DNA of 63,993 nt, filler included, from Neolecta irregularis DAH-3 (Eukaryota): the NCBI GenBank assembly GCA_001929475.1. It is 7 parts of 7 records of this genome, joined end to end, with 100 filler letters (N's around TTAATTAATTAA, not from the genome) between each part and the next. Parts side by side here need not be neighbours in the genome. Positions count along the whole stretch, not along the records: positions 28,270 to 40,904 come from LXFE01000339.1; 6 more parts are not named here. The stretch is one strand, 5' to 3'. The translations under genes were made by a program, and so were the position numbers. Shown one piece after another: positions 1 to 63,993 of this stretch; within the stretch, counting starts at the first letter, position 1; each line of letters opens with the position of its first letter. Below the pieces are notes generated by a model, which was not told the origin of the DNA, searched no databases, and saw only the letters and a list, made by a program, of their open reading frames with translations.

Positions 1-444
1 TCTGCTTCTAGACTTGCAGCACAAAGCGAAATGTCGGTATGAGCCGTGTACACAAATCCTCGTAAACTTGCCATGGAATGTGAATTCCTGTCGAGAATTC
101 AAAAGTTTTTGTAAGACACAATCAGCAGGACTAGGAGCTATATTGAAAGGAAGTATTTGGATAAGGGGAAAATGTTTGGCAGTTTATTACAAGCAAAGGT
201 GTTCAGCATAGCGATCAGGGTTAAAGTGAAGAAAAAGGGCTGGTATTTGTAAGTAGACATTCAGGGCGATAAGGATGTTGTATAATCAGGCGTTTCCAGA
301 GTCGCTGATTGGAGGAAAGTAGAGATAATAGCCTGAAGTGAAAAAGTATAAGACAGCTCTCATTCGCACCAGAATCATTACGCTCAATGTATTTTCTCGC
401 TATTCTCACCAGCCTCGCTTTGACATTCTGTGTTGTAACTAAAT

Positions 445-817
445 CAGAGTTGTAACCAACTTGGTATTTTGAAAAAACCAGTGGAGGAGCTTCTTACTTG
501 ACTCAAGACAGTAAAGGTTTTCAGCCACAGCTGCAACGGGAGTGCGAGGTGGGAGGGACAGGTGAGCGGGAGAGGCGCGAGAGGTGCGCGAGATCGGAGC
601 GTGAGGTGGGAGAGGTGCGCGAGTCGGGAGAGATGATGGAGGCGGGCGGGACGGGAGCGCGAGGTGGAGATGGACGCGCGAGGTGGGAGAATCGGGCAGG
701 CGAGGCGTGCAGGAAGACGATAGGGAGGACACATGGGAGAAGGGCTACCTACATATGTGGGATTATTTAATATCACGTGTAAAAGCCCATTTCGGCCCAT
801 GGCCCATCACAACACTG
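445..817. mobile_element. Non-autonomous purine-rich element with hAT-like ends (copy 1)
   Basis: CAGAGTTGTAA at 445 and TCACAACACTG ending at 817 form an imperfect inverted repeat. The internal G/A-rich tract (530-730) and the GCCCATGGCC...CACAACACT and CCCCAACAC motifs recur at 4680-5014. Confidence 0.45.
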
Positions 818-830
818 TCCCCAACACCTA

Positions 831-898
831 CCAATTACAGAATATTTACCAGCTTCAGTTGATTCATAGGAAGGTGATACACCTGCAGACACTGGAGG
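831..898. repeat. Dispersed repeat, inverted copy at ~43948-44014
   Basis: Reverse complement (CTCCAGTGTCTGCAGGTGT...GAAGCTGGTAAA.ATTCTGTA.TTGG) matches 43948-44014. Confidence 0.8.
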
Positions 899-1414
899 AT
901 TGAAAGACAAGTGCTCTAAATAGGAAGACAAAGGTGAAAAGGCAGGTGGCAATGTCACAGTATGAGCAACTTGTGCGAGACTGCAAGTTAACAAAATTTC
1001 CGCCACCCCCTCCACCCCCACCAATAGACCTATCACTGCATGCTCTGTCTTTGAGATCCTCTCACTACGTTATAATAACCTTGACTCTGACAAAGCCTCA
1101 AGCAACCAAACAATGCCAGAATCAAATCGCCGACATGTTGAGCCATGGCCTGAATTGGAGGCTGCATTGCATGAATAGACTACAAGGATGGAAGAGCGTA
1201 TTATTTTAGCAAGTGACTTGTTGAAAATTTCAATCTTGCAAATGGTAACTCTGGATTTTAAATAAGAAAGTTTCATGCAAATTGCCTGTGCGGGATAATT
1301 CCCGGGCTACGCTTACGTCAGCACGCTTAGCCTGATTTGGTTATAAATTGCAGTCTCCGCATCCTCGATTCCTGCATTAGATTCACCTCCGGACCTATTT
1401 TTTCATCAGTCACC

Positions 1415-2744
1415 ATGGTCAAAGGTATCTCCTTGCTGAAAAGAGGTACCAATTGGTCAAGTACTTGCTGTTCTCTACAAAGGCGGAAAGCACGCTTTGG
1501 AAGAACCCCGTCTTCTCGGGACTACAGAAAACGAGCTTGGCCTTCGAGAGTACTTTATTTCTAGTCTGAAATGTCGCTTGACTCTACAGATGGCTTGAAT
1601 CTCAAGGACATCACTACATTGTTATAGACGATAAAGATGGTTCCAATTCCGTTTTTGAAAAGCATCTGGTCGATACCGAAATTCTTATTACGACCCCGTT
1701 TCATCCCGCATATCTTTCAAAGGAGCGAATGGCAAAAGCAAAGAACTTGAAGCTCTGCGTTACTGCCGGCATTGGTATGATTTCTCTATTCTTTGCCTGT
1801 ATCTGATATTCCCGCAGGCAGCGATCATATCAATCTGGACGCAGCAAATGAGTACAAAATCACCGTTGCCGAAGTCACTGGTAGCAATGTAGTCTCGGTT
1901 GCCGAACACGTAGTCATGACCATTCTCATTCTTATCAGAAACTTTATTCCCGCTCATGAACAAATTGTTGCCGGAGATTGTATTTCTTCCTTGGTTAAGA
2001 TCGCATTCATCTGGTATAGGGGATGTCGCTGCTGCTGCTCGACGTGAGTATGACCTCGAGGGAAAGGTTGTTGCGACAGTCGGGGCTGGGCGAATCGGGA
2101 CACGAGTCCTTCGAAGGCTGAAACCGTTCGATTGTAAAGAATTGCTTTATTTCGACTATCAACCTATGAACCCTGAAGCGGAGAAAGAAATTGGATGTCG
2201 GAGAATTAATGATCTAGAGGAGATGCTCTCTCTGGCTGATGTCGTTACAATTAACTGCCCGTTACACGAGAAGACGAAGGGCTTATTTAACAAACAGTTG
2301 ATTTCAAAAATGAAAAAAGGTATGCCCCAGTTCACTAAGGTATTAATCCACTATAGGCGCTTATCTGGTAAATACCGCTCGGGGCGCGATTTGTGTCAAA
2401 GAAGATATCGCGGAAGCAATGAATCGTGGTCACTTGAGTGGTTATGGGGGTGATGTTTGGTACCCTCAACCAGCTCCAAAAGATCACCCTTGGAGAACTA
2501 TGCCTTTTGTAAGTATTTATCGTGACTGCTAGTTGATAAGTAGAACGCCATGACTCCTCATGTCTCTGGTACCTCCATTGATGCACAAAAACGATATGCG
2601 GAAGGTACTAAGAGAATCATTGACAGATATTTCAAGGGCGTTGAACAGGATGATGCCGATGTCATTGTTACTGGAGGCCAATATTCCAGTGCGGCATATG
2701 GTCAACGATCAAAAGCTTCAGTAGGAGGTACCTTGAAAATGTGA
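1415..2744 (+). CDS. FDH1: NAD-dependent formate dehydrogenase (multi-exon)
   Basis: Spliced [98 protein letters not shown] introns. Confidence 0.96.
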
Positions 2745-3229
2745 GCCACTTGGTGTTATGTTTGATATGTTACTTTGTGCATAAGGCATTTCAACAATAC
2801 AAAGCCTGATCAAGGGAATGGTGTGTCTATCTATCAACTCTGCTAAAGAAACTTCGGCGAATCGATATCGACTAATTTCTTTCATTTGAGTAATCAACTC
2901 ATACCTCTGGGAACGGAGTCTATACTCTTCCTTCTCGAACAAATAATCTGAATTACCCAGAAAAATGAGTTTTCAAATCCCAAATATACCTTTCCCGCAA
3001 GGGAAGGATGCAAACAAGGCTCGCTGGAAATCCCTATTATATGATATGTTTCATGCCATAGAATTGACAAAGAGGTGCAATGGGCAAGGATTGCTGATAT
3101 TTGGCTCACAATCATAGACTTCTGGACTTGTAAATAGGATAAAAGTCGTGGATATAAGATAGAATATGAAAATCAATTTGAAAACTCAATCCAACCAGAC
3201 AGCATAACTCGGTCCATACCCGCTTAAAA

Positions 3230-3682
3230 TCAACATTGCCTCAATTTCAGGGGTGTCTTTGAACATCCATCGGGAGGGGCGCCTGTACTAGTTGAGGTGA
3301 CCAATGCATCCCATTCCTGATCCTTCTTACATCGATAGAATTGATAACCGCCACTTATCCCGATGTTGTAGTATCCGTCCAGAGTGAAATTGGCGCCGTC
3401 TGTTTCATCGTTTCCGAGTGAAATACTGTACCACTGGTCGTGGTTGTTCCAGTTACTAGTGATCTGCAAGAATCCTCCGGTGGTGTAATCATAAAGCTTG
3501 TTGGTGTCATAGTCATAGAACTGGATTGTATCCCCTGGGATTTGAAACGTTGCAAAACCTTCATAGAAAGCAATTCTCGAAGGATAAAAATCGGCATCGG
3601 CGGCGGAAGTTGAGTCAATGAGACAAGAATAAGCGGAAACTGTTGCGCAAAAGATCGCCGAGTAGATAGTGGAAAATCGCAT
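3230..3682 (-). CDS. Small secreted protein, 150 aa, intronless, cell-wall/effector-like
   Basis: Signal peptide MRFSTIYSAIFCATVSA; C-terminal FYRC...PDGCSKTPLKL; TATA-like CTATAAA about 40 nt upstream. Confidence 0.8.
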   Translation of the reverse strand: MRFSTIYSAIFCATVSAYSCLIDSTSAADADFYPSRIAFYEGFATFQIPGDTIQFYDYDTNKLYDYTTGGFLQITSNWNNHDQWYSISLGNDETDGANFTLDGYYNIGISGGYQFYRCKKDQEWDALVTSTSTGAPPDGCSKTPLKLRQC

Positions 3683-4311
3683 AGCGGTCTGGCACGACCA
3701 GAAAGCTCAAGGACGAGGCTTTATAGAACATTTTGGGATTGCTTTTAGTAATGGCTCAGAGAGAACAAAGCCACATTTGAACAAGTCTCGCGATAATGGG
3801 AAACACTGAAAACTGCTAAAGAACTCATTTTTAGAACAATAGTTTGAAGGCTACTTTCATGGTCACGTCGATTACAGTATCATTTACTAGCATGAGAACC
3901 TTTTAGTTGATGAGACGGCCTTAATTTTGATTTGCGATCACAAGACACTTTACAAAAGATCGACCTTGGATATGACATCAGTATCACTTTTTTTAGGTAG
4001 CGAAGAAATTCTGCCGAAGGGAAAAAAGAACATATTAGTTAGCCACGGAAAAAAACTTGATTGTGGGGCGTTATAATTCAAGATCCAGTCGGGCTAAAAA
4101 ATGGTTCAATGAATGCTCAAGGATCATCTGAAGCTGATTGGATACGTTCCAAAGCAGGCAATGTTCTAAATAGAGATCAGCGGACGAAAGCTAAAGTAGT
4201 TCAATTCTTTGGTCAAAAAGAAAACTTGTTTAAACTATCTGCGTTATCGCTACCACATCCGCTAATTACCTACCGAAACTCATGATAAGCTCAGATCCGA
4301 TTTAAGCGATG

Positions 4312-4650
4312 CCCCCCTAAACTTGACACCACCAAAGAAATTGTCATGACACATATATTTGTCTACCAAACTTCTATTCAAGGTTTAGCTCCCATTCAAA
4401 CATGCAGCTATCAATACTAGCTCTTTCTAACGCCTTTGCTGTCTTTTTAGCTTCTAATTCTGGTGCTCTAGCTACGATTTTTGCCCTTTCTTGAGTTGCT
4501 TTATCAATCACCTGTTGAATACTTTCAATAGTGGCAAATCAGCTATTTGGGTCAATTGGAACCCTTTTCCACACCTTCTTGTCCTGGAACTCCTGGATAA
4601 TTGATCCTTGCTGTTTAATAACTGATTCTTGCTGAGCTTGTTGAGCATTA
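4312..4650 (-). mobile_element. 3' end of a degenerate pogo/Fot1-type DNA transposon
   Basis: Minus strand reads ...DKKVWKRVPIDPNS*FATIESIQQVIDK..., resembling Fot1-type transposase C-termini, followed by a terminus-like GTGGTGTCAAGTTTAGGGGG sequence. Confidence 0.55.
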
Positions 4651-4654
4651 AGCT

Positions 4655-5014
4655 GTGCAATTGCCTTCCCAGTTTAGGATGGGCGAGACGGGCTGGCGTG
4701 GTGAGTGAGGTGGGTGAGGCAGGGGAGAAGGAACACGGGGAGGGAACGACGTGTCAGGCACGTGAGACGGGCGGGCCAGGCGGGTAGGCACGAGGCGGGA
4801 GAGATAAGCAGGCGAGATGGGAGAGGGAGGTGAGACGGGCGGGCGAGGCAGGAGAGGCAGGCGAGACGGGTAACGGGAGTGCGAGGTGTGTGAGACGAGG
4901 GAAACCACAGGCTTTTCATGGGCCAGCTAAGCCCATGGCCTGTCCACAACACTTGAGGGCAGCAATATGGGCTGTATTGAACAGGGCTAAGCCCACAGCT
5001 GGTCCCCAACACTG
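4655..5014. mobile_element. Non-autonomous purine-rich element with hAT-like right end (copy 2)
   Basis: G/A-rich tract 4680-4900 (GAGACGGG, GGCGAG repeats, GGGAGTGCGAGGTG shared with ~538-551); ends CCCCAACACTG. Confidence 0.45.
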
Positions 5015-5423
5015 ACTTGATGAAAGTTAGGAGTAGAGAGCAAATTACATACAAATCTTTTAGAATATATCAATGCTGAGTTTAGTTTGGGAAGAATTGT
5101 CACTCAATAATCAGCTACTACAAAGTCTAGACTGACTCCAAACTCTGCTCGCTATATATCCTGAAGCAAATGTAGCTCATAACAATGTCAAGATTTCATT
5201 CCCTATTCATTTGCCTGAACCAACGCTTATTCGATTGGGCGATCAAGAAATCAAAGTTGACTACCTACTGCCGGATGATTGCGATTTCCAAATCGGAGAT
5301 AAATATCCCGGAACCTCCTGCCTTGGGGATTTAATGTCGTTGGGTAGATACATCAAAAATCAAGGACTGTTTGCTGGGTATTTGGGCGGTGACACGATTC
5401 GATGTTCTGTATATTTGGTGCTT

Positions 5424-5456
5424 GTGGGGATTCCCGGAACCCCCACAGCCACCAGA
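5424..5456 (+). repeat. 33-bp hairpin-containing dispersed repeat (inverted identical copy at 26034-26066)
   Basis: GTGGGGATTCCCGGAACCCCCACAGCCACCAGA; exact reverse complement at 26034-26066. Confidence 0.9.
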
Positions 5457-5918
5457 GACGGATAACCACCGCCACCGGCAAATGGACCAAGAACATCCGC
5501 AAAGAGCTATCGACCTCTCCATCCGCAAGTAGAGCTAGGAAGCCCAATAGGGATGTTAGCCGCTTCCCTATTGAGCTTCCTAGGGTTGGTCCCCTTGAGC
5601 GGCCAGACCTAGGCAGTGAGAATCTTTTCTTAGGATGTTCAAGGAATATCTAGTGACCTCTATTGAGTTATTGTGGTTCTGAAGGTTCTTGGCGGTGTGA
5701 AGCATCATTTCATGAAGATTTTCGTATGCGGTGGATGATAATGCAAGTTGAAAAATTGGCATTCGAACTCAGTTTCCATAATATTAGAGACTGCAGGAGT
5801 AAGTTAATGTATTTGTAAGTTTTTCTCGCTTTTCACTCATAGATATATACTTGAAAACAGCTGCAAAAATATGAAATACAAGCCATATCAGTGATGATTA
5901 TTCTTTTTGGTGATTGTT

Positions 5919-6812
5919 TCAAATTTGCTCCTTTCGTTCATTCAAGATCTTTCGAATAGCTGCGACCATGAACTCTCGATGACCCCAGGTCCCAACACCA
6001 AACCTTTTGACAAGGTAACTGGCACGAATCTTGAAAAGTCTCTTTTTCTCAAGAAGATATGCAACAATATCCATTCTCATCATTAGCCTCCAGATCCAAT
6101 CAGTAAACTCTTGAGGAGTGACTTTCTGGCGGATTCCGACATCTTTAGTGATTGCACTACGCATACAGACTCGAATTCTGTGCATGAGACGATACATGTT
6201 CTTCAGAACAGGTGTTGAAATCATCATCTCTTTAAGAATCTTAATTTGGAGGGAGATTCGAGACTCGTGTTGCTGTGCTTTAATCCGTTGTGAATTATTC
6301 GTATATTCATGATTAAATACATGGATGAGCCATAGAGCTTTGAAATAACTCGGGGAATAGTCAATCCCTTCGCGGTTAACAAATACGGCGTCGAAAATGA
6401 TTCTTGTGTTCCTTGATATATTGTCGAGTTTTCGAAAGTGGGAAAAGTCGATCTCAGGATTCGGAAAACTTATATGAAAGAAGTGAGGCTTGACGAGCTG
6501 TGACCAAAAGTGTATCCGTTGATGGCATAGAGAGAGGATAAGAAATTGGCTGTGATCTTGAATCAGTTGATTGGTTTGATAATTAACAAGCAGAAGAGTC
6601 AGTAGTGTCTGGAGGTCTAGGTGTGAGAATATCTGAAGTAAAAGATCATTCGACAGTCGATGGATAGAATGTGAAGCTGTCTTGGCAAAAAGCTGAGTAG
6701 ATGTAAAGCCTTTCTGCGATTCTCTTCTTTTCCAGATGTATTTTTGTTCCTTTAGAACTACTGCCACAATAGTTGATGACATTGAAGGCATGACAATTTT
6801 GGTTAGTCCCAT
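5919..6812 (-). CDS. F-box domain protein, intronless, 297 aa
   Basis: F-box motif IHRLSNDLLLQIFSHLDLQTLLTLLLVNYQTNQLI. Confidence 0.8.
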   Translation of the reverse strand: MGLTKIVMPSMSSTIVAVVLKEQKYIWKRRESQKGFTSTQLFAKTASHSIHRLSNDLLLQIFSHLDLQTLLTLLLVNYQTNQLIQDHSQFLILSLCHQRIHFWSQLVKPHFFHISFPNPEIDFSHFRKLDNISRNTRIIFDAVFVNREGIDYSPSYFKALWLIHVFNHEYTNNSQRIKAQQHESRISLQIKILKEMMISTPVLKNMYRLMHRIRVCMRSAITKDVGIRQKVTPQEFTDWIWRLMMRMDIVAYLLEKKRLFKIRASYLVKRFGVGTWGHREFMVAAIRKILNERKEQI

Positions 6813-7451
6813 GAAGGTTGTTGACAGGTAAGGAGCTTGTCGTGAAGAATTACTAAACAGAGAATCTTCGCCTGAAACAACACTATTCTAAGTTCTCGTT
6901 GAAGCTCCTGCCTCCCTCGACCTTCACAATTTCTATCTTCGCCATTCTTCTTCTCTAATTCGCTATCTACCTATCTTGGCCCAGTTTTGCCTCCTACGTC
7001 GGTTCCTGTCTCCATAAGAGTGTCTTTGTAACTGGGAGTATGGAGCGTGGTGACGAATCACCGCGTGTAATTGGGGCTTAGCATAGTTTTTCATTTTTAA
7101 TCTACTGCGTGTGCTAGGAGGAAGTATGGCGGGCTCTTCAAGTTAGGATAGATAGTCTTCTGCCCCTCTTTTTCAGCCTAGATTCAATTATACATACAGT
7201 CAAATTTGAATCTCGACAATTTGAACAATGTATTACTAACAAACGCCTACAAAATTTATCTATACGGTTTATAATTATTGACACTCCCTCCCCCGCCCTT
7301 CGTCTTTCCGGATTTCAAAGCTTAGGACAGATTCTGCACTACAAACTGAAGTTGATGTGGCCGTGGAATTGAATAACGTGACCCGCGTTACCTGCATCCG
7401 ATTCTCAGACTCTTAGTCTATTTTTTAAAATCACCAAGATCAGCAGGACCA

Positions 7452-8736
7452 ATGTCGAGAGAGCATATAGTCATCGTCGGTATTCCCGATGATTAAGCAT
7501 AAGGAAGGCTCATAAAACAGGTGGAGGTATTCAAGGAGCATCAACAGCATATTATATAACCCATCACCAATCATTTTCCGCAGAAACTACAGATTTGACG
7601 CTTATTGAAGCTGTTTCTCCAGCATGTGCTGCCTCTGGAAATGCGGGTGGATTTATAGCTCCAAACTGGCATGGTAAATTAACGTCAAAATTGGCCGATC
7701 TCTCATGGCACGAACATCAACGTCTTGCGCAAAAGCATCCTAGGCTATGGGATTATATACAATTGGATACGTTTTCAGTCAAAGCAGATGAAAATTCTAA
7801 ACAAAGAGTGGTCTTGCCAAGGACAATTGATTGGTTGGATGGAAATGCCATTGAACATGCTGAGTTATTGGAACCAGAAATGATACTGCTCAGGTTCATC
7901 CGTATCGTCCGATTGAGAGAAGCATAATACCCATCCAAATAGATTCAAGCTGACAATCGGTCTTCTCAACCTGGCAAAAGATAAAGGCCTGAATGTAATC
8001 AACGGAAAGGTTAAATCGTTCGAGCAAAAGGCCGAATCGAAAGACATTGAATTTCTGATATACTCAACATCGAGTATGGAACACCAAACTTTGAAAGTCA
8101 CAAAAGTCATTTTTACGTTGGGCCCATGGACTTCTTCGCTTCTTCCCCAGACAAGAATCACTGGTCAACGAGCTCATGCTATCACCATTATTCCTACTCG
8201 TCCAACAACTCCACATGCATTCTTTACCTCAGTCACATCTAAGGGCGAAATTCTTGATGAACCTGAGATATATGCACGACCAGATGAAGTTTATGTTTGT
8301 GGGGAAACAGACAATGAACCTTTGCCTGAAACTGCAGACCAAGTCAAGACCGATGTTGAGAAATGCAAAAAGCTCCACCGCGCTGTCTGTTCGATTAGTC
8401 GGGTGCTACTTGAAGGGCATACCAACAGCCAGAGAGCATGTTACTTGCCTGTTGGCCCCATGAATGGTCCACTTGTAGGACGTGTCGGTAGTTTGGGGAA
8501 CTGTTGGATCGGTGCTGGGTATATATACATATCTTTATAAATTACTGATTATTAGACATTCTGTTTGGGGAATATGCCTATCAACTGGAACGGGGTTGGT
8601 GTTGTCTGAAATGGTAAGAGTTTGCCAAAAGAAAGATGTAATCATCTAGGTCATGAGTGGCAAGAAGATAGAAGACATTATTGGTAGTTATCCTTCTCCA
8701 GACTCTATGATTGGGTCATATCTGCCAGTATCGTGA
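7452..8736 (+). CDS. FAD-dependent oxidoreductase (DAO family, Tda3/Btn3-like); apparent 1-nt frameshift near 7862-7871
   Basis: HIVIVGGGIQGASTAY, AASGNAGGFIA, TAQVHP, LGPWT, EPEIYARPDEVYVCG, RACYLP, GAGHSVWGICLSTGTG. Confidence 0.85.
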
Positions 8737-9071
8737 TGGTGATTGGGGGTTGTTATTTGTTTTCTTTCTAGTTCTATATAGTTTGGTATTTTCTTGATTC
8801 TTTGCTTCTCCCTCGGCTTAATTAGCTTCCTGCAATGATTCAAGCGCCATATATCCGTAATCATCGCCTCCTTCAGGGGTTTGACCTGTAGGGAGCTGCT
8901 AAGCGTCAAGGAATTCACGACTAACCACCAGAAATCGGGTAGCCATCGTCCTTAACAACACCGACCTCGCGATTGCGTTATATATCTCCTCTTTTTCTCG
9001 TCAATTCGCCCCGAATACCACTAGAATCTTTGGAAACAGATGAATGACTGAATGTGCTTACCTATACAGTA

Positions 9072-12000
9072 ATGACGTCTGAAGAGAAGCAACTACCTGG
9101 TCTTCCCCCAACTCCTCGACATATTTTCGCCAGCCGCAAACGAAAACCACCTAAAACGAGCCTCAAAGAAAAGATTGGCATTCCTTACGAACAAATTCCA
9201 CCCCAGTCATCGCCGGTTTCTGTTTCGTATTTGCCCGACCAGCACCGACCCCCGTCTGCTGCTTCTTCTTATCAACAAAACAGCCCGCCAAATTCTGTTC
9301 GCTCTCAGAATATGTACAGGTCAATATCAGACTACGAGCCGAGCATTCGAAGTACTTTGTCGCACGGGCTGCCTTCTGGACCTCGACCTGCTCCATCAAG
9401 TCGAGTATCAAATCATACCCATGCACCTCCCCAATCCTATCGCCAATTCGATCAGATGAGTGTAGCATCGTCAATGTCAAGAGGATCTGGAATGAGCGAC
9501 TTGGACGATACTCCGAGGAGTAGTTATACATCGCAAATTGGTCCAAACGGCGAATTCCGTATGGATAGACCAGATGATGACGCGGCTGTGGAGGCCATGT
9601 TCATTGACTTGATGGTACTCCTCATTTATATTGGTTTAACATGGCAGAATAAGCGTGATTTCAAGAATTTACCAGAAAATGCACGGCGGCAGCTAATGGG
9701 ATATGATCCAGATAAGAAATGGACTTTGATCCATTCAGGCGCTATGGCTGAACATAACTCCAACGTGATGATCTTCTACAAAGACTGTTTTTAAGTTTCA
9801 GAAACGCCGACTTCACCAAGGATTAGGTCACGACAGAGATGTGCCGGAATGGTATGTGAGGAAAATCGTGGAACACAAAATATCTCTCAAGTTGTTGTCA
9901 TCTCTGAGTGTCTCTTTGCGAACCCTGACAATCAGGTAAGAAAATACAATAAAATCTTATTGACTTTAATAGCTGGGTGCAGAAATTTATCGATTTACAT
10001 GGACAAACAGCGTTGACTAAGATTCTCAGCGAGATAAACCAGCGTCCATCAAAGCAAATGTAGGATATTCTTTATTGAGTTTGCTTGATTTCTAGAAAGG
10101 AAGAAGATATCGAACGCGAATATGAGATTATCAAATGCATGAAATCACTACTCAATAATAAAGCATGCCTTTTGAGCTATTGTTTACTAATATCTAGTAT
10201 GGAGCAGATGATGCAGTAGATTCTCAAAGCTGTATATCTGCAATTACTGCCTCTTTGATCTCACCACATCTTCCAACCCGGAAGCTCGTCGCAGAAATTC
10301 TCACCTTCATTTGTCACTGGCAGAAACCTCTTGGTCATACCAGAGTACTTCAAGGCCTAGATAGCCTTCAAACAAAACTCAACGAATTTGGTCGCTTCGA
10401 CGCATGGCTTCGAGTTCTCGAGCACACGATCGATGGAAGAGGAAAAATGGGCAGTCTCGTTGGTGCAAGCGATGAAATTCGCAGAGCGGGTCTTGGAACC
10501 GATAATCTACTGATGGAGTATACACTTGCAAATCTCTTTCTTATCAATTCGATTTGTAACGGAGGGGAAGATCTGAATCTTAAAGTTCATATACGAGGAC
10601 AACTCCGTGGGTGTGGTTTTCATATTCGTTTAATGGGGAAAATGAAGAACTTTGGATACGACTTAATTGATAAACAACTCAACAAATTCGAATTGGAAGA
10701 GGCTACAGACTTTGCTGAATTGTCCGTACAAGAAGGTCGCGAGGAGCTTCAAAATATCGAGGATCCGGTTGAAGTTGTTCAAGCAATCTTGCGAAGAAAT
10801 GAAGGTACTCGAGCAGATGGATATTTTCTATCATCTTTACAGCATTTGTATCTTATTCCTGATGAAGGGGAGATTCGTTCGAGGTTATTTCAACTGTTTG
10901 ATGCGATTACAACGTATCTAGTGATGGATCGACGAGGCGCTGATATGACGGTTACTCAAGCGCTGAATATTCCAATTCATGACATTCTTGATCGACTACG
11001 GAGCGACGAGGAGGCGCAGGTTGCGATTGAAGATGCTAGAGAAGCTCGGTCGCTTGCCGAAAGGCTTGCGGTAGAACGAGATACCATCGCTGCACAGATA
11101 GAAATGGGTGCTGATGGACTTGTTAAACAGCTCCGCCAAGAAATAGAGGACCAGAATGAAGTTATAGAAGCTCAGAAACGAACAAATGAGACTTTACGCA
11201 GAGAACTTGAGGACCTTCAACAAGCACAGTTGAAGCAATCTCAGGAGAGTGAACTTGAAATTAGAGAACTCTACATGATGATTCGCGAAGTTTCACCAGA
11301 GGAATGGGACACATCGGGGGTTTTGGACCGTAATCAACTCATCGAGAAACTCGAACGACAACTAGAGCGAACAAAGACAGGTTATAAGTTGGAAGGGAAA
11401 AATTTCGATGCAGAAGGGCCGAGTGAAAAACTTTTGGTATCTTTAACCGCATTTTTCTCGGTTCTTACTCTTAGCGAATGAGAGAAAAGATGGATAAGGA
11501 GAGACTTACGAGGCTTGATCAAGAGCTTGGTCATCTCCGGAGTTTTTCCGGTGAAACTGAGGGTCATGATTCGCCTTTATCACCCGATGGCATGGATGGG
11601 CCATCATTATCAGCATTCTTTGGTGTATGTGTCGCCCCTGCTGAAAATCGGTTAATTTCCAGTCTTCGCGATCCCGGTCAACTCATGTTACTCGAAAGGC
11701 CTCTCAGTCGTCTGGATTTAGCTATCCAGGCGGTCACCGGCGTTCTGAAACACAGGACTTGATGCTCGAAGAAGGCGACGCAACAATCGAAAAGACTCAT
11801 GTCGTCCGTCTTCGCAAAGCATCTGCTGGTAAACCGGCATTTGTCAACGAAATTATCCCCAGGACGAATAAGGTGGACGGAAGCGACGATGACTATGAGT
11901 CAAAAGGCAGCGAAAATGGAAAAGAATCAAATGTTACGGCGCCCACTTCACACATCGCCAGCGAGAATGTTGAAACATCTAGAGTTTGGGTCAATGTCAT

Positions 12001-14578
12001 TCCTAGTGATGCTGCCAATGGAAACCTCGGCGAGGAAACTACAGTTGTTGCTGAAAATCCAGATGAGACAACCCAGGACGAGGCACTCTCAAAAGCCCAC
12101 CATACTACCACTGAAGGCGAACCATCCAGCAGCAAACATGAAAACGAAAGTGACGATCAGACCCATGTTGGATCTATGGGAATTCAGCTGGAAAATAAAC
12201 ATGGCAATGAATCTGCCGTTGTATCGTCTCATCCACCATCAAATCCAAACCCAGAGAGAGAAACCTCATCAAACGAATCAATACCTAAGATTCCGATTGT
12301 TTCTGTACCTCCTCCACCTCCAATACCATCCACATCAACAGTTGCTATCCCTACAATCATTGTTCCTCCTCCCCCACCACCACCGCCGTTATCTGGCTTC
12401 AATGGTCCACCTCCGCCTCCCCCGCCTCCCTTACCAGTGAATGCACAATCGTTACTTGTATCTCCACCTGTCCCACCTCCTCTACCAGGTTTAACTCCTG
12501 GTCCAGGGCCACCGCCTCCTCCCCCTTTGTCTGGTTTATCACTGGCTGGTCCGGCTCCTCCACCTCCTCCACTGAGCGGCATTCGAGCAGGAAAAGTGAA
12601 ATCAACCATCTCTAATGGTGATTCAAACCTGCCATTACATACCGGCGAAATTGGATTATCAGGAATACCTATAGTTAATCCACAAATCAGAGTTCAGAAG
12701 ATTTCAGTCAGACCGAAAAAGAAATTGAGGCAAATGCATTGGGACAAATTAGACACAAACATTGAGTTTACTGCGTGGGGAGATAAAAAGCTCGACGCAA
12801 ATGTACTATGTAATAAACTGCGAGAACGGGGCCTCCTTGAAGACATTGAAAAAATGTTTGCCATGAAGGAGATCAAGGTTAAAATAACCGTTCAGAAGTC
12901 GGATAAGAAGCAGTATATGCCTCATAATTTGAGGCAAGCCATGGGTAATTTTCGTAAAGATTAGGATGCATTGAATGTCTAGATATTAATCTCCGACCCT
13001 GGGTTAACATCCCAGAGCTTGAATTCGTCAGGAAAGTCCTTCGCTGTGAGAAAGACGTTCTAGAAAATTCCGTCGTAATGAACTTTCTCGGAGATGAGAA
13101 AATATGGAGAAATGAAACTTTGGTAGTTTCTAGAACCATGTCAGATCTGATCTTCAAGGCACATAAATTGATTTCCTATTCTACAGACTGGTCATCGCAA
13201 AAGAACAAACCTACTTCTAACCCCGACGAATTGGACCGAAATGATCGTATATGGCTTGAGCTGTGCTACAATTTAAGACCATACTGGGGTAGACGAATGG
13301 CCGCTCTCAACATGACTCAGTCCTTTCAAGAATCTTATCAGATTTTCGTCGCGGATATTAAGTTGTTCTCGAGAGCATCAGATGCAATTAGAAAATCTCA
13401 GTGTTTTCGAGAGATACTTGATGTCATCCTTCATGTTGGGAACTTTATGAACGATACAAGCAAACAAGCGAATGCCTTCAAACTCAGCTCACTACAAAGA
13501 TTACAATACACCAAGACCGACCATGGGAATCTTACCTTTTTACATTTCGTGGAGAAGGTTGTCCGGGATATGTTCCCTGAACTTCAAGAGTTCCTTGAAG
13601 ATCTGGCTATATGTAAGGAAGCCGCATCCCGTATATTTTCATATCCCGTTCTGTGCTAATGAGTCAGGATCGGTCAAAAGCACCCAAGAAGAATGCAATA
13701 AATTCCTTCAGGAAATCAAGCTTATTGAAAACTCCTTGGGTCAAGGCGTCCTCTCGGATTCCAAGAAATTTCACCCGGAAGATCGAGTTCTTAGCATTAT
13801 TGTTCCTGCACTCCCAGAATTCAAGAAGAAAGCGACATTTCTTCGAGAACATCTCGATAGCATGATAACTACATTTGATGATACGCTCCGCTTTTTCGGA
13901 GAGACGGCTGGAGATGCAAATGCTCGTGACGACTTTTTCAAGATGATTACACTTTTCCTTAATGATTATGTCCGGGCGAACCGCGAAAATATGGAAAGAG
14001 AAGAAAAGGAACGAGCTCTCGAGCTCCGTAGACGCGCACTGGGGAATGCTCAGATCACCGCAAAACATCGTCAGGATATGATGTTTGATAATTCTGGGAA
14101 ACAAATCGACCATTCACTTATGGATAATCTTCTTGAAAAACTTCGTGCAGGACCCGATACAGCCCGAGAACGAAGGCGGCAACGCAATGCAATGATTGCA
14201 AGTCCTACTTCCTTGTCTGGGACCATGAAAAATAACCAACCACCAGTTGTTGATCTTACGACTACTTCTGCTCCTGGCAACGCAACATTAAATATTGCCT
14301 TGCGGGCTCAAAATATGCTGGCTGGTCTCCGCGGACAGACTCCTACTCCTTCGGTAGCTAGCGAATCATTCGAGTCAGATACTTCCACTTCGACAGTAAT
14401 AACTCCTTTAACAATCGCCAACGATACTCGTCATACGCGTCGTCAGACCGAATACCTACTGAACCAGTTTCTCCTGGAAAAGGAACGATCACCATCTCCT
14501 AGACCATCAACAACTGAGTCCTTGATGCCCTCACAGTTAGTCGATGATTCTCAGGCAGAAAATAAGGTACAGGAGTGA
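9072..14578 (+). CDS. Diaphanous-related formin (GBD/FH3, poly-Pro FH1, FH2, DAD), SepA/Bni1-like
   Basis: LNNKYGADDA, TIDGRGKMGSLVGAS, poly-proline FH1 (~12300-12570), RPKKKLRQMHWDKL, VGNFMND...FKLSSL, LMDNLLEKLR (DAD). Confidence 0.93.
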
Positions 14579-14811
14579 CTCAGTTGTTTTTCCTTCTGTT
14601 CTCTAGTTAGTCTCGTTTTGTATAATACTCATTCTGATGTTTCCATTTTTTTCGAGAACAACTTTGATAGATTTATTTTCTTATGGCGTTCTAGGACGAT
14701 GGTTCGGTCTTAATACACAGTGTCACAACACATGCATATTTTTCAAGGTCTATACTGAATAAAGTTTTTATTCTAACAATACTGAACAGTGAGGTGAATG
14801 GTTTTAATATC

Positions 14812-16215
14812 TTAGGCCTGGACTGAACGTTCTCCATCTTTGTCAGCATTAGTTTGCCTATCGTTTCTTCTATGGAATCTCCATCTCTGACTCTTTCTAA
14901 TGTCTGCCACATTGAGATACTGCACTGCTGGCTCCTTCAAATAGTCAAACTTGATCGTAGGATTTAGCGCCATAAACTGAAAAGCCTTCTCGGAGCTTTC
15001 CGGTTTATTCAATACGATAACTGCGATTGTCCGCTCAAAACTCTAAAGGTCAAGGATAGAAGAAGGACGAGGCTACCTCATCAGGGAGTATTTCACCGCG
15101 GATAACTGGAGCATTATAGAGATTGGTCAAGTTTACTGTCACTTTAAGGTCGTACTGGATAGATATTTGAGGAAGAGAAATTGATTGGGGGAGATCCTCT
15201 GGAATATGAATGATTCCAGTGAGATGTCGTAAGCTGACTCGAAACGGGTATATTCTTGCGTCTACAGCTTCAAAATACCTTGAACAATGTCGAGTGGTGC
15301 CGACTGAAGCGCACTTGTCCTGCTTATCTGGAATGGTCAAGGTGCAGAGGAGGTCCAGCGAATAAGAACTCAGTTCGAGCTTTCTGTTCCCCTTACGCTT
15401 TATACCAAATGAGATTGAAAGATCTGATCCTCGGTATGCGATAATGGGTTGTTGAACAGAAAGCCAAAAATCAAGATGATCTGTCAATTCAAGAAATCGA
15501 TGTAGAGGGATGATCTTGCGATCATAGTCAATCCCGTCCAGCAAAAATCGTTTGTTTAAAGGCTTGAGGAATGTTGGGAAAGCGGGTAAGGAGTGGTGTT
15601 GCTGCAATGACTCGACACATATCGAGCAAATTTCGACAGGGAATCTATCACGGAACCTAGAAACTGCTGTTAGTTGAAGATTATAGCTTTTCTTAGCAAT
15701 AATTTCCAAATTTCACATACTGAATTCTATAATTCTTACCGTAAATTCCAGAGCTTGGTAGAAGAGTATATGGACAGGTCTGGTTGAAAATCTTCCAATA
15801 ATCAGTGGATGATACATCCCTTGCAATAATTTTGAAAGATGATCCTCTTTTGAATTTGGTTTGGTATGAGATATTGAGCATGTACACCGGTATTTCCATC
15901 TCTGGGAGGGTGACGGGGAAATCTGTCAGCAGTCGTCCGTCTCTATACAACGACCATGAGAAGAGATTCCTACTGAAAAACTATTGACTATAAGCAAGTG
16001 GAATAAGCTGAACATGCTAGATCTTTGTAATCCCCCGGGCAATCGCTCTTCAAATCATCTGAAATATACCCATGAAGATCGAGAGACATATTTACGAGGC
16101 TGTGCCTGTCGATATCACCAAAGACAGTTCCTTTCAATGGTTCTCCTGCAACCAATCGAGGGTTTCCTTCAGCAGAAATGAAGTTCTGGATTGGTTTGAA
16201 GAGAAGGTTGGGCAT
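14812..16215 (-). CDS. Putative arrestin-like protein (multi-exon)
   Basis: LVAGEPLKGTV...LDLHG; FPVTLP...LLPSSGIYG...YRIHYNLQL; IPEDLPQSISLPQISIQYDLKVTV. These resemble arrestin N/C beta-sandwich motifs; exons join by GT-AG introns. Confidence 0.55.
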
Positions 16216-16633
16216 AACAGGACATCAAAATTGCTGTTGAGTCACAGTCGACGTTCATGCTGAATCGACGTTCATGCAACATCGACTTATCCTATGCATT
16301 TTTATCACCAGCTACTTACAGTTCCAATTTATTGCCTAATAACATACCAGGTCTATATAGGAACGAGTGCATCTCGAAATTTAAGGTCTAGATACTCAAA
16401 CAAGGTAGTCGTTCGCACGCCACACCAAAACTCTGGTCGAATCTTGTATACCGTTTAAAAAAGGTCTGTAATAAACTTCATTGTTCTGAGGGATATCTCG
16501 AATAGTCAGCAGGAGATTTCAAACAATATTTCAGTTGGGAGCTCAAAATCCTATTTACCTCGAAAGGTTTCACCTTTATGTTCTTGTCCCTATGATCAAT
16601 AAATATTGAAACTCCTACTCAGTAGATCTCTGG

Positions 16634-18823
16634 TCAGTTACTAATCTGGGATTTGGTCCATCCTTCGAGTCCACCTTTAACAAACAATTCCTGAACCATT
16701 CCGCCAAGTTCGCCAACACTTTCCGACCAATGCTCTTCTGAATCTTCAGTAATGAAAACCTGACTCCTCCTAATATCCCATCGAAATATCCATCCAGTAC
16801 GAACAGTCGGACCTCCATTTTTGAATTTTTCTCGAAGACGAGAAATAAGTCTCGGGACTTCAAGACATAGCAATGCATTATTGATACAGTTCCGCTTGAA
16901 AATATCGCCAAATGAACCTGAGACCACAAGGGTAATTTGTCGCGAGCGAAGCGCAGTGGCTGCTTGTTCTCTAGATGACCCTGTTCCGAAATTGAATCCA
17001 GAAACAAGGATGTCGCCCTGATATTAGTCTAGAATCCATGTACAAAGAGTTTACGGGTTTGCATATACGACTAAACTGTGAATCATAATTCTCCATACAA
17101 ACCTGTGACATTTTCTCCTTTGAGATATTGTCTTGATATGTATATTTACCTGGATAGATTGCGTCAGTATTCAAATTATTCACATCACAAAAAAGGATCG
17201 CTCCCTCAATAAATTCAGGGAACCCAGGAATGATATCAACATTCATGGTACTGGCATTCTTCTTAGCAGAATTCAGAACTTGGATCGAAGTCTTTGGGAT
17301 TGCACTGTCATAGTGAAATCCCTCTGGCCCAGCGATCTTTCCAGCTAATGCACTAGCTGCAACGACAGCAGGACTAGCTAAATAGACAAGTGCCTTTGGA
17401 CTTCCCATTCTTCCCTTAAAGTTTCGATTCGTTGCACTGATTCCGGTTTCTCCGTCTTCGAGTAGCCCAGTTCCAAGTCCTACCTAATCAACCCAAAATG
17501 GAATAGAAATATATACCGATACATGGTCCACAGCCGCTAGGAAGAGGTTTTGCCCCGGCCTCTAATAGAGCTCCCCAATCTCCAGAATGTTCAGCGTCGA
17601 GTTGAACTTTAGAACTGGCAGCAGCAATGTAAAAGTTAACTGCAGGAGAAATTTTTCTGCCTCTGACGACAGAAGCGGCAGCAGAGATATCAGAAACTCG
17701 TGAATTTGTACAAGAGACCAGATATGCCTTTTGAATTGGAATATCTCGTTTAGTAAGATCAGGTAACGCAGTCGACAATTTGACGCTATTCGGACCGGAT
17801 ACATGAGGTACCAAAGTAGATAGATCGAGCGTTAGATGTTTTGCATAAATGGAATCAGGGTGAATTTTGAATGGAACAGCCTCTAGTTGTTCAATGCGTT
17901 GATTAGACAATCTGGAATTTCCCGGGTTTCGTTCTGATAAAGCGTAATACCACTCTAGTAATATCTTATCAACGGGAAAGAGGCCGCTCAAGGCACCCCA
18001 TTCAGTAGTCATATTGGCAATTGTAAGACGTTCATCGATTTCCAGAGCACCTACTCCGGGCCCCACGAATTCGATGGCATGATTGAGGACTTCGTCTTTA
18101 TTAAACATTCCACATAGGGCGACAATGACGTCCTTACCAGTAACACCATGCCTTAAAGAACCGGTTAACTCAACTTTTGCGACAGGTGGAATCTGCCACC
18201 ATGTTCGGCCAGTTGCCCAGATCGCAGCTGCATCTGTACGGACAACTGGAGTTCCCAGACAGCCTACGCCTCCGTACATGTTTGAGTGTGAGTCGGATGC
18301 AACTGTCATAGTGTAAGGAAATGCATAGCCTTCTTCGACTATGATTTGATGTCCAATTCCACGGCCAGCAGGATAGAAATCAATTCCGTGTTTTCTTGCA
18401 AACTGTTCTATATTGCGGTACTTTTGGAGATTTTCGAGAGATTTATTCTGGACGTCGTGGTCCAGTGTAAGCACTGCCTGTCGAGAATCGTAGATTTTGG
18501 ATGCGCCAATGTTTATGAATCTGCGATGTCAATTGATTTTCCTGATCATAAATTACTTTTGCGCGACAGGCCATGCTATTCCATCAGCCATACGGTCCAC
18601 TGGACTCCTTACAGTTATCATGCGACATGACATGTTCTGGCTTTATCGAAACATAGTCTCCACTATGTACAAATTTTCCGGGTTGTAAACCAACTGCGTA
18701 CTTTTGAACGATTTTCTCAGTAAGAGATTGTGCAGGAACGGATGCAATCGTAATCGATGCAAACCTCCATCTCAGCGCAAATTGATTTTGTCGAGGAACA
18801 CGGTTGAGCGGACGAGTTATCAT
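16634..18823 (-). CDS. LYS4: Mitochondrial homoaconitase
   Basis: [75 protein letters not shown]. Includes a 19-nt micro-exon. Confidence 0.96.
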
Positions 18824-18999
18824 CAAGGAGATTGCAGACCAAAATTTCAAGTGGAGACTTCTTTTTGCGCAGAAGAGGGTGTGATAGCTGCTGTACAACC
18901 CATTTTCTCTTTAAACAATTACTACATTATGGCATTAGTAGGAAATCAACAGGGTTAAAGAATCTGGGCCGTGTATTTTGGTGTTTAAAGTACAAGTTT

Positions 19000-20305
19000 C
19001 TCCATGGTTTTTCAGAGACGACCACTTTGAGCAAGGAAAAATTACAGGACAAACAAGAATAGCTCAGCTTGTCTGGAACGTTCTCGGGACAACTTAAGAG
19101 TTTGACATGTATTTGGAATCAGGGGTTTCTCCATGTGAGATATTCTTGATGCCAAGTAATACCTGTCATATTTCAGTTGTCTTGAGATAATCCAGCCTGT
19201 CATCTTGTCAATCTTTGGAGAAAGATTTGGCGTTGAGGACAGGCAAAATTTGACTACTCCCGAAATACTGCTCAGTTGATCATACTTTATCTATCAAATC
19301 GTACTCCCCATCAAAGTATCCAGTTTCAAAGAACTTGAAAATTTCACGATAATTCTGCTATATAGTGAACTTGACAATTCAGTTTTGTGTTTTTTGGGTA
19401 CCAAAGTCTGGTTCCATTCTTTGATCGGCCGAATATTGCAGCAATTTCCCCTACTTAGAAACCTTGGGTTTCCATCACAAATCAACCTTTATTTGGTAGA
19501 AAGAGTATCTAGAGGTACGCATCATCTTGAGGTCTATTATTTGGAGGGTTGTTAATTGCTTGTTTCCACTTTGTTTGATTTGCAGATTTAGGTTGGAAAG
19601 ACGGTTTGTAAGGCAGTAAAGGCATTCTTCCAGGTGGACTTCCTTTATCAAAATCAGGATAGAGATCATCAAAGGCCTGCTGTAGTTCTTTTTCTTTGAA
19701 TTGTCGTAGAATGGCATACCCAAGACTGCATTGCTTCCAGGTCTTGCCTCCCCGCTTGTACGATCAGCAATAAAAACAATAGGAATTCAAACTCGCAGGC
19801 CGAGCAACAAACGACCTTGCTCTTTGCTCAAAATACCCTTGGACTGTCTCGGTGATGAAAGATTCTGAACTTGTAATTCTTCAAAGATGCCAGATTTTCC
19901 CACATGCCGCGATTCAGATAGTCTTTTCGATACGATGGGTTGAGGCTTTATATGGTTCTGGCTCGAAGAAGATTGGGATCCTGATTCTGCGGACCCTCTA
20001 GGGCCTCTGTATAACTGATTCCATTTGAATGTTGAGCGTGGTTTTTGGAAAAGGACATTTTCAAGGGTTCCAGATTCTTCATTCTTCATGTTCAGTTGCT
20101 TGTATACAAGATCGAATATCACTGTGACGTTTCTTGGGATTCTTCTCTCTCGGCGACTAGCCACTTCTCTCGCAAATGGTTGTATTCGAATTGAAGGACT
20201 GGGTACGACTGTCCGGGAACGAGAAGTCACAGCGGTTTCAGTGAGACTGCAAGTCGATTGATACTCTGAATCAGAATCATCGCTGATTTCGATAACTTGT
20301 GGCAT
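19000..20305 (-). CDS. Hypothetical multi-exon protein with a Myb/SANT-like motif; 3' end uncertain
   Basis: MPQVIEISDDSDSE... ORF; after an intron LSKEQGRLLLGLR..GKTWKQCSLGYAILRQFKEKELQQAF resembles a Myb repeat. Confidence 0.4.
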
Positions 20306-20712
20306 TAACGGAATATAAGTTTGGTGGAATTTGATCCTGACAATACTTAAACGCCCGGAGAGCCGATATCGATTAAGCCTGCTTGGTCTTTTCAAAATTT
20401 CAAATTGTATTGTAGAAGCATTCTTTATCGTACCATGTATGAGAGAGAGCTACTCATATCAAGGAGACTTGCCGGATTTTACCTTTCTAGTTCCTAGCTG
20501 ACTGAATATCAAGGTTTCGTTAGCTTCATCAAACGGTGCGAAAATTTGCGTCTACCCTCAAAGAAGACCTTCTGTGGAGACGCTATTGCAGCTTGAATCA
20601 GGATTATGGAATGGAATTTACACAGTGCCTCAAAGGAATATTGAATGATTAGATAAATGTATGTTCCTGATTGTATAGCGCAACTCAGAAAACGGTCCAC
20701 AAGACCACCCTT

Positions 20713-22788
20713 CTATTCAATAATAATGCCTAATGCCGGACAAGTACTTCCCAATTTCGTCTTCATTTCTTTCCATTCTTCGTCGATGCCACCTAAAGCT
20801 GTGATTGCTCCACCAGCTCCTACTTTCCATTCTCCATCAATTTTCTCCTGTACTGCGGTACGGATAACAACGCTGAAGTCTCCATTTCCACAAACACTCC
20901 AGTATCCAAGAACCCCGCTGTATATACCACGTTCCTCCTCTTCGAGGGTTTGAAGGATTTCAACAGAGCGTTTTTTGGGTGCCCCGGTCATGCTACCAGG
21001 CGGCAACGACCGGCTCAGCACATCAAAGCCTGTGTATGGTGGAGATAGTTGACCTTGAATAACACTGACAAGTTGAAAGACAGTCCGATATTCCTCGACC
21101 TGCATCAATTTTGGAACAGTTACATCGTCTGTAATACAATGTAAATCATGTCGAATAAGGTCGACGATCATCAGGTTCTCGGCCATTTCCTTTGGGACTC
21201 GAAGTTTACTTTCCGCTTCCGCGAATGTTGTGGTTGGAGTTTTGCGGATTGTGCCCTTTATTGGGCGAAGTTCAACTTTGCCATCACGAGTCCAGCTTAG
21301 AAATCGCTCTGGAGATGAGGAAAGTACTGTTGTTGAACCGAGACGGAGGTATGCCGCATAAGGTGCTGGATTTCGTGAACGTAAAGAATGGTACAAGGAC
21401 CACGAAGGAACATCTAACGGTAGAAGCACTCTTGTTTGAGCAGTCAGACATAATTCATATGAATTTCCGGATAAGAGATGTTCGGTACATTTTGCAATAT
21501 TCGATTTGTATTTTGCTTCTTCTGGTATTGAAATTTCAGCCCGATGATTTGTGGATATAGGCGGCGGCGATGCTGTAGCGGTTTGAAGCAGCAAAGCTGT
21601 CTTATTTACCCAATCATCATTCTGCTGAAGACTCTGAATATAGATCATCGACTTGTGTGTATCGATAACAACACTCCGGAAGACAAACACCAAATTCACA
21701 TCTGGACGATGACGTGAACCTCGAACGGCTACATTGAGGCTCGAGACACCGGCTTCGTAACTGAAATATCCGATTAGCCCGCCAGAAAAGGGAATATCAG
21801 GGAAAACCGGCGACGTAGCTCGAGCAGCCATGAATTTCGCTAGCCAAGACCATATGTCTCCCTCATGCGGTAGAGTGGTAGCACATCCGTTTTGTGTTAC
21901 AGTAACATGTAGATCATGGATGAAATACTGTATGATTTCCGACTTATTGCACGGAACTCCGACAAGGGAATATCGTCCGGGGACCGAGAGAGACTCTAAT
22001 AAAGTGACAGGATCTTCCTTATGGAGGTTGAGTCGCTGCACAATATCTGTTCCCAGAAGAGTAGATTGTAATGCAATACCAGTACCACGAGATAAGTTCA
22101 CTGACGTTATAGAACTCGGTAGAGATTGTGGCATGATGTCGAAATCAAAATGACACTCGAGTTGTCTTGATGGTCGATTGCTCTTGTTCCAGTTTGAAGC
22201 CAAATCCCAAAAGTTTAATATCAGCCGATTGCCTTCAGTCGAGCACACTGATTCAGGATGGTATTGAACACCCCAATAAGGCTTGTAAGGATGTCTTACA
22301 CCCATTAAAACTCTACCGTTCTCCTCATCATCTGCCCAGGATAGTGCTTCAAGGTCTTTTGGAAGTGTACAATGCAGTGAATGATATCGAACAGCTTGTA
22401 TTTCCTTGGAGTTGGCGTAAATGTCTGAAGCGAAGTGCTCAAGGAAGCTGATTTGCCCGTGTTTGACAGCTGAAAGCCTTTTAACTTCCCCACCAAATGC
22501 CATGCACAAGGTCTGCATTCCAAGACATACACCTAGTGTAGGAATATCGCAATTCCAAACATGACCGATCACACCAATATCTTTGGGGTTGGATGGATTT
22601 CCGGGCCCAGGGCCGATCACTACGGAATCAAAAGCCGGCAAATAGAGTTGAAGTTCTTCCAAAGAAAACTGATCGTTCCGAATCGTAACTACCCGGGATC
22701 CGGGTATGTTCTTCAATAACAGGGATCTCAAGTTATAGGAATAACTATCATAGGAGTCGATTAGGAGAATTCGAGGCACTGGAGACAT
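20713..22788 (-). CDS. ABZ1: Aminodeoxychorismate synthase (PabA-PabB fusion), intronless
   Basis: LIDSYDSYSYN, GPGPGNP, GVCLGMQ, RYHSL, QYHPES; SSPERFL, RPIKGT, AENLMIVDLIRHD, PPGSMTGAPK. Confidence 0.96.
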   Translation of the reverse strand: MSPVPRILLIDSYDSYSYNLRSLLLKNIPGSRVVTIRNDQFSLEELQLYLPAFDSVVIGPGPGNPSNPKDIGVIGHVWNCDIPTLGVCLGMQTLCMAFGGEVKRLSAVKHGQISFLEHFASDIYANSKEIQAVRYHSLHCTLPKDLEALSWADDEENGRVLMGVRHPYKPYWGVQYHPESVCSTEGNRLILNFWDLASNWNKSNRPSRQLECHFDFDIMPQSLPSSITSVNLSRGTGIALQSTLLGTDIVQRLNLHKEDPVTLLESLSVPGRYSLVGVPCNKSEIIQYFIHDLHVTVTQNGCATTLPHEGDIWSWLAKFMAARATSPVFPDIPFSGGLIGYFSYEAGVSSLNVAVRGSRHRPDVNLVFVFRSVVIDTHKSMIYIQSLQQNDDWVNKTALLLQTATASPPPISTNHRAEISIPEEAKYKSNIAKCTEHLLSGNSYELCLTAQTRVLLPLDVPSWSLYHSLRSRNPAPYAAYLRLGSTTVLSSSPERFLSWTRDGKVELRPIKGTIRKTPTTTFAEAESKLRVPKEMAENLMIVDLIRHDLHCITDDVTVPKLMQVEEYRTVFQLVSVIQGQLSPPYTGFDVLSRSLPPGSMTGAPKKRSVEILQTLEEEERGIYSGVLGYWSVCGNGDFSVVIRTAVQEKIDGEWKVGAGGAITALGGIDEEWKEMKTKLGSTCPALGIIIE

Positions 22789-23015
22789 CTAAGGCTAATC
22801 TAACGCAAATTAACGGATTTCCTTAGCTAGCAACAATACCACTCAAGGAATCGCCAGTGGTGAGTCAAAAGAACAAGATAATTATTGGGCGCGACTAAAA
22901 ATAAAATTTCTCGAGTTTGAGAGTTAATTATTCTGCCACCCCATCAGGCGAAACAACAGATGAGATGCTGGAATCTCATACATGTGGTGTTATCTAGTAA
23001 CCCACATTGGATGAA

Positions 23016-23816
23016 TCAGTAAATGTTATTATAACAAATCAAGCAATAAACATCTATCGTTACTTTTTCCATATCAGCATCAATCCATGATGCCTTTAAA
23101 CACTCTTTGTCATTAATAAAGAAGATTGGGAATTTTATAGAATGAATTTCACGGATCCGCTTCTCTAAACATTTTTGATGTAGCCATATCTGGCAGCAGC
23201 TGCACAACCACATGGGCTCATCGGCAGAATGGGGTTCCAGGCATTTACAATGATTCTTTGGTTTCTGACTTGTCAGTTCAACAATTGAATGGGAATACTG
23301 TCAGCTGCCCCTTCAAGGGACAAAACTTTTGCCTCCAGTAGAATGTTTGAACCAATTCATTTTCATTCTTATGTTCCCTCCACTGTATACAGGAACATTT
23401 TGCAGCAATTGTGTAGGCTGAAATGACCTGTTCCCAATCGGACCATATGACCTCATCTTCCCCATGGTACTTTTGACGACCACAGGGAAGCTCTTCAGGA
23501 CGATAGTACCAGCGGATTAGCACATAGACCTCCTTTTCGGTTCGAGCTCGAATTTCGACGATTTGCGCAATCCAATAAACTGAATTTTTCATATTTACGG
23601 TTGTTTCCTTGTTGTCATTGCTATTGTTGACCAAAACGTGATCTTTGACGCTTAAAAGCTGATCAGAAACTCGAATTAATTAGAATGTACAGGAAATCAA
23701 ACCATACTAGTACAAGATTCAAAGCGATCCAATCTATGCCAATCATCTGGTGCATCGTCGGGGAAGCGGGCTCTCACAGTCATTTTTATGTTGGTGGGAA
23801 AGATCCCTTCTCGCAT
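23016..23816 (-). CDS. BAH-PHD protein (EBS/SHL/EPR-1-like chromatin reader)
   Basis: BAH: YWIAQIVEIRA...VLIRWYYRPEELPCGRQKYHGEDEVIWSD, FYWRQ. PHD: HCKC...CSCC..WLHQKC...CLIC. Two introns. Confidence 0.85.
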
Positions 23817-24386
23817 TTTATAAATTCTTCCCGAGAGTGCAAGTCTACAGACCTTGCTAGCCTGTTTCCGTCGGCAAGCTCCGTGATGTATTACATTAAC
23901 AGCTGAAGCAGATGCCTCTGAGAAACGCACAATTCGTTCAGCTCCGCGTTCATATTTCAGTGAAGGAAGCTTAAAATAGGATATCGGCTTGAATCTGAAA
24001 AAAAAGTGTCAACATGAGAATTTAGAATAAAATTTCAAAGGAGCGCAACTGGTCACTTTAAACACTTTGGAAATTCGCTATATTAGACTACGGTTGAAGG
24101 AAAGAAATGTTGGAGGTATAGAGTCGGATCAGCGCTCATCCAAAGGAATAACGAGATCCCGGCTTAAATCCCGTCGCGTCAATCTTCATCCTTCCAAACC
24201 AACCTTGGGAGCTATTATCGAGTCCGTCCGGTCTTTGACAAGAGATTGTGTGGAGGGACGGTTATTAGGAATTTTGGAAAGTAGCGAAAAGATTAGCCGA
24301 TATGGGTTTTATAGCGGTTTCCAAACTGAGACTAATTAGCGACCTTTTCCAACAACTGTTCCTCTGACCTACTTAGTTCTGCGAGT

Positions 24387-25017
24387 ATGGGATATGACAA
24401 GACAGACAGCCAGCGTGATAGATCAAGAGACCGAAATGCGAGAACTCGCAGAGACCGCTCGAGAAGCCCCCGGGTTTATGGTATAGTCCTTTTTCGAATT
24501 GTTTTAATCTCAAGACCGCAGAGATGACAAACCATACGATAGACGACGACGAAGCCCTTCTCGCGACCGGGATATGGGCGGAAAGGGATCTCGAGTGCGA
24601 TCTGAGGATATTAATGGACGATTTTCGAGAAAAAAAGACCGGAGGAGATCGCCGTCGAGAGAACGAACGCAAGACTATCGACAAATATCTAGAAGCCCTC
24701 GGAGACACACCCGGTCTCCCTCAAGGACTCGAGAACTGCATAAAGATGGACCAGAGAGACCGGCCACACGCCCTGGAGAAGGTTGTGGTCACATACGAAG
24801 CACTCTAACATTTGCAGATCATCTTGAGCCAGCCCCGGAAATAGACGAAGAGGCTGGACTAATGAAGCTGATGGGATTTTCTGGATTTTCTTCTACGCAA
24901 GGCAAACATATTCCCGGAAATACCGCAGGTGTTCTTAAGAAAGTAAAACCTCAAAAGTTCCGACAGTACATGAATCGACCTGGCGGATTCAACAAACCTC
25001 TGGAATCTAGCTCGTAA
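24387..25017 (+). CDS. SNRNP27: U4/U6.U5 tri-snRNP 27 kDa protein
   Basis: RS/RD-rich N-terminus; MKLMGFSGFSSTQGK...FRQYMNRPGGFNKPL. Confidence 0.9.
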
Positions 25018-26033
25018 TCCTTTTTTCCAAACCAGTCCTATATTCGTCAAGTTGGTTTTCTAGACATTGGAATTTCACTTTTAATGCTCATTTTCTAAGG
25101 TCCCTCAAACAAATGGGTCAATAGGACAGAGTACTGGCCTGCATAGGAATACTATTATAAGACAAACCGAAACTATTTCATATCAATACACTTCACCATT
25201 CTCTTCAATAGTGCTCATAATCATCGTAATTGTTACTCTTGTAACTCCCGCAATCACAATGATCATTTTTCTGATCCCGGATTCTGTTCTCATCATAATA
25301 ATCATACTCGCCATCACAGCCATCATACTCGCAATCACAATCATCATTATATGTTTCTCCTGGTTCATTTTCGTTGTCACTTGTAACCCCTAGGCTAGAC
25401 TTACCCCGAAAACTGGATGATTCGATGGTGCCTGGGGATGGAAACGAGGTCATGGTACCATAATTACCCGGGTAATTAAAGTCGTAGGGTTCATAGCTAT
25501 CATCTACATCCTTGGAATAGGCCCAAGAGACTGAAAGCCAATACCACCGCGCTCACCAATCAACAAACAACAATCTATTATAATCCTATAAACGCCTGTG
25601 ACCTCAAGCTACATCCTGCGTGCAACACGCGCTAGTTGTATTAAGGCAGGTGGCTCCGCATGCTTCACTTTTCTCTGGGCGAAATGTTTCTTGTTTCCTT
25701 TTCACCTCGAGCTCACCTACGTTTCAACAAAGCCATGAACCAAGCAGAAAATTACAATTACCAAGAAATTATCATCACGACGGGAATTCCTTGAGGCACA
25801 CTTCGCTGCTGCCTATTCCTCCTTCCTTTATGGATCTGAATTTGTTCCGCAATTTTCCTCATTAAGCTTGGTAGCTCTTCTTGTGGAGAATAAGACTGAT
25901 CGGGTCTTGAGGATGTTGCTGCTCAGTTTGTCACTGAGCTCGTTCTTTCTCTTTGCGGTCAGCAAGCCCATCCACATGATGGATTTGTCATCGTCGGTAT
26001 TCCCGATCTGGTTATCTGTGGCAATGGTTGTTT

Positions 26034-26066
26034 TCTGGTGGCTGTGGGGGTTCCGGGAATCCCCAC
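26034..26066 (-). repeat. Second copy of the 33-bp hairpin repeat
   Basis: Reverse complement of 5424-5456. Confidence 0.9.
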
Positions 26067-26166
26067 TTGGAACCTTCATACAACGAATTCAACGGAACCC
26101 AACCGCCTCCCAAAATCAATTTGTTTAAGGTCTAACGTGATACCACGGTAGAAAGAATCCTCCTTA

Positions 26167-26339
26167 TAGTCGAACCTGGCTACAGGGAATCTCCATACAA
26201 CGAAATCTTCCCTATAACGAAATCAACTGGTTTCAAAAATTAATTAGTATGCGGTATTTTTCTATCATGATAGAACGAATCCGCCTTATAAAAATTCAAC
26301 GCCCTTGAATGCCACGTTCGTTATAACTAGGTTCGATTG
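26167..26339. mobile_element. pogo/Tc1-mariner-type MITE
   Basis: Imperfect TIRs TAGTCGAACCTGGCTA / TAACTAGGTTCGATTG with TA on both flanks and internal AACGAA repeats. A related left end is at 61219. Confidence 0.8.
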
Positions 26340-27811
26340 TATCGATATTTTCTATATAATTACAACGATGTATCATTCAATATACATTTTGTACACCCTA
26401 ATTATTGAGACTCTCCATGCCGCCAATACCTCGTAATTATACTACTCAATGTGATTCTTCGTTGCCCAGCTGCATTTGGCAATTGCCTTCTCACGAACAA
26501 ATCCGCAGAATTTTAGCCTTAAACAGGCTGGAAGGATATACCTTTAGACTGTCGAGATACTTGTACAGACGCTTTATTCTTTTCGAAAGAACCGGCTTCT
26601 CTTTCTCTTTACCTTCATCATCGGGATCTGCGAATCCTTTGCAATACCAGGGATTCTGACTGTCTGTCTTCGAAGGTGTGTGCATTTCGAATACAATACC
26701 ATCCGTTTTAATATACCTCCGATCAGTTCCGTTAAGCGATTTTCGAAAATATTGCTTCATCTTTTGAAATGACTGTTATATCAAGCAATATTCATTTGAA
26801 AAGTGATCTCTTTATATACACCTCGCTATCAACCGGGTAAAATTGCTATGACTGTTCGTCTAAATGTGTGATGAACACGCATTCATCGTCAAGGCGCTTG
26901 GTCCTTTCTTGGGAACGATAAATTATCAACGGGTTTGGATATGCGCTGTCCTTGTGTGGACTCAGGAGAACCCCACTACAGGCTTAGTGATCGAGATAAT
27001 TTCTCTTTAGTGAGGAGCAAAGTCGACAAGAAGAAGCGGCTTTGTGCTTTATTCGGAAGCCTTTAAAATTTATCTAATCGAGAGTGAACCGAAATACTCG
27101 GATGAAGTAATAGTTTGATGAACCTCAAGGAATCGGTAACTGCAATGTGCAGAAAGCGTCAATATCCTACTCAAACACACGGGGACCTCTGAAGGAGAAT
27201 ATCTCTAAAGGGGAATTATTTTCTTGGTAAAACCTCTATAGAAAGGCTTATCTCATAGTCAATGATCTGGAAAAGTAATATGTGCACAGCATGGAAGATT
27301 TAGAAGGACAATGAGATTGATACTATCATTTATCCAAGAGCAAGAGGCCACACATAAGCTGCTTGTATAAATAGCAGTTGGACGTGTTATTGAATGGTTT
27401 AGTGCAGAGTATGCTGGTCAGAAGTCTTGCGTGTCATATGTATACACTGTACATATCCCAAGACCCCACATCTCGTTTCAAAGGCAGGTCGGCTAAATGC
27501 GCCAGAATAAAACTTTGTTGAGTTGTATTCTTAGTAGTTCCTTTAAGATGTCGATCACAGATTACTAACGATATCCGCTCGGTCTTTTAATGAGATCTAG
27601 ACCAAAATAAGGCACAGATCGCTTTTTAGATTAGTTGTTGCATTTGAGATAGAACATCGTCTCCTCAAAACCGATGCAGTGTCTTCATCCAGCGCTAAAT
27701 CCAAATATAATACTGAAAACGTGGCGTCCTCAAGATAGGCTAGACTTGTTGCACAGCTGTCGGGCATAATGGATGACTTTGCAAGAAACCTTTGATCCTG
27801 ATATAGTGGCA

Positions 27812-28003
27812 CAGTGTTGGCAACAATATAAACCATATGGTATTGGCAATATAAAAATGTCATAATATTATAACAAAATCAAAAAGTCCATCTTATATCA
27901 TCTAATAAAAATTAAATGGTTACAATATTATTACAAAAAACCATATACATATCACACAATATGTAATATATCACATGTAATTGTGATATTGTTGCCGACA
28001 CTG
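27812..28003. mobile_element. hAT-like MITE (192 bp, AT-rich)
   Basis: 18-bp TIRs CAGTGTTGGCAACAATAT / ATATTGTTGCCGACACTG (1 mismatch); degenerate flanking duplication sharing GTGGCA. Confidence 0.8.
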
Positions 28004-28169
28004 ACTGTGGCAGTCAATTTTTGAAAGAACTATCTTCAAACAGGCAAATAGATGGAATCTGATCAATTCTTTCTAGAGAGATTTAATCCATCCAATAATC
28101 AATCATCCTCTACCAGTTCTTCATGTTGGGTAATTGTAGACGAGTCTCATTTTAGCGCTCTTTGCACGT

Positions 28170-28269
28170 NNNNNNNNNNNNNNNNNNNNNNNNNNNNNNN
28201 NNNNNNNNNNNNNTTAATTAATTAANNNNNNNNNNNNNNNNNNNNNNNNNNNNNNNNNNNNNNNNNNNN
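28170..28269. other. Artificial scaffold linker (N..TTAATTAATTAA..N); also at 40905-41004, 43639-43738, 53875-53974, 61684-61783, 62854-62953
   Basis: Identical 100-nt spacer with stops in all six frames, present six times. Confidence 0.98.
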
Positions 28270-28273
28270 TATG

Positions 28274-28340
28274 CAAGCAAGCAAGTCCAAAGTCCAGAAT
28301 TGGACTTGCTTACTTGTTAGCAAGTCTGGTTAAGAATCCT
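28274..28340. repeat. Inverted/subterminal repeats at a contig edge, probable DNA transposon end
   Basis: CAAGCAAGCAAGTCCAA ... TTGGACTTGCTTACTTG hairpin plus a further GCAAGTC copy. Confidence 0.45.
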
Positions 28341-28636
28341 TCCCACAATGGCAGAGGCGAGTCTTGATATTCACTTTGGAACCTAGTCATTGTTCTTTGC
28401 AGTTAGTAGAGTCCAATGTCAAGCATTAATCTTTTGTCACTTAAAGCCATTATTTTCTATGGAAAAACTGATGATGTGGGTCTAAGTAACTTGATTAGCT
28501 GTATGACAAACTTATACTGAGCTAGGAGATTATATTTATCGCATGGATAATTTTTATCTCATTGAAAAAATGTCGTAAATTAGTTTGTTGGTTAGGAGAT
28601 CTTGAACGCCAAATTGAACCACTCACTACCTTTGCC

Positions 28637-29239
28637 ATGCTCGTTCGATGCGCGATTAGAAAAGTACCTATTCGTCGAATTACACCTCGACATTTTTCGA
28701 CGTCTATTAACCCTTTTAAAGGTATCATTTCTATCTCCATTTTTCTTATTAACGTGAATTAACAAGATTCAAATGAGGTTTCAAAGTCTTCTGAATATAG
28801 AGTTCTTCAAGTTCCAGAAGAGCAACTTGAAGCAGTGGGCGCTCTACCCGGCACCGTTCCCACGAATATAGAGCAAGCAACTGGTCTTGAACGAGCGGAA
28901 CTTCTTGGAAAATTGCATGGTGTTGATATTTTCAATATGAAACCGCTTGAAGTTAATCGACTTGGAACCATGAAAGATCCTATTCCTGTTGATTCGTTTT
29001 ATAAGAGACGGTTTGTTGGGTGTACAGGGTATCCTGTTGATAGTCACGATACACTTTGGCTTGACGTTCGAGAGGAGCAAGTTGGACGCTGCCCTGAATG
29101 CGGATGCGTTTATAATTTGAATTTTATCGATATTGGGGTAGAAGGACATCAACATGATCATCCCGATTCTGACATCTCTGATTATCAAACGGGTGGGATT
29201 ATAAATGGACGGGAAATTAGTTGGAAGGCATATCACTAG
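28637..29239 (+). CDS. COX4: Cytochrome c oxidase subunit IV (COX5B family)
   Basis: Mitochondrial presequence; PGTVPTNIEQATGLER, RFVGCTGYPVDSH, RCPECGCVY; one intron. Confidence 0.93.
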
Positions 29240-30081
29240 GTGTGCGGATAAGTTTTGCATATTTTATCAATAAGATATGAATGATTGAAATGGTGTATCT
29301 GTTATGAGTTTCCGGGAATCCATTGGACTGTCTCGAACCATCTTCAGAGCAGCGGACTTATCAGATCATCAAGGGCTTCGACCGGTTGAGATAGGCAACC
29401 ATTTGAAATGTGTGGGCTTTTCTAAATGTAATCAGTCAGAGTTTTGATCGATATATAACCTTTACGATTATGTGAAAAGACACTTTACCTGATGCACTAT
29501 CCTCGCTGCTTCATTTATTTGTAATTACGTAATAGCACCACTTCTCCCCTCTACGCCTTTCAGTAGCCAGATGGAAAGTTCCATTTTTACTTGTCTTTCT
29601 GGTAAAACAATGATCGACATGGTGTTTGTACTTTTTTCTGCTCATCTGTATTTTCTCCTTACTACGTCGGACTATAAAAGCCTTGCTCAGTAGTGCAATA
29701 AACAGAAATTAGAATACAATTACGAAGCAACCTCAGCGAGGTATGTCCAATCGAGTTAGTTGACACCATCACAAAACACTCAAGTGGATGTAATTACGTT
29801 TAATTTCATATCACGGTGAAGGTTCTTTGAAGGCGAATGGAAGATAAAAGTCGAACGAAATATCAAGTCGAGCGATGTCGAGAAATTCGATATTCATGAA
29901 AGCATGAGAATAAGGTCAAGTAAACGATGAATGATTGATGCATCATCGAAAGACAACTCTCAAATACGGATGATTAATAAATGGACATGAGGAACGGCCG
30001 ACATATCAATGAATGGATGAATGAATGAGAGATAAACAGACCGAGAGAAGAACAAGTAAAAAGACTGATCATCATAAGTGA

Positions 30082-31449
30082 TTAATTCAAGATAAAAGTG
30101 ATGGATGCAATGAAAAATAAAACACCGGGATGCAATACAGTTCGTGTAGCCAAACTCTTTCCTTGATTAAATCCATTCTGGGCCTCGGTAGAGCCAGAAG
30201 CTGAGCTTGACCCAGAAGCGGAACCAGAACCAGAAGAAGAACCAGAAAAACTAGAAGTGCCGCCTTGGCTGCCCTGTGCACTTGAACCAGCAACTGATCC
30301 TTGACCCGGGACGTTTTGAACTGTTTGAGTTTGAATATTACTATTTGCTGCTGTGCCACCGGCAGTAAGATTTGTGCCTGTCGCAGCCAGACTTGAAATT
30401 ATAGTCTTGTCATCTTTGATAGCGATGGAAGTATTGAGACCTTTATTGTCTAGCCAAACGTAACTTGTTTGGCCTTGGACTGTAGCGCCAGGGGGAGGAC
30501 CGTAGCATTCTATATTGACTGATTCCAAAAACGCGAAATCGTAGCTGTACTTTTGGATATCTTGGGAATTCCAGTCTATTTCGCCGCCTGCCCACTTTAT
30601 TGTGCCTGGAGCATTTGAGGCTAGACCGCCTGGCCAGAGGGAGAATTGTATTCTGGAGGGGGTTTGAGGGTATTGAAAGTTCCCGGTGGTTGCGTTGTAT
30701 GTGTCCACTTTGTTGAGAGTACGAACTGTTTGGCCGTCGATATCCCATTTTAGGACTTCTGGGGACCAGTCGATGGTGTATGTGTGGGTGGTTGCGAAAG
30801 AATCTGAAATGGAATGATTTCCCGAGTTTGTATCTGGAGTGAGATGTGAAACAGAAAGACTGGTACAATTGAGGACAGCCTGCCAGTAAAAGTTTGACTG
30901 GGCCTGTTGTAGGTCGTTTCCGACGAACTCCCAATCAACTTCGTCGTGGACGTCTGACATTGTGCTGGAGGTCAGAAGGGAGAGAGAAAGGCGATACATG
31001 AAGGAGGTGACTACGCCCTGGCCTCGGGAGCTGCGCATTGCCGCGGACACCTTGCCGTACCACATGTAGCGGGTCCAGCTCAAAACGGTGCCGACCGAGT
31101 TCTTTGGCATGGTGAGGAGGGTGCCGTTCTGGTAGGAGAGGGGCGTGCCCTGGGCCACAAAGTCTGCCTTGGTTGGATCGCCGAGAAAGTCGGAGATAGA
31201 GGCGACGCGATCGAGGGAGGCGAGGGCAAAAGACCCGGACTTGCAGACGGGCATTGGCACGCAGGACTGGAGGGAGAACGACGCCAGGGGGTCGCAGCCC
31301 TGGAGACAAAAGGCTCCGACGCCGCACTGGCCGTACTGCGAACAGCATGGCGTGTCAGAGGGACACTGCCCTGCACCGGCGCCGCACGAGGGGGGAGCAG
31401 CAGTGAGCAGGGTCGCAGTAGCCAGCAGGAGCCACAGAGTGGGTGCCAT
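30082..31449 (-). CDS. UTR2: GPI-anchored GH16 chitin transglycosylase with N-terminal chitin-binding domain (Utr2/Crh2-like)
   Basis: Signal peptide, CPSDTPCCSQYGQCGVGAFCLQGCDP, DEVDWEF, YPQTPSRIQFSLW, Ser-rich linker, hydrophobic C-terminus; two 33-nt introns. Confidence 0.9.
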   Translation of the reverse strand: MAPTLWLLLATATLLTAAPPSCGAGAGQCPSDTPCCSQYGQCGVGAFCLQGCDPLASFSLQSCVPMPVCKSGSFALASLDRVASISDFLGDPTKADFVAQGTPLSYQNGTLLTMPKNSVGTVLSWTRYMWYGKVSAAMRSSRGQGVVTSFMYRLSLSLLTSSTMSDVHDEVDWEFVGNDLQQAQSNFYWQAVLNCTSLSVSHLTPDTNSGNHSISDSFATTHTYTIDWSPEVLKWDIDGQTVRTLNKVDTYNATTGNFQYPQTPSRIQFSLWPGGLASNAPGTIKWAGGEIDWNSQDIQKYSYDFAFLESVNIECYGPPPGATVQGQTSYVWLDNKGLNTSIAIKDDKTIISSLAATGTNLTAGGTAANSNIQTQTVQNVPGQGSVAGSSAQGSQGGTSSFSGSSSGSGSASGSSSASGSTEAQNGFNQGKSLATRTVLHPGVLFFIASITFILN

Positions 31450-31454
31450 GGTGG

Positions 31455-31640
31455 GTTTGGGTGGATATAGGGTGGGTATAGGGTCGGTATTGGGTGGATA
31501 TCGCGTGGATAGAGTGGATATCGCGTGGATAGAGTGGATATCGCGTGGATAGGGTGGATATCGCGTGGATAGGGTGGATACCGGGGGATAGGGTGGATAG
31601 GGTGGATACCGGGGGATAGGGTGGGGATAGGTGGTGAATA
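31455..31640. repeat. Minisatellite, 20-bp unit GTGGATATCGCGTGGATAGR (about 4 copies) with degenerate GGATAGGGT flanks
   Basis: Directly visible tandem repeats filling the IPK1-UTR2 intergenic region. Confidence 0.95.
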
Positions 31641-31679
31641 CAAGACCGAGGGGTATATGCACAATGCCGCGGAGTATTC

Positions 31680-32524
31680 TTAGTCCCTTGTTTCACCACG
31701 CCCGCTAGCCCCGTCCCGCTGCAGCCAGCACTCGCTCGCGGCGTACCACCAACCCCCGCGTTCCAGCTGCGCTGCAGTCTCCCGCCACTCCCTCCTGTCC
31801 CGCTTTGCATCCACATCGCCCAGCCGCACGCCGCCCAGCCGCAGATCCACATACACGCTCACATCCCGCACCGTCATCCCCGCCCGCTCCCCTTCCGCAA
31901 ACCGTTCCTGCAGCCCCCGCACCACCTGCACTATCCCGCTGCCTTCCAGTATCTCCGCCAGCCGCTCCTCCTGCCGTTACCTTGGTCTGTGCGCGCCATA
32001 CCCTGCCCGCCGCAATATAGCCCGCGGCCCTCTTTTTGTCCCCCCACACCATCTCCAGAGGACAGAAACTCTGCTCCTTGCCTCGCATCCCCCGCACCGC
32101 ACACGTCCGGCAGTTCCGCGCATCCCCTGGCGCGCTCTGTGCCTGAACAAGCCATTTAGGCTCCATTAGCTTTCCCTCGAGTCTGCCATACTTTGAATTC
32201 AACCATCTCTTCCCACCTGCACAGATCCTCCACCATCAGAATCTCTTCTTCCTCTACGATCGCTGGTATATCCATATCTGAGATCGCCTCCTTGACTCGT
32301 CTCCACATCTCCCGATTCATCCTAAATAGTCGCATCTTCATACTAAACTCCTTGGGAATAAACGGTCCTATAGCCGACCTGTAATATTCGTAAACATCCC
32401 GCGAATTCATTCCATCCTTTCGAACCCGAATCAACATGTCCTGATTAAGCAATTTATTCTATATACTTACATGTTCGGGCGTGGAAAGAAGAATGTTGGC
32501 GTTGCCTTGTCCGATTACGTTCAT
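31680..32524 (-). CDS. IPK1: Inositol-pentakisphosphate 2-kinase
   Basis: GQGNANI, EFK|PKWLVQ, CRTCA, FCPL, MTVRDVS, GDVDAK; two 31-nt introns. Confidence 0.85.
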
Positions 32525-32574
32525 GTAATATTGAGGTGGACAGAAATTAATTATTACCGAGATCTATTTCTCTC

Positions 32575-32760
32575 ATTGCATATATCGATATTTATATTTA
32601 TATTTACATTGATCCGATATTATATCGGATTGTATCCATATTTGTATTTATATTTGCATTTACATTGATTCGGAATCGTATCGGATGGGATCGATATTTA
32701 TATTGATTGAGTGCATTCTGTTGATTGGGTATTATATCGATCGTATATTTATCCTCTATA
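32575..32760. repeat. AT-rich low-complexity tract (TATATT / ATCGAT-like motifs)
   Basis: Degenerate short repeats upstream of IPK1. Confidence 0.6.
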
Positions 32761-32841
32761 TACTTCACGTCTTGCAAAATATCAATCGTATCATCATATT
32801 TTAACCAAATTTAATCACATCAAAACCACATCTAAACATTA

Positions 32842-33444
32842 TCAAGACATTCGCTCTTCCAAAGGTCTCTGTTGAGGACTTGCACTCCGTTCCCGTCTAG
32901 GTCTTCCCTTGGGTCTAACAAAAGCATAATCACATTCTACCAGCTGATCCAAAATTTTCTTGCTGTTCATCTTTTCAATCGCATTTTTCGCTTCCTCAGG
33001 AGTCGTATACTCGACAAGCGCGTATCCCTATATATCAATCACGGCCCGAGCATGCACTACCTTGACATAACCCGTCCGTCGATCTAAATTCAAGTGACAA
33101 TTTCGAATTTCTCCAAATTCAGCAAAAGCATCTACGATGTCTTCTTCGCTAGCCTCTTCATGAATATTTGTAACCAGTACAATCCATCCCTCAATCGCTG
33201 CACATCATCAATAACACTCGAAAGATGAAACGTACACCTTACTGCAGTAGCCCCGTCTTTTGCGATAAATTCCCCAGCTCCGGATTCCAGAATCGAGGCA
33301 AACGATCCTGTTTCCATGGACGACGCATCAGAAGATTTAAAACCACGACCTTTTCGACGAACGTCTCCTTGTTAGATCACTCTAAAGAAAAAGGCTACCG
33401 GCTGCAGTATCGTCGATTTGCATTTCATCCTCGCGGTCAGTCAT
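32842..33444 (-). CDS. RBM8A: Exon junction complex protein Y14
   Basis: [45 protein letters not shown]. Confidence 0.93.
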
Positions 33445-33627
33445 CTTGTCGGTGAGAAGACGTTCAAGCAGCCTACATGTTCGAAAACTCATTCACATTC
33501 ATAATACATTAAATTTACACACCCTTCATCATTATATCTAAAGTCTATTCAAATATGATTATACCGACGTGCACAAATACTTTATGCATAATCCGCCTTT
33601 TTCAAGTCTTACTTTCCATTCATCAAC

Positions 33628-33969
33628 ATGCCGCAAGGAATCTTTAAGCTCTCCAAAAAACCCGATAAACCTTCAAAAAAACCATCAAATGGACCTAAAC
33701 CTGGACGTATCATCTACCTTTTTGTCCCATCTCACTGTAGAAAAATATATAGCTCCCAAGAAAACAACTTTGGTTAAACAGAAACGGCTGCACACTGTAC
33801 CTCCCATATCGCCCTCTTTATTTAATCATATTAGAAGGTCACAAAAGAAATTAATCGTCGGAATGAAATCGCGTTAGCTGGAAAAGCGGGTTCGACTGGA
33901 AAATTAACAGTGTTGAAAGAAGTCGCTGACTTAGCTGCCCCTTCAAATATCCCAAAAAAGAAGAAATAA
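33628..33969 (+). CDS. Small basic UPF0390/DUF2462-family protein (two introns)
   Basis: Spliced MPQGIFKL...GPKPGRKYIAPKKTTLVKQKRL...KEINRRNEIALAGKAGSTGKLTVLK. Confidence 0.75.
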
Positions 33970-34257
33970 AACTGTAATATCGTCTATGTTGGAGTTTTGG
34001 AATTTGATATCAGTATTGCATCGAGACCTTGTTTATTCACTTTTGTGGTTTTACGTTCTTACCACTCGACGCGATACTGCGGAGCTCGATTTGACGTGAA
34101 GTTGGATAATGCTTGAGATTTGCATACTCAGAATCAATACTTGTTACTAACCCATGTTCAAATTTGAAAAAAATCTGGTTTTTGTGGTTCCGGACACCCC
34201 ACACGTTTCCTAGTAGTAGTGCTGGTTTGCCATTCCTTGATTCTCCCTCCATTCGTC

Positions 34258-37200
34258 ATGGTCATCTATATGGGCAGTGAGCATACAACCGCAGAAGAAC
34301 ACAGATTGAATGATGATCGCAAGAAAAGAAAGGTATCATTCTCTGCTGTACAACTTGCCAATAATAATTTTAGTATTGGAAAAGTCGCATATATCCCACG
34401 TCATATCTAACAATTCACAGAATATGGACCTTATCTTTCTGAACGACAATGGGTATACCGAAACTTGTTCAAACCTAAGTGTCTAGGCTACTGTACGAGA
34501 AGATTACTCTGCAGACGGGGATGCCTGGTCAAATTTTCCACATGACCATGCACGCTCACGGGCATTTCGCTGGGGAGAAGATGGTATTGGTGGCTATTCA
34601 GGTAAATGCACATGCTGGTGCTTTTGCTGAGTTGAAGACACTCATAGTTTGCTATGTATGTCATTTGCATTTTGGAACGAGGTTTGTCCTGTCAAACCTG
34701 CTTCTCATGTCTAGAGGGATCCCTATCTCAAAGAACGACTCTACGGGCTGACAGGGCATGAAGGTAGTGCTTGCCAATTTGTTCTACTAATCAAAAGGAA
34801 ACCATGGAGAAGATGTCAAGGAGCTATATTACTACCTTGATTCAACACCAACTCACAGTTACATGAAATATCTCTACAAGTATCCTCAAAAAGAGTATCC
34901 TTATGAAAAACTTGTCGAAGAGAATGCCAAAAGATCTCGAAAAGAAACAGAATTTGAAATTACTGACACAAACATGTTTGAGAACAACAAATATTGGGAT
35001 ATTTTCATTGAATACGCAAAAGATGATGACAACCCTCATGAGACACTTATTCGAATTGCAGCGGTGAACCGTGGTTCAGAAACAGCGTCGTTGCATATTA
35101 TTCCTCAAGTACGTATTCTTAGAATACAATATTTAACCATAGATGTGGTTTCGAAATACGTGGTCTTGGGGTATTGAAGCTGCTGACAAGAAACCCCATA
35201 TCAAGCAACAATCATCTACTGTAGCTCATGCCAAACACTGGGACTTGGGTGACCGTTATCTCCAATGCTCGTCCTCTCCTGGTCCGACTGACGATCTCCC
35301 CGATGTCCTACCCACTCTTCTTTACACAGACAACAACACAAATAAGAAACGGCTTTACAACGTCGAGAACGAGAGTCCATATGTAAAGGATGCGTTTCAT
35401 GAACACATCGTCGATGACAAACGAAATGTAACCAACCCTCGAAAAGAGGGCACAAAGGTTGGGGCTTGGTTCTTTTTTGAAGAAGTTCCTCCCGGTGAAT
35501 GCGCTGTAGTCAGAGTCAAATTCTCAGATAGGGTCGAAGAAGGTTCAATCGATGAGGAAATCTTTGATAATACCATGGAAAAACGACGACTTGAATCTGA
35601 TGATTTTTATTGGAGAATCAGTCCAAGTCCGATGTCTGATGATCTCCGAAATATACAACGTCAAGCATTGGCCGGAATGTTGTGGAGTAAGCAACACTAT
35701 CTATTCATTCATGATCAATGGGCCTATGGCGACCCACTTCAACCGCCTCCGCCACCTGAGAGAAAGCACATTAGGAATCAGCACTGGCGGCATTTGCACA
35801 TTGATGATGTTCTTTCTATGCCAGATAAATGGGAGTATCCATTCTTTGCTGCTTGGTACAAAGCCGAATTGCTCTTTGCTGATGACCAGGGATACTGCCT
35901 TTCATTGTATTCCTTTAACTATGGTTGACCCAGACTTTGCCAAAAAGCAACTAGATTTGCTGACAAGAGAGTGGCATAGGCCATCCTTTGCTCGTAGAAA
36001 CTTACACTATAGGTATATGCACCCTTCAGGTCAACTACCCGCATATGAATGGAACTTTAGGCAATGAATTTGTTTTTTATTATATTGTTGATTAATAGTG
36101 ACGTAAACCCTCCAGTGCACGCCTGGGCTACCTTCAGAGTGTTTAAGATGGAGAGAAAGCTTTATGGTCGTGAAGATCTGGATTTTCTAGAACGCGGTAC
36201 GCAAATATCTTGAGAAGCATCCAACCAAGTTTCAGTTTTCCAGAAACTTCTTCTCAATTTCACTTGGTGGGTCAATAGAAAGGATGAAGAAGGAAGCAAT
36301 GTGTTTGAAGGAGGCTTTCTCGGCCTTGACAACATTGGTCTTTTCAATCGATCAGAACCTCTTCCCACAGGTGGTCGCCTGATGCAAGCTGATGGAACTG
36401 TGAGAAATCCCTCCCACCAGATTGTGCTTACTTGTAGTCCTGGATGGCTTTCTATTGTCTTTCCATGTTAAATATTTCTCTTGAGCTCGCCAAATACCGA
36501 AGGACCTATGAGGATATTGCTTCGAAATTCTTTGAACATTTCCTTTTTATCTCAGATGCCATGTCATTCAGAAGTGGGGACAACGATGTTTCTCTGTGGA
36601 ACGAGGAAGACGAATTTTACTATGATTGCATTTCGTGGGGAGGACCTTGGCGACAGAGCCTACCCGTCAAATCTCTCGTTGGATTGATACCACTCTACGC
36701 AGTTTTGACTCTTGAACCAGAAATTGTCAATCGCTTTCCTTCTTTCAAGAAACGCTTGAATTGGTTCATCGAGAACAGAAGTAAAGTTGCCAATAGAAAC
36801 ATTGCATCTATGAAGCATCGTGGAAAAGGAGACAGAATGATGCTTGCTTTAGTCAATAAAGATCGGCTAGTTAAAATTCTTCAAAAAATGCTTGATGAAG
36901 ACGAATTTCTTTCCCAGTATGGGATCAGATCGTGAGCTATAATAGAAGGACTTTGCTGATGTGTAGACTTTCAAAGTATCATCAAGAACATCCCTACTCA
37001 ATGAACGTCAATGGACAAGAATTCCAAGTGGTTCGCAGTCTTTGTTTGATTCGTCTAATGTGCTAGGACTATGTTCCAGGCGATTCTAACTCTGGACTTT
37101 TCGGCGGTAATTCCAACTGGCGAGGTCCAATCTGGTTGGCAACAACTTTTCTTTTGATTGAGAGTCTTCAACGGTTTTATCTCTACTATGGAGACACCTT

Positions 37201-37890
37201 AAAAGTTGAATGTCCGACTGGAAGCGGGAATTTCATGCATTTGGGACACGTGGCCGAGGAAATTCAACATGTATGGCATTATTTTATACTCCTGACTTTA
37301 TAGAGAGTTCAACACATATTTGTCCGCGATGAATCTGGAAGACGGGCTGCGAACGGCGGCAACGATTTGTTGGACTTTAACCCATACTTTAAGGATCACG
37401 TTCTCTTTCACGAATTCTTCCACGCCGATGATGGGAGTGGTCTCGGTGCCTCTCACCAGCTGGGATGGACGGGCCTCGTGTATTGTTTTTGCTCGACGAG
37501 ATACTAACATCAGTGCAAAATTGATCCATGATACTGGGTTGACGTGTCGTCTTCCTAAAACTCCTAAAACTCCAACTTCGGCAGCTAATCATTATTTTGA
37601 CGAAGTATTCAGTCATGTTCCTCGACCTCGACACCGGCGAACTGGGACTGGAAGATCACTTGGTAGTGCCATTGTTTGGTATATTTTTTAAATATCCAGG
37701 TAATCGGTCAGACTTTGATGATGCCATGTCTCAGTATACAGTGGTCAATGATGACAAAGACAAGGAAGCCAATGACGAGAGGATTGAGCAAATCACTCAG
37801 TACTTGCAACAAATGGAGTCTGGTGGAGATGCTATGAGTTACGAGCACGCTGATGAATTTGAAGTCGAAGCAGGGTTGGATGAGCTGTAG
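34258..37890 (+). CDS. GH63-like / MGH1-like six-hairpin glycosidase (YMR196W-like), many introns
   Basis: [105 protein letters not shown]. Confidence 0.9.
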
Positions 37891-38047
37891 ATGTAGATGA
37901 ACTTGGCGCACAACAGGATACATTCCAGCATATAAATCGGTCACGATACATGGCATATAAATTTGGCACGAACATTTATAAATCGGTCTATATGAGTTGG
38001 GTGAGCGTATTAAGGACGAGGACGGAAGAAAAGAGGTAAATGTATTT

Positions 38048-38549
38048 TTAAACAACGGTGCCAGCATTTGAAGCTATTCTGGGCCAGAGGTCTGCACATT
38101 CTTTTGCGACGGGGCCAGTGATGGCGGAGCCTTGAGGTAAGAAGAGAAGGAAGGGAAAAGAGACCTTTCATTTCGCCCTTTGGATTGACGATGACGCCGG
38201 CGTTGTCTTCAAAGTAGAGGTAGACGCCGTCTGGGCGACGCCAGGGTTTTCGCTGGCGGACAATGATGGCGGGATGGACCTTTTTCCGCAGTTCGGGCTT
38301 TCCCTTTTTCACGGTGGCGAGGACCATGTCGCCTGGGGGGTGAGCGTGGGAGGGAGGGGGCTGCGGGAGAAGAATACCTGGGGCACCGGCGGGCAGTCTG
38401 TTGAGGCGGGCGCCGACGCCGTAGACGGCGATGATGTAGAGGTTTTTTGCGCCGCTGTTGTCTGCGCAGTTCATGACTGCGCCGACGGGGAGGCCGAGGG
38501 ACATTCTGAACTTTGTGCCAGAGGCATTCTGTAGGCCTTTCTTTGGCAT
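38048..38549 (-). CDS. RPL23: 60S ribosomal protein uL14
   Basis: [65 protein letters not shown]; two introns. Confidence 0.97.
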
Positions 38550-38594
38550 TGTGGGAGGGAGGAGAGAAAAGGAGAGTCGGGGTCAGTGTGAGGG

Positions 38595-38610
38595 CGTGAC
38601 TGCGTGACTG
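38595..38610 (-). promoter_or_regulatory. Tandem HomolD-type boxes (CAGTCACG x2) upstream of RPL23
   Basis: Two adjacent CAGTCACG about 45-60 nt upstream of the ATG, followed by a pyrimidine tract; matches the fission-yeast ribosomal-protein core promoter CAGTCAC(A/G). Confidence 0.7.
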
Positions 38611-38630
38611 CGTGGCGGGCCGTGCTGCAC

Positions 38631-38910
38631 CAGTACTGTTCACTGCTACACTCAGTACTGTTCACTGCTACACTCAGTACTGTTCACTGCTACACTCAGT
38701 ACTGCTCATGCTACACTGCTACATTGATCACGCTGCTACACCGACTGCACTGCTACATTGATCACACTGCTACACGGCTCACTGAGGGGACTAACTACAC
38801 TGACTGACACTGACTGCGCCTACCACACCACACCACACCGACTACACACCACCGACTGCACACCACCGACTGCACACTACACTCACTACACACCACACTC
38901 GCTACACTGC
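38631..38910. repeat. Minisatellite, 22-bp unit CAGTACTGTTCACTGCTACACT x3 decaying into CAC/CTACAC repeats
   Basis: Directly visible; fills the divergent RPL23/RPD3 promoter. Confidence 0.95.
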
Positions 38911-38930
38911 CCTACCGCTGGCCACACTGC

Positions 38931-40353
38931 ATGACGGCGACTCTCACTGTCGATGCCTCGTCGACGCCGCTGGCCCAGAGCATTCCTGCGAGCACGGCGC
39001 TGCGGCGGACGATTGCGTACTTCTACGACAGCGACGTGGGCAACTATGCGTACGGAGCGGGGCACCCGATGAAGCCGCACCGCATCCGGCTGGCGCACTC
39101 GCTGGTGATGAACTACGGGCTGTACCGGCGGATGGAGGTGTACCGCGCGAAGCCGGCGACGCGGGCGGAGATGTGCCAGTTCCACACGGACGACTATGTG
39201 GACTTTCTTGCGCGCATCACGCCGGACACGATCGCGGCGTACCCGAAGGAGCAGGCGCGGTACAACGTGGGCGACGACTGCCCGGTGTTCGACGGGCTGT
39301 TTGAGTTCTGCGGGATCTCGGGCGGCGGCAGCATGGAGGGGGCGGCGCGGCTGAACCGCGGCAAGTGCGACGTCGCGGTCAACTGGGCGGGCGGGCTGCA
39401 CCACGCGAAGAAGAGCGAGGCGAGCGGCTTCTGCTACGTCAACGGTGCGGCTCCTGCGCGGCGGCGGTGCTGATCCAGACATTGTGCTCGGCATCATCGA
39501 GCTGCTGCGCTACCACGCGCGCGTGCTGTACATCGACATCGACGTCCACCACGGCGACGGCGTCGAGGAGGCCTTCTACGCGACGGACCGCGTCATGACG
39601 TGCTCGTTCCACAAGTACGGCGAGTATTTCCCCGGCACCGGCGAGCTGCGCGACGTCGGCGTCGGCAAGGGCAAGTACTACAGCGTCAACTTCCCCCTGC
39701 GCGACGGCATCGACGACGCCAGCTACGCCAGCGTCTTTGCGCCCGTCGTCGCCGGCATCATCGACTGGTACCGCCCCGGCGCCATCGTCCTGCAGTGCGG
39801 CGCCGACAGCCTCGCCGGCGACAGGCTCGGCGTCTTCAACCTGAGCATGAAGGGTTTGTCGCTGCCGGCATCGCGCTAACCGCCAGGCCACGCAAAGTGC
39901 GTCGAGTTTGTCAAGAAGCTCAACGTCCCCACCCTCGTCCTCGGCGGCGGCGGCTACACCATGCGCAACGTCTCCCGCACTTGGGCCTACGAGACAGGCC
40001 TCCTCCTCAACGAGGAGCTCGGCCCAGATCTCCCGTACAACGAATACTACGAATACTTCGGCCCCGACTACAAGCTAGACGTGTGTCCAAACAACATGGA
40101 AAATCTAAATACGCGCGAATACCTCGAAAAAATCAAAACATCCGTCCTGCAGAATCTGGAACGCACCAAATTCGCCCCGAGCGTGCAGATGCATGACACG
40201 CCCCACGACCGCGACGTCGACGATGACGACGACGACGACGACGATTTAGATGACAGACCCGACGACGACGACGATCACGTGCTCGGAAGGGAAAAAGTGG
40301 GTATCATGCATGGCATGGACATGAATGTGAATTTGAACGAGAATGAAGAGTAG
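38931..40353 (+). CDS. RPD3: Class I histone deacetylase (Rpd3/Clr6)
   Basis: [60 protein letters not shown]; acidic tail; introns of 34 and 33 nt. Confidence 0.96.
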
Positions 40354-40407
40354 GGTTTTGTGCTTATTCACATGTATTAATACATGACTTGAATTCTTAT
40401 CTATTAT

Positions 40408-40839
40408 TCATCTATCGAAAATATCTTGAAGTATCTCTGGCCGGGCCTTTGGGATTCGAGAAGCTTCAATACGCCTACCAATACAGGAAGATATTTGTGG
40501 ATTTCGTTGAATAAACTTGGAAACCCATCTACGTCCAAGGGGAATAGTGTCTCCATACATGACTAAAATTCTTGTCGCCATTTCTCTTGTCCGGGTGTGT
40601 GAGGGAGGATATCCTTGCACAGCTTGTTCAAATATCCATTCAACAAGAAACTCCTCTTGCCGTGGTGTCAATCGCTGGTGATTTTGGTGGCTAATTCGAC
40701 GATTTGTCTGGCCGTGGATTCGCCCAATTAGTGTAGACCGCGGGATTCCATATGCGGCCGCGGCTGCTTTTTGAGAGGTAAATTTTCCTGAATTGAGATC
40801 TTCAATAGCTGATTGAATTGTTCTTTCACGGCTATCCAT
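40408..40839 (-). mobile_element. pogo/Fot1 transposase N-terminal fragment (Psq-HTH + CENP-B-type HTH), truncated
   Basis: SQKAAAAAYGIPRSTLIGR, LTPRQEEFLVEWI, LGRRWVSKFIQRNP; homologous to 61784-61980. Confidence 0.88.
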
Positions 40840-41004
40840 TTCGAAGAGATGGTGGAGAAATACCTTTATTTGTATCTTTCATTATATATTTATGTAGTGG
40901 CAGGNNNNNNNNNNNNNNNNNNNNNNNNNNNNNNNNNNNNNNNNNNNNTTAATTAATTAANNNNNNNNNNNNNNNNNNNNNNNNNNNNNNNNNNNNNNNN
41001 NNNN

Positions 41005-43638
41005 GCTATGTCTGGGCTTATATTATCCTTAGGTATGTCTAAGGGAACCCAGTAGTAGCTTAGCTATGCTTGGCTACTCTGGTATTAGTACTTAAGATAG
41101 TACTAGCAAGCGATCACTAAGAGGTGGTCAGTTGCACTGTTTATCAGTAGCAACTAACTTATTCCTCTAAGGTATTTATACTTGTATAATATGATTATGT
41201 AATAGTGGCTTGATTATATCAAGCCACATCTTGCTAACCTCACTATTCATCTATAGGCCAGGGCCATATCATTACAATGGGATGGTGGTGAATGCTCAAA
41301 TGAAGCCATGGACAAGGACAGGTTCAGGATAATCTACACATAGTTTCAATTTTTGAAAGGTAGTGATGAAACCAGTGATTGATGAGGATACTTTCAGATT
41401 GTCAAAGGCTAATCTTTGCTTGAATAGGTAACCCCAAGGAATAAATTCTGATCAAAAAAGGTCCATAATTTTATTGGGGGAACTGGCAATATCCAGAGCT
41501 TCTTTATTTGCTCACCACCATTCTTTTGCATAACCAGTCAAGCTTTTGAAGATCATTTGCTTGAATTCTGTATCCTCTAAGTTATAACCCTGAGATACTT
41601 CAATGATCACAAACCACCAGTCATTTACATCCTCTTTCCGAGAGAATTTGGGGTACTGAGGGATATGGGAAGCCCGCTGCACTGCTAGGGCTGTTGTTTT
41701 TGCAGCTTCAGTGGCTGCTTTTGCCACTGTGACTGTGAATCGATTTTCCAAAGCTGCTGTATTTGCAGCTTGGGTTTCCTGAGTATGAGTGATTGCCTTG
41801 TTGATTACTGAGGCAACTGAGGTGCCGATGGCTGCAGAGACCTGCTCCATGATATTTTTGAACATTTCAGGGTCCATTGTTTTAAGGGTCTTCTGTGAGT
41901 ACTTGACTTATCCAATGGTAAGATACTGTGTATCTTGGCAGGGTTGACTCGTCAGTACTCTTGTGTGAAGACCTTTATTCTACCTACCTAACTCATCAGT
42001 ACTCTGTAAGGATGGTTTTCTTTCCTTATGCTATGCTACTACCAACAAGGGAGCTTAGCTTAGTACTGGGTGAAGAGTCTATGGATGATGAGTCAAACCT
42101 TATACATCTAGGTAGAGCTCAATGAGGCTGATCTTTTCACTGTATATTTGTGTCACCTACGGTTAATGGTTGCTGCACTATCCCAGGTTGAAGACATCCT
42201 GGGTAGCTTATTAATGCATAAACAGGGTCCCCACGGCCAAATCGATGAGGTAACCTAGCTTAATTTTTATACGACCAGGTAGAGCTACTCAAGACCGATC
42301 ATTCCGCTGTATTATTGTCCTTATAAATTGTTGTTGTATCCTGAGTTATCGTCCTGGGGCTGTTTTTCATTGAACTTAGAATTTTTCTCAAGGTAGGGCA
42401 TTTCTGAGAAATACATGGAATCCATCCAAGTACTTCTAAAGACACTCCCTACTGAGTATTTTCCCAGTGATTATTAGTGTAGTTCCAGCATTTTCTGATA
42501 ACTCCTTCATTAATCCCACCTCTTTCTCTATATATATTATACATAATTATATACCCTACCTCCTCTAATATACCACATGCCTCCCCTCCTATGCGAGCAG
42601 CACTCAATTAACCATAAAAGATAATACTTCTGTCACAAGCCCTGGAGATCTCTTAACATATTTCTTTAGCTGATCCCCTGCAAATGTCTTTGGCATCAGT
42701 CATCCAGTATCATCAAAAAGCCTATATGATCTGTTCTTATTGATGGTTGCAATAATATAGGGCCCCTTCCACCGGAAACTGAGTTTGTTAGACCACTGTT
42801 TGTCCAACCATAATTCCTATAGCAGAACCAAGTCCCCCTCTTCCAAGGCTTCTTTTGTCATTTTTCTTTTGTTTGCCTTGTCAAACCAATCCTTATTTTT
42901 TTGACAGCTTATTTTTAAGCTTTCTGCTGCATTTTCTATATACTCCCCATTATTATTTACAAACTTCAACTGCTCTTCTAGAGCATCTTCCACCTCCTCT
43001 AACTCTTTCTCTTCAAATTCTACATCTGCCGTGTTTTGGCAATGCCTGCCTATCATAAGGAAGTATAGTGAGTATGCAGTTGCCTTCCTGGGCATCAACC
43101 TATCTACCCACAATACAGTGGCCAGATTTTCCACCCAACTTTGAGTCATCTTGGCAAGTCCATCCACTATAGACTTATGTCCGAATTATGTGAAGGATTC
43201 TTGACTTCCTAGTATCTACCTCTGTTAGTGGAATATTTTGGGAGTATTCTTTATGTATATGAAGTTAAGAAAAAGTTGTACCTAGGGAAGCTGCTAACCC
43301 TGGATTGCTTAAAGATATTAACTATCATCACTAAAGTTGTTAATTGGGAGTTATAATGCTGGGACAGCATTATACAGAGAATTCATGTATAAACTTGGAA
43401 TGTCTCCTCCCTGATTAGGATGATAAGTTCAGCAAGGAAACTAAAAGGTCAATATCTCTGGCTGGAAGAAAGATAACCACTATCTTCAACCTACAAAAAG
43501 GATCATCTTGATGCCCTCTATTGCCTGAACAATCATCAATGCAGGTTATGGATGATTGGAGATAACCTTCTCCTATTGGGGTGGTTTTGATGGAAAACCT
43601 TTGCTTCAAAGCTCAATAACTCATTAACCACCACGATC
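41005..43638 (-). mobile_element. Degenerate Ty3/gypsy retrotransposon pieces: integrase C-terminus, putative LTR (42151-42637), structured leader, gag fragment
   Basis: GDLVLL...KLSFRWKGPY integrase motif (42700-43170); TGT...ACA bounded segment immediately after it; gag-like PKFS...LTGYAKEWW (41512-41877); many stops. Confidence 0.8.
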
Positions 43639-44373
43639 NNNNNNNNNNNNNNNNNNNNNNNNNNNNNNNNNNNNNNNNNNNNTTAATTAATTAANNNNNN
43701 NNNNNNNNNNNNNNNNNNNNNNNNNNNNNNNNNNNNNNTGTATATAATTAGCACCAGGTGGACAGTGGCCGTCATCTTGTTAGTGACGACTCACTGCCAC
43801 ATAGATCACCTCTCCTCGGTGACAGACCCGTTCTCAAAATATCCATCTTCCCTCAAAAAGTCTCAGACAAGGAACAAATTTACATTCCCCAATGTGTATC
43901 TGTAAGGATATACACTTTGGGTATATCTTACCAATATGGCAAGGTGGCTCCAGTGTCTGCAGGTGTGCCACTTTCCTGTGAGTCAATTGAAGCTGGTAAA
44001 CATTCTGTATTTGGAAATGATGGTATTGGTAAAGATGAAAGCTACTGCTCTAGTGGGGTATAAAAAGTGCTCCATTGAGATATATAGGTTGGCAGAACTT
44101 TCATGTTCGGCAGACATTTGAAACCTTTTTTTGGACTTGAAGTCAGATTTGAAACAATATACCAAGCTGTACACTTTATCCCTCGTTCCTTTAATCCAAC
44201 CAGCCCAACAACCCAACAGCCCATCAGAATACTCTCTGAGCGGTTGGCCACACTGTGTGGTTCATATTTGTTCGGTGGGCTGTTGGCCATACTGTTTCCA
44301 GTAGATCAGATTTGACCTTCAGAAGATGCCTGCCCAACAAATTGCACTATAACAAATTCCAACAGGTATCAAT

Positions 44374-44536
44374 TGTAACGGAGATGCTCCTTCAAAGTAA
44401 GCCTGTATAGCGGTAAAGGGATGAGTGGAGACTCCCCAGTGTGTGAGAGGGGCGTAGCTTTGCTATATATAGAACCTGTGTGGAGCATAATCCTTACGGT
44501 GACGACTAACTGTCTCACAGTTAGCCCTCTGTTACA
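44374..44536. mobile_element. Solo LTR (163 bp) with perfect 5-bp TSD
   Basis: TGTAACGGAG ... CTCTGTTACA termini flanked by TCAAT on both sides; internal TATATATA. Confidence 0.9.
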
Positions 44537-45016
44537 TCAATAATGCAGTGAATTATTATTCAAAGCAACTTCATGTTGAAGCTTAGCCACAATGTGAGTA
44601 CTAAAGGCCCCTGGTTAATATGAGAAAATTTTGCAGTGTGATTTTATTAAATTCCCGCTATTATACCAACACAAAGAATCTAGCTTGAGTTTGTTGGGAC
44701 TGTGCCAAAGAACGTTGATGTCACATTGGAACAAATCTTTTCTTTTTTGCAGTGAAAGCATCAAATATCTTTTCTAATATTGGCAGCAAGGTGCGTAAAC
44801 TCATTGAGGCTTATGAGGTCAGTGTGAACATCTTAAGTGTTTGAATTGCGGGGGATCACTGCCCCGATCGGCTCATGTCGGGTTCATGGCACCTCCCGAG
44901 ACTGCCTCAAGATATTATTATCTTTAAAGGCAGAGCCTCAAGTGGGGATAGAAATCTATATAAACCAAGGATTCTGGGCCTTGGAACATCGTTCAACGCA
45001 AAGTTTCCTTGCAAAC

Positions 45017-45505
45017 ATGCAATTCATCAACGCAATTCTCGCTTTCGCTGTTTCTACCATGGCTATCCCAGTATCTGTTGGAGTCACTAATGTGCCTGCG
45101 CCTGAAAACGAGTCAGAGCCATTCCTCCTTCTTGCCCACGGAAAAACCATTAAATCTCCTATTTCAGTAGATCAAAACGGAAACCTCGTCGCTGCGGGTG
45201 ATGAGCTACAGTTCACTGTTGATGCCAACAATATTCTCCGAGCGATTTCAGGCGGCGTGGCTGCAATGCTCCCAGGAACGCTTGGCATTTACCTCACCAC
45301 GGGCGACTACGTTCCCTCCGGATATCAATTCCAAGGTTACTCGATTGAAGAGGGAACTGGCAAGCTGAAGTTAAACCGGGACGGAGCTGATTACGGATTC
45401 TCCATCTGCGAAGGAAACACGGTTCATGCAGTTAGAGCTGGAGAAAGTCTCAAGGAAAATTGTGAGAGCGTGGAAATTAATATGAGCGTCGCCAATAGTC
45501 CATGA
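45017..45505 (+). CDS. Small secreted protein, 162 aa, intronless (PhiA/Cwp1-like pattern)
   Basis: Signal peptide MQFINAILAFAVSTMA; C-terminal GFSICEG...ENCESVEI; TATATAAA about 55-60 nt upstream. Confidence 0.8.
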   Translation: MQFINAILAFAVSTMAIPVSVGVTNVPAPENESEPFLLLAHGKTIKSPISVDQNGNLVAAGDELQFTVDANNILRAISGGVAAMLPGTLGIYLTTGDYVPSGYQFQGYSIEEGTGKLKLNRDGADYGFSICEGNTVHAVRAGESLKENCESVEINMSVANSP

Positions 45506-45791
45506 TTAAAAGCGTTAGTGTTTCCTCTATAACATAGAATATAGTGAATATAGAACCAATCATTTAGACCCTTGTGTGTTGCTATGACTTGCTTTTAACC
45601 TATCCCGGTAATTTGTGACTTCCTTTGGAGCCCTCGTTGGTTATTTACCAAACATTCAGGGTTATCTTGGCTATGGTGCTTTCCCGAGATATATGCTACT
45701 TAACAGGTGATGCGCGAATCGCTGACGCGGCTCAATTCAACTTTCCATTTCAACCTGACCTCCCACCAACCACCTCGCCCGTACTACAACC

Positions 45792-48519
<2,728 letters not shown>

Positions 48520-48792
48520 GGACTAGGTTTATAGAAGAGGTACATTGATATATCTAGCTTAGGCTTATTTCCTTTTCGAAAGTCTAGTGATATATTTGGC
48601 CACTCAATCAAAGATTTGTCTACAATTCTTTGATGTCAACTACTGGTAATGCTCATCATCCATTATTAAAGCATTCCATATATGGCTTTTTTAGGCCGAC
48701 AGTGGATCAAAATGTTTACAATAAAAATATTTCAAACAATCACAATGACTACTTCGGCTTCTTGAGACATGTCTACACTCTTTTTCTAAACT

Positions 48793-51700
48793 TTAAACAT
48801 CACAAGTTTGTGGGTCCAAGGAATCCAGGTTCCAAATCTCCTCGCAATAAGTTAAAATAGCTCGATCACTGCAGTCAGCAGTATATCAGGTGGAGGGCAT
48901 GCCTCGAAAAGAACCCCATGTTGGCGACGCTAGTGATTGTTTTCTGAGCCCATCCAGATGTATCTTTGTATGCTTCATCGACGAGTTTCTGAGCATCCAG
49001 ATCTATTTATGATTAGAAAATGAAGACTGGGAGGGATGACTCACAAGAACCAAAGTCATCACTCAAAAGATAATGATCTCGACCAAACGTCAATGATCCC
49101 AAAAGATTCGAAAAAAGCGAAGGATCTCCAAAAGTTCCCCTACTCAATGAATTTCCAAAAGGAGACTAGAGGACCCACTTTTCAATCTCGTCGCAGACCT
49201 TTTGCAATTCAGGATCCATCTCACTATCTCCATATCGATGTTTATGACGAAGATCTTCAACACTCTCTGCCAAATGACCGAAAAGAAATATATTCTGTTC
49301 GCCAATTTCTCGAGTAATTTCAATATTTGCACCGTCGACAGTTCCAAGAATTAAACCCCCGTTGAGTACAAACTATACAATGACTAGAATAAAATTAAAA
49401 GAATGATACCTTCATATTTGATGTTCCGCTAGCTTCCGTTCCGGCTGTGGAGATGTGCTGCGATATATCGCTTGCAGGGCTGTAAATTAGTACAAGCACC
49501 TCAAAGAAAAAGAGTAATACATGATAATCTCGGCCTTGGATACGTTATAGTCTGCGATGAACACACATTTCAATTTATCTCCTATTTGTTTATCATTGTT
49601 GATAACATCCCCCACAGCATTGATCAATTTAATAGTCGTCTTGGCTTGGAAATATCCTGGCGCAGCCTTTCCGCCAAATATAAAACAATGAGCGACTTGC
49701 TTTTCAAAATCATCCGGGGACAATGCTTTTAAACCAAGATAACGATGAATGACACCAAAAACCGCAAGGTTTTGTCGCTTATATTCGTGAATCCGTTTCA
49801 CTTGGATATTGAAAAGGGCATCTGGGTTAACTTCAATGCCGTTTGCTTCTTTGATGTAATTTGCAAGTCGAACTGTAATGAGACATGATGCTAGAGAAAG
49901 AAGAAACCTTTATTAGCCCTCTTAACTGCCATCCATTCTTTTTGGAATGCTTTATCATCGGCGTACTCTGAGTAAATCAGACATGAAGAATAAAAGGGCA
50001 CAAACGCTCAAGGTCTTTTAATTCGTCCAACTCTTTCAAAAAGTCCCGGCTTCCAAGCTTCTTTTCGATCAAGTCAGTCAGAGCAGGGTTCGCCTGTTGA
50101 AGCCAACGTCGAGGAGTAATTCCATTAGTTATGTTGGTGAAATGGTCAGGTCCAAAGATTTTCACAAAATCTTTGAAGATTGTGGTTTTAATCAAATCGC
50201 TGTGGAGTTCTGCAACCCCGTTGACCTTGGACGAACCGATGATGGCAAGATATGCCATTCGGATCATTTGAGGTTGTGACTCCTCGATAAGGGAGACACG
50301 AGAAAGGAGATCTCGATCCTGTAAAATTAGTGATAGACAATATACTTTCCCTACTTTGGGGAATCTCTTTTCTACATGTTGGAGAAAGAAAAGATTGATA
50401 TCATAGATAAGTTGAAGATGTCTTGGCAAGAGACTTTGAAGTAGTGGTATTGACCATTTCTCAAGCGCTTCCTAATAGATTCAGGAAAAGGTGCAAAAAA
50501 ACAAGACATACTGGAAGAACGGTGTGATTGGTGTATCCAAAAGTCTTTGTGACCAATTTCCAAGCCTCGTCCCAGGCAAGACCCTCTTCATCGACAAATA
50601 CCCGTTGAAGTTCAACGATAGAAATGGAGGGATGGGTGTCGTTGAGCTGGATTGCAACTTGATCGGGGAATTCTGCCCACGGTCGATTTTGTTTCTTGAA
50701 TCGACGAACAATATCATGAAGTGAAGCACAGACCCAAAAATACTGTTGCTTAAGGCGGAGTTCTTTTCCACGGTCTGTGCTATCATTGGGATATAGTACC
50801 TGGTTTTGATAAACAAGCAAGAGGACGAACGTACCGCGCTGATAGTCTCTGCCTTTTGCTGATCCCGGACAGAATTCTCATAATCCCCGGCATTAAATTT
50901 GTCAAAGTCAAATTCAATGGTTGGTTTACTTCCCCAGAGACGCAAATTATTTGTAGTATGGTTCTTGTACCCAGGAATAGGAGTATCGTACGCTACTGCC
51001 AAGACTATTTCTCCGCCTTCCCAACTGTATCTTGTAGTCCCATTATCGTCTGTATATCGTCTAACGCGACCGCCGAATTGGACAGGGATGTGAATATCCT
51101 TTCGTTCGACTTCCCAGGGGTTGCTGTAGACGAGCCAATTATCCGGCAGTTCTTTCTGGAACCCATCTACGATTATCTGTTTAAAAATGCCGTATTGATA
51201 GCGAAGACCGTAGCCCATTGCCGGATAATCAAGGGAAGCCAAAGAATCTAGAAAACAAGCAGCAAGGCGACCTTTGAGATAAGATTAAATTTGAACCGCA
51301 TATACCTAATCCACCGTTTCCAAGACCGGCATCACCTTCTTCAGTGATGACATCTTCTAGTTTGAAGCCAAGTTCTGAGACGCCGTCTCTGATGACTGGT
51401 TTCATGCCAATATTCAGCATTGCATTATCCAAAGCACGACCCATCAAAAACTCTAAACTCAAGTCTAGCAATCAGCTGGGATTTAATTATGATGATACAG
51501 TAAAGACGTTTTGGGTCTCGAAGGGTATGAGCTTGTTGAGTTTTATTCCAATTAATCACCAAACGATCTTTCATAGCTTGACTCGCAGCCTGATACGCAG
51601 CCAATTCATCACAATTATACAGTGATCTAGCGAGTGTAGTTTCAACATGTCGAACAAATTCCGATTGAAAATCTTCTTTTGTATGAAACTCTTTGACGCT

Positions 51701-51891
51701 GAATTTTCGCCAAGGAGCTTCAGGGACACTTGCTTGTAGAGCTATTCGATCATCTGGTCGTAAACCGGTAAACCTGTGTATACATTGAAGCCCACAAACC
51801 AGATGAACTCTTACGTTCGTTTATGCTGACGACGGAAATCTTCGCGTTGAACATTGATTTCCTCTTGTTGCTGTTCGTTTAGAGTGGACAT
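48793..51891 (-). CDS. GPH1: Glycogen phosphorylase
   Basis: [92 protein letters not shown]. Confidence 0.96.
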
Positions 51892-52145
51892 GATGGTGGT
51901 GGAATTGAAGTGGGGCACAATTTCCAGTCATTCGTATGGCTAGCAGGAATGTCAAGAAACTAGAAATGACTAGTATCCAGACCATTTCTTGTTTAAATAA
52001 ATAATCACTCAAGAAAATGCTTACATGCCAAGACACCGTCCATTCCACTTTTTAATTTCGCTGGACAACAAACTCTATGAACAAGCCCAGCCAATGTAAA
52101 AACACACGCCAAATAAAGAAAAAGCCGAGATATCGCCGATAAGGG

Positions 52146-53874
52146 TTATCTGAAAGAGTGATTATCACGAATATGGTCGTTTAATTCTGAATTTTCAGCT
52201 TCGTTTAAAATGTCCATTTCAGATCTGCGGGAAAGTTGAACATTTGATAGACTTTGATAGAATGTTCGAACTTTAGGGTGCGCCATTACTTTACTCGGTT
52301 CAAATCGCAATATTTGTAAACCGTCTCTAGAAACGGCTCTTGACAACGCGACACTATAAATTAGAAACCCCGCAAAACAAAGAAAGGAAATACTAAGCTT
52401 GGCCCTTTTCAAATACTCTTCCCAAATCAACTTTAACGCGTTCAAGAGTTTGGCCTTGAGCTTTGTGAATGCTGATTGCGTATGCGAGGATCAGCGGCAC
52501 CTGATTTCTAGCCGCTTGAATTTCTCCACTGGGTAATTCTATTTTCCACGATTCAGGTTGAACGAGGAGATCTCGGGTCATTCCCGACGATAAATTGAAA
52601 CGAACTAGAGGCCAGGTTTTAGCTGTAGCAGCCGCAGCTTGTAACTGTTTTAGATGGTTACGTTTTCTAGCTCGAGTAGATGATTCATCATCATCTTGTT
52701 CACCAAGATCAAAGGGATCGTTGAAAGCGGCGTCTCCATCTTGTTCATATAACTGAAATGTCTTTTCATTCATAAAGCCCAAAACGATACCCAAGCTTCC
52801 ATTAACCAACTGTTCATCAAAATTTTTAATAAGCATGACTTGAGAATTTGGTTTTAATTCAAGATTTTGAGGGGCCATGCAATTTGACAGTAATTTTTCG
52901 CGAAAAGATTTATCGGTGACTGTGCCCGAGTCGGTCGCCGTAAAAACTTTGACATCGCCTTTTAAAGCCGACATTCTTGCAGAGTTTGCACGGTCGACTT
53001 CTTGACGGGTAGGAAAGCTTGAATGAGCAGGGGGGATTAATACAAGAAGAATACAGTTCAGTTGGGAGGATTCCATCTTTATATTGTGGTGGTCTTGATA
53101 ATTCTTTGAATTTTGTGATTGATTTATCTGATAAAGCGCCTAAGCGCATTTCGTTGAGCATATTTACGAATTCTGGGGTTAATTTGGTTACACAAAAGAC
53201 ATACCTTGATCTTTTTGACGAAAGACGTGGTTGAGGGAAATGGTATGATCTATAGCCGTTTTCCAAGCCACTGCCTCGAAAGCGAATTTTGCCGCTTTAG
53301 AAGCTTGGGGGACGGGGGGTAACTGGAAAAAGTCGCCGGTGATGACTATTTGAATGCCGCCGAACACTTTACCGTTATTTTTCAATTTTGCAGCAATATT
53401 TTGTAGTTTGTCAAACAAGTCTGCGTCGACCATGGAGACTAGAGATGAAGAGCGGGGCAAGAAGGATATTACTCTCGTCGACGATTAAAACTTTTACTCT
53501 AGCCCACCTCATGAGGGATTTTCTGCTTTTCTTTATTTTTTTGACGAGGTCGTCGAGGGGCTCTTTGCCGAGACCGATGCCGGCAAAGGAATGGAGGGTT
53601 ACGCCGCCGATGTTGCAAGCGGCGAGGCCGGTGCTGGCGGTGACGGCGACGTGGTCATACTCGCCTTTGTATTTTACGCGGAGGGCTTTGATGAGTTCTC
53701 TGAGGAGGACGGACTTGCCGGTGCCTGGGGGGTCAGAAGGAATTAGGGAGAGAGGAGAGACCGGCGGAGCCAGTGAAGAAGATGCTCTTGGACTGGTGGA
53801 CGGCGAGATCGATGACTGCGCGTTGTTCGAGGGAGAGGAAGATGGGGGCGACGCGGCGGGGGAGGGGCGGGGGG
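52146..53874 (-). CDS. PIF1: Pif1-family 5'-3' DNA helicase (5' end lost in the gap)
   Basis: [73 protein letters not shown]. Confidence 0.93.
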
Positions 53875-54411
53875 NNNNNNNNNNNNNNNNNNNNNNNNNN
53901 NNNNNNNNNNNNNNNNNNTTAATTAATTAANNNNNNNNNNNNNNNNNNNNNNNNNNNNNNNNNNNNNNNNNNNNTTTACGTTTTTTTTTGGCGAGGTGTC
54001 GCGTAAAGGGGGGTGTCGCTTAAGTCGGTGTTGAGCTTATACCTGCCAATCCGATAACATCTACCACTTGTCTGGTAAGAACATTAGTTCTTATAACCTC
54101 AGCTTACAATTATCATATTTGTTTATAAATGTGCGTTAGTTAGGACATCTGAAAATTTTAACCCGAATATTTGTGTCAAAAAGGCATTATTGGCGTGGAA
54201 ATTCAAAAACTTGCGTAGTCTAGACAGTGTATTGGGCAAAAAAACTAAGGAAATTTGGCCATTGATCAAAGCATGGCATCAACCACTTTTAGGAAATGAG
54301 ATGATGTAGTGTTTATTTCCACACTATGGCTAAACACTTTAAGAAGCAAATTGTCCTTATATTGCCATAGGCCAGCCCGTTTTCCAGTATCATATTCGCT
54401 AATAGCCAGTC

Positions 54412-54750
54412 ATGTTGGCATTGATATCATTCGTAATGTGGTTCCTCTCAGTTGCACCAGTTCCATTCGAAGATAAACAGTCGCTCGCACTGGAATCAGC
54501 CAAAGGATATTCGCAAGTTGCAACTTTTCTTTCGCCGAGAAGATCACCGGTCCTGTTGATCAAGTTCAAACATCCCCTTGAGGATGGTGAAGAAGTCTCA
54601 GATGAATATTGGGATTCTGTACTCCAAGGCAAAATTCAAGCGCATTCGGCTCGGACTATACCTGTGGATACACGGACGAATACGCAGAATGGTATAAAGC
54701 GCACAGGATCGCCGTCCTATCACACTCCTGCATCGTCTAAGAACCAATAA
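54412..54750 (+). CDS. Hypothetical small protein with a possible signal peptide
   Basis: 112-aa ORF starting MLALISFVMWFLSVAP; no recognisable domain. Confidence 0.3.
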   Translation: MLALISFVMWFLSVAPVPFEDKQSLALESAKGYSQVATFLSPRRSPVLLIKFKHPLEDGEEVSDEYWDSVLQGKIQAHSARTIPVDTRTNTQNGIKRTGSPSYHTPASSKNQ

Positions 54751-54979
54751 TCAATCACAGATGGATTATAGCAACCTTGTAGTGACTATTATTTTTGTAA
54801 AAGTCACCATCAATAAGCTTTTTTATGAATGTGTCCTTTCCCACCTGTAGAAACTGGAATTGTAAGGATATACCCCTCGGGTATACCCTTACCAATACGG
54901 CAATACCATACCTGCATATGGGCTTACGCGTACCTAACCAAGTTTGCGTTTGGTTGGCACCAAAAAAATTCAAATTTTA

Positions 54980-55773
54980 GGCGTGCGTTTGGTGCGCTTC
55001 AAATTTCATGAAATGTGGCTTTTTTTAAAATTCATATTATCAGCGCGCGTTTGGTGCGCTCGTAATATGGCTTTCCGAAAATTCGAATTTTAAGCGTGGG
55101 TTTGGTGAGGATCCTCCCAAATTCTTCCAAAAAAACAGGTGTGCTGCAGACGCCCTCGCAGGACCCGCGCCTTAGAGGCATTGTCCTGCCGGCCATGCTG
55201 TATCCAGATGCTGCCGCTGATGCCCGTCCGGAGACGGAGTAGGGGATGGTCTGGACGAGGTGGGCGCAGCGAGCGAGGAGGGTGATGGCGGTGCTCTCGA
55301 CGCCGGGATGATGAGGGCATGATGGGCAGGGCCCTGACAGGGAGTGCATGGGCAAGGCGGGCGAGCCAAATTTTATAAAATATGGAGCGAACCAAACTCG
55401 CTCCTAAAATTCGAATTTCAAGAAAAGCCTGTGGCAGAAAAACGGTACACGTAGTATTTCTGGTTATCTGATGGGTCTTTCTATTATTATACGTTTCCTT
55501 GGTTTACTACAATGACGTGGCTCATAATTGTAAAACTACAAGTAGTCATATAATGCTCTATCCATCCACGCAAAGAATCGATGGAACGTTTTCGCTTCAT
55601 CTCCTCTAAGAATCGGTTCTGATATATATCAGAATCCCCCTGAAAAGTTCTACAACAAGAATCTGCGCGACAAGCCCTATTTTATAAAATGTGGAGCGCA
55701 CCAAACGCGCTCCTAAAATTCGAATTTTTAAAAGCCACATTTTATGAAATTTGGCACGCACCAAACGCAGCCC
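54980..55773. mobile_element. PIF/Harbinger (Tourist)-like non-autonomous element with long TIRs and subterminal repeats
   Basis: GGCGTGCGTTTGGTGCGC...AAATTTCATGAAATGTGGCTTTT (54980-55061) is inverted at ~55690-55773 (CCAAACGCAGCCC). TTA precedes the left end; GCGTTTGGTGCGC and AAATTCGAATTTT motifs repeat. Confidence 0.75.
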
Positions 55774-55788
55774 AAGTACAATTACTTA

Positions 55789-56001
55789 TGTTAGAATATA
55801 CAGGATCTTATTCGCACTTCGGGCGATCATTTACAGAGGTCCTCGGGTACAAATAAGATTGGGTTATATTGTTCTAGCTTGAGTTATGAGAACCTCACAG
55901 GATGCACACCTAGCTTGAGTTACGAGAACCTAAGCTAGGGGTGATACGTATTCCTCAGCCACTGACCGTATTGGAAGGATATAGCGGACTATATCCTTAC
56001 A
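55789..56001 (-). mobile_element. Probable solo LTR of the TGTAAGGATATA family
   Basis: Plus strand TGTTAG...CCTTACA; terminal sequence shared with 43901 and 54861; internal direct repeat CTAGCTTGAGTTAYGAGAACCT; no clear TSD. Confidence 0.55.
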
Positions 56002-57132
56002 ATAATTATTAGTGTTGTAGTATGTCTATGATTAGGCTGATTAGACTGATGTCGACTACTCACATATGAGCTCGAAGATAGAACCACGGAGACAAGATAC
56101 AACACAACACAACATATATTCCCAAAAAAAATATTTTTAAAGATCAATTTTTAAGGGACATGTGTAGATGGATCATGTAGGTAGTTTGGCCTCGTCACAA
56201 ATGAGAAGAATATCTGATCCGCGAATACCGTGCTTTCCTAGCACAGAAATAGAGGTCTATCCATTGTGTATTTTTCTAGCTAGACTAATCATGAAGACTG
56301 AAAATTCATCAATATGTAAACAGAACAATGAAGGCAAATCATAATTATTCTCTAAAAAGCCACAAATATCTCTAATGTTTGACATCGCACAAGTTTAGGT
56401 CGGTCGTTTGCATCATGATGTCTCATTCTACCGGCTATATTTTTACAAGACAAAGAAAAGGACTCCAACAGTAAACGTGATACATATTGGCTAATTTAAA
56501 ACAAGCCCATTTCCCCTTCTTCACTACCTAGTCTTGAGACATAGAGGTTAGTAAGCCACCGTATGAAACTACTCGGGTTTTATGATTGAATGCTGTCAAA
56601 ACGAGTTCATCGTGGTCGCTGATATACGAGATGAATATTACTGTTGGCCATCAAACATGTATAGAAAGAAGCGTTTTTTGATAGTAGCAAGCAGGCAGCA
56701 AGACCCAAGTCTCGTGCCAGGAAAGAAGGAAAAGACGAAGAAAAGGAGGGAAAAATTGGTGATGAATACGCTTCCGAGTCCAAAGGCATGAGCGAAACAA
56801 GAAACTGCCGGAAGTTGGGGTTTTCTGATTCTACACTCGAACTTGGAATGTAGTGTTGAATTCGCTAGAGGGCGGATTCGTTCGATCATGCTAGAAAAAA
56901 ATGACCCATACTAATTAATTTTGGAAACCAGTTGGGTTCGTTGTAAGGAGGAATTCGTTGTATGGAGGTTCCCGATAGCCAGGTTGTTAATCCACTGAAT
57001 ATTCAAGTTTGTTCACTTTTCCCGGACATCTGAGACAACTTGTCTCGGTATCACTAGATGCGTAGAAATAAAAAGGCCGGGTTCTTCTGCTTTAGGCTGA
57101 AGTTTTCTCACCATTAGAAAGTCGTTGTCGGT

Positions 57133-57717
57133 ATGAGGATAAGCATAATACTTGCTGGGCTAGCAGCATCTGTCACCGCGGAGAAAGTCTACTTTAAAGC
57201 GATCGGTCTTAACTACGACCAGTTAGTTAATGGAAATGCCCAGTGCGAGAACAGTGATGAAGACAGTCAATTTCCTTTATCTTTCGATTCGACTTCGGGC
57301 GGATTATTCCTAGATACGAACATTGTTCCGAATCCAGCCGTATTCACACTTCGCTTGGATCCCTCCAAGAATAAAGTCCCAAACAAGATGAGATGGGCAT
57401 TATTAGAAGAAAGCTCAAAGTTTGTTTTGGAGTCGAATGGTATGTTTGCGGTAGTAGCGTCGGCACAAATTGGAGACGTGACGTTTCCCTATGCTGCAGG
57501 GTTTGATGCTCAATTTTCCGGCGAAAACGGCTGTCCCAACGATCTTGAAGTACTGACTTGGAGAAATGCTTCGTGGTTTTGTTTGAAGGATCAAGACGGG
57601 ACAGGAGAAAAGAAATTGTATATCATAGACGTAAAAGCCTTTCGGGAGGGTTCGTGTGAGCCTGTGATGTTGAAGAAAGTCATAGTTCCGGAAAGCAGTT
57701 ATTGTAACATCTTGTAA
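57133..57717 (+). CDS. Small secreted protein, 194 aa, intronless
   Basis: Signal peptide MRISIILAGLAASVTA; C-terminal SWFCLK...LYII...GSCEPVML. Confidence 0.8.
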   Translation: MRISIILAGLAASVTAEKVYFKAIGLNYDQLVNGNAQCENSDEDSQFPLSFDSTSGGLFLDTNIVPNPAVFTLRLDPSKNKVPNKMRWALLEESSKFVLESNGMFAVVASAQIGDVTFPYAAGFDAQFSGENGCPNDLEVLTWRNASWFCLKDQDGTGEKKLYIIDVKAFREGSCEPVMLKKVIVPESSYCNIL

Positions 57718-57897
57718 ATTGTATATTCAACATAAGATGTAATAAATTCTAAATTCGTTAAAAGTATATACTTTATACTCCTGCAAAAGGTAATTGTTAA
57801 TAAGTGAAGTGTAGAGGACCGAAGAAAGAAGAAAATTCACCACATTCCTCTAAGTTTAACTCCAATAATGAAACAAATTAACAACAAGACAAAAAGA

Positions 57898-59446
57898 TCA
57901 CTTCTCATAAGAGTAGTATCGATAACTAGCTCGAACATCATATCTTCGTCTTCGTAAAAGATTGAGCTTTCGTTCATGCCATCGGCCAATAGGATTTCGC
58001 AAGACTTCGGCATTTTTGACATACCATTCTCGTCGTCCTCTATCAGAAACTACATTCCAACTTTGCGGATGATCATTTGAAGGTAAACCTTGCAAGAATT
58101 TCAAGACTTGTCGATCGAATTCGAGGGATCGAATTTTGTTGCTTCCCATTTGAACCCAGTAGATAAAATGGATGATTTCAGTGTGAGTGAGGCCATGTTT
58201 TGCTCGTCCCCGGAGATCGAGGTAGCCGATATTTGGAAGGTAATTTTCGATCGCTGTTTGAATTCCGTTACAACGAACTTCGGTGTTCATGATTCCGAGT
58301 TCTCCGAGCGCCGGTGGAAGAAAACGTAGCTGAGCATCTGTGATAGGTGACCCTCCCAGATCAAGCCATACCATAGCCCTTGGAAGACGTGGCAAAAGGC
58401 AATTCAAATCCGCAAGGGTTAGGGGATAGACTCTTGTTCGTTCAAAGTAGAGATCGAGGTGTGCAAGAGTTAACGCAGCTGGATGCGTTGCGAGAAATTG
58501 AATGATTGCCGATCCTGTTAAACTGGTGCATCTTGATAAACTTAGATGCGTAAGGCGACAACTATTCGGAATACTGAGTAATGCGCGTGACGTGACATTA
58601 GTGCGAGAAAGATCAAGAAAAGTTAGACGAGCACACCGCGGTAACATTCCTTCAAACACAGACGCTGAAAGGTTATTGCATTCGTAAAAGGAAAGCCGTT
58701 GGAAATCTGGAAATGGCGATGTTTTAGATGTTGAATACTCTGACTTGGCAAACGTCGAAAGAGAAGTTCTGAACAACTCTCCAGTAGCGCTGCAGAGATC
58801 CAAAATTCTTAGTTTTTGCAGACCAGTGAATATTTTGCAGAAAATCTGAATATCCAGGTCTGGTTCTACTGCCTCTGTAAGATAAAGCTGGTGATGTTAA
58901 AATTTCGCTTAAAAATCTTGCGCTATACCTCTTCAAGGTTGGGCAGCAAGTTAAGACACTCGAGCAACGTTTTAGCCGTAAATAATTGGATTTCCTGATT
59001 CATTCTTTGCGATCTGGACAAGCCTACGGCCGTGAAACCTGAAAAGTCCAGAGAGCGGACGAGTTTCCCGTTTCCCGTTCTTTTTAGTGTTTGCAAAAAC
59101 TAAAAACGAGGATCAGCAGGATAATCCAGGCGGCTGCACACACCTCTGCAAAGACGTGGGAGGATGATATGGGAATATGTGCATAGAGAAAAGGCAGAGC
59201 AATAGCATGGAGATGCTGCGAGACCTGGACACAGTTACGGATGTCTGCGAGGACGCGGTAGATGCCTCTGCGGGAATCCTGCCACAGGGTCTCTATGATT
59301 TTGATGAGTATTTCGGGAGGAAAAGACTGGATCGTTGTGGGGAGCGGCGAAAGTGTTTGGAGCTGCAAATTGGGGAGCGACGGGGGAGTCCCGAGACTAG
59401 AACAAGCGGCAAAATCGCAGATTGCAAAGGCGGCACAGGCTGGCAT
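57898..59446 (-). CDS. F-box/LRR protein (YLR352W/Pof5-like)
   Basis: F-box SFPPEILIKII; LDFSGFTAVGLSRSQRMNQEIQ; LRRs LTFLDLSRTNVT, LTHLSLSRC; two introns. Confidence 0.8.
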
Positions 59447-60036
59447 TCTCAGATTTTTCGCTTCTGCTTTCCAGTTGAAAAGAGTCGAAAGGAGTAGAAG
59501 AGACCAAAAATTAGGTCGGAGGCGGGGCAAGCGTGGTATTTGATTCAAAAGTACCAAGGTCAGCCGATCTCTTTGGGCTTTTCGAGTTTCCAAGTCACCT
59601 GGATCAACCAGGATCCGCAATAGCCGCACTCCATGAGTCTAAATCATGAATATTCTTCAAGTCAGCCAGCAGGTGAAAATGTCCACGGTCTGCATGTAGA
59701 ACTAGACCCTGCAAAGCAGGACACTGCCAGTCCGGCCACCTGCAATTCTGCATTTTCCAAAACTATAACGGGGACCGTTCCCGTTCTTGATTTTTGTTTG
59801 TTGGCGTGTCCCATGCTCTTGGACACCGCTCGGGGCCTCGTATGGAGGCAATGTGGACCCTGGGCGTCGCTAAATCTGGGCAAAGATGCGAAAGACACAC
59901 GTTTAAATGTGGCTGCAACCCTATAAAACCCTCCTTGGCGCCCCTGTTGTCTTTTGTTCCAGCATCTTTGTTTAACAACCTCCACTAACCCTCATCAGAG
60001 TCCGGCCCTCTTTCATTCTTTACATTCGCTTTGAAG

Positions 60037-60840
60037 ATGCGATTTGCCGCTGGCAGCAAGTTGGTTTTTGCCGTGTTGTGCCTTTCGCCACTCGGGTACG
60101 GTCAGCCTCTTTTCAACCAGCCGGCTGTGTTGGGGAGACGATCTACAGTGCCAAAACACTCTCATCATGTCCGCAACGATCACAAGAAACGCGGGTCCGT
60201 AAACTGCGTTACTGTCACGGACATGGTCACTGAAACCGTCTGGGTTGGCCCTTCCGCGGTCCCCGTCCCTGAGAGTTTGGGAAGCACAGTGTATATGACC
60301 AGCACTATATACGAGCCGTATTCAGCCCCTGCTGCAACTGGAGCGGCATCTCCTGCATCACCAGATATACAACTACCCAGCGCAGCAGCTACTCCTTTGG
60401 CGCATTTCGCAGTCGCAAAACCCAGTACACTCGCCGCCTCTACATCAGCTTCAACTCAAACTGTTGCCCAGGCTGATACTTCCAAATCAGGGACCTTCAC
60501 CGGCCAAGGAACGTTCTACGCCCCTGGTCTTGGCGCGTGTGGAGTTCATAGCGAAAACTCGGATTTCATCGTCGCCATTTCTCATTCGCTTTTCGACAGT
60601 AAAGGCACTGGAAACCCCAACGATAATCCCCTATGTCACCAAAAGATCCAGGCTTTTAGAAATGGTCAGTCGGTAAACGTTACTGTCCTAGATCGGTATG
60701 TATTTTTACTCTTGATAACTCTAACGTACAGTTGCACTGGTTGCGCCGAATACGACCTCGATTTCTCACCATCAGCTTTTAATCAACTCGCTACAGAAAT
60801 CGAGGGCAGAGTCGATATCAGCTGGCATTGGACCAACTGA
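60037..60840 (+). CDS. Secreted RlpA-like double-psi beta-barrel (expansin/loosenin-like) protein
   Basis: Signal peptide, S/T/A-rich linker, FTGQGTFYAPGLGACG, NPNDNPLC, DRCTGCAEYDLDFSPSAF, GRVDISW; one 36-nt intron. Confidence 0.9.
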   Translation: MRFAAGSKLVFAVLCLSPLGYGQPLFNQPAVLGRRSTVPKHSHHVRNDHKKRGSVNCVTVTDMVTETVWVGPSAVPVPESLGSTVYMTSTIYEPYSAPAATGAASPASPDIQLPSAAATPLAHFAVAKPSTLAASTSASTQTVAQADTSKSGTFTGQGTFYAPGLGACGVHSENSDFIVAISHSLFDSKGTGNPNDNPLCHQKIQAFRNGQSVNVTVLDRYVFLLLITLTYSCTGCAEYDLDFSPSAFNQLATEIEGRVDISWHWTN

Positions 60841-61218
60841 TGATCTCTCTAATCTCTCTCTTTTTATGCGTTCTTGTACATGACTCGTTGAAATTACATA
60901 TCTCAATTATCAGGTTTTTGGGATTTCGAAATTGCTACTGTTATCTTGTCATCCTGGTAAGACGGAATTTGGCCTCGTCGTCTGCCCTGTAGCAAATATA
61001 GCAATGTCCTATAGAAATACTCTAGAAAAGTGCCAGGACATCCTTTTAAGGCACTTCCAGGTCAAACTGCCGTGTACTACCAGTTTTAATACCCAGCAGT
61101 CTCGCAACATTCCTTCCGTATCCTAGTTTCAAATCCAAAGCGATAAAACCACATCATTTTCAGAAATTCGGGTCAAACATGACAATCTTGTTTACCAGGA
61201 TTGCGCCAAAAGGTTATA

Positions 61219-61340
61219 CAGTCGAACCTGGCTATAGGAAATCTCTGCACACCGAATTTCTCCTTATAACGAACCCAAATGATTTCCAAAATTAATTTGT
61301 ATGGGGTTTAACGAATTTAAACCTTACTACGAGGTTTGTT
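61219..61340 (+). mobile_element. Partial copy of the pogo-type MITE at 26167
   Basis: TA|CAGTCGAACCTGGCTA..., TATAACGAA, AAAATTAATT shared with 26167-26250. Confidence 0.7.
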
Positions 61341-61611
61341 AGATTAATGCCAAATTTGTTATAAAAAGCAGATATGAAACCCCATTCCACTATTACAAAT
61401 ATGGAATGTACCACAAGGATTGGACAAGGATATCACACAGGAACATTGTAATGTTTAAGGAATCATGATTAGTATATAAAATGAGCGGATTGTGACCACC
61501 TAGCTGATATACTCGTATCTTGAGATGCTAGAACTATCTCTGATTCTTATTCGTACAGATGTTTCCTACTTACACATCGAGAGGACAGTCATCCGGTCTA
61601 TTCTGTCCTTA

Positions 61612-61683
61612 GCCCTGTCCTCTATCCTCTATCCTCTATCCTCTATCCTCTATCCTCTATCCTCTATCCTCTATCCTCTATCC
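61612..61683. repeat. Heptanucleotide microsatellite (TCTATCC)n at a contig end
   Basis: About 9 perfect units preceded by degenerate CTGTCC units. Confidence 0.97.
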
Positions 61684-61783
61684 NNNNNNNNNNNNNNNNN
61701 NNNNNNNNNNNNNNNNNNNNNNNNNNNTTAATTAATTAANNNNNNNNNNNNNNNNNNNNNNNNNNNNNNNNNNNNNNNNNNNN

Positions 61784-62853
61784 CCAACACATACCAGTAT
61801 GAGAGAAATGGCCACAAGAATGTTGGTTATGAATGGAGACCATAATCCATTTGGACAAAAATGGATTTCCAAGTTTATTCAATGAAATCCCCAAATATCT
61901 TCTTGTATTGGTAGGTCTATTGAAGCTTCTCGAATCCAAAATACCCAGCCAGAGATAATTAAACAGTTTTTCAATAGATTTGACAAGTTCAACATTACTA
62001 TCATATTCATCAACAGAATATATGGAATATGGATGAAACTGGTATTGCACTTGGTGTTTGTACAAATACCCAAGTACTCGCAAGTTCATCTAAGAGACGT
62101 ACCTATGTCAAATCTCCTCAAAATCTGGAGTGGGTATCTATTGTTGAAACAGTTTCATCCACTGGAAAATTTACTTGACCATTAATTATTTTCAAAGGAA
62201 AGGACCTTCAATCATCCTGGTTTCAAGTCTAAGAAGTACCAGACTGGGTCTATACTACTTCAGAGAATGGCTGGGCTTCAAATCGAGTAGCAATTAACTG
62301 GCTTAAAGAAATATTCCTACCTGAAACCAAGACACCTAATGGAGAGACACAATTGCTACTTATGGATGGATATGGCAGCCATACCAACATTGATTTCACA
62401 TGGATTTGCAAGCAGAATCGTGTTTATGTTCTCTTTTNNNNNNNNNNTGCCCCATTCATCATCTCATGTCTTACAACCTTTGGATTTGTCCTGTTTTTCA
62501 CCTTTGAAGGCGGGATATAGAACAGAAATCACTGAACTTGCTTATATTGATGATGCAGCTCCAGTTAAGAAAAATTGGTTTATTCAATATTACCATGATG
62601 CAAGACAGCAATCTCTTACTGAATGGGTTATTAGAGGTGGCTGGAAAGCTACTGGTTTATTTCCATGGAACCTGGCTAAAGTCATTGGATCCTCCCAAGT
62701 CAAAAATCAACCAAATGTTCCACCAACCACCCCACCAGCTCAGCGATTCCGCAATTCAGATGATATCAACCTTTTTCATACTCCTACAACATCTCAACAA
62801 GTATATTTTGCTACAGAAAGCTTAAATTTGCAGCAAAAATTAACAAGGGAAAA
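61784..62853 (+). pseudogene. pogo/Fot1 DDE transposase pseudogene
   Basis: WNMDETGI, EWVSIVE, PLIIFKG, SENGW, LLLMDGYGSH, HSSSHVLQPLDL; in-frame stops. Confidence 0.9.
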
Positions 62854-62953
62854 NNNNNNNNNNNNNNNNNNNNNNNNNNNNNNNNNNNNNNNNNNNNTTA
62901 ATTAATTAANNNNNNNNNNNNNNNNNNNNNNNNNNNNNNNNNNNNNNNNNNNN

Positions 62954-63993
62954 TATAAGTAGATAGGCTGACACCGCCAGTACCCTTGTCTTCACACAAG
63001 AGTACTGACGAGTCAGCCCCGATAGGATACACGGTATCTTACAGTTCACCTAGAGTCTGATATAGGAGTTCTAGCCCACCAGGCATCCAAAGAGCTCCCA
63101 CAGTAACCTGATCGGGTTCGTGTAACCTTCAGTGGATCTTAGCTGTTTACACTTTTTTCAACAATTCAATAAGCTATCTCACTACATGCGACCAGTTACT
63201 ACAAGCATTACCAAGAACCAAGACAAGAACCCAAACCAAGAACAAGACATGAACAAGGACCAGTTTATGACACCAACTTACAAGATCGATCTCCCAAACA
63301 AATATAATGGGGACCGGACTCCAGCAACTATCCAGGCCTGGTTAGGATCGATTACATCATATATGAAACTTACTGGTATCCCTGACATGATCAAAACTGA
63401 AGTTGCAGCTACCTATCTTGAAGGTAATGCAGCTCAGTGGTATGAAAGTATCAGGGATTATGGACTTTCATATGATGAGTTTAAAACAGAATTACAAAGT
63501 AATTTNNNNNNNNNNCTGGTCTTCACACAAGAGTACTGACGAGTCAGCCCCGATAAGATACATGGTATCTTACAGTTCACCTAGAGTCTGATATAGGAGT
63601 TCTAGCCCACCAGGCATCCAAAGAGCTCCNNNNNNNNNNGTCCCTGACATGATCAAAACTGAAGTTGTAGCTACCTATCTTGAAGGTAATGCAGCTCAGT
63701 AGTATGAAAGTATCAGGGATTATGGACTTTCATATGATGAGTTTAAAACAGAATTACAAAGTAATTTTCTACTGTTGTCAATGAAATACCTCTTGGGTGT
63801 TTCACCGAACTAGGTTATGTGAAGTTAACCAAACTTACTGAACCTGGTATACTTTTGCAGGACTCAATCCCTGACACAACCTATAAGGGCACTCAGATAA
63901 CTTAACAGCAATCAGACTCAAAAGATACTACTATAGAACCTCTCAGAACCCAATCACTAACTTGGAACAAACCCCAGTAAGGGTTTATAAGTA
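62954..63993 (+). mobile_element. Ty3/gypsy leader and gag fragments, partly duplicated
   Basis: PNKYNGDR...AATYLEGNAAQWY gag motif; 62988-63100 repeated at 63518-63629 and 63380-63505 repeated at 63640-63767; leader shared with 41920-41973. Confidence 0.8.

What the first reader, a model, noticed from the sequence alone, without database searches (positions are those of the whole stretch)
30100..32450. GC-rich island with a G-to-C strand-skew flip independent of gene orientation (island 1)
Seen: GC and CpG content rise steeply towards ~31.7 kb. The + strand is G/A-rich to the left (30900-31660) and C/T-rich to the right (31680-32300). UTR2 and IPK1 are both on the minus strand, yet UTR2's 5' half uses C-ending codons and pyrimidine-rich introns, while IPK1 uses G-ending codons and purine-rich introns. 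The bias fades along UTR2 with distance from the centre. Inference: a fixed, position-centred, strand-asymmetric substitution process is rewriting synonymous and intron sites. Candidates are a meiotic DSB hotspot with resection and GC-biased gene conversion, or a replication origin/terminus. This could be an undescribed chromosomal landmark class.
Basis: partly seen in the sequence, partly recalled or inferred. Interest (0 to 1): 0.8.

Follow-up and report, generated by a model that had tools for sequence, protein, structure and literature searches.

The report
GC island with mirrored strand bias
A fungal chromosome carries two-kilobase islands where silent sites are almost all G or C, and the choice between G and C switches strand at the island centre, as expected at a long-lived recombination hotspot.

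Summary
GC rises from about 0.40 to 0.67 at 31.0-32.2 kb. The + strand is G-rich on the left and C-rich on the right, and the switch lies at 31,653-31,694. This is the largest such flip in the window, 4.9 sd above the mean.

Both flanking genes are on the minus strand: a GH16 Crh/UTR2-like gene and an IPK1-like gene. Their fourfold sites and tiny introns carry opposite G/C bias.

Island 1 alone does not prove independence from transcription. Unicellular fungi are known to have C-biased 5' ends and G-biased 3' ends (McLean & Tirosh 2011), and that rule predicts the same polarity.

The stronger evidence lies outside the given coordinates. In island 2, one + strand histone deacetylase gene has GC3 of about 0.97. 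Its fourfold G:C flips from 66:17 to 17:78 inside the coding sequence at about 39.4 kb. This is the reverse of the known gene-relative rule.

Best reading, about 0.45: stable meiotic break hotspots where GC-biased gene conversion combines with strand-specific damage or repair of resected DNA. The polarity matches that reported at human hotspots.

This is untested: there are only two complete islands, no whole genome and no close relative. I rate it a new variant of known kinds.

The parts
30900..32250 (.). Island 1 GC peak (GC 0.59-0.667 in 300-bp windows)
30450..31660 (+). Left arm: + strand G-rich (skew +0.16 to +0.51). The + strand G fraction at fourfold S-ending sites is 0.75-0.90
31653..31694 (.). 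Flip point of island 1 (support interval of the change point over all G/C letters). It lies at the IPK1 stop codon, upstream of the UTR2 transcript end seen at 31,543
31680..32400 (+). Right arm: + strand C-rich (skew -0.39 to -0.475). A weaker C excess runs on to about 33.9 kb
30082..31449 (-). GH16 Crh/UTR2-like cell-wall transglycosylase gene. Exons 30,082-30,833, 30,867-30,964 and 30,998-31,449, with two 33-nt introns. GC3 falls from 0.82 to 0.28 from 5' to 3'
31680..32524 (-). IPK1-like inositol-pentakisphosphate 2-kinase gene, 251 codons with the stop. Exons 31,680-31,970, 32,002-32,160, 32,192-32,440 and 32,471-32,524, with introns of 31, 31 and 30 nt. Fourfold G:C is 68:16
31467..31599 (.). 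Tandem repeat, 20-nt unit x 6.6, G-rich on the + strand, in the UTR2 5' leader/promoter. Run X2 has a 9-nt length difference at 31,505
32842..33444 (-). RRM (Y14-like) gene to the right of the centre. Fourfold G:C is 18:8 on the coding strand, and all three introns are G>C on the coding strand, against the window norm
38000..40150 (.). Island 2 (GC up to 0.68, CpG o/e 1.3-1.5). The + strand skew runs +, -, +, - with boundaries near 38.5, 38.9 and 39.4 kb
38931..40353 (+). Class I histone deacetylase gene. Exons 38,931-39,444, 39,479-39,853 and 39,887-40,353. GC3 is about 0.97 over codons 41-320. Fourfold G:C is 66:17 for codons 1-160 and 17:78 for codons 161-360
39323..39555 (.). Flip point of island 2 at fourfold sites, inside the deacetylase coding sequence
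38010..38549 (-). Ribosomal protein L23 (L14p family) gene, first part. Fourfold G:C is 5:50 on the coding strand, so the + strand is G-rich
38631..38775 (.). Tandem repeats (22-nt unit x 3 and 17-nt unit x 3) in the L23/deacetylase intergenic region and deacetylase leader. 38,675-38,930 has C 102 against G 38 on the + strand
53500..53874 (-). Possible left half of a third island, cut by a contig end. GC rises to 0.66 and + strand skew to +0.51 in the 5' part of a PIF1-like helicase gene with C-ending codons

Best explanation
The islands are the compositional footprint of long-lived recombination-initiation sites, most likely meiotic double-strand-break hotspots.

**Step 1 (inferred).** Repeated gene conversion with a GC bias drives nearly all free sites to G or C within about 0.5-1 kb of the break zone. 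GC3 reaches 0.8-0.97.

**Step 2 (inferred).** After a break, the 5' ends are resected. To the left the + strand survives as the single-stranded 3' tail. To the right the - strand does. The tail loses C and A through damage or error-prone fill-in, or the heteroduplex it forms is repaired with a G-over-T bias. It therefore becomes G- and T-rich. Read on the + strand, this gives G on the left and C on the right.

**Shown here:** the anatomy, namely the scale, the polarity, the sites affected and the independence from reading frame and gene boundary in island 2.

**Not shown here:** recombination activity, GC-biased conversion and the repair asymmetry in this organism.
For: **Scale.** GC3 decays over about 1 kb along UTR2, from 0.82 to 0.28. 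It stays about 0.97 for about 1 kb in the deacetylase gene.

**All weakly constrained site classes shift together.**
- Fourfold sites shift.
- All 6 IPK1 and Y14 introns have G>C on the coding strand, against 2 of 12 other introns (p 0.0015).
- The intergenic stretch 31,450-31,679 has G 104 against C 22.

**Independence from gene and frame.**
- Inside one + strand gene, fourfold G:C flips from 66:17 to 17:78 (Fisher 4e-17).
- The change point is at 39,323-39,555, and none of 2000 permutations reached it.
- One spliced contig crosses the first intron beside the flip (38,675-39,443 joined to 39,478 onwards), and the skip of the second intron carries the same depth; its pieces beyond 39,443 were not listed.

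**Five segments fit one rule.** With centres at 31.67 and 39.43 kb, all five follow 'the + strand is G-rich left of a centre and C-rich right of it'.

| Segment | + strand G:C |
|---|---|
| UTR2 | 49:10 |
| L23 | 50:5 |
| Deacetylase, left part | 66:17 |
| IPK1 | 10:48 |
| Deacetylase, right part | 17:78 |

**Far outside the background.** In 78 windows of 40 sites, the coding-strand G fraction has mean 0.37, sd 0.09 and range 0.225-0.625. The islands reach 0.07-0.17 and 0.88-0.90.

**A/T sites agree on the left arm.** UTR2 codons 41-280 have coding A:T of 29:12, which is + strand T>A. The baseline A fraction is 0.446 (p 8e-4).

**Polarity matches human hotspots.** In human meiotic hotspots, the single-stranded DNA is the forward strand left of the break. 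The flanking 2 kb carries C>N and A>N mutations on it, with the complements on the other side (PMC7615360, passages).

**Repeats and differences.**
- Minisatellite-like repeats sit at or beside both centres.
- Four of the 5 listed differences between run X2 and the window left of 40.4 kb fall inside the two islands. The table was truncated, so this is weak.
Against: - There is no recombination, break or polymorphism-frequency data. No outgroup exists to polarise substitutions, because the closest protein relatives are about 50% identical.
- Only two complete islands and one cut one were available, on a string of separately assembled contigs. No whole genome is held.
- The left arms all lie in minus-strand genes. 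Their C-ending codons go the same way as the window-wide C-over-G preference and the known 5'-C bias. Only IPK1, Y14 and the left part of the deacetylase gene discriminate.
- The main centre of island 2 lies inside a coding sequence. In budding yeast, as I recall, hotspots sit in promoters.
- Island 2 needs two centres (about 38.55 and 39.43 kb) to explain its +,-,+,- pattern.
- Outside the two islands, fourfold G/C shows no dependence on the local GC gradient (b about 0, n = 1250). Weaker GC peaks therefore do not share the effect.
- The right arm shows no clear A>T excess. IPK1's coding A:T at fourfold sites is 17:15.
- Whether this organism has sex is not known from the data.
Confidence: 0.45

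Rival explanations
1. The flip is an amplified case of the transcription-linked skew already described for unicellular fungi. In that pattern the coding strand is C-biased at 5' ends and promoters and G-biased at 3' ends. Different phases of RNA polymerase II transcription would impose different mutation or repair regimes. High GC content would merely make the skew visible.
For: - The published pattern holds at fourfold sites and extends into promoters and 3' UTRs (PMC3315797, text parts 1-2).
- It predicts G-left/C-right at every intergenic region, and it fits several features here: island 1 (UTR2 5' end C-biased, IPK1 3' end G-biased), L23, and the C-rich deacetylase leader at 38,675-38,930 (C 102, G 38).
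- It also fits the milder flips at the tandem pair near 11.9 kb and the divergent pair near 59.6 kb.
- Background genes trend the same way. All-site skew is -0.06 in 5' thirds and +0.04 in 3' thirds.
Against: - The deacetylase gene does the reverse. It is G-biased at fourfold sites in its first 160 codons (66:17) and C-biased afterwards (17:78).
- IPK1 is not C-biased at its 5' end: codons 1-80 give 9:6. Y14 is G-biased as a whole, 18:8.
- The background effect at fourfold sites is small and not significant. The G fraction is 0.35 against 0.39, p 0.30. The islands reach 0.07 and 0.90.
- The published correlation of skew with expression is very weak, |R| below 0.1.
Confidence: 0.2
2. The islands mark fixed replication landmarks, either termination sites or origins with reversed bias. 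Leading and lagging strands would then accumulate different substitutions.
For: - Skew jumps at origins, and at some termination sites, are reported for budding yeast (PMC3459929; only the listing and the start of the abstract were seen).
- Human CpG islands show bidirectional asymmetries ascribed to origins (PMC2817419, abstract).
Against: - The strong bias is confined to about 1 kb each side and decays with GC3. It does not persist over a replicon.
- Two centres lie only 7.8 kb apart, with flat skew over 34.3-37 kb between them.
- If the leading strand is G- and T-biased (as stated in the Background of PMC3315797), an origin gives C-left/G-right. That is the opposite of what is seen. A terminus reading needs sharply fixed fork convergence.
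- Replication does not explain GC3 near 1.
Confidence: 0.07
3. Selection on the genes themselves produces the pattern. Candidates are translational codon preference in highly expressed genes, mRNA structure, or nucleosome or promoter signals.
For: - The window-wide preference is for C-ending over G-ending codons, about 2:1 at fourfold sites.
- The ribosomal protein gene and the cell-wall enzyme gene, which I would expect to be highly expressed, are the most C-biased.
Against: - Codon preference cannot make the same mRNA prefer G-ending codons in its first third and C-ending codons afterwards.
- It cannot make IPK1 and Y14 prefer G.
- Introns and intergenic DNA share the bias.
- GC3 falls from 0.82 to 0.28 within UTR2.
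- Amino-acid composition of UTR2 barely differs from 80 homologues taken from the 119 returned. The G-minus-C codon index is -0.06 against 0.12 in the first 60 residues, and similar gaps occur elsewhere in the protein.
Confidence: 0.05
4. The island is an assembly chimera, a contaminant or a recently transferred foreign segment.
For: - The genomic assembly of run X1 is fragmented inside island 1, with contig breaks near 31,523-31,595, 31,828 and 32,001-32,030.
- The window is a chain of contigs joined by artificial linkers.
Against: - Composition changes gradually within single conserved fungal genes.
- Genomic contigs of similar depth (427, 411, 342) run from AT-rich flank into the core.
- Spliced contigs of a second run give the same sequence across 28,847-31,543 and from 38,675 onward.
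- Both islands lie within one N-free contig, 28,270-40,904.
Confidence: 0.02

Closest known systems
[quoted passage not shown]
   Same: The coding strand is C-biased at 5' ends and promoters and G-biased at 3' ends. The pattern is seen at fourfold sites and in UTRs. It implies a G-to-C flip on the + strand at every intergenic region, as in island 1.
   Different: - Here the amplitude is far larger and is confined to 2-kb islands with GC3 of 0.8-0.97.
- Background genes show only a weak trend.
- One flip lies inside a coding sequence, with the opposite gene-relative sign.
- That paper reports a negative correlation of skew with GC content and proposes transcription or CTP economy as the cause, not recombination.
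Strand-asymmetric mutagenesis around human meiotic break hotspots (Hinch et al. 2023, PMC7615360; passages read)
   Same: The asymmetry mirrors about a centre and extends 1-2 kb. The resected 3' tail (the forward strand on the left) takes C>N and A>N changes. This gives the same polarity as the islands.
   Different: That work measures new mutations at short-lived PRDM9-defined hotspots and does not describe a standing composition. Here the signal is an equilibrium-like composition with near-saturated GC3, in a fungus, and recombination is unmeasured.
GC peaks built by GC-biased gene conversion at recombination hotspots. Examples are GC-rich hotspot regions by the Cryptococcus mating-type locus (PMC3390403) and runaway GC regions in gerbils (PMC7403616). 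For both, only the listing and the start of the abstract were seen.
   Same: Local, kilobase-scale GC enrichment that affects synonymous sites and overrides codon preference.
   Different: I saw no G-versus-C strand flip at the peak centre in the listings or abstract openings of these papers, and I did not read their full texts. In these gerbil papers (PMC6573468, PMC7403616) I took 'GC skew' to mean GC enrichment from the abstract starts only.
Bidirectional strand asymmetries originating at human CpG islands (Polak & Arndt 2009, PMC2817419; abstract read)
   Same: GC-rich islands are centres of mirrored complementary substitution asymmetry, with a gBGC signature inside the island.
   Different: The human asymmetry is long-range (up to 1 Mb), is ascribed to replication origins, and resembles a bacterial origin. 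On my reading, that is the opposite polarity to the one found here.

Membership tests
gBGC-built GC peak at a recombination hotspot | Kilobase-scale local peak of GC at weakly constrained sites (GC3, introns, intergenic) | tested here: met
   - GC3 is 0.8-0.97 in the islands against about 0.35-0.4 in background exons.
- Introns and intergenic DNA are also GC-rich inside the islands.
gBGC-built GC peak at a recombination hotspot | Excess of AT-to-GC over GC-to-AT fixed changes, polarised with an outgroup or by allele frequencies | not testable with these tools
   - No close relative exists: the best protein identity is about 50%.
- No genome is held.
- Only two runs were available, nearly identical to the window.
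gBGC-built GC peak at a recombination hotspot | Measured excess of breaks, crossovers or conversions at the site | not testable with these tools
   This needs Spo11-oligo or DMC1-ssDNA maps, or tetrads.
5'-C / 3'-G gene-relative skew of unicellular fungi | Coding strand is C-biased at the 5' end and G-biased at the 3' end of the gene | tested here: inconclusive
   - Met by the UTR2 5' end, the IPK1 3' end and L23.
- Reversed in the deacetylase gene: 66:17 at the 5' end, then 17:78.
- Not met at the IPK1 5' end (9:6) or in Y14 (18:8).
- Background thirds give 0.35 against 0.39, p 0.30.
Replication origin or terminus skew jump | Skew of one sign persisting over the replicon on each side of the jump | tested here: not met
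   - The strong bias decays within 1-2 kb.
- Skew is flat over 34.3-37 kb.
- A second centre lies 7.8 kb away.
Replication origin or terminus skew jump | Origin polarity: the leading strand is G/T-rich, giving C-left/G-right on the + strand | tested here: not met
   The observed polarity is G-left/C-right. The leading-strand rule is as stated in PMC3315797.
GH16 Crh/Utr2 chitin-glucan transglycosylases (gene 30,082-31,449) | GH16 catalytic domain and closest relatives annotated Crh/Utr2 | tested here: met
   - Pfam PF00722, E 3.7e-41.
- Hits are named Crh-like, CRH2, crf2 or Utr2, at 43-53% identity.
- Catalytic residues were not checked.
Inositol-pentakisphosphate 2-kinase (gene 31,680-32,524) | Match to the Ins_P5_2-kin profile above the curated cut-off | tested here: met
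   - Exon 32,002-32,160 scores 27.8 bits against a cut-off of 22.7, E 2e-6.
- Exon 32,192-32,440 is weak (15.2 bits).
- The last, GC-richest exon has no hit.
Class I histone deacetylase (gene 38,931-40,353) | Hist_deacetyl domain contiguous over the exons | tested here: met
   Profile positions 1-129, 129-253 and 258-295 match exons 1, 2 and 3, with E 6e-26, 4e-41 and 0.003.

The most novel reading that the evidence does not exclude
In this fungus, stable recombination-initiation sites write themselves into the sequence. Each leaves a 2-kb island of near-saturated GC at silent sites. The G/C choice (and T/A choice) mirrors about the break zone, recording which strand survives resection.

If this is general, hotspots could be mapped to about 200 bp from sequence alone. 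The long-unexplained 5'-C/3'-G skew of genes in unicellular fungi could then be a recombination footprint centred on nucleosome-free gene ends, rather than a transcription effect.
Probability: 0.35. Interest if true: 0.85.

Novelty: new variant of a known kind. Interest (0 to 1): 0.68.

Why it matters
- **Hotspot mapping from sequence.** If the islands are hotspot footprints, one genome sequence would give a map of recombination initiation. It would also give a natural read-out of strand-specific repair at breaks, for an organism in which no genetics exists.
- **A test of the fungal gene-end skew.** The intragenic flip separates position from transcription phase, so it offers a direct test of why fungal genes are C-biased at 5' ends and G-biased at 3' ends.
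- **Practical consequences.** Such islands break short-read assemblies. They also mislead codon-based gene finders: mine called the antisense strand inside island 2. And they distort codon-usage and dN/dS analyses.

Tried and rejected
- **Whole genome.** None is held for this window.
- **Earlier findings.** Nothing was returned.
- **Sequencing runs.** No RNA holder is listed. Run X2 is labelled 'DNA?', but it skips 33-38-nt (once 88-nt) GT..AG stretches at 15 listed joints, with 14 more not shown. I therefore treated it as spliced transcript contigs, which is an inference.
- **Gene finding.**
  - A spliced-ORF Viterbi search fused neighbouring genes. An X-drop version gave only rough segments.
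  - A codon-score exon caller picked the antisense strand at 39,451-40,074. I replaced it with manual models checked by Pfam and splice joints.
- **Window-wide polarity.**
  - GC gradient and GC skew correlate at r 0.35-0.45 at the 500-600 bp scale, and at 0.25-0.30 without the islands.
  - At fourfold sites, however, the gradient term vanishes outside the islands. The residual correlation probably reflects gene structure.
- **Gene thirds.** The 5' versus 3' difference at fourfold sites is not significant.
- **Small GC spikes.** The spikes at 500-800, 4,650-5,000 and 55,100-55,400 have one polarity only. ORFs tested there have no Pfam match. They are not islands of this kind.
- **Amino-acid rewriting.**
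  - It is negligible in UTR2 against 80 of the 119 homologues returned.
  - For IPK1 the homologue search with the conserved exon found nothing. The G-rich amino-acid make-up of its last exon therefore stays unexplained.
- **RNA genes.** No tRNA and no Rfam family occurs in 28,270-40,904.
- **Literature.** Searches for a described GC island with a central G/C flip in fungi found none. Supplementary files were not open. A mouse-hotspot purine/pyrimidine skew that I recalled was not found and is not relied on.
Full report
**Setting**

The window is a chain of separately assembled contigs joined by artificial linkers of N runs around a six-frame stop motif. Both strong GC islands lie on one N-free contig, 28,270-40,904.

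The genome is fungal. The 30,082-31,449 ORF is a GH16 protein (Pfam E 3.7e-41). Its best relatives are ascomycete Crh/Utr2-like proteins at only 43-53% identity, so no close relative is available.

Overall GC is 0.431 and CpG observed/expected is 0.88.

Introns are tiny. Contigs of a second public run skip GT..AG stretches of 33-38 nt, and once 88 nt. I take these contigs to be spliced transcripts, although the run is labelled 'DNA?'.

- GC climbs to 0.59-0.667 between 30.9 and 32.25 kb.
- The + strand GC skew is +0.19 to +0.51 on the left and -0.41 to -0.475 on the right.
- The change point over all G/C letters is at 31,653-31,694, and none of 2000 permutations reached it.
- A 700-bp left-minus-right skew statistic peaks at 31,675 with 0.77. 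The window mean is 0.007 with sd 0.156, and the next best value is 0.46.

Both neighbouring genes are on the minus strand.

- The Crh/UTR2-like gene has two 33-nt introns confirmed by spliced contigs.
- The IPK1-like gene spans 31,680-32,524. Its exon 32,002-32,160 scores above the Pfam cut-off, E 2e-6.

At fourfold-degenerate sites, coding-strand G:C is 10:49 in UTR2 codons 41-160 and 48:10 in IPK1 codons 121-240 (Fisher 3e-13). The introns follow: UTR2 introns have + strand skew +0.69 and +0.75, and IPK1 introns have -0.06, -0.43 and -0.20.

Two details need correcting.

- Along UTR2 it is GC3 that fades (0.82 to 0.28), not the C-over-G ratio.
- CpG in island 1 rises only in step with GC, with observed/expected of 0.76-1.05.

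The segment is not a chimera. Genomic contigs of even depth bridge flank and core, and a spliced contig spans 28,847-31,543.

**Island 1 alone is weaker evidence than it looks**

McLean & Tirosh (2011, PMC3315797) showed a general pattern in most unicellular fungi. The coding strand is C-biased at 5' ends and promoters and G-biased at 3' ends. The pattern also holds at fourfold sites and in UTRs.

Simple geometry shows that this rule puts G on the left and C on the right of the + strand at every intergenic region, for tandem, divergent or convergent genes alike. Island 1 is the 3' end of IPK1 followed by the promoter and 5' end of UTR2, so it obeys the rule.

In addition, the window's general habit is C-ending over G-ending codons. 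The background coding G fraction at S-ending fourfold sites is 0.35 (n = 1250). UTR2's bias therefore goes the usual way, only further.

**What the known rule does not explain**

*1. Amplitude.* In 78 background windows of 40 sites, the coding G fraction has mean 0.37, sd 0.09 and range 0.225-0.625. The islands reach 0.07-0.17 and 0.88-0.90. Background genes show only a weak 5'-to-3' trend, 0.35 against 0.39, p 0.30.

*2. G bias far from the 3' end.*
- IPK1 is G-biased along its whole length, 68:16.
- The next minus-strand gene, an RRM protein 1.2-1.8 kb right of the centre, is G-biased too: 18:8, p 6e-4.
- All 6 introns of these two genes have G>C on the coding strand, against 2 of 12 other introns, p 0.0015.

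*3. The decisive case: island 2 (38.0-40.15 kb, GC to 0.68).* It holds a + strand class I histone deacetylase gene. Its three exons match the Pfam domain contiguously. A spliced contig crosses its first intron and the second-intron skip has the same depth. GC3 is about 0.97 over codons 41-320.

| Codons | Fourfold G:C |
|---|---|
| 1-160 | 66:17 |
| 161-360 | 17:78 |

- Fisher p is 4e-17.
- The change point is at 39,323-39,555, and none of 2000 permutations reached it.
- First and second codon positions do not flip. The effect is therefore synonymous and is not due to amino-acid content.
- The sign is the reverse of the gene-relative rule: the 5' part is G-biased.
- The long antisense ORF at 38,886-39,497 has no family match. 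I worked out by hand that the deacetylase third positions fall on its first codon positions, so it is not a hidden C-ending gene.

With centres at about 31.67 and 39.43 kb, five segments all obey one rule: the + strand is G-rich left of a centre and C-rich right of it. The odds are about 4-5 to 1, and 10 to 1 for the ribosomal protein gene.

**Complications**

- Island 2 reads +, -, +, - on the + strand. The C-rich block is the deacetylase leader, which carries tandem repeats (C 102, G 38). Either a second centre sits in the divergent promoter near 38.55 kb, or that block is functionally constrained.
- Outside the two islands, fourfold G/C does not depend on the local GC gradient. The window-wide correlation of gradient and skew (r 0.35-0.45) is therefore mostly the islands plus ordinary gene structure.
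- A third GC rise at 53.5-53.87 kb has + strand skew +0.51 and lies in the C-ending 5' part of a minus-strand PIF1-like gene. It is cut by a contig end and does not discriminate.

**Mechanism**

The best fit is a long-lived recombination-initiation site.

- GC-biased gene conversion would explain kilobase-wide near-saturation of GC at free sites.
- The flip would follow from the geometry of resection. Left of a break the + strand is the surviving 3' tail, and right of it the - strand is.
- In human meiotic hotspots, the flanking 2 kb carries strongly strand-asymmetric mutations: C>N and A>N on the single-stranded tail, mirrored across the centre (PMC7615360, passages). A tail that keeps losing C and A becomes G- and T-rich. 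That is the polarity seen here.
- On the left arm, the A/T choice at fourfold sites agrees. The + strand T:A is 29:12 against a baseline of 0.446, p 8e-4. The right arm is uninformative.
- A bias toward G:C in repairing G-T mismatches in heteroduplex that always contains the tail strand would give the same sign. This is my own reasoning and is untested.
- Minisatellite-like repeats at both centres, one of them length-polymorphic between runs, fit a hotspot loosely. So does the clustering of the few listed inter-run differences in the islands.

None of the recombination steps is shown here.

**Rivals**

- *Transcription-phase mutation (the 2011 proposal).* It explains island 1 and the promoters. 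It does not explain the intragenic flip, unless an unseen divergent promoter sits at 39.4 kb.
- *Replication.* It fails on scale and, for an origin, on polarity.
- *Codon selection.* It fails on the intragenic flip, the introns and the within-gene GC3 gradient.
- *Chimera.* It is excluded by the contig evidence.

**Novelty**

The ingredients are published. The combination is not something I found in six searches of the held library. That combination is discrete islands with GC3 near 1 in a 43% GC fungal genome, with a synonymous-site G/C flip at the centre that can fall inside a gene. Supplements were closed, and most hits were seen only as listings.

I rate it a new variant of known kinds. 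It is of real interest, but it rests on two complete islands.

Noticed in passing
window 28170-28269, 40905-41004, 43639-43738, 53875-53974, 61684-61783, 62854-62953: Each gap is 44 N, a 12-nt six-frame stop linker, then 44 N. The window is therefore an artificial chain of contigs, and adjacency across these points means nothing.
   Followed up: partly
window 28270-40904 (e.g. 30834-30866, 33707-33740, 39445-39478): Introns are extremely short: 30-38 nt for 17 of the 18 examined, and one of 88 nt. They have GT..AG ends and a branch-like CTNAC/CTNAT a few bases before the AG. Some are multiples of three and stay in frame, so plain ORF calls read through them.
   Followed up: partly
run X2 laid on window 28270-40904: The run is labelled 'DNA?' but behaves as a spliced transcript assembly (15 listed intron-sized skips, 14 more not shown). 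It differs from the window at very few places.
   Followed up: partly
window 500-800, 4650-5000, 55100-55400; also 12200-12600: There are narrow (300-400 bp) GC spikes of a single polarity. Three are purine-rich on the + strand (GC to 0.68, GC skew to +0.59, AT skew to +0.51). One is pyrimidine-rich and lies inside a long + strand ORF. ORFs tested at the three purine-rich spikes have no Pfam match. These may be C-rich leaders of minus-strand genes or low-complexity coding sequence.
   Followed up: partly
window 26165-26255, 61217-61307, 56897-56985; 40410-40601 vs 61788-61979: Dispersed short repeats: about 90 nt at 80-85% identity in both orientations, and a 192-nt inverted pair at 82%. The ends of the 28270-40904 contig show very high contig depth in run X1 (8240 and 1579, against about 430). 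This suggests repeated elements at the contig ends.
   Followed up: no
window 52170-53874 (-): A PIF1-like helicase gene (Pfam PF05970, E 4.5e-11 on one exon) has a strongly C-ending, GC-rich 5' part that runs into a contig end.
   Followed up: partly
window 31683-31970 (-): The last IPK1 exon, the GC-richest part, is rich in Gly, Arg, Glu, Val and Trp and has no Pfam match, although the family profile continues. Composition may have reshaped the protein here, but no homologues could be fetched to test this.
   Followed up: partly
window 61601-61683: A 7-nt-unit pyrimidine-rich tandem repeat runs into a contig end.
   Followed up: no

Follow-up and report, generated by a model that had tools for sequence, protein, structure and literature searches.

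A GC-rich island with mirror-image G and C arms across RPD3 in Neolecta irregularis, a possible scar of a meiotic break hotspot

Local GC islands are known from the GC-rich regions of gerbils and the sand rat, where they are ascribed to runaway GC-biased gene conversion (Pracana et al. 2020, PMC7403616; PMC6573468). In fungi, 99 of 177 Saccharomyces cerevisiae hotspots lie at G+C peaks, and recombination falls when 60% of a G+C-rich region is deleted (Hsueh et al. 2006, PMC1630710). Unicellular fungi also display a strand asymmetry, the coding strand being C-biased at the promoter and 5' end and G-biased at the 3' end, four-fold sites included; this gene-end skew is linked to transcription and has no established mechanism (McLean & Tirosh 2011, PMC3315797). 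Around human meiotic breaks, single-stranded DNA is found on the forward strand to the left of the break and on the reverse strand to the right. The flanks show strand-asymmetric C>N and A>N mutation, with off-centre C>G peaks ascribed to deamination and translesion synthesis (Hinch et al. 2023, PMC7615360). In yeast, fixation of uracil-derived abasic sites yields either C>T or C>G (PMC11230362). Finally, at yeast replication origins the + strand is G,T-rich on the left and C,A-rich on the right (Marsolier-Kergoat 2012, PMC3459929).

We analysed a 63,993-nt stretch of Neolecta irregularis DAH-3 DNA (the window), the features of which are listed in Table 1. Only two strong GC islands are present in the window, both within one 12.6-kb contig (28270-40904). 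Island 2 has 61.5% GC, whereas the median over all 300-nt windows of the stretch is 42%. The enrichment includes the island introns, with 67-76% GC vs 30-42% in five introns of the flanks, while the intergenic portions of the islands have only 54-58% GC. Of the four island genes, three extend beyond the limits of their island, the borders cutting the CRH-type gene, the IPK1-like gene and the tail of RPD3. The four-fold G/C fraction of CRH is 75/95 inside island 1 vs 56/154 outside (p=4e-11); for the IPK1-like gene, the corresponding fractions are 50/58 and 13/28 (p=2e-4). This partial overlap shows that the GC pressure is regional, and neither codon- nor gene-specific. We conclude that a regional, non-selective pressure drove silent positions, be they four-fold, two-fold or intronic, to 90-100% G/C across gene borders. 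The GC-rich segments make up 10.3% of the window but contain 5 of its 15 tandem-repeat arrays, an enrichment with a binomial p=0.014. Among the minor GC peaks, those at 380-899 and 4530-5073 contain G-rich minisatellites and no convincing coding frame, and were set aside as additional islands; those at 59-60.8 kb correspond to a divergent ORF pair with both coding strands C-rich.

Table 1. Coordinates of the two GC islands and of the genes, repeats and silent-site transition associated with them.
Feature	Position	Strand	Description
GC island 1	30833..32323		60% GC; same contig and + strand polarity as island 2
GH16 (CRH-type) gene	30085..31449	-	only 5' third within island 1
G-rich minisatellite	31456..31631	+	9/11/20-nt units; between CRH start and IPK1-like stop
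IPK1-like gene pieces	31683..32458	-	spread over three frames; PF06090 24.3 bits (cut-off 22.7)
GC island 2	38046..40273		61.5% GC; silent sites 63-100% G/C
RPL23 CDS	38051..38549	-	exons 38378-38549, 38165-38332, 38051-38130; introns 45 and 34 nt; PF00238 9.3e-27
Short tandem-repeat cluster	38594..38908	+	periods 8-30 nt; divergent RPL23/RPD3 promoter and RPD3 5'UTR
RPD3 CDS	38931-40353	+	exons 38931-39444, 39479-39853, 39887-40353; 451 aa
RPD3 exon 1	38931..39444	+	G3-rich, four-fold G67:C19; Hist_deacetyl profile positions 1-126
RPD3 intron 1	39445..39478	+	34 nt, 76% GC
RPD3 exon 2	39479..39853	+	C3-rich, four-fold C47:G15; Hist_deacetyl profile positions 129-253
RPD3 intron 2	39854..39886	+	33 nt, 67% GC
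RPD3 exon 3	39887..40353	+	C3-rich, four-fold C42:G11; GC3 down to 0.67 beyond 40100; acidic tail
Zone of silent-site G-to-C handover	39350..39550		change points, sigmoid midpoint 39493

Both RPD3 introns are removed in an RNA-like contig of run X2, which begins at 38675 and bridges 38675-40350. This run is not on record as RNA, and its transcript-like behaviour is judged from the GT..AG joints. RPD3 and the run X2 sequence differ by two bases only, and the depth of the run across 38705-40321 is that of a single full-length spliced RPD3 contig. Profile searches show that the Hist_deacetyl domain (PF00850) runs on across the exons, with E-values of 2.9e-25 for exon 1 and 4.3e-41 for exon 2, and the predicted protein is assigned on this basis to the RPD3-type class I histone deacetylases.

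The initial annotation had described the third positions of RPD3 as nearly all G or C with a switch from G3 to C3 near 39.5 kb, and RPL23 as G-rich on the + strand; counting bears out all of this. The GC3 of RPD3 is 0.93 within 38931-40100, and the four-fold sites of RPL23 are C55:G4 on its coding strand, i.e. G55:C4 on the + strand. For the 201 four-fold G/C sites of RPD3, the best split falls between 39528 and 39546, with a G:C of 73:23 on the left and 20:85 on the right; none of 5000 permutations equalled its log-likelihood ratio of 34.8. Including RPL23 places the change point at 39353/39359. The sigmoid fit has its midpoint at 39493 and a scale of ~94 nt, with P(G) going from 0.85 to 0.07. 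Because a logit-linear gradient is nearly as good (nll 81.5 vs 84.7), the switch is a steep gradient and not a knife edge.

The handover zone coincides with the centre of a plateau of 100% G/C at four-fold sites (39250-39850), with a G maximum near 39.1 kb and a C maximum near 39.9 kb, ~400 nt on either side. Silent sites of the + strand are ~85% G to the left of ~39.49 kb and ~93% C to the right, each strand being G-rich then C-rich in the 5' to 3' direction. All eight four-fold codon families shift alike (for instance Ala from 20G:2C to 3G:9C, Arg from 8:4 to 0:11 and Gly from 6:8 to 0:24), and the shift persists irrespective of the following base. It is a silent-site signal: when all sites are scanned over the whole window with 600-nt arms, the switch is absent from the top skew jumps, which are at 31680, 42420, 38620, 8840 and 770. 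Since the switch falls within one mRNA and one Pfam domain, the asymmetry is not tied to the transcribed strand.

The difference between the arms is specifically one of G versus C. Two-fold sites are saturated in both arms, with C:T of 47:5 and 56:5 and G:A of 15:0 and 19:2. Single-strand C>T deamination was rejected as the main cause of the skew, as the G-rich arm keeps no extra T at C/T-ending two-fold sites (5/52 vs 5/61). Four-fold A/T sites of island 2 have a T:A of 18:9 on the left and an A:T of 8:1 on the right (p=0.006); such an asymmetry was sought in island 1 and not found (p=0.75). The coding strands of 18 background ORFs have a C:G of ~1.5:1 in every third (212:142, 190:135, 197:126), and G3 far exceeding C3 is abnormal in this window. 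The flanks obey this coding-strand C>G rule rather than position, and the + strand gene upstream of island 2, on its left, has more C than G on that strand (C24:G10 and C16:7).

The RPD3 protein has 26 unique changes at conserved columns, vs 2-16 in nine other rows, the 24 comparison proteins having been hand-picked from 120 listed. These changes include K>R twice, I>V four times, T>A, S>A, N>T, F>L and M>L. Five are towards G/A/R/P residues (GC-rich codons) and one away from them; ten are from F/Y/M/I/N/K residues (AT-rich codons) and four towards them. They are of the A/T-to-G/C type, and the terminal branch of RPD3 is long (0.74 vs a median of 0.25). A highly conserved chromatin enzyme can thus be pulled into faster, composition-driven protein change. 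A near relative was sought among 80 metagenome RPD3 loci and not found, the best identity being 81%. From these 80, we picked 33 fungal loci for their flanks, and neither the island nor the skew flip recurs in any of them (largest gene-minus-flank GC difference, 0.10). As 0 of 33 loci share it, the GC island is not a property of the RPD3 gene itself.

Island 1 has a G:C of 104:23 to the left and 14:71 to the right of ~31.41 kb, and none of 2000 permutations was as strong. The 3' part of the IPK1-like gene lies in this island and has, on its coding strand, many more G3 than C3 (41:6 and 14:3). The initial annotation had underlined that both islands share their polarity despite different gene arrangements. 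On the + strand they do, but the agreement is less striking than it looked, because the gene-end rule predicts a change from G to C both at the tandem junction of island 1 and at the divergent RPL23/RPD3 promoter, where the + strand switches from G to C at 38.62 kb. In mammalian CpG islands with R-loop skew, the non-template strand is G-rich downstream of the start, which amounts to C then G across a divergent promoter. The RPL23/RPD3 promoter has the opposite order, and this candidate was discarded. A search for a motif or repeat common to both island centres gave none. The heptamer at 39595-39601, which we take to be the S. pombe M26 hotspot motif, lies in a short palindrome; we attribute it to chance, with 7 copies in the window vs 6.55 expected and none near the centre of island 1.

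The mirror-image G and C arms may be the scar of a long-lived meiotic double-strand-break hotspot centred at the RPD3 flip, a reading that we prefer to all others yet place slightly short of probable. A change from G:C to C:G leaves the GC content unchanged and is thus neutral for GC-biased gene conversion; behind the G/C split there must therefore be mutation or repair that acts unequally on the two strands and reverses its polarity at a fixed point. The route that we infer goes from recombination and breaks through resection to bypass. GC-biased gene conversion would give the A/T-to-G/C drive, over ~1 kb on each side of the centre. Resection would expose a single-stranded + strand to the left of the break and a single-stranded - strand to the right. 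Damaged cytosines on these single-stranded tails would be bypassed as C>G, which would lower C and raise G on the retained strand.

Several observations fit such a hotspot. The pressure is regional and neutral-like, as seen from the intron GC, the saturated two-fold sites and the shifts inside CRH and the IPK1-like gene. The midpoint of the flip is at the centre of the G/C plateau, within one mRNA. The abnormal G3, the protein changes, the enrichment in repeat arrays and the 33 other RPD3 loci point in the same direction. Three features expected of biased gene conversion were found, namely a G/C excess that includes introns, borders set by position and A/T-to-G/C protein changes. The restriction of the asymmetry to G versus C, a polarity in agreement with the published anatomy of breaks and the location of fungal hotspots at G+C peaks also favour a hotspot.

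Other observations fit the hotspot less well. Yeast-type hotspots are mostly in promoters, and the presumed centre here is in a coding region beside intron 1. The 5'UTR repeats at 38675-38930 are C/A-rich on the + strand (GC skew -0.46) and form the sole stretch interrupting the G-rich left arm; either there are two centres, at 38.62 and 39.49 kb, or the UTR is under other rules. The A/T asymmetry is inconsistent between the islands, and the two-fold sites of CRH, with a G:A of 13:0, run contrary to the hotspot prediction. The strong islands are just two, on one contig, and their intergenic parts do not exceed 54-58% GC. Gene-end skew suffices for the switches of island 1 and at 38.62 kb, and yeast origins share the polarity. 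A wider proposal, which we regard as doubtful, would make G/C arms the fixed footprint of break resection at stable hotspots, with single-strand damage leading to C>G and gene conversion holding G/C; the fungal 5'-C/3'-G skew would then be its weak genome-wide form, produced by promoter-centred breaks.

The islands could instead be places where ordinary fungal gene-end skew is exposed by high GC, with the GC enrichment a separate matter and the RPD3 flip the mark of an overlooked nucleosome-free region near 39.45 kb that serves as an internal or antisense promoter. Of the five island segments, four agree with it, namely CRH at its 5' end, the IPK1-like gene at its 3' end, RPL23 and the 5'UTR of RPD3, as does the divergent ORF pair at the 59-60.8 kb peaks. 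However, the gradient is reversed with a very large effect in the RPD3 CDS, G-rich at 5' and C-rich at 3', and this internal switch is the sole one contrary to the gene-end rule. Moreover, run X2 has no separate internal or antisense contig over 38705-40321, although contigs cannot exclude one. We find this explanation unlikely, and the gene-end rule, which has no established mechanism, may itself reflect the same process as the hotspot proposed here.

A fixed, efficient replication origin at the island centre could yield G and C arms through a change of fork direction at that point and leading/lagging mutation asymmetry. The polarity of origins, G,T to the left and C,A to the right, is the one seen here, with the A/T part in island 2 only. 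Yet the skew is limited to arms of at most 1.4 kb and does not extend across replicon arms, the flanks obey the coding-strand rule, and there is no known replication cause for a GC3 of 93-100%. An origin inside a coding exon would also be unusual. The published yeast skews are averages over several kb (PMC3459929), and overall we consider an origin distinctly improbable.

Selection on synonymous sites or mRNA, e.g. if translation, folding or export were served by G in the 5' half and C in the 3' half, has very little likelihood. High expression is plausible for RPL23 and the cell-wall GH16 enzyme, both of which have C-ending codons; RPD3 and IPK1-like genes are not typically highly expressed. 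Against selection, the GC enrichment is common to introns, eight codon families flip together in any context and no other fungal RPD3 locus among the 33 is alike. The earlier view that translational selection is a poor account of a mid-gene switch is upheld by the single transcript and domain, the GC-rich introns and the borders cutting genes.

The tree places RPD3 within an ascomycete clade of 28 rows (SH-aLRT 100), and each of its halves is nearest to Saitoella (83% and 81%). Among the 120 best listed matches, 116 are fungal-named or unnamed, with 71-84% identity, and the other four are labelled Achlya, Musa, Papilio and Quercus. The island introns, of 33-45 nt, match the intron size of the flanking gene, and the DNA-run depth is similar in island and flank (431 vs 342). 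In run X1, DNA contigs extend over 36500-38660 and 39170-40502, including both island edges and the switch; between 38660 and 39170 this run has short contigs at repeats only, so that the island is nowhere covered in full by one DNA record. Island 2 is native, contiguous and expressed host DNA. Horizontal transfer and misassembly are not supported because of the Ascomycota grouping of both halves, the intron size, the depth and the bridging contigs, in line, for RPD3, with the argument against transfer made in the first reading of the locus. Foreign or chimeric DNA, whether transferred horizontally, introgressed from a GC-rich relative or created by an assembly join, is scarcely credible: it would suit a composition far from the host mean, the long RPD3 branch and a window made of contigs chained by artificial linkers, but both islands are in one contig, island 2 is bridged in parts by X1 and RNA contigs, and a transfer leaves the mirror-image G/C split unexplained.

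A saturated GC island is a natural reporter since gene conversion cannot distinguish G from C: its four-fold G:C ratio reads the strand asymmetry of C:G-to-G:C transversion almost undisturbed. Should the flip mark a hotspot centre, hotspot positions, resection spans and the mutational signature of meiotic repair would become readable from sequence alone in a fungus without genetics, and a mechanism would be offered for the long-known fungal skew, unexplained since 2011. Should the wider proposal be true, one genome sequence would suffice to locate hotspot centres and measure resection spans. Our literature search, with subscription papers outside its scope, covered GC-skew flips at recombination hotspots and GC3 islands in Ascomycota/Taphrinomycotina and gave no account of the present pattern in fungi; at mouse hotspots, Smagulova reportedly described a purine/pyrimidine skew in 2011.

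The present island resembles the gerbil and sand-rat regions by its extreme local silent-site GC in an otherwise ordinary genome and by conserved genes with A/T-to-G/C amino-acid changes. It differs in measuring ~2 kb in a compact fungal genome, vs far larger mammalian regions, and in a strong mirror-image G/C strand asymmetry of which the cited accounts make no mention. With the Cryptococcus MAT flanks and S. cerevisiae hotspots it shares kb-scale G+C peaks, some of them between divergent genes; in that work, hotspot activity was measured and no skew is reported (PMC1630710), and the excess of silent-site GC is far stronger in the present island. Like the skew of McLean & Tirosh, the asymmetry is present at four-fold sites, extends into promoters and UTRs, and has an identical polarity in island 1 and between RPL23 and RPD3; unlike it, the RPD3 CDS has a reverse gradient, with a G:C of ~6:1 then ~1:13, far beyond the averages described in that paper (PMC3315797). 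Across yeast origins, GC and TA skew shift in the same direction as here, but origin skews have a small amplitude and span kb to tens of kb, whereas the present one is island-confined and extreme (PMC3459929). The human meiotic breaks share the forward strand affected on the left and the reverse strand on the right, a prominent C>G and off-centre maxima; they concern de novo or rare variants at PRDM9-set hotspots, whereas the pattern in Neolecta would be the fixed equilibrium composition at a stable hotspot in a fungus (PMC7615360).

GC content averages ~43% across the window and rises above this in two strong islands that both lie within a single genuine contig (28270-40904). Each of the six joins consists of 44 N, a 12-nt linker with stops in all frames and 44 N, identifying the window as a chain of artificially joined contigs. 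Island 2 holds the divergent pair RPL23 (-) and RPD3 (+), and the histone-deacetylase domain of RPD3 is continuous from exon 1 into exon 2.

Coordinates, strands and characteristics of the features in the window
Feature	Position	Strand	Details
GC island 1	30833-32323		60% GC
GC island 2	38046-40273		61.5% GC
Artificial joins	28170-28269, 40905-41004, 43639-43738, 53875-53974, 61684-61783, 62854-62953		contig order across them unproven
Three 10-N gaps	62438, 63506, 63630		
RPL23	38051-38549	-	three exons; PF00238
RPD3	exons 38931-39444, 39479-39853, 39887-40353	+	451 aa
Tc5/pogo-type transposase DNA-binding fragment	40411-40878	-	PF03221, PF05225; directly after RPD3
ORF	41515-41907	-	without Pfam match
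G-rich minisatellites	552-707, 4811-4870		18-58 nt units; inside minor GC peaks 380-899, 4530-5073
AT-rich 56-nt tandem repeat	32588-32739		~2.5 copies; 265 nt past right edge of island 1

The initial annotation had described a synonymous switch from G-ending to C-ending codons near 39.5 kb inside RPD3, and the proposed change-point test on four-fold degenerate sites is significant. Over the 201 four-fold G/C sites of RPD3, the best change point lies at 39528-39546, with G:C counts of 73:23 on the left and 20:85 on the right, a strength matched by none of 5000 permutations. All eight four-fold codon families move in the same direction, independent of the following base. A sigmoid fit places the midpoint at 39493 with a scale of ~94 nt, a smooth gradient being only slightly worse; this midpoint coincides with the middle of the plateau of 100% G/C, and the G (~39.1 kb) and C (~39.9 kb) maxima each lie ~400 nt from it. 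The flip is a silent-site signal, not prominent when all sites are counted.

On the + strand, the four-fold sites of RPL23 and RPD3 together give G:C counts of 116:16 left of ~39.36 kb and 32:96 right of it. Island 1, at the - strand pair of an IPK1-like and a GH16 (CRH-type) gene, goes from 104:23 to 14:71 around 31.4-31.7 kb and has the strongest all-site skew jump of the window, so that the common polarity noted earlier for the two islands holds. At four-fold sites, background ORFs of the window uniformly favour C (~1.5:1 relative to G), a norm of which the C-rich coding strands of RPL23, CRH and RPD3 exons 2-3 are an exaggerated form. The true anomalies are two stretches rich in G, namely RPD3 exon 1 (67:19) and, in the IPK1-like gene, its 3' part (41:6, 14:3). 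Two background ORF segments, 47400-47811 and 10620-11050, also have more G than C, contrary to the norm (22:8 and 16:4), and may be weaker cases of the same positional asymmetry.

The GC pressure is regional, not codon-level. Intron GC reaches 67-76% in the islands versus 30-42% in five flank introns, and two-fold sites are G/C-saturated in either arm of the flip. RPD3 GC3 is 0.93 as far as 40100 and falls back in the tail; in the GH16 gene the enrichment is limited to the 5' third, and in the IPK1-like gene to the 3' part. The pressure extends to the RPD3 protein. Where at least 80% of 24 other fungi share a residue, it carries 26 unique changes, mostly of A/T-to-G/C type, as compared with 2-16 in each of nine other rows, and its branch is long. 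None of the 33 other fungal RPD3 loci examined, from 80 fetched, has a GC island. Of the 15 tandem-repeat arrays, 5 fall in the GC-rich segments, which make up 10.3% of the window, an enrichment with p=0.014. The two minor GC peaks show positive skew without a convincing coding frame; their minisatellites may belong to the promoters or UTRs of genes on the - strand, comparable to the repeats of both islands.

The switch is neither an artefact, nor foreign DNA, nor translational selection. Contigs of a DNA run (X1) match the window without differences over 36500-38660 and 39170-40502, thus bridging both island 2 edges and the switch point, and depth is alike in flank (431) and island (342); chimerism is therefore unsupported. 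Over 38660-39170, X1 provides only short contigs at tandem repeats, and no single DNA record holds the whole island. A single record of X2, a run behaving as transcript contigs, spans 38675-40350 with two base differences and lacks the 34-nt and 33-nt RPD3 introns; another has the two RPL23 introns removed along with five of 33-37 nt from the gene upstream. These spliced contigs confirm that the genes are modelled correctly, are expressed and have introns of host-like size. Among the best 120 matches listed for RPD3 exon 1, which include ascomycete RPD3 proteins at 71-84% identity, four carry non-fungal labels. In a tree with 30 proteins hand-chosen from these 120, RPD3 falls in the ascomycete clade (SH-aLRT 100), at an unresolved base together with Taphrinomycotina, and both protein halves have the same nearest taxon (83% and 81%). 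Together with the intron size, this bears out the earlier argument against horizontal transfer of RPD3. The doubt raised about translational selection was equally justified, given the G/C-rich introns, the island borders cutting genes and the flip within one transcript.

Several other features accompany the locus. The seven RNA-confirmed introns at 36932-38377 (flank gene and RPL23) all measure 33-45 nt, unusually short for a fungus. One X2 contig takes in both the upstream gene (+) and RPL23 (-), indicating that their 3' ends meet or overlap. Of the two X2 differences within RPD3, at 38997 and 39125 (G or C in the window, T in X2), one exchanges Ala and Ser in the N-terminal tail and the other is a synonymous Tyr change; two sites are too few for a fixation-bias test. 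The repeat block of the promoter and 5'UTR (38558-39145) has a summed X1 depth 3-7x that of the flank, up to 2938 versus 431, and its C-rich motifs seem to be present at other places in the genome as well. At 40.47-40.9 kb, a 2-4 fold rise in X1 depth with numerous variant contigs indicates that the transposase-bearing element at the end of the contig is multi-copy. The segment 42001-44000 (CpG observed/expected 0.23 and TpA 0.98; elsewhere 0.7-1.2 and 0.55-0.9) resembles a repeat that C-to-T mutation has eroded, in a RIP-like manner or in connection with methylation.

T retention at pyrimidine-ending two-fold sites is not raised in the G-rich arm (5/52 versus 5/61), so the asymmetry is essentially G versus C. 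A G:C to C:G change leaves GC content unchanged, and biased gene conversion is blind to it; the ratio thus reflects either transversions that differ between the strands or selection acting on RNA, the latter opposed by the introns and the gene-cutting island borders. As polarity reverses inside one transcript, the asymmetry does not depend on which strand is transcribed. Judging from base composition, a putative long-lived recombination hotspot appears the most likely cause of the saturated G/C and mirror-image arms, although our confidence in it stays a little short of even. Gene-conversion drive would saturate silent sites with G/C, and resection-linked mutagenesis would sort G and C into the two arms. 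A short palindrome at 39586-39605, ~100 nt beyond the flip midpoint on its right side, contains the 7-nt fission-yeast M26 hotspot motif, which occurs in the window at chance frequency (7 versus 6.55 expected).

In unicellular fungi, coding strands are described as having a C bias at promoters and 5' ends and a G bias at 3' ends, four-fold sites included, for reasons unknown (McLean & Tirosh 2011, PMC3315797). This rule fully predicts the island 1 flip, at a tandem junction of the IPK1-like 3' end and then the CRH 5' end (both -), and a flip at 38.62 kb, where the divergent promoter is followed by a C-rich RPD3 5'UTR. However, the RPD3 coding sequence is the opposite of its prediction, and it is unlikely that the rule combined with an unseen internal promoter explains the RPD3 flip. 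Some cause outside those considered is rather less probable again. Slightly less probable still is a fixed replication origin at the island centre: the sign agrees with yeast, where leading strands are A- and C-rich (Marsolier-Kergoat 2012, PMC3459929), but the skew is restricted to the island and the flanks track gene orientation. The gene-end rule and the origin may both be mechanistically non-independent of a hotspot.

The recombination hotspot, proposed from n=2 islands, has points against it: its centre is intragenic, A/T asymmetry is inconsistent, and the C-rich 5'UTR repeat block sits in the G-rich arm, which may point to a pair of centres, one at 38.62 and the other at 39.49 kb. Of gene-end skew, replication origins and meiotic breaks, the three known processes of this polarity, only the last brings an established local GC source, GC-biased gene conversion. 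G+C peaks are described as measured hotspots in Cryptococcus and as associated with hotspots in S. cerevisiae (Hsueh et al. 2006, PMC1630710). In yeast, C>G changes that arise through abasic sites are described (PMC11230362), and in the flanks of human breaks C>N and A>N are reported to be strand-asymmetric, with C>G peaking away from the centre, which is put down to damaged cytosines and translesion synthesis. Resection there exposes single-stranded DNA of the forward strand to the left of the break and of the reverse strand to its right (Hinch et al. 2023, PMC7615360), and the polarity at RPD3 agrees with this meiotic break geometry.
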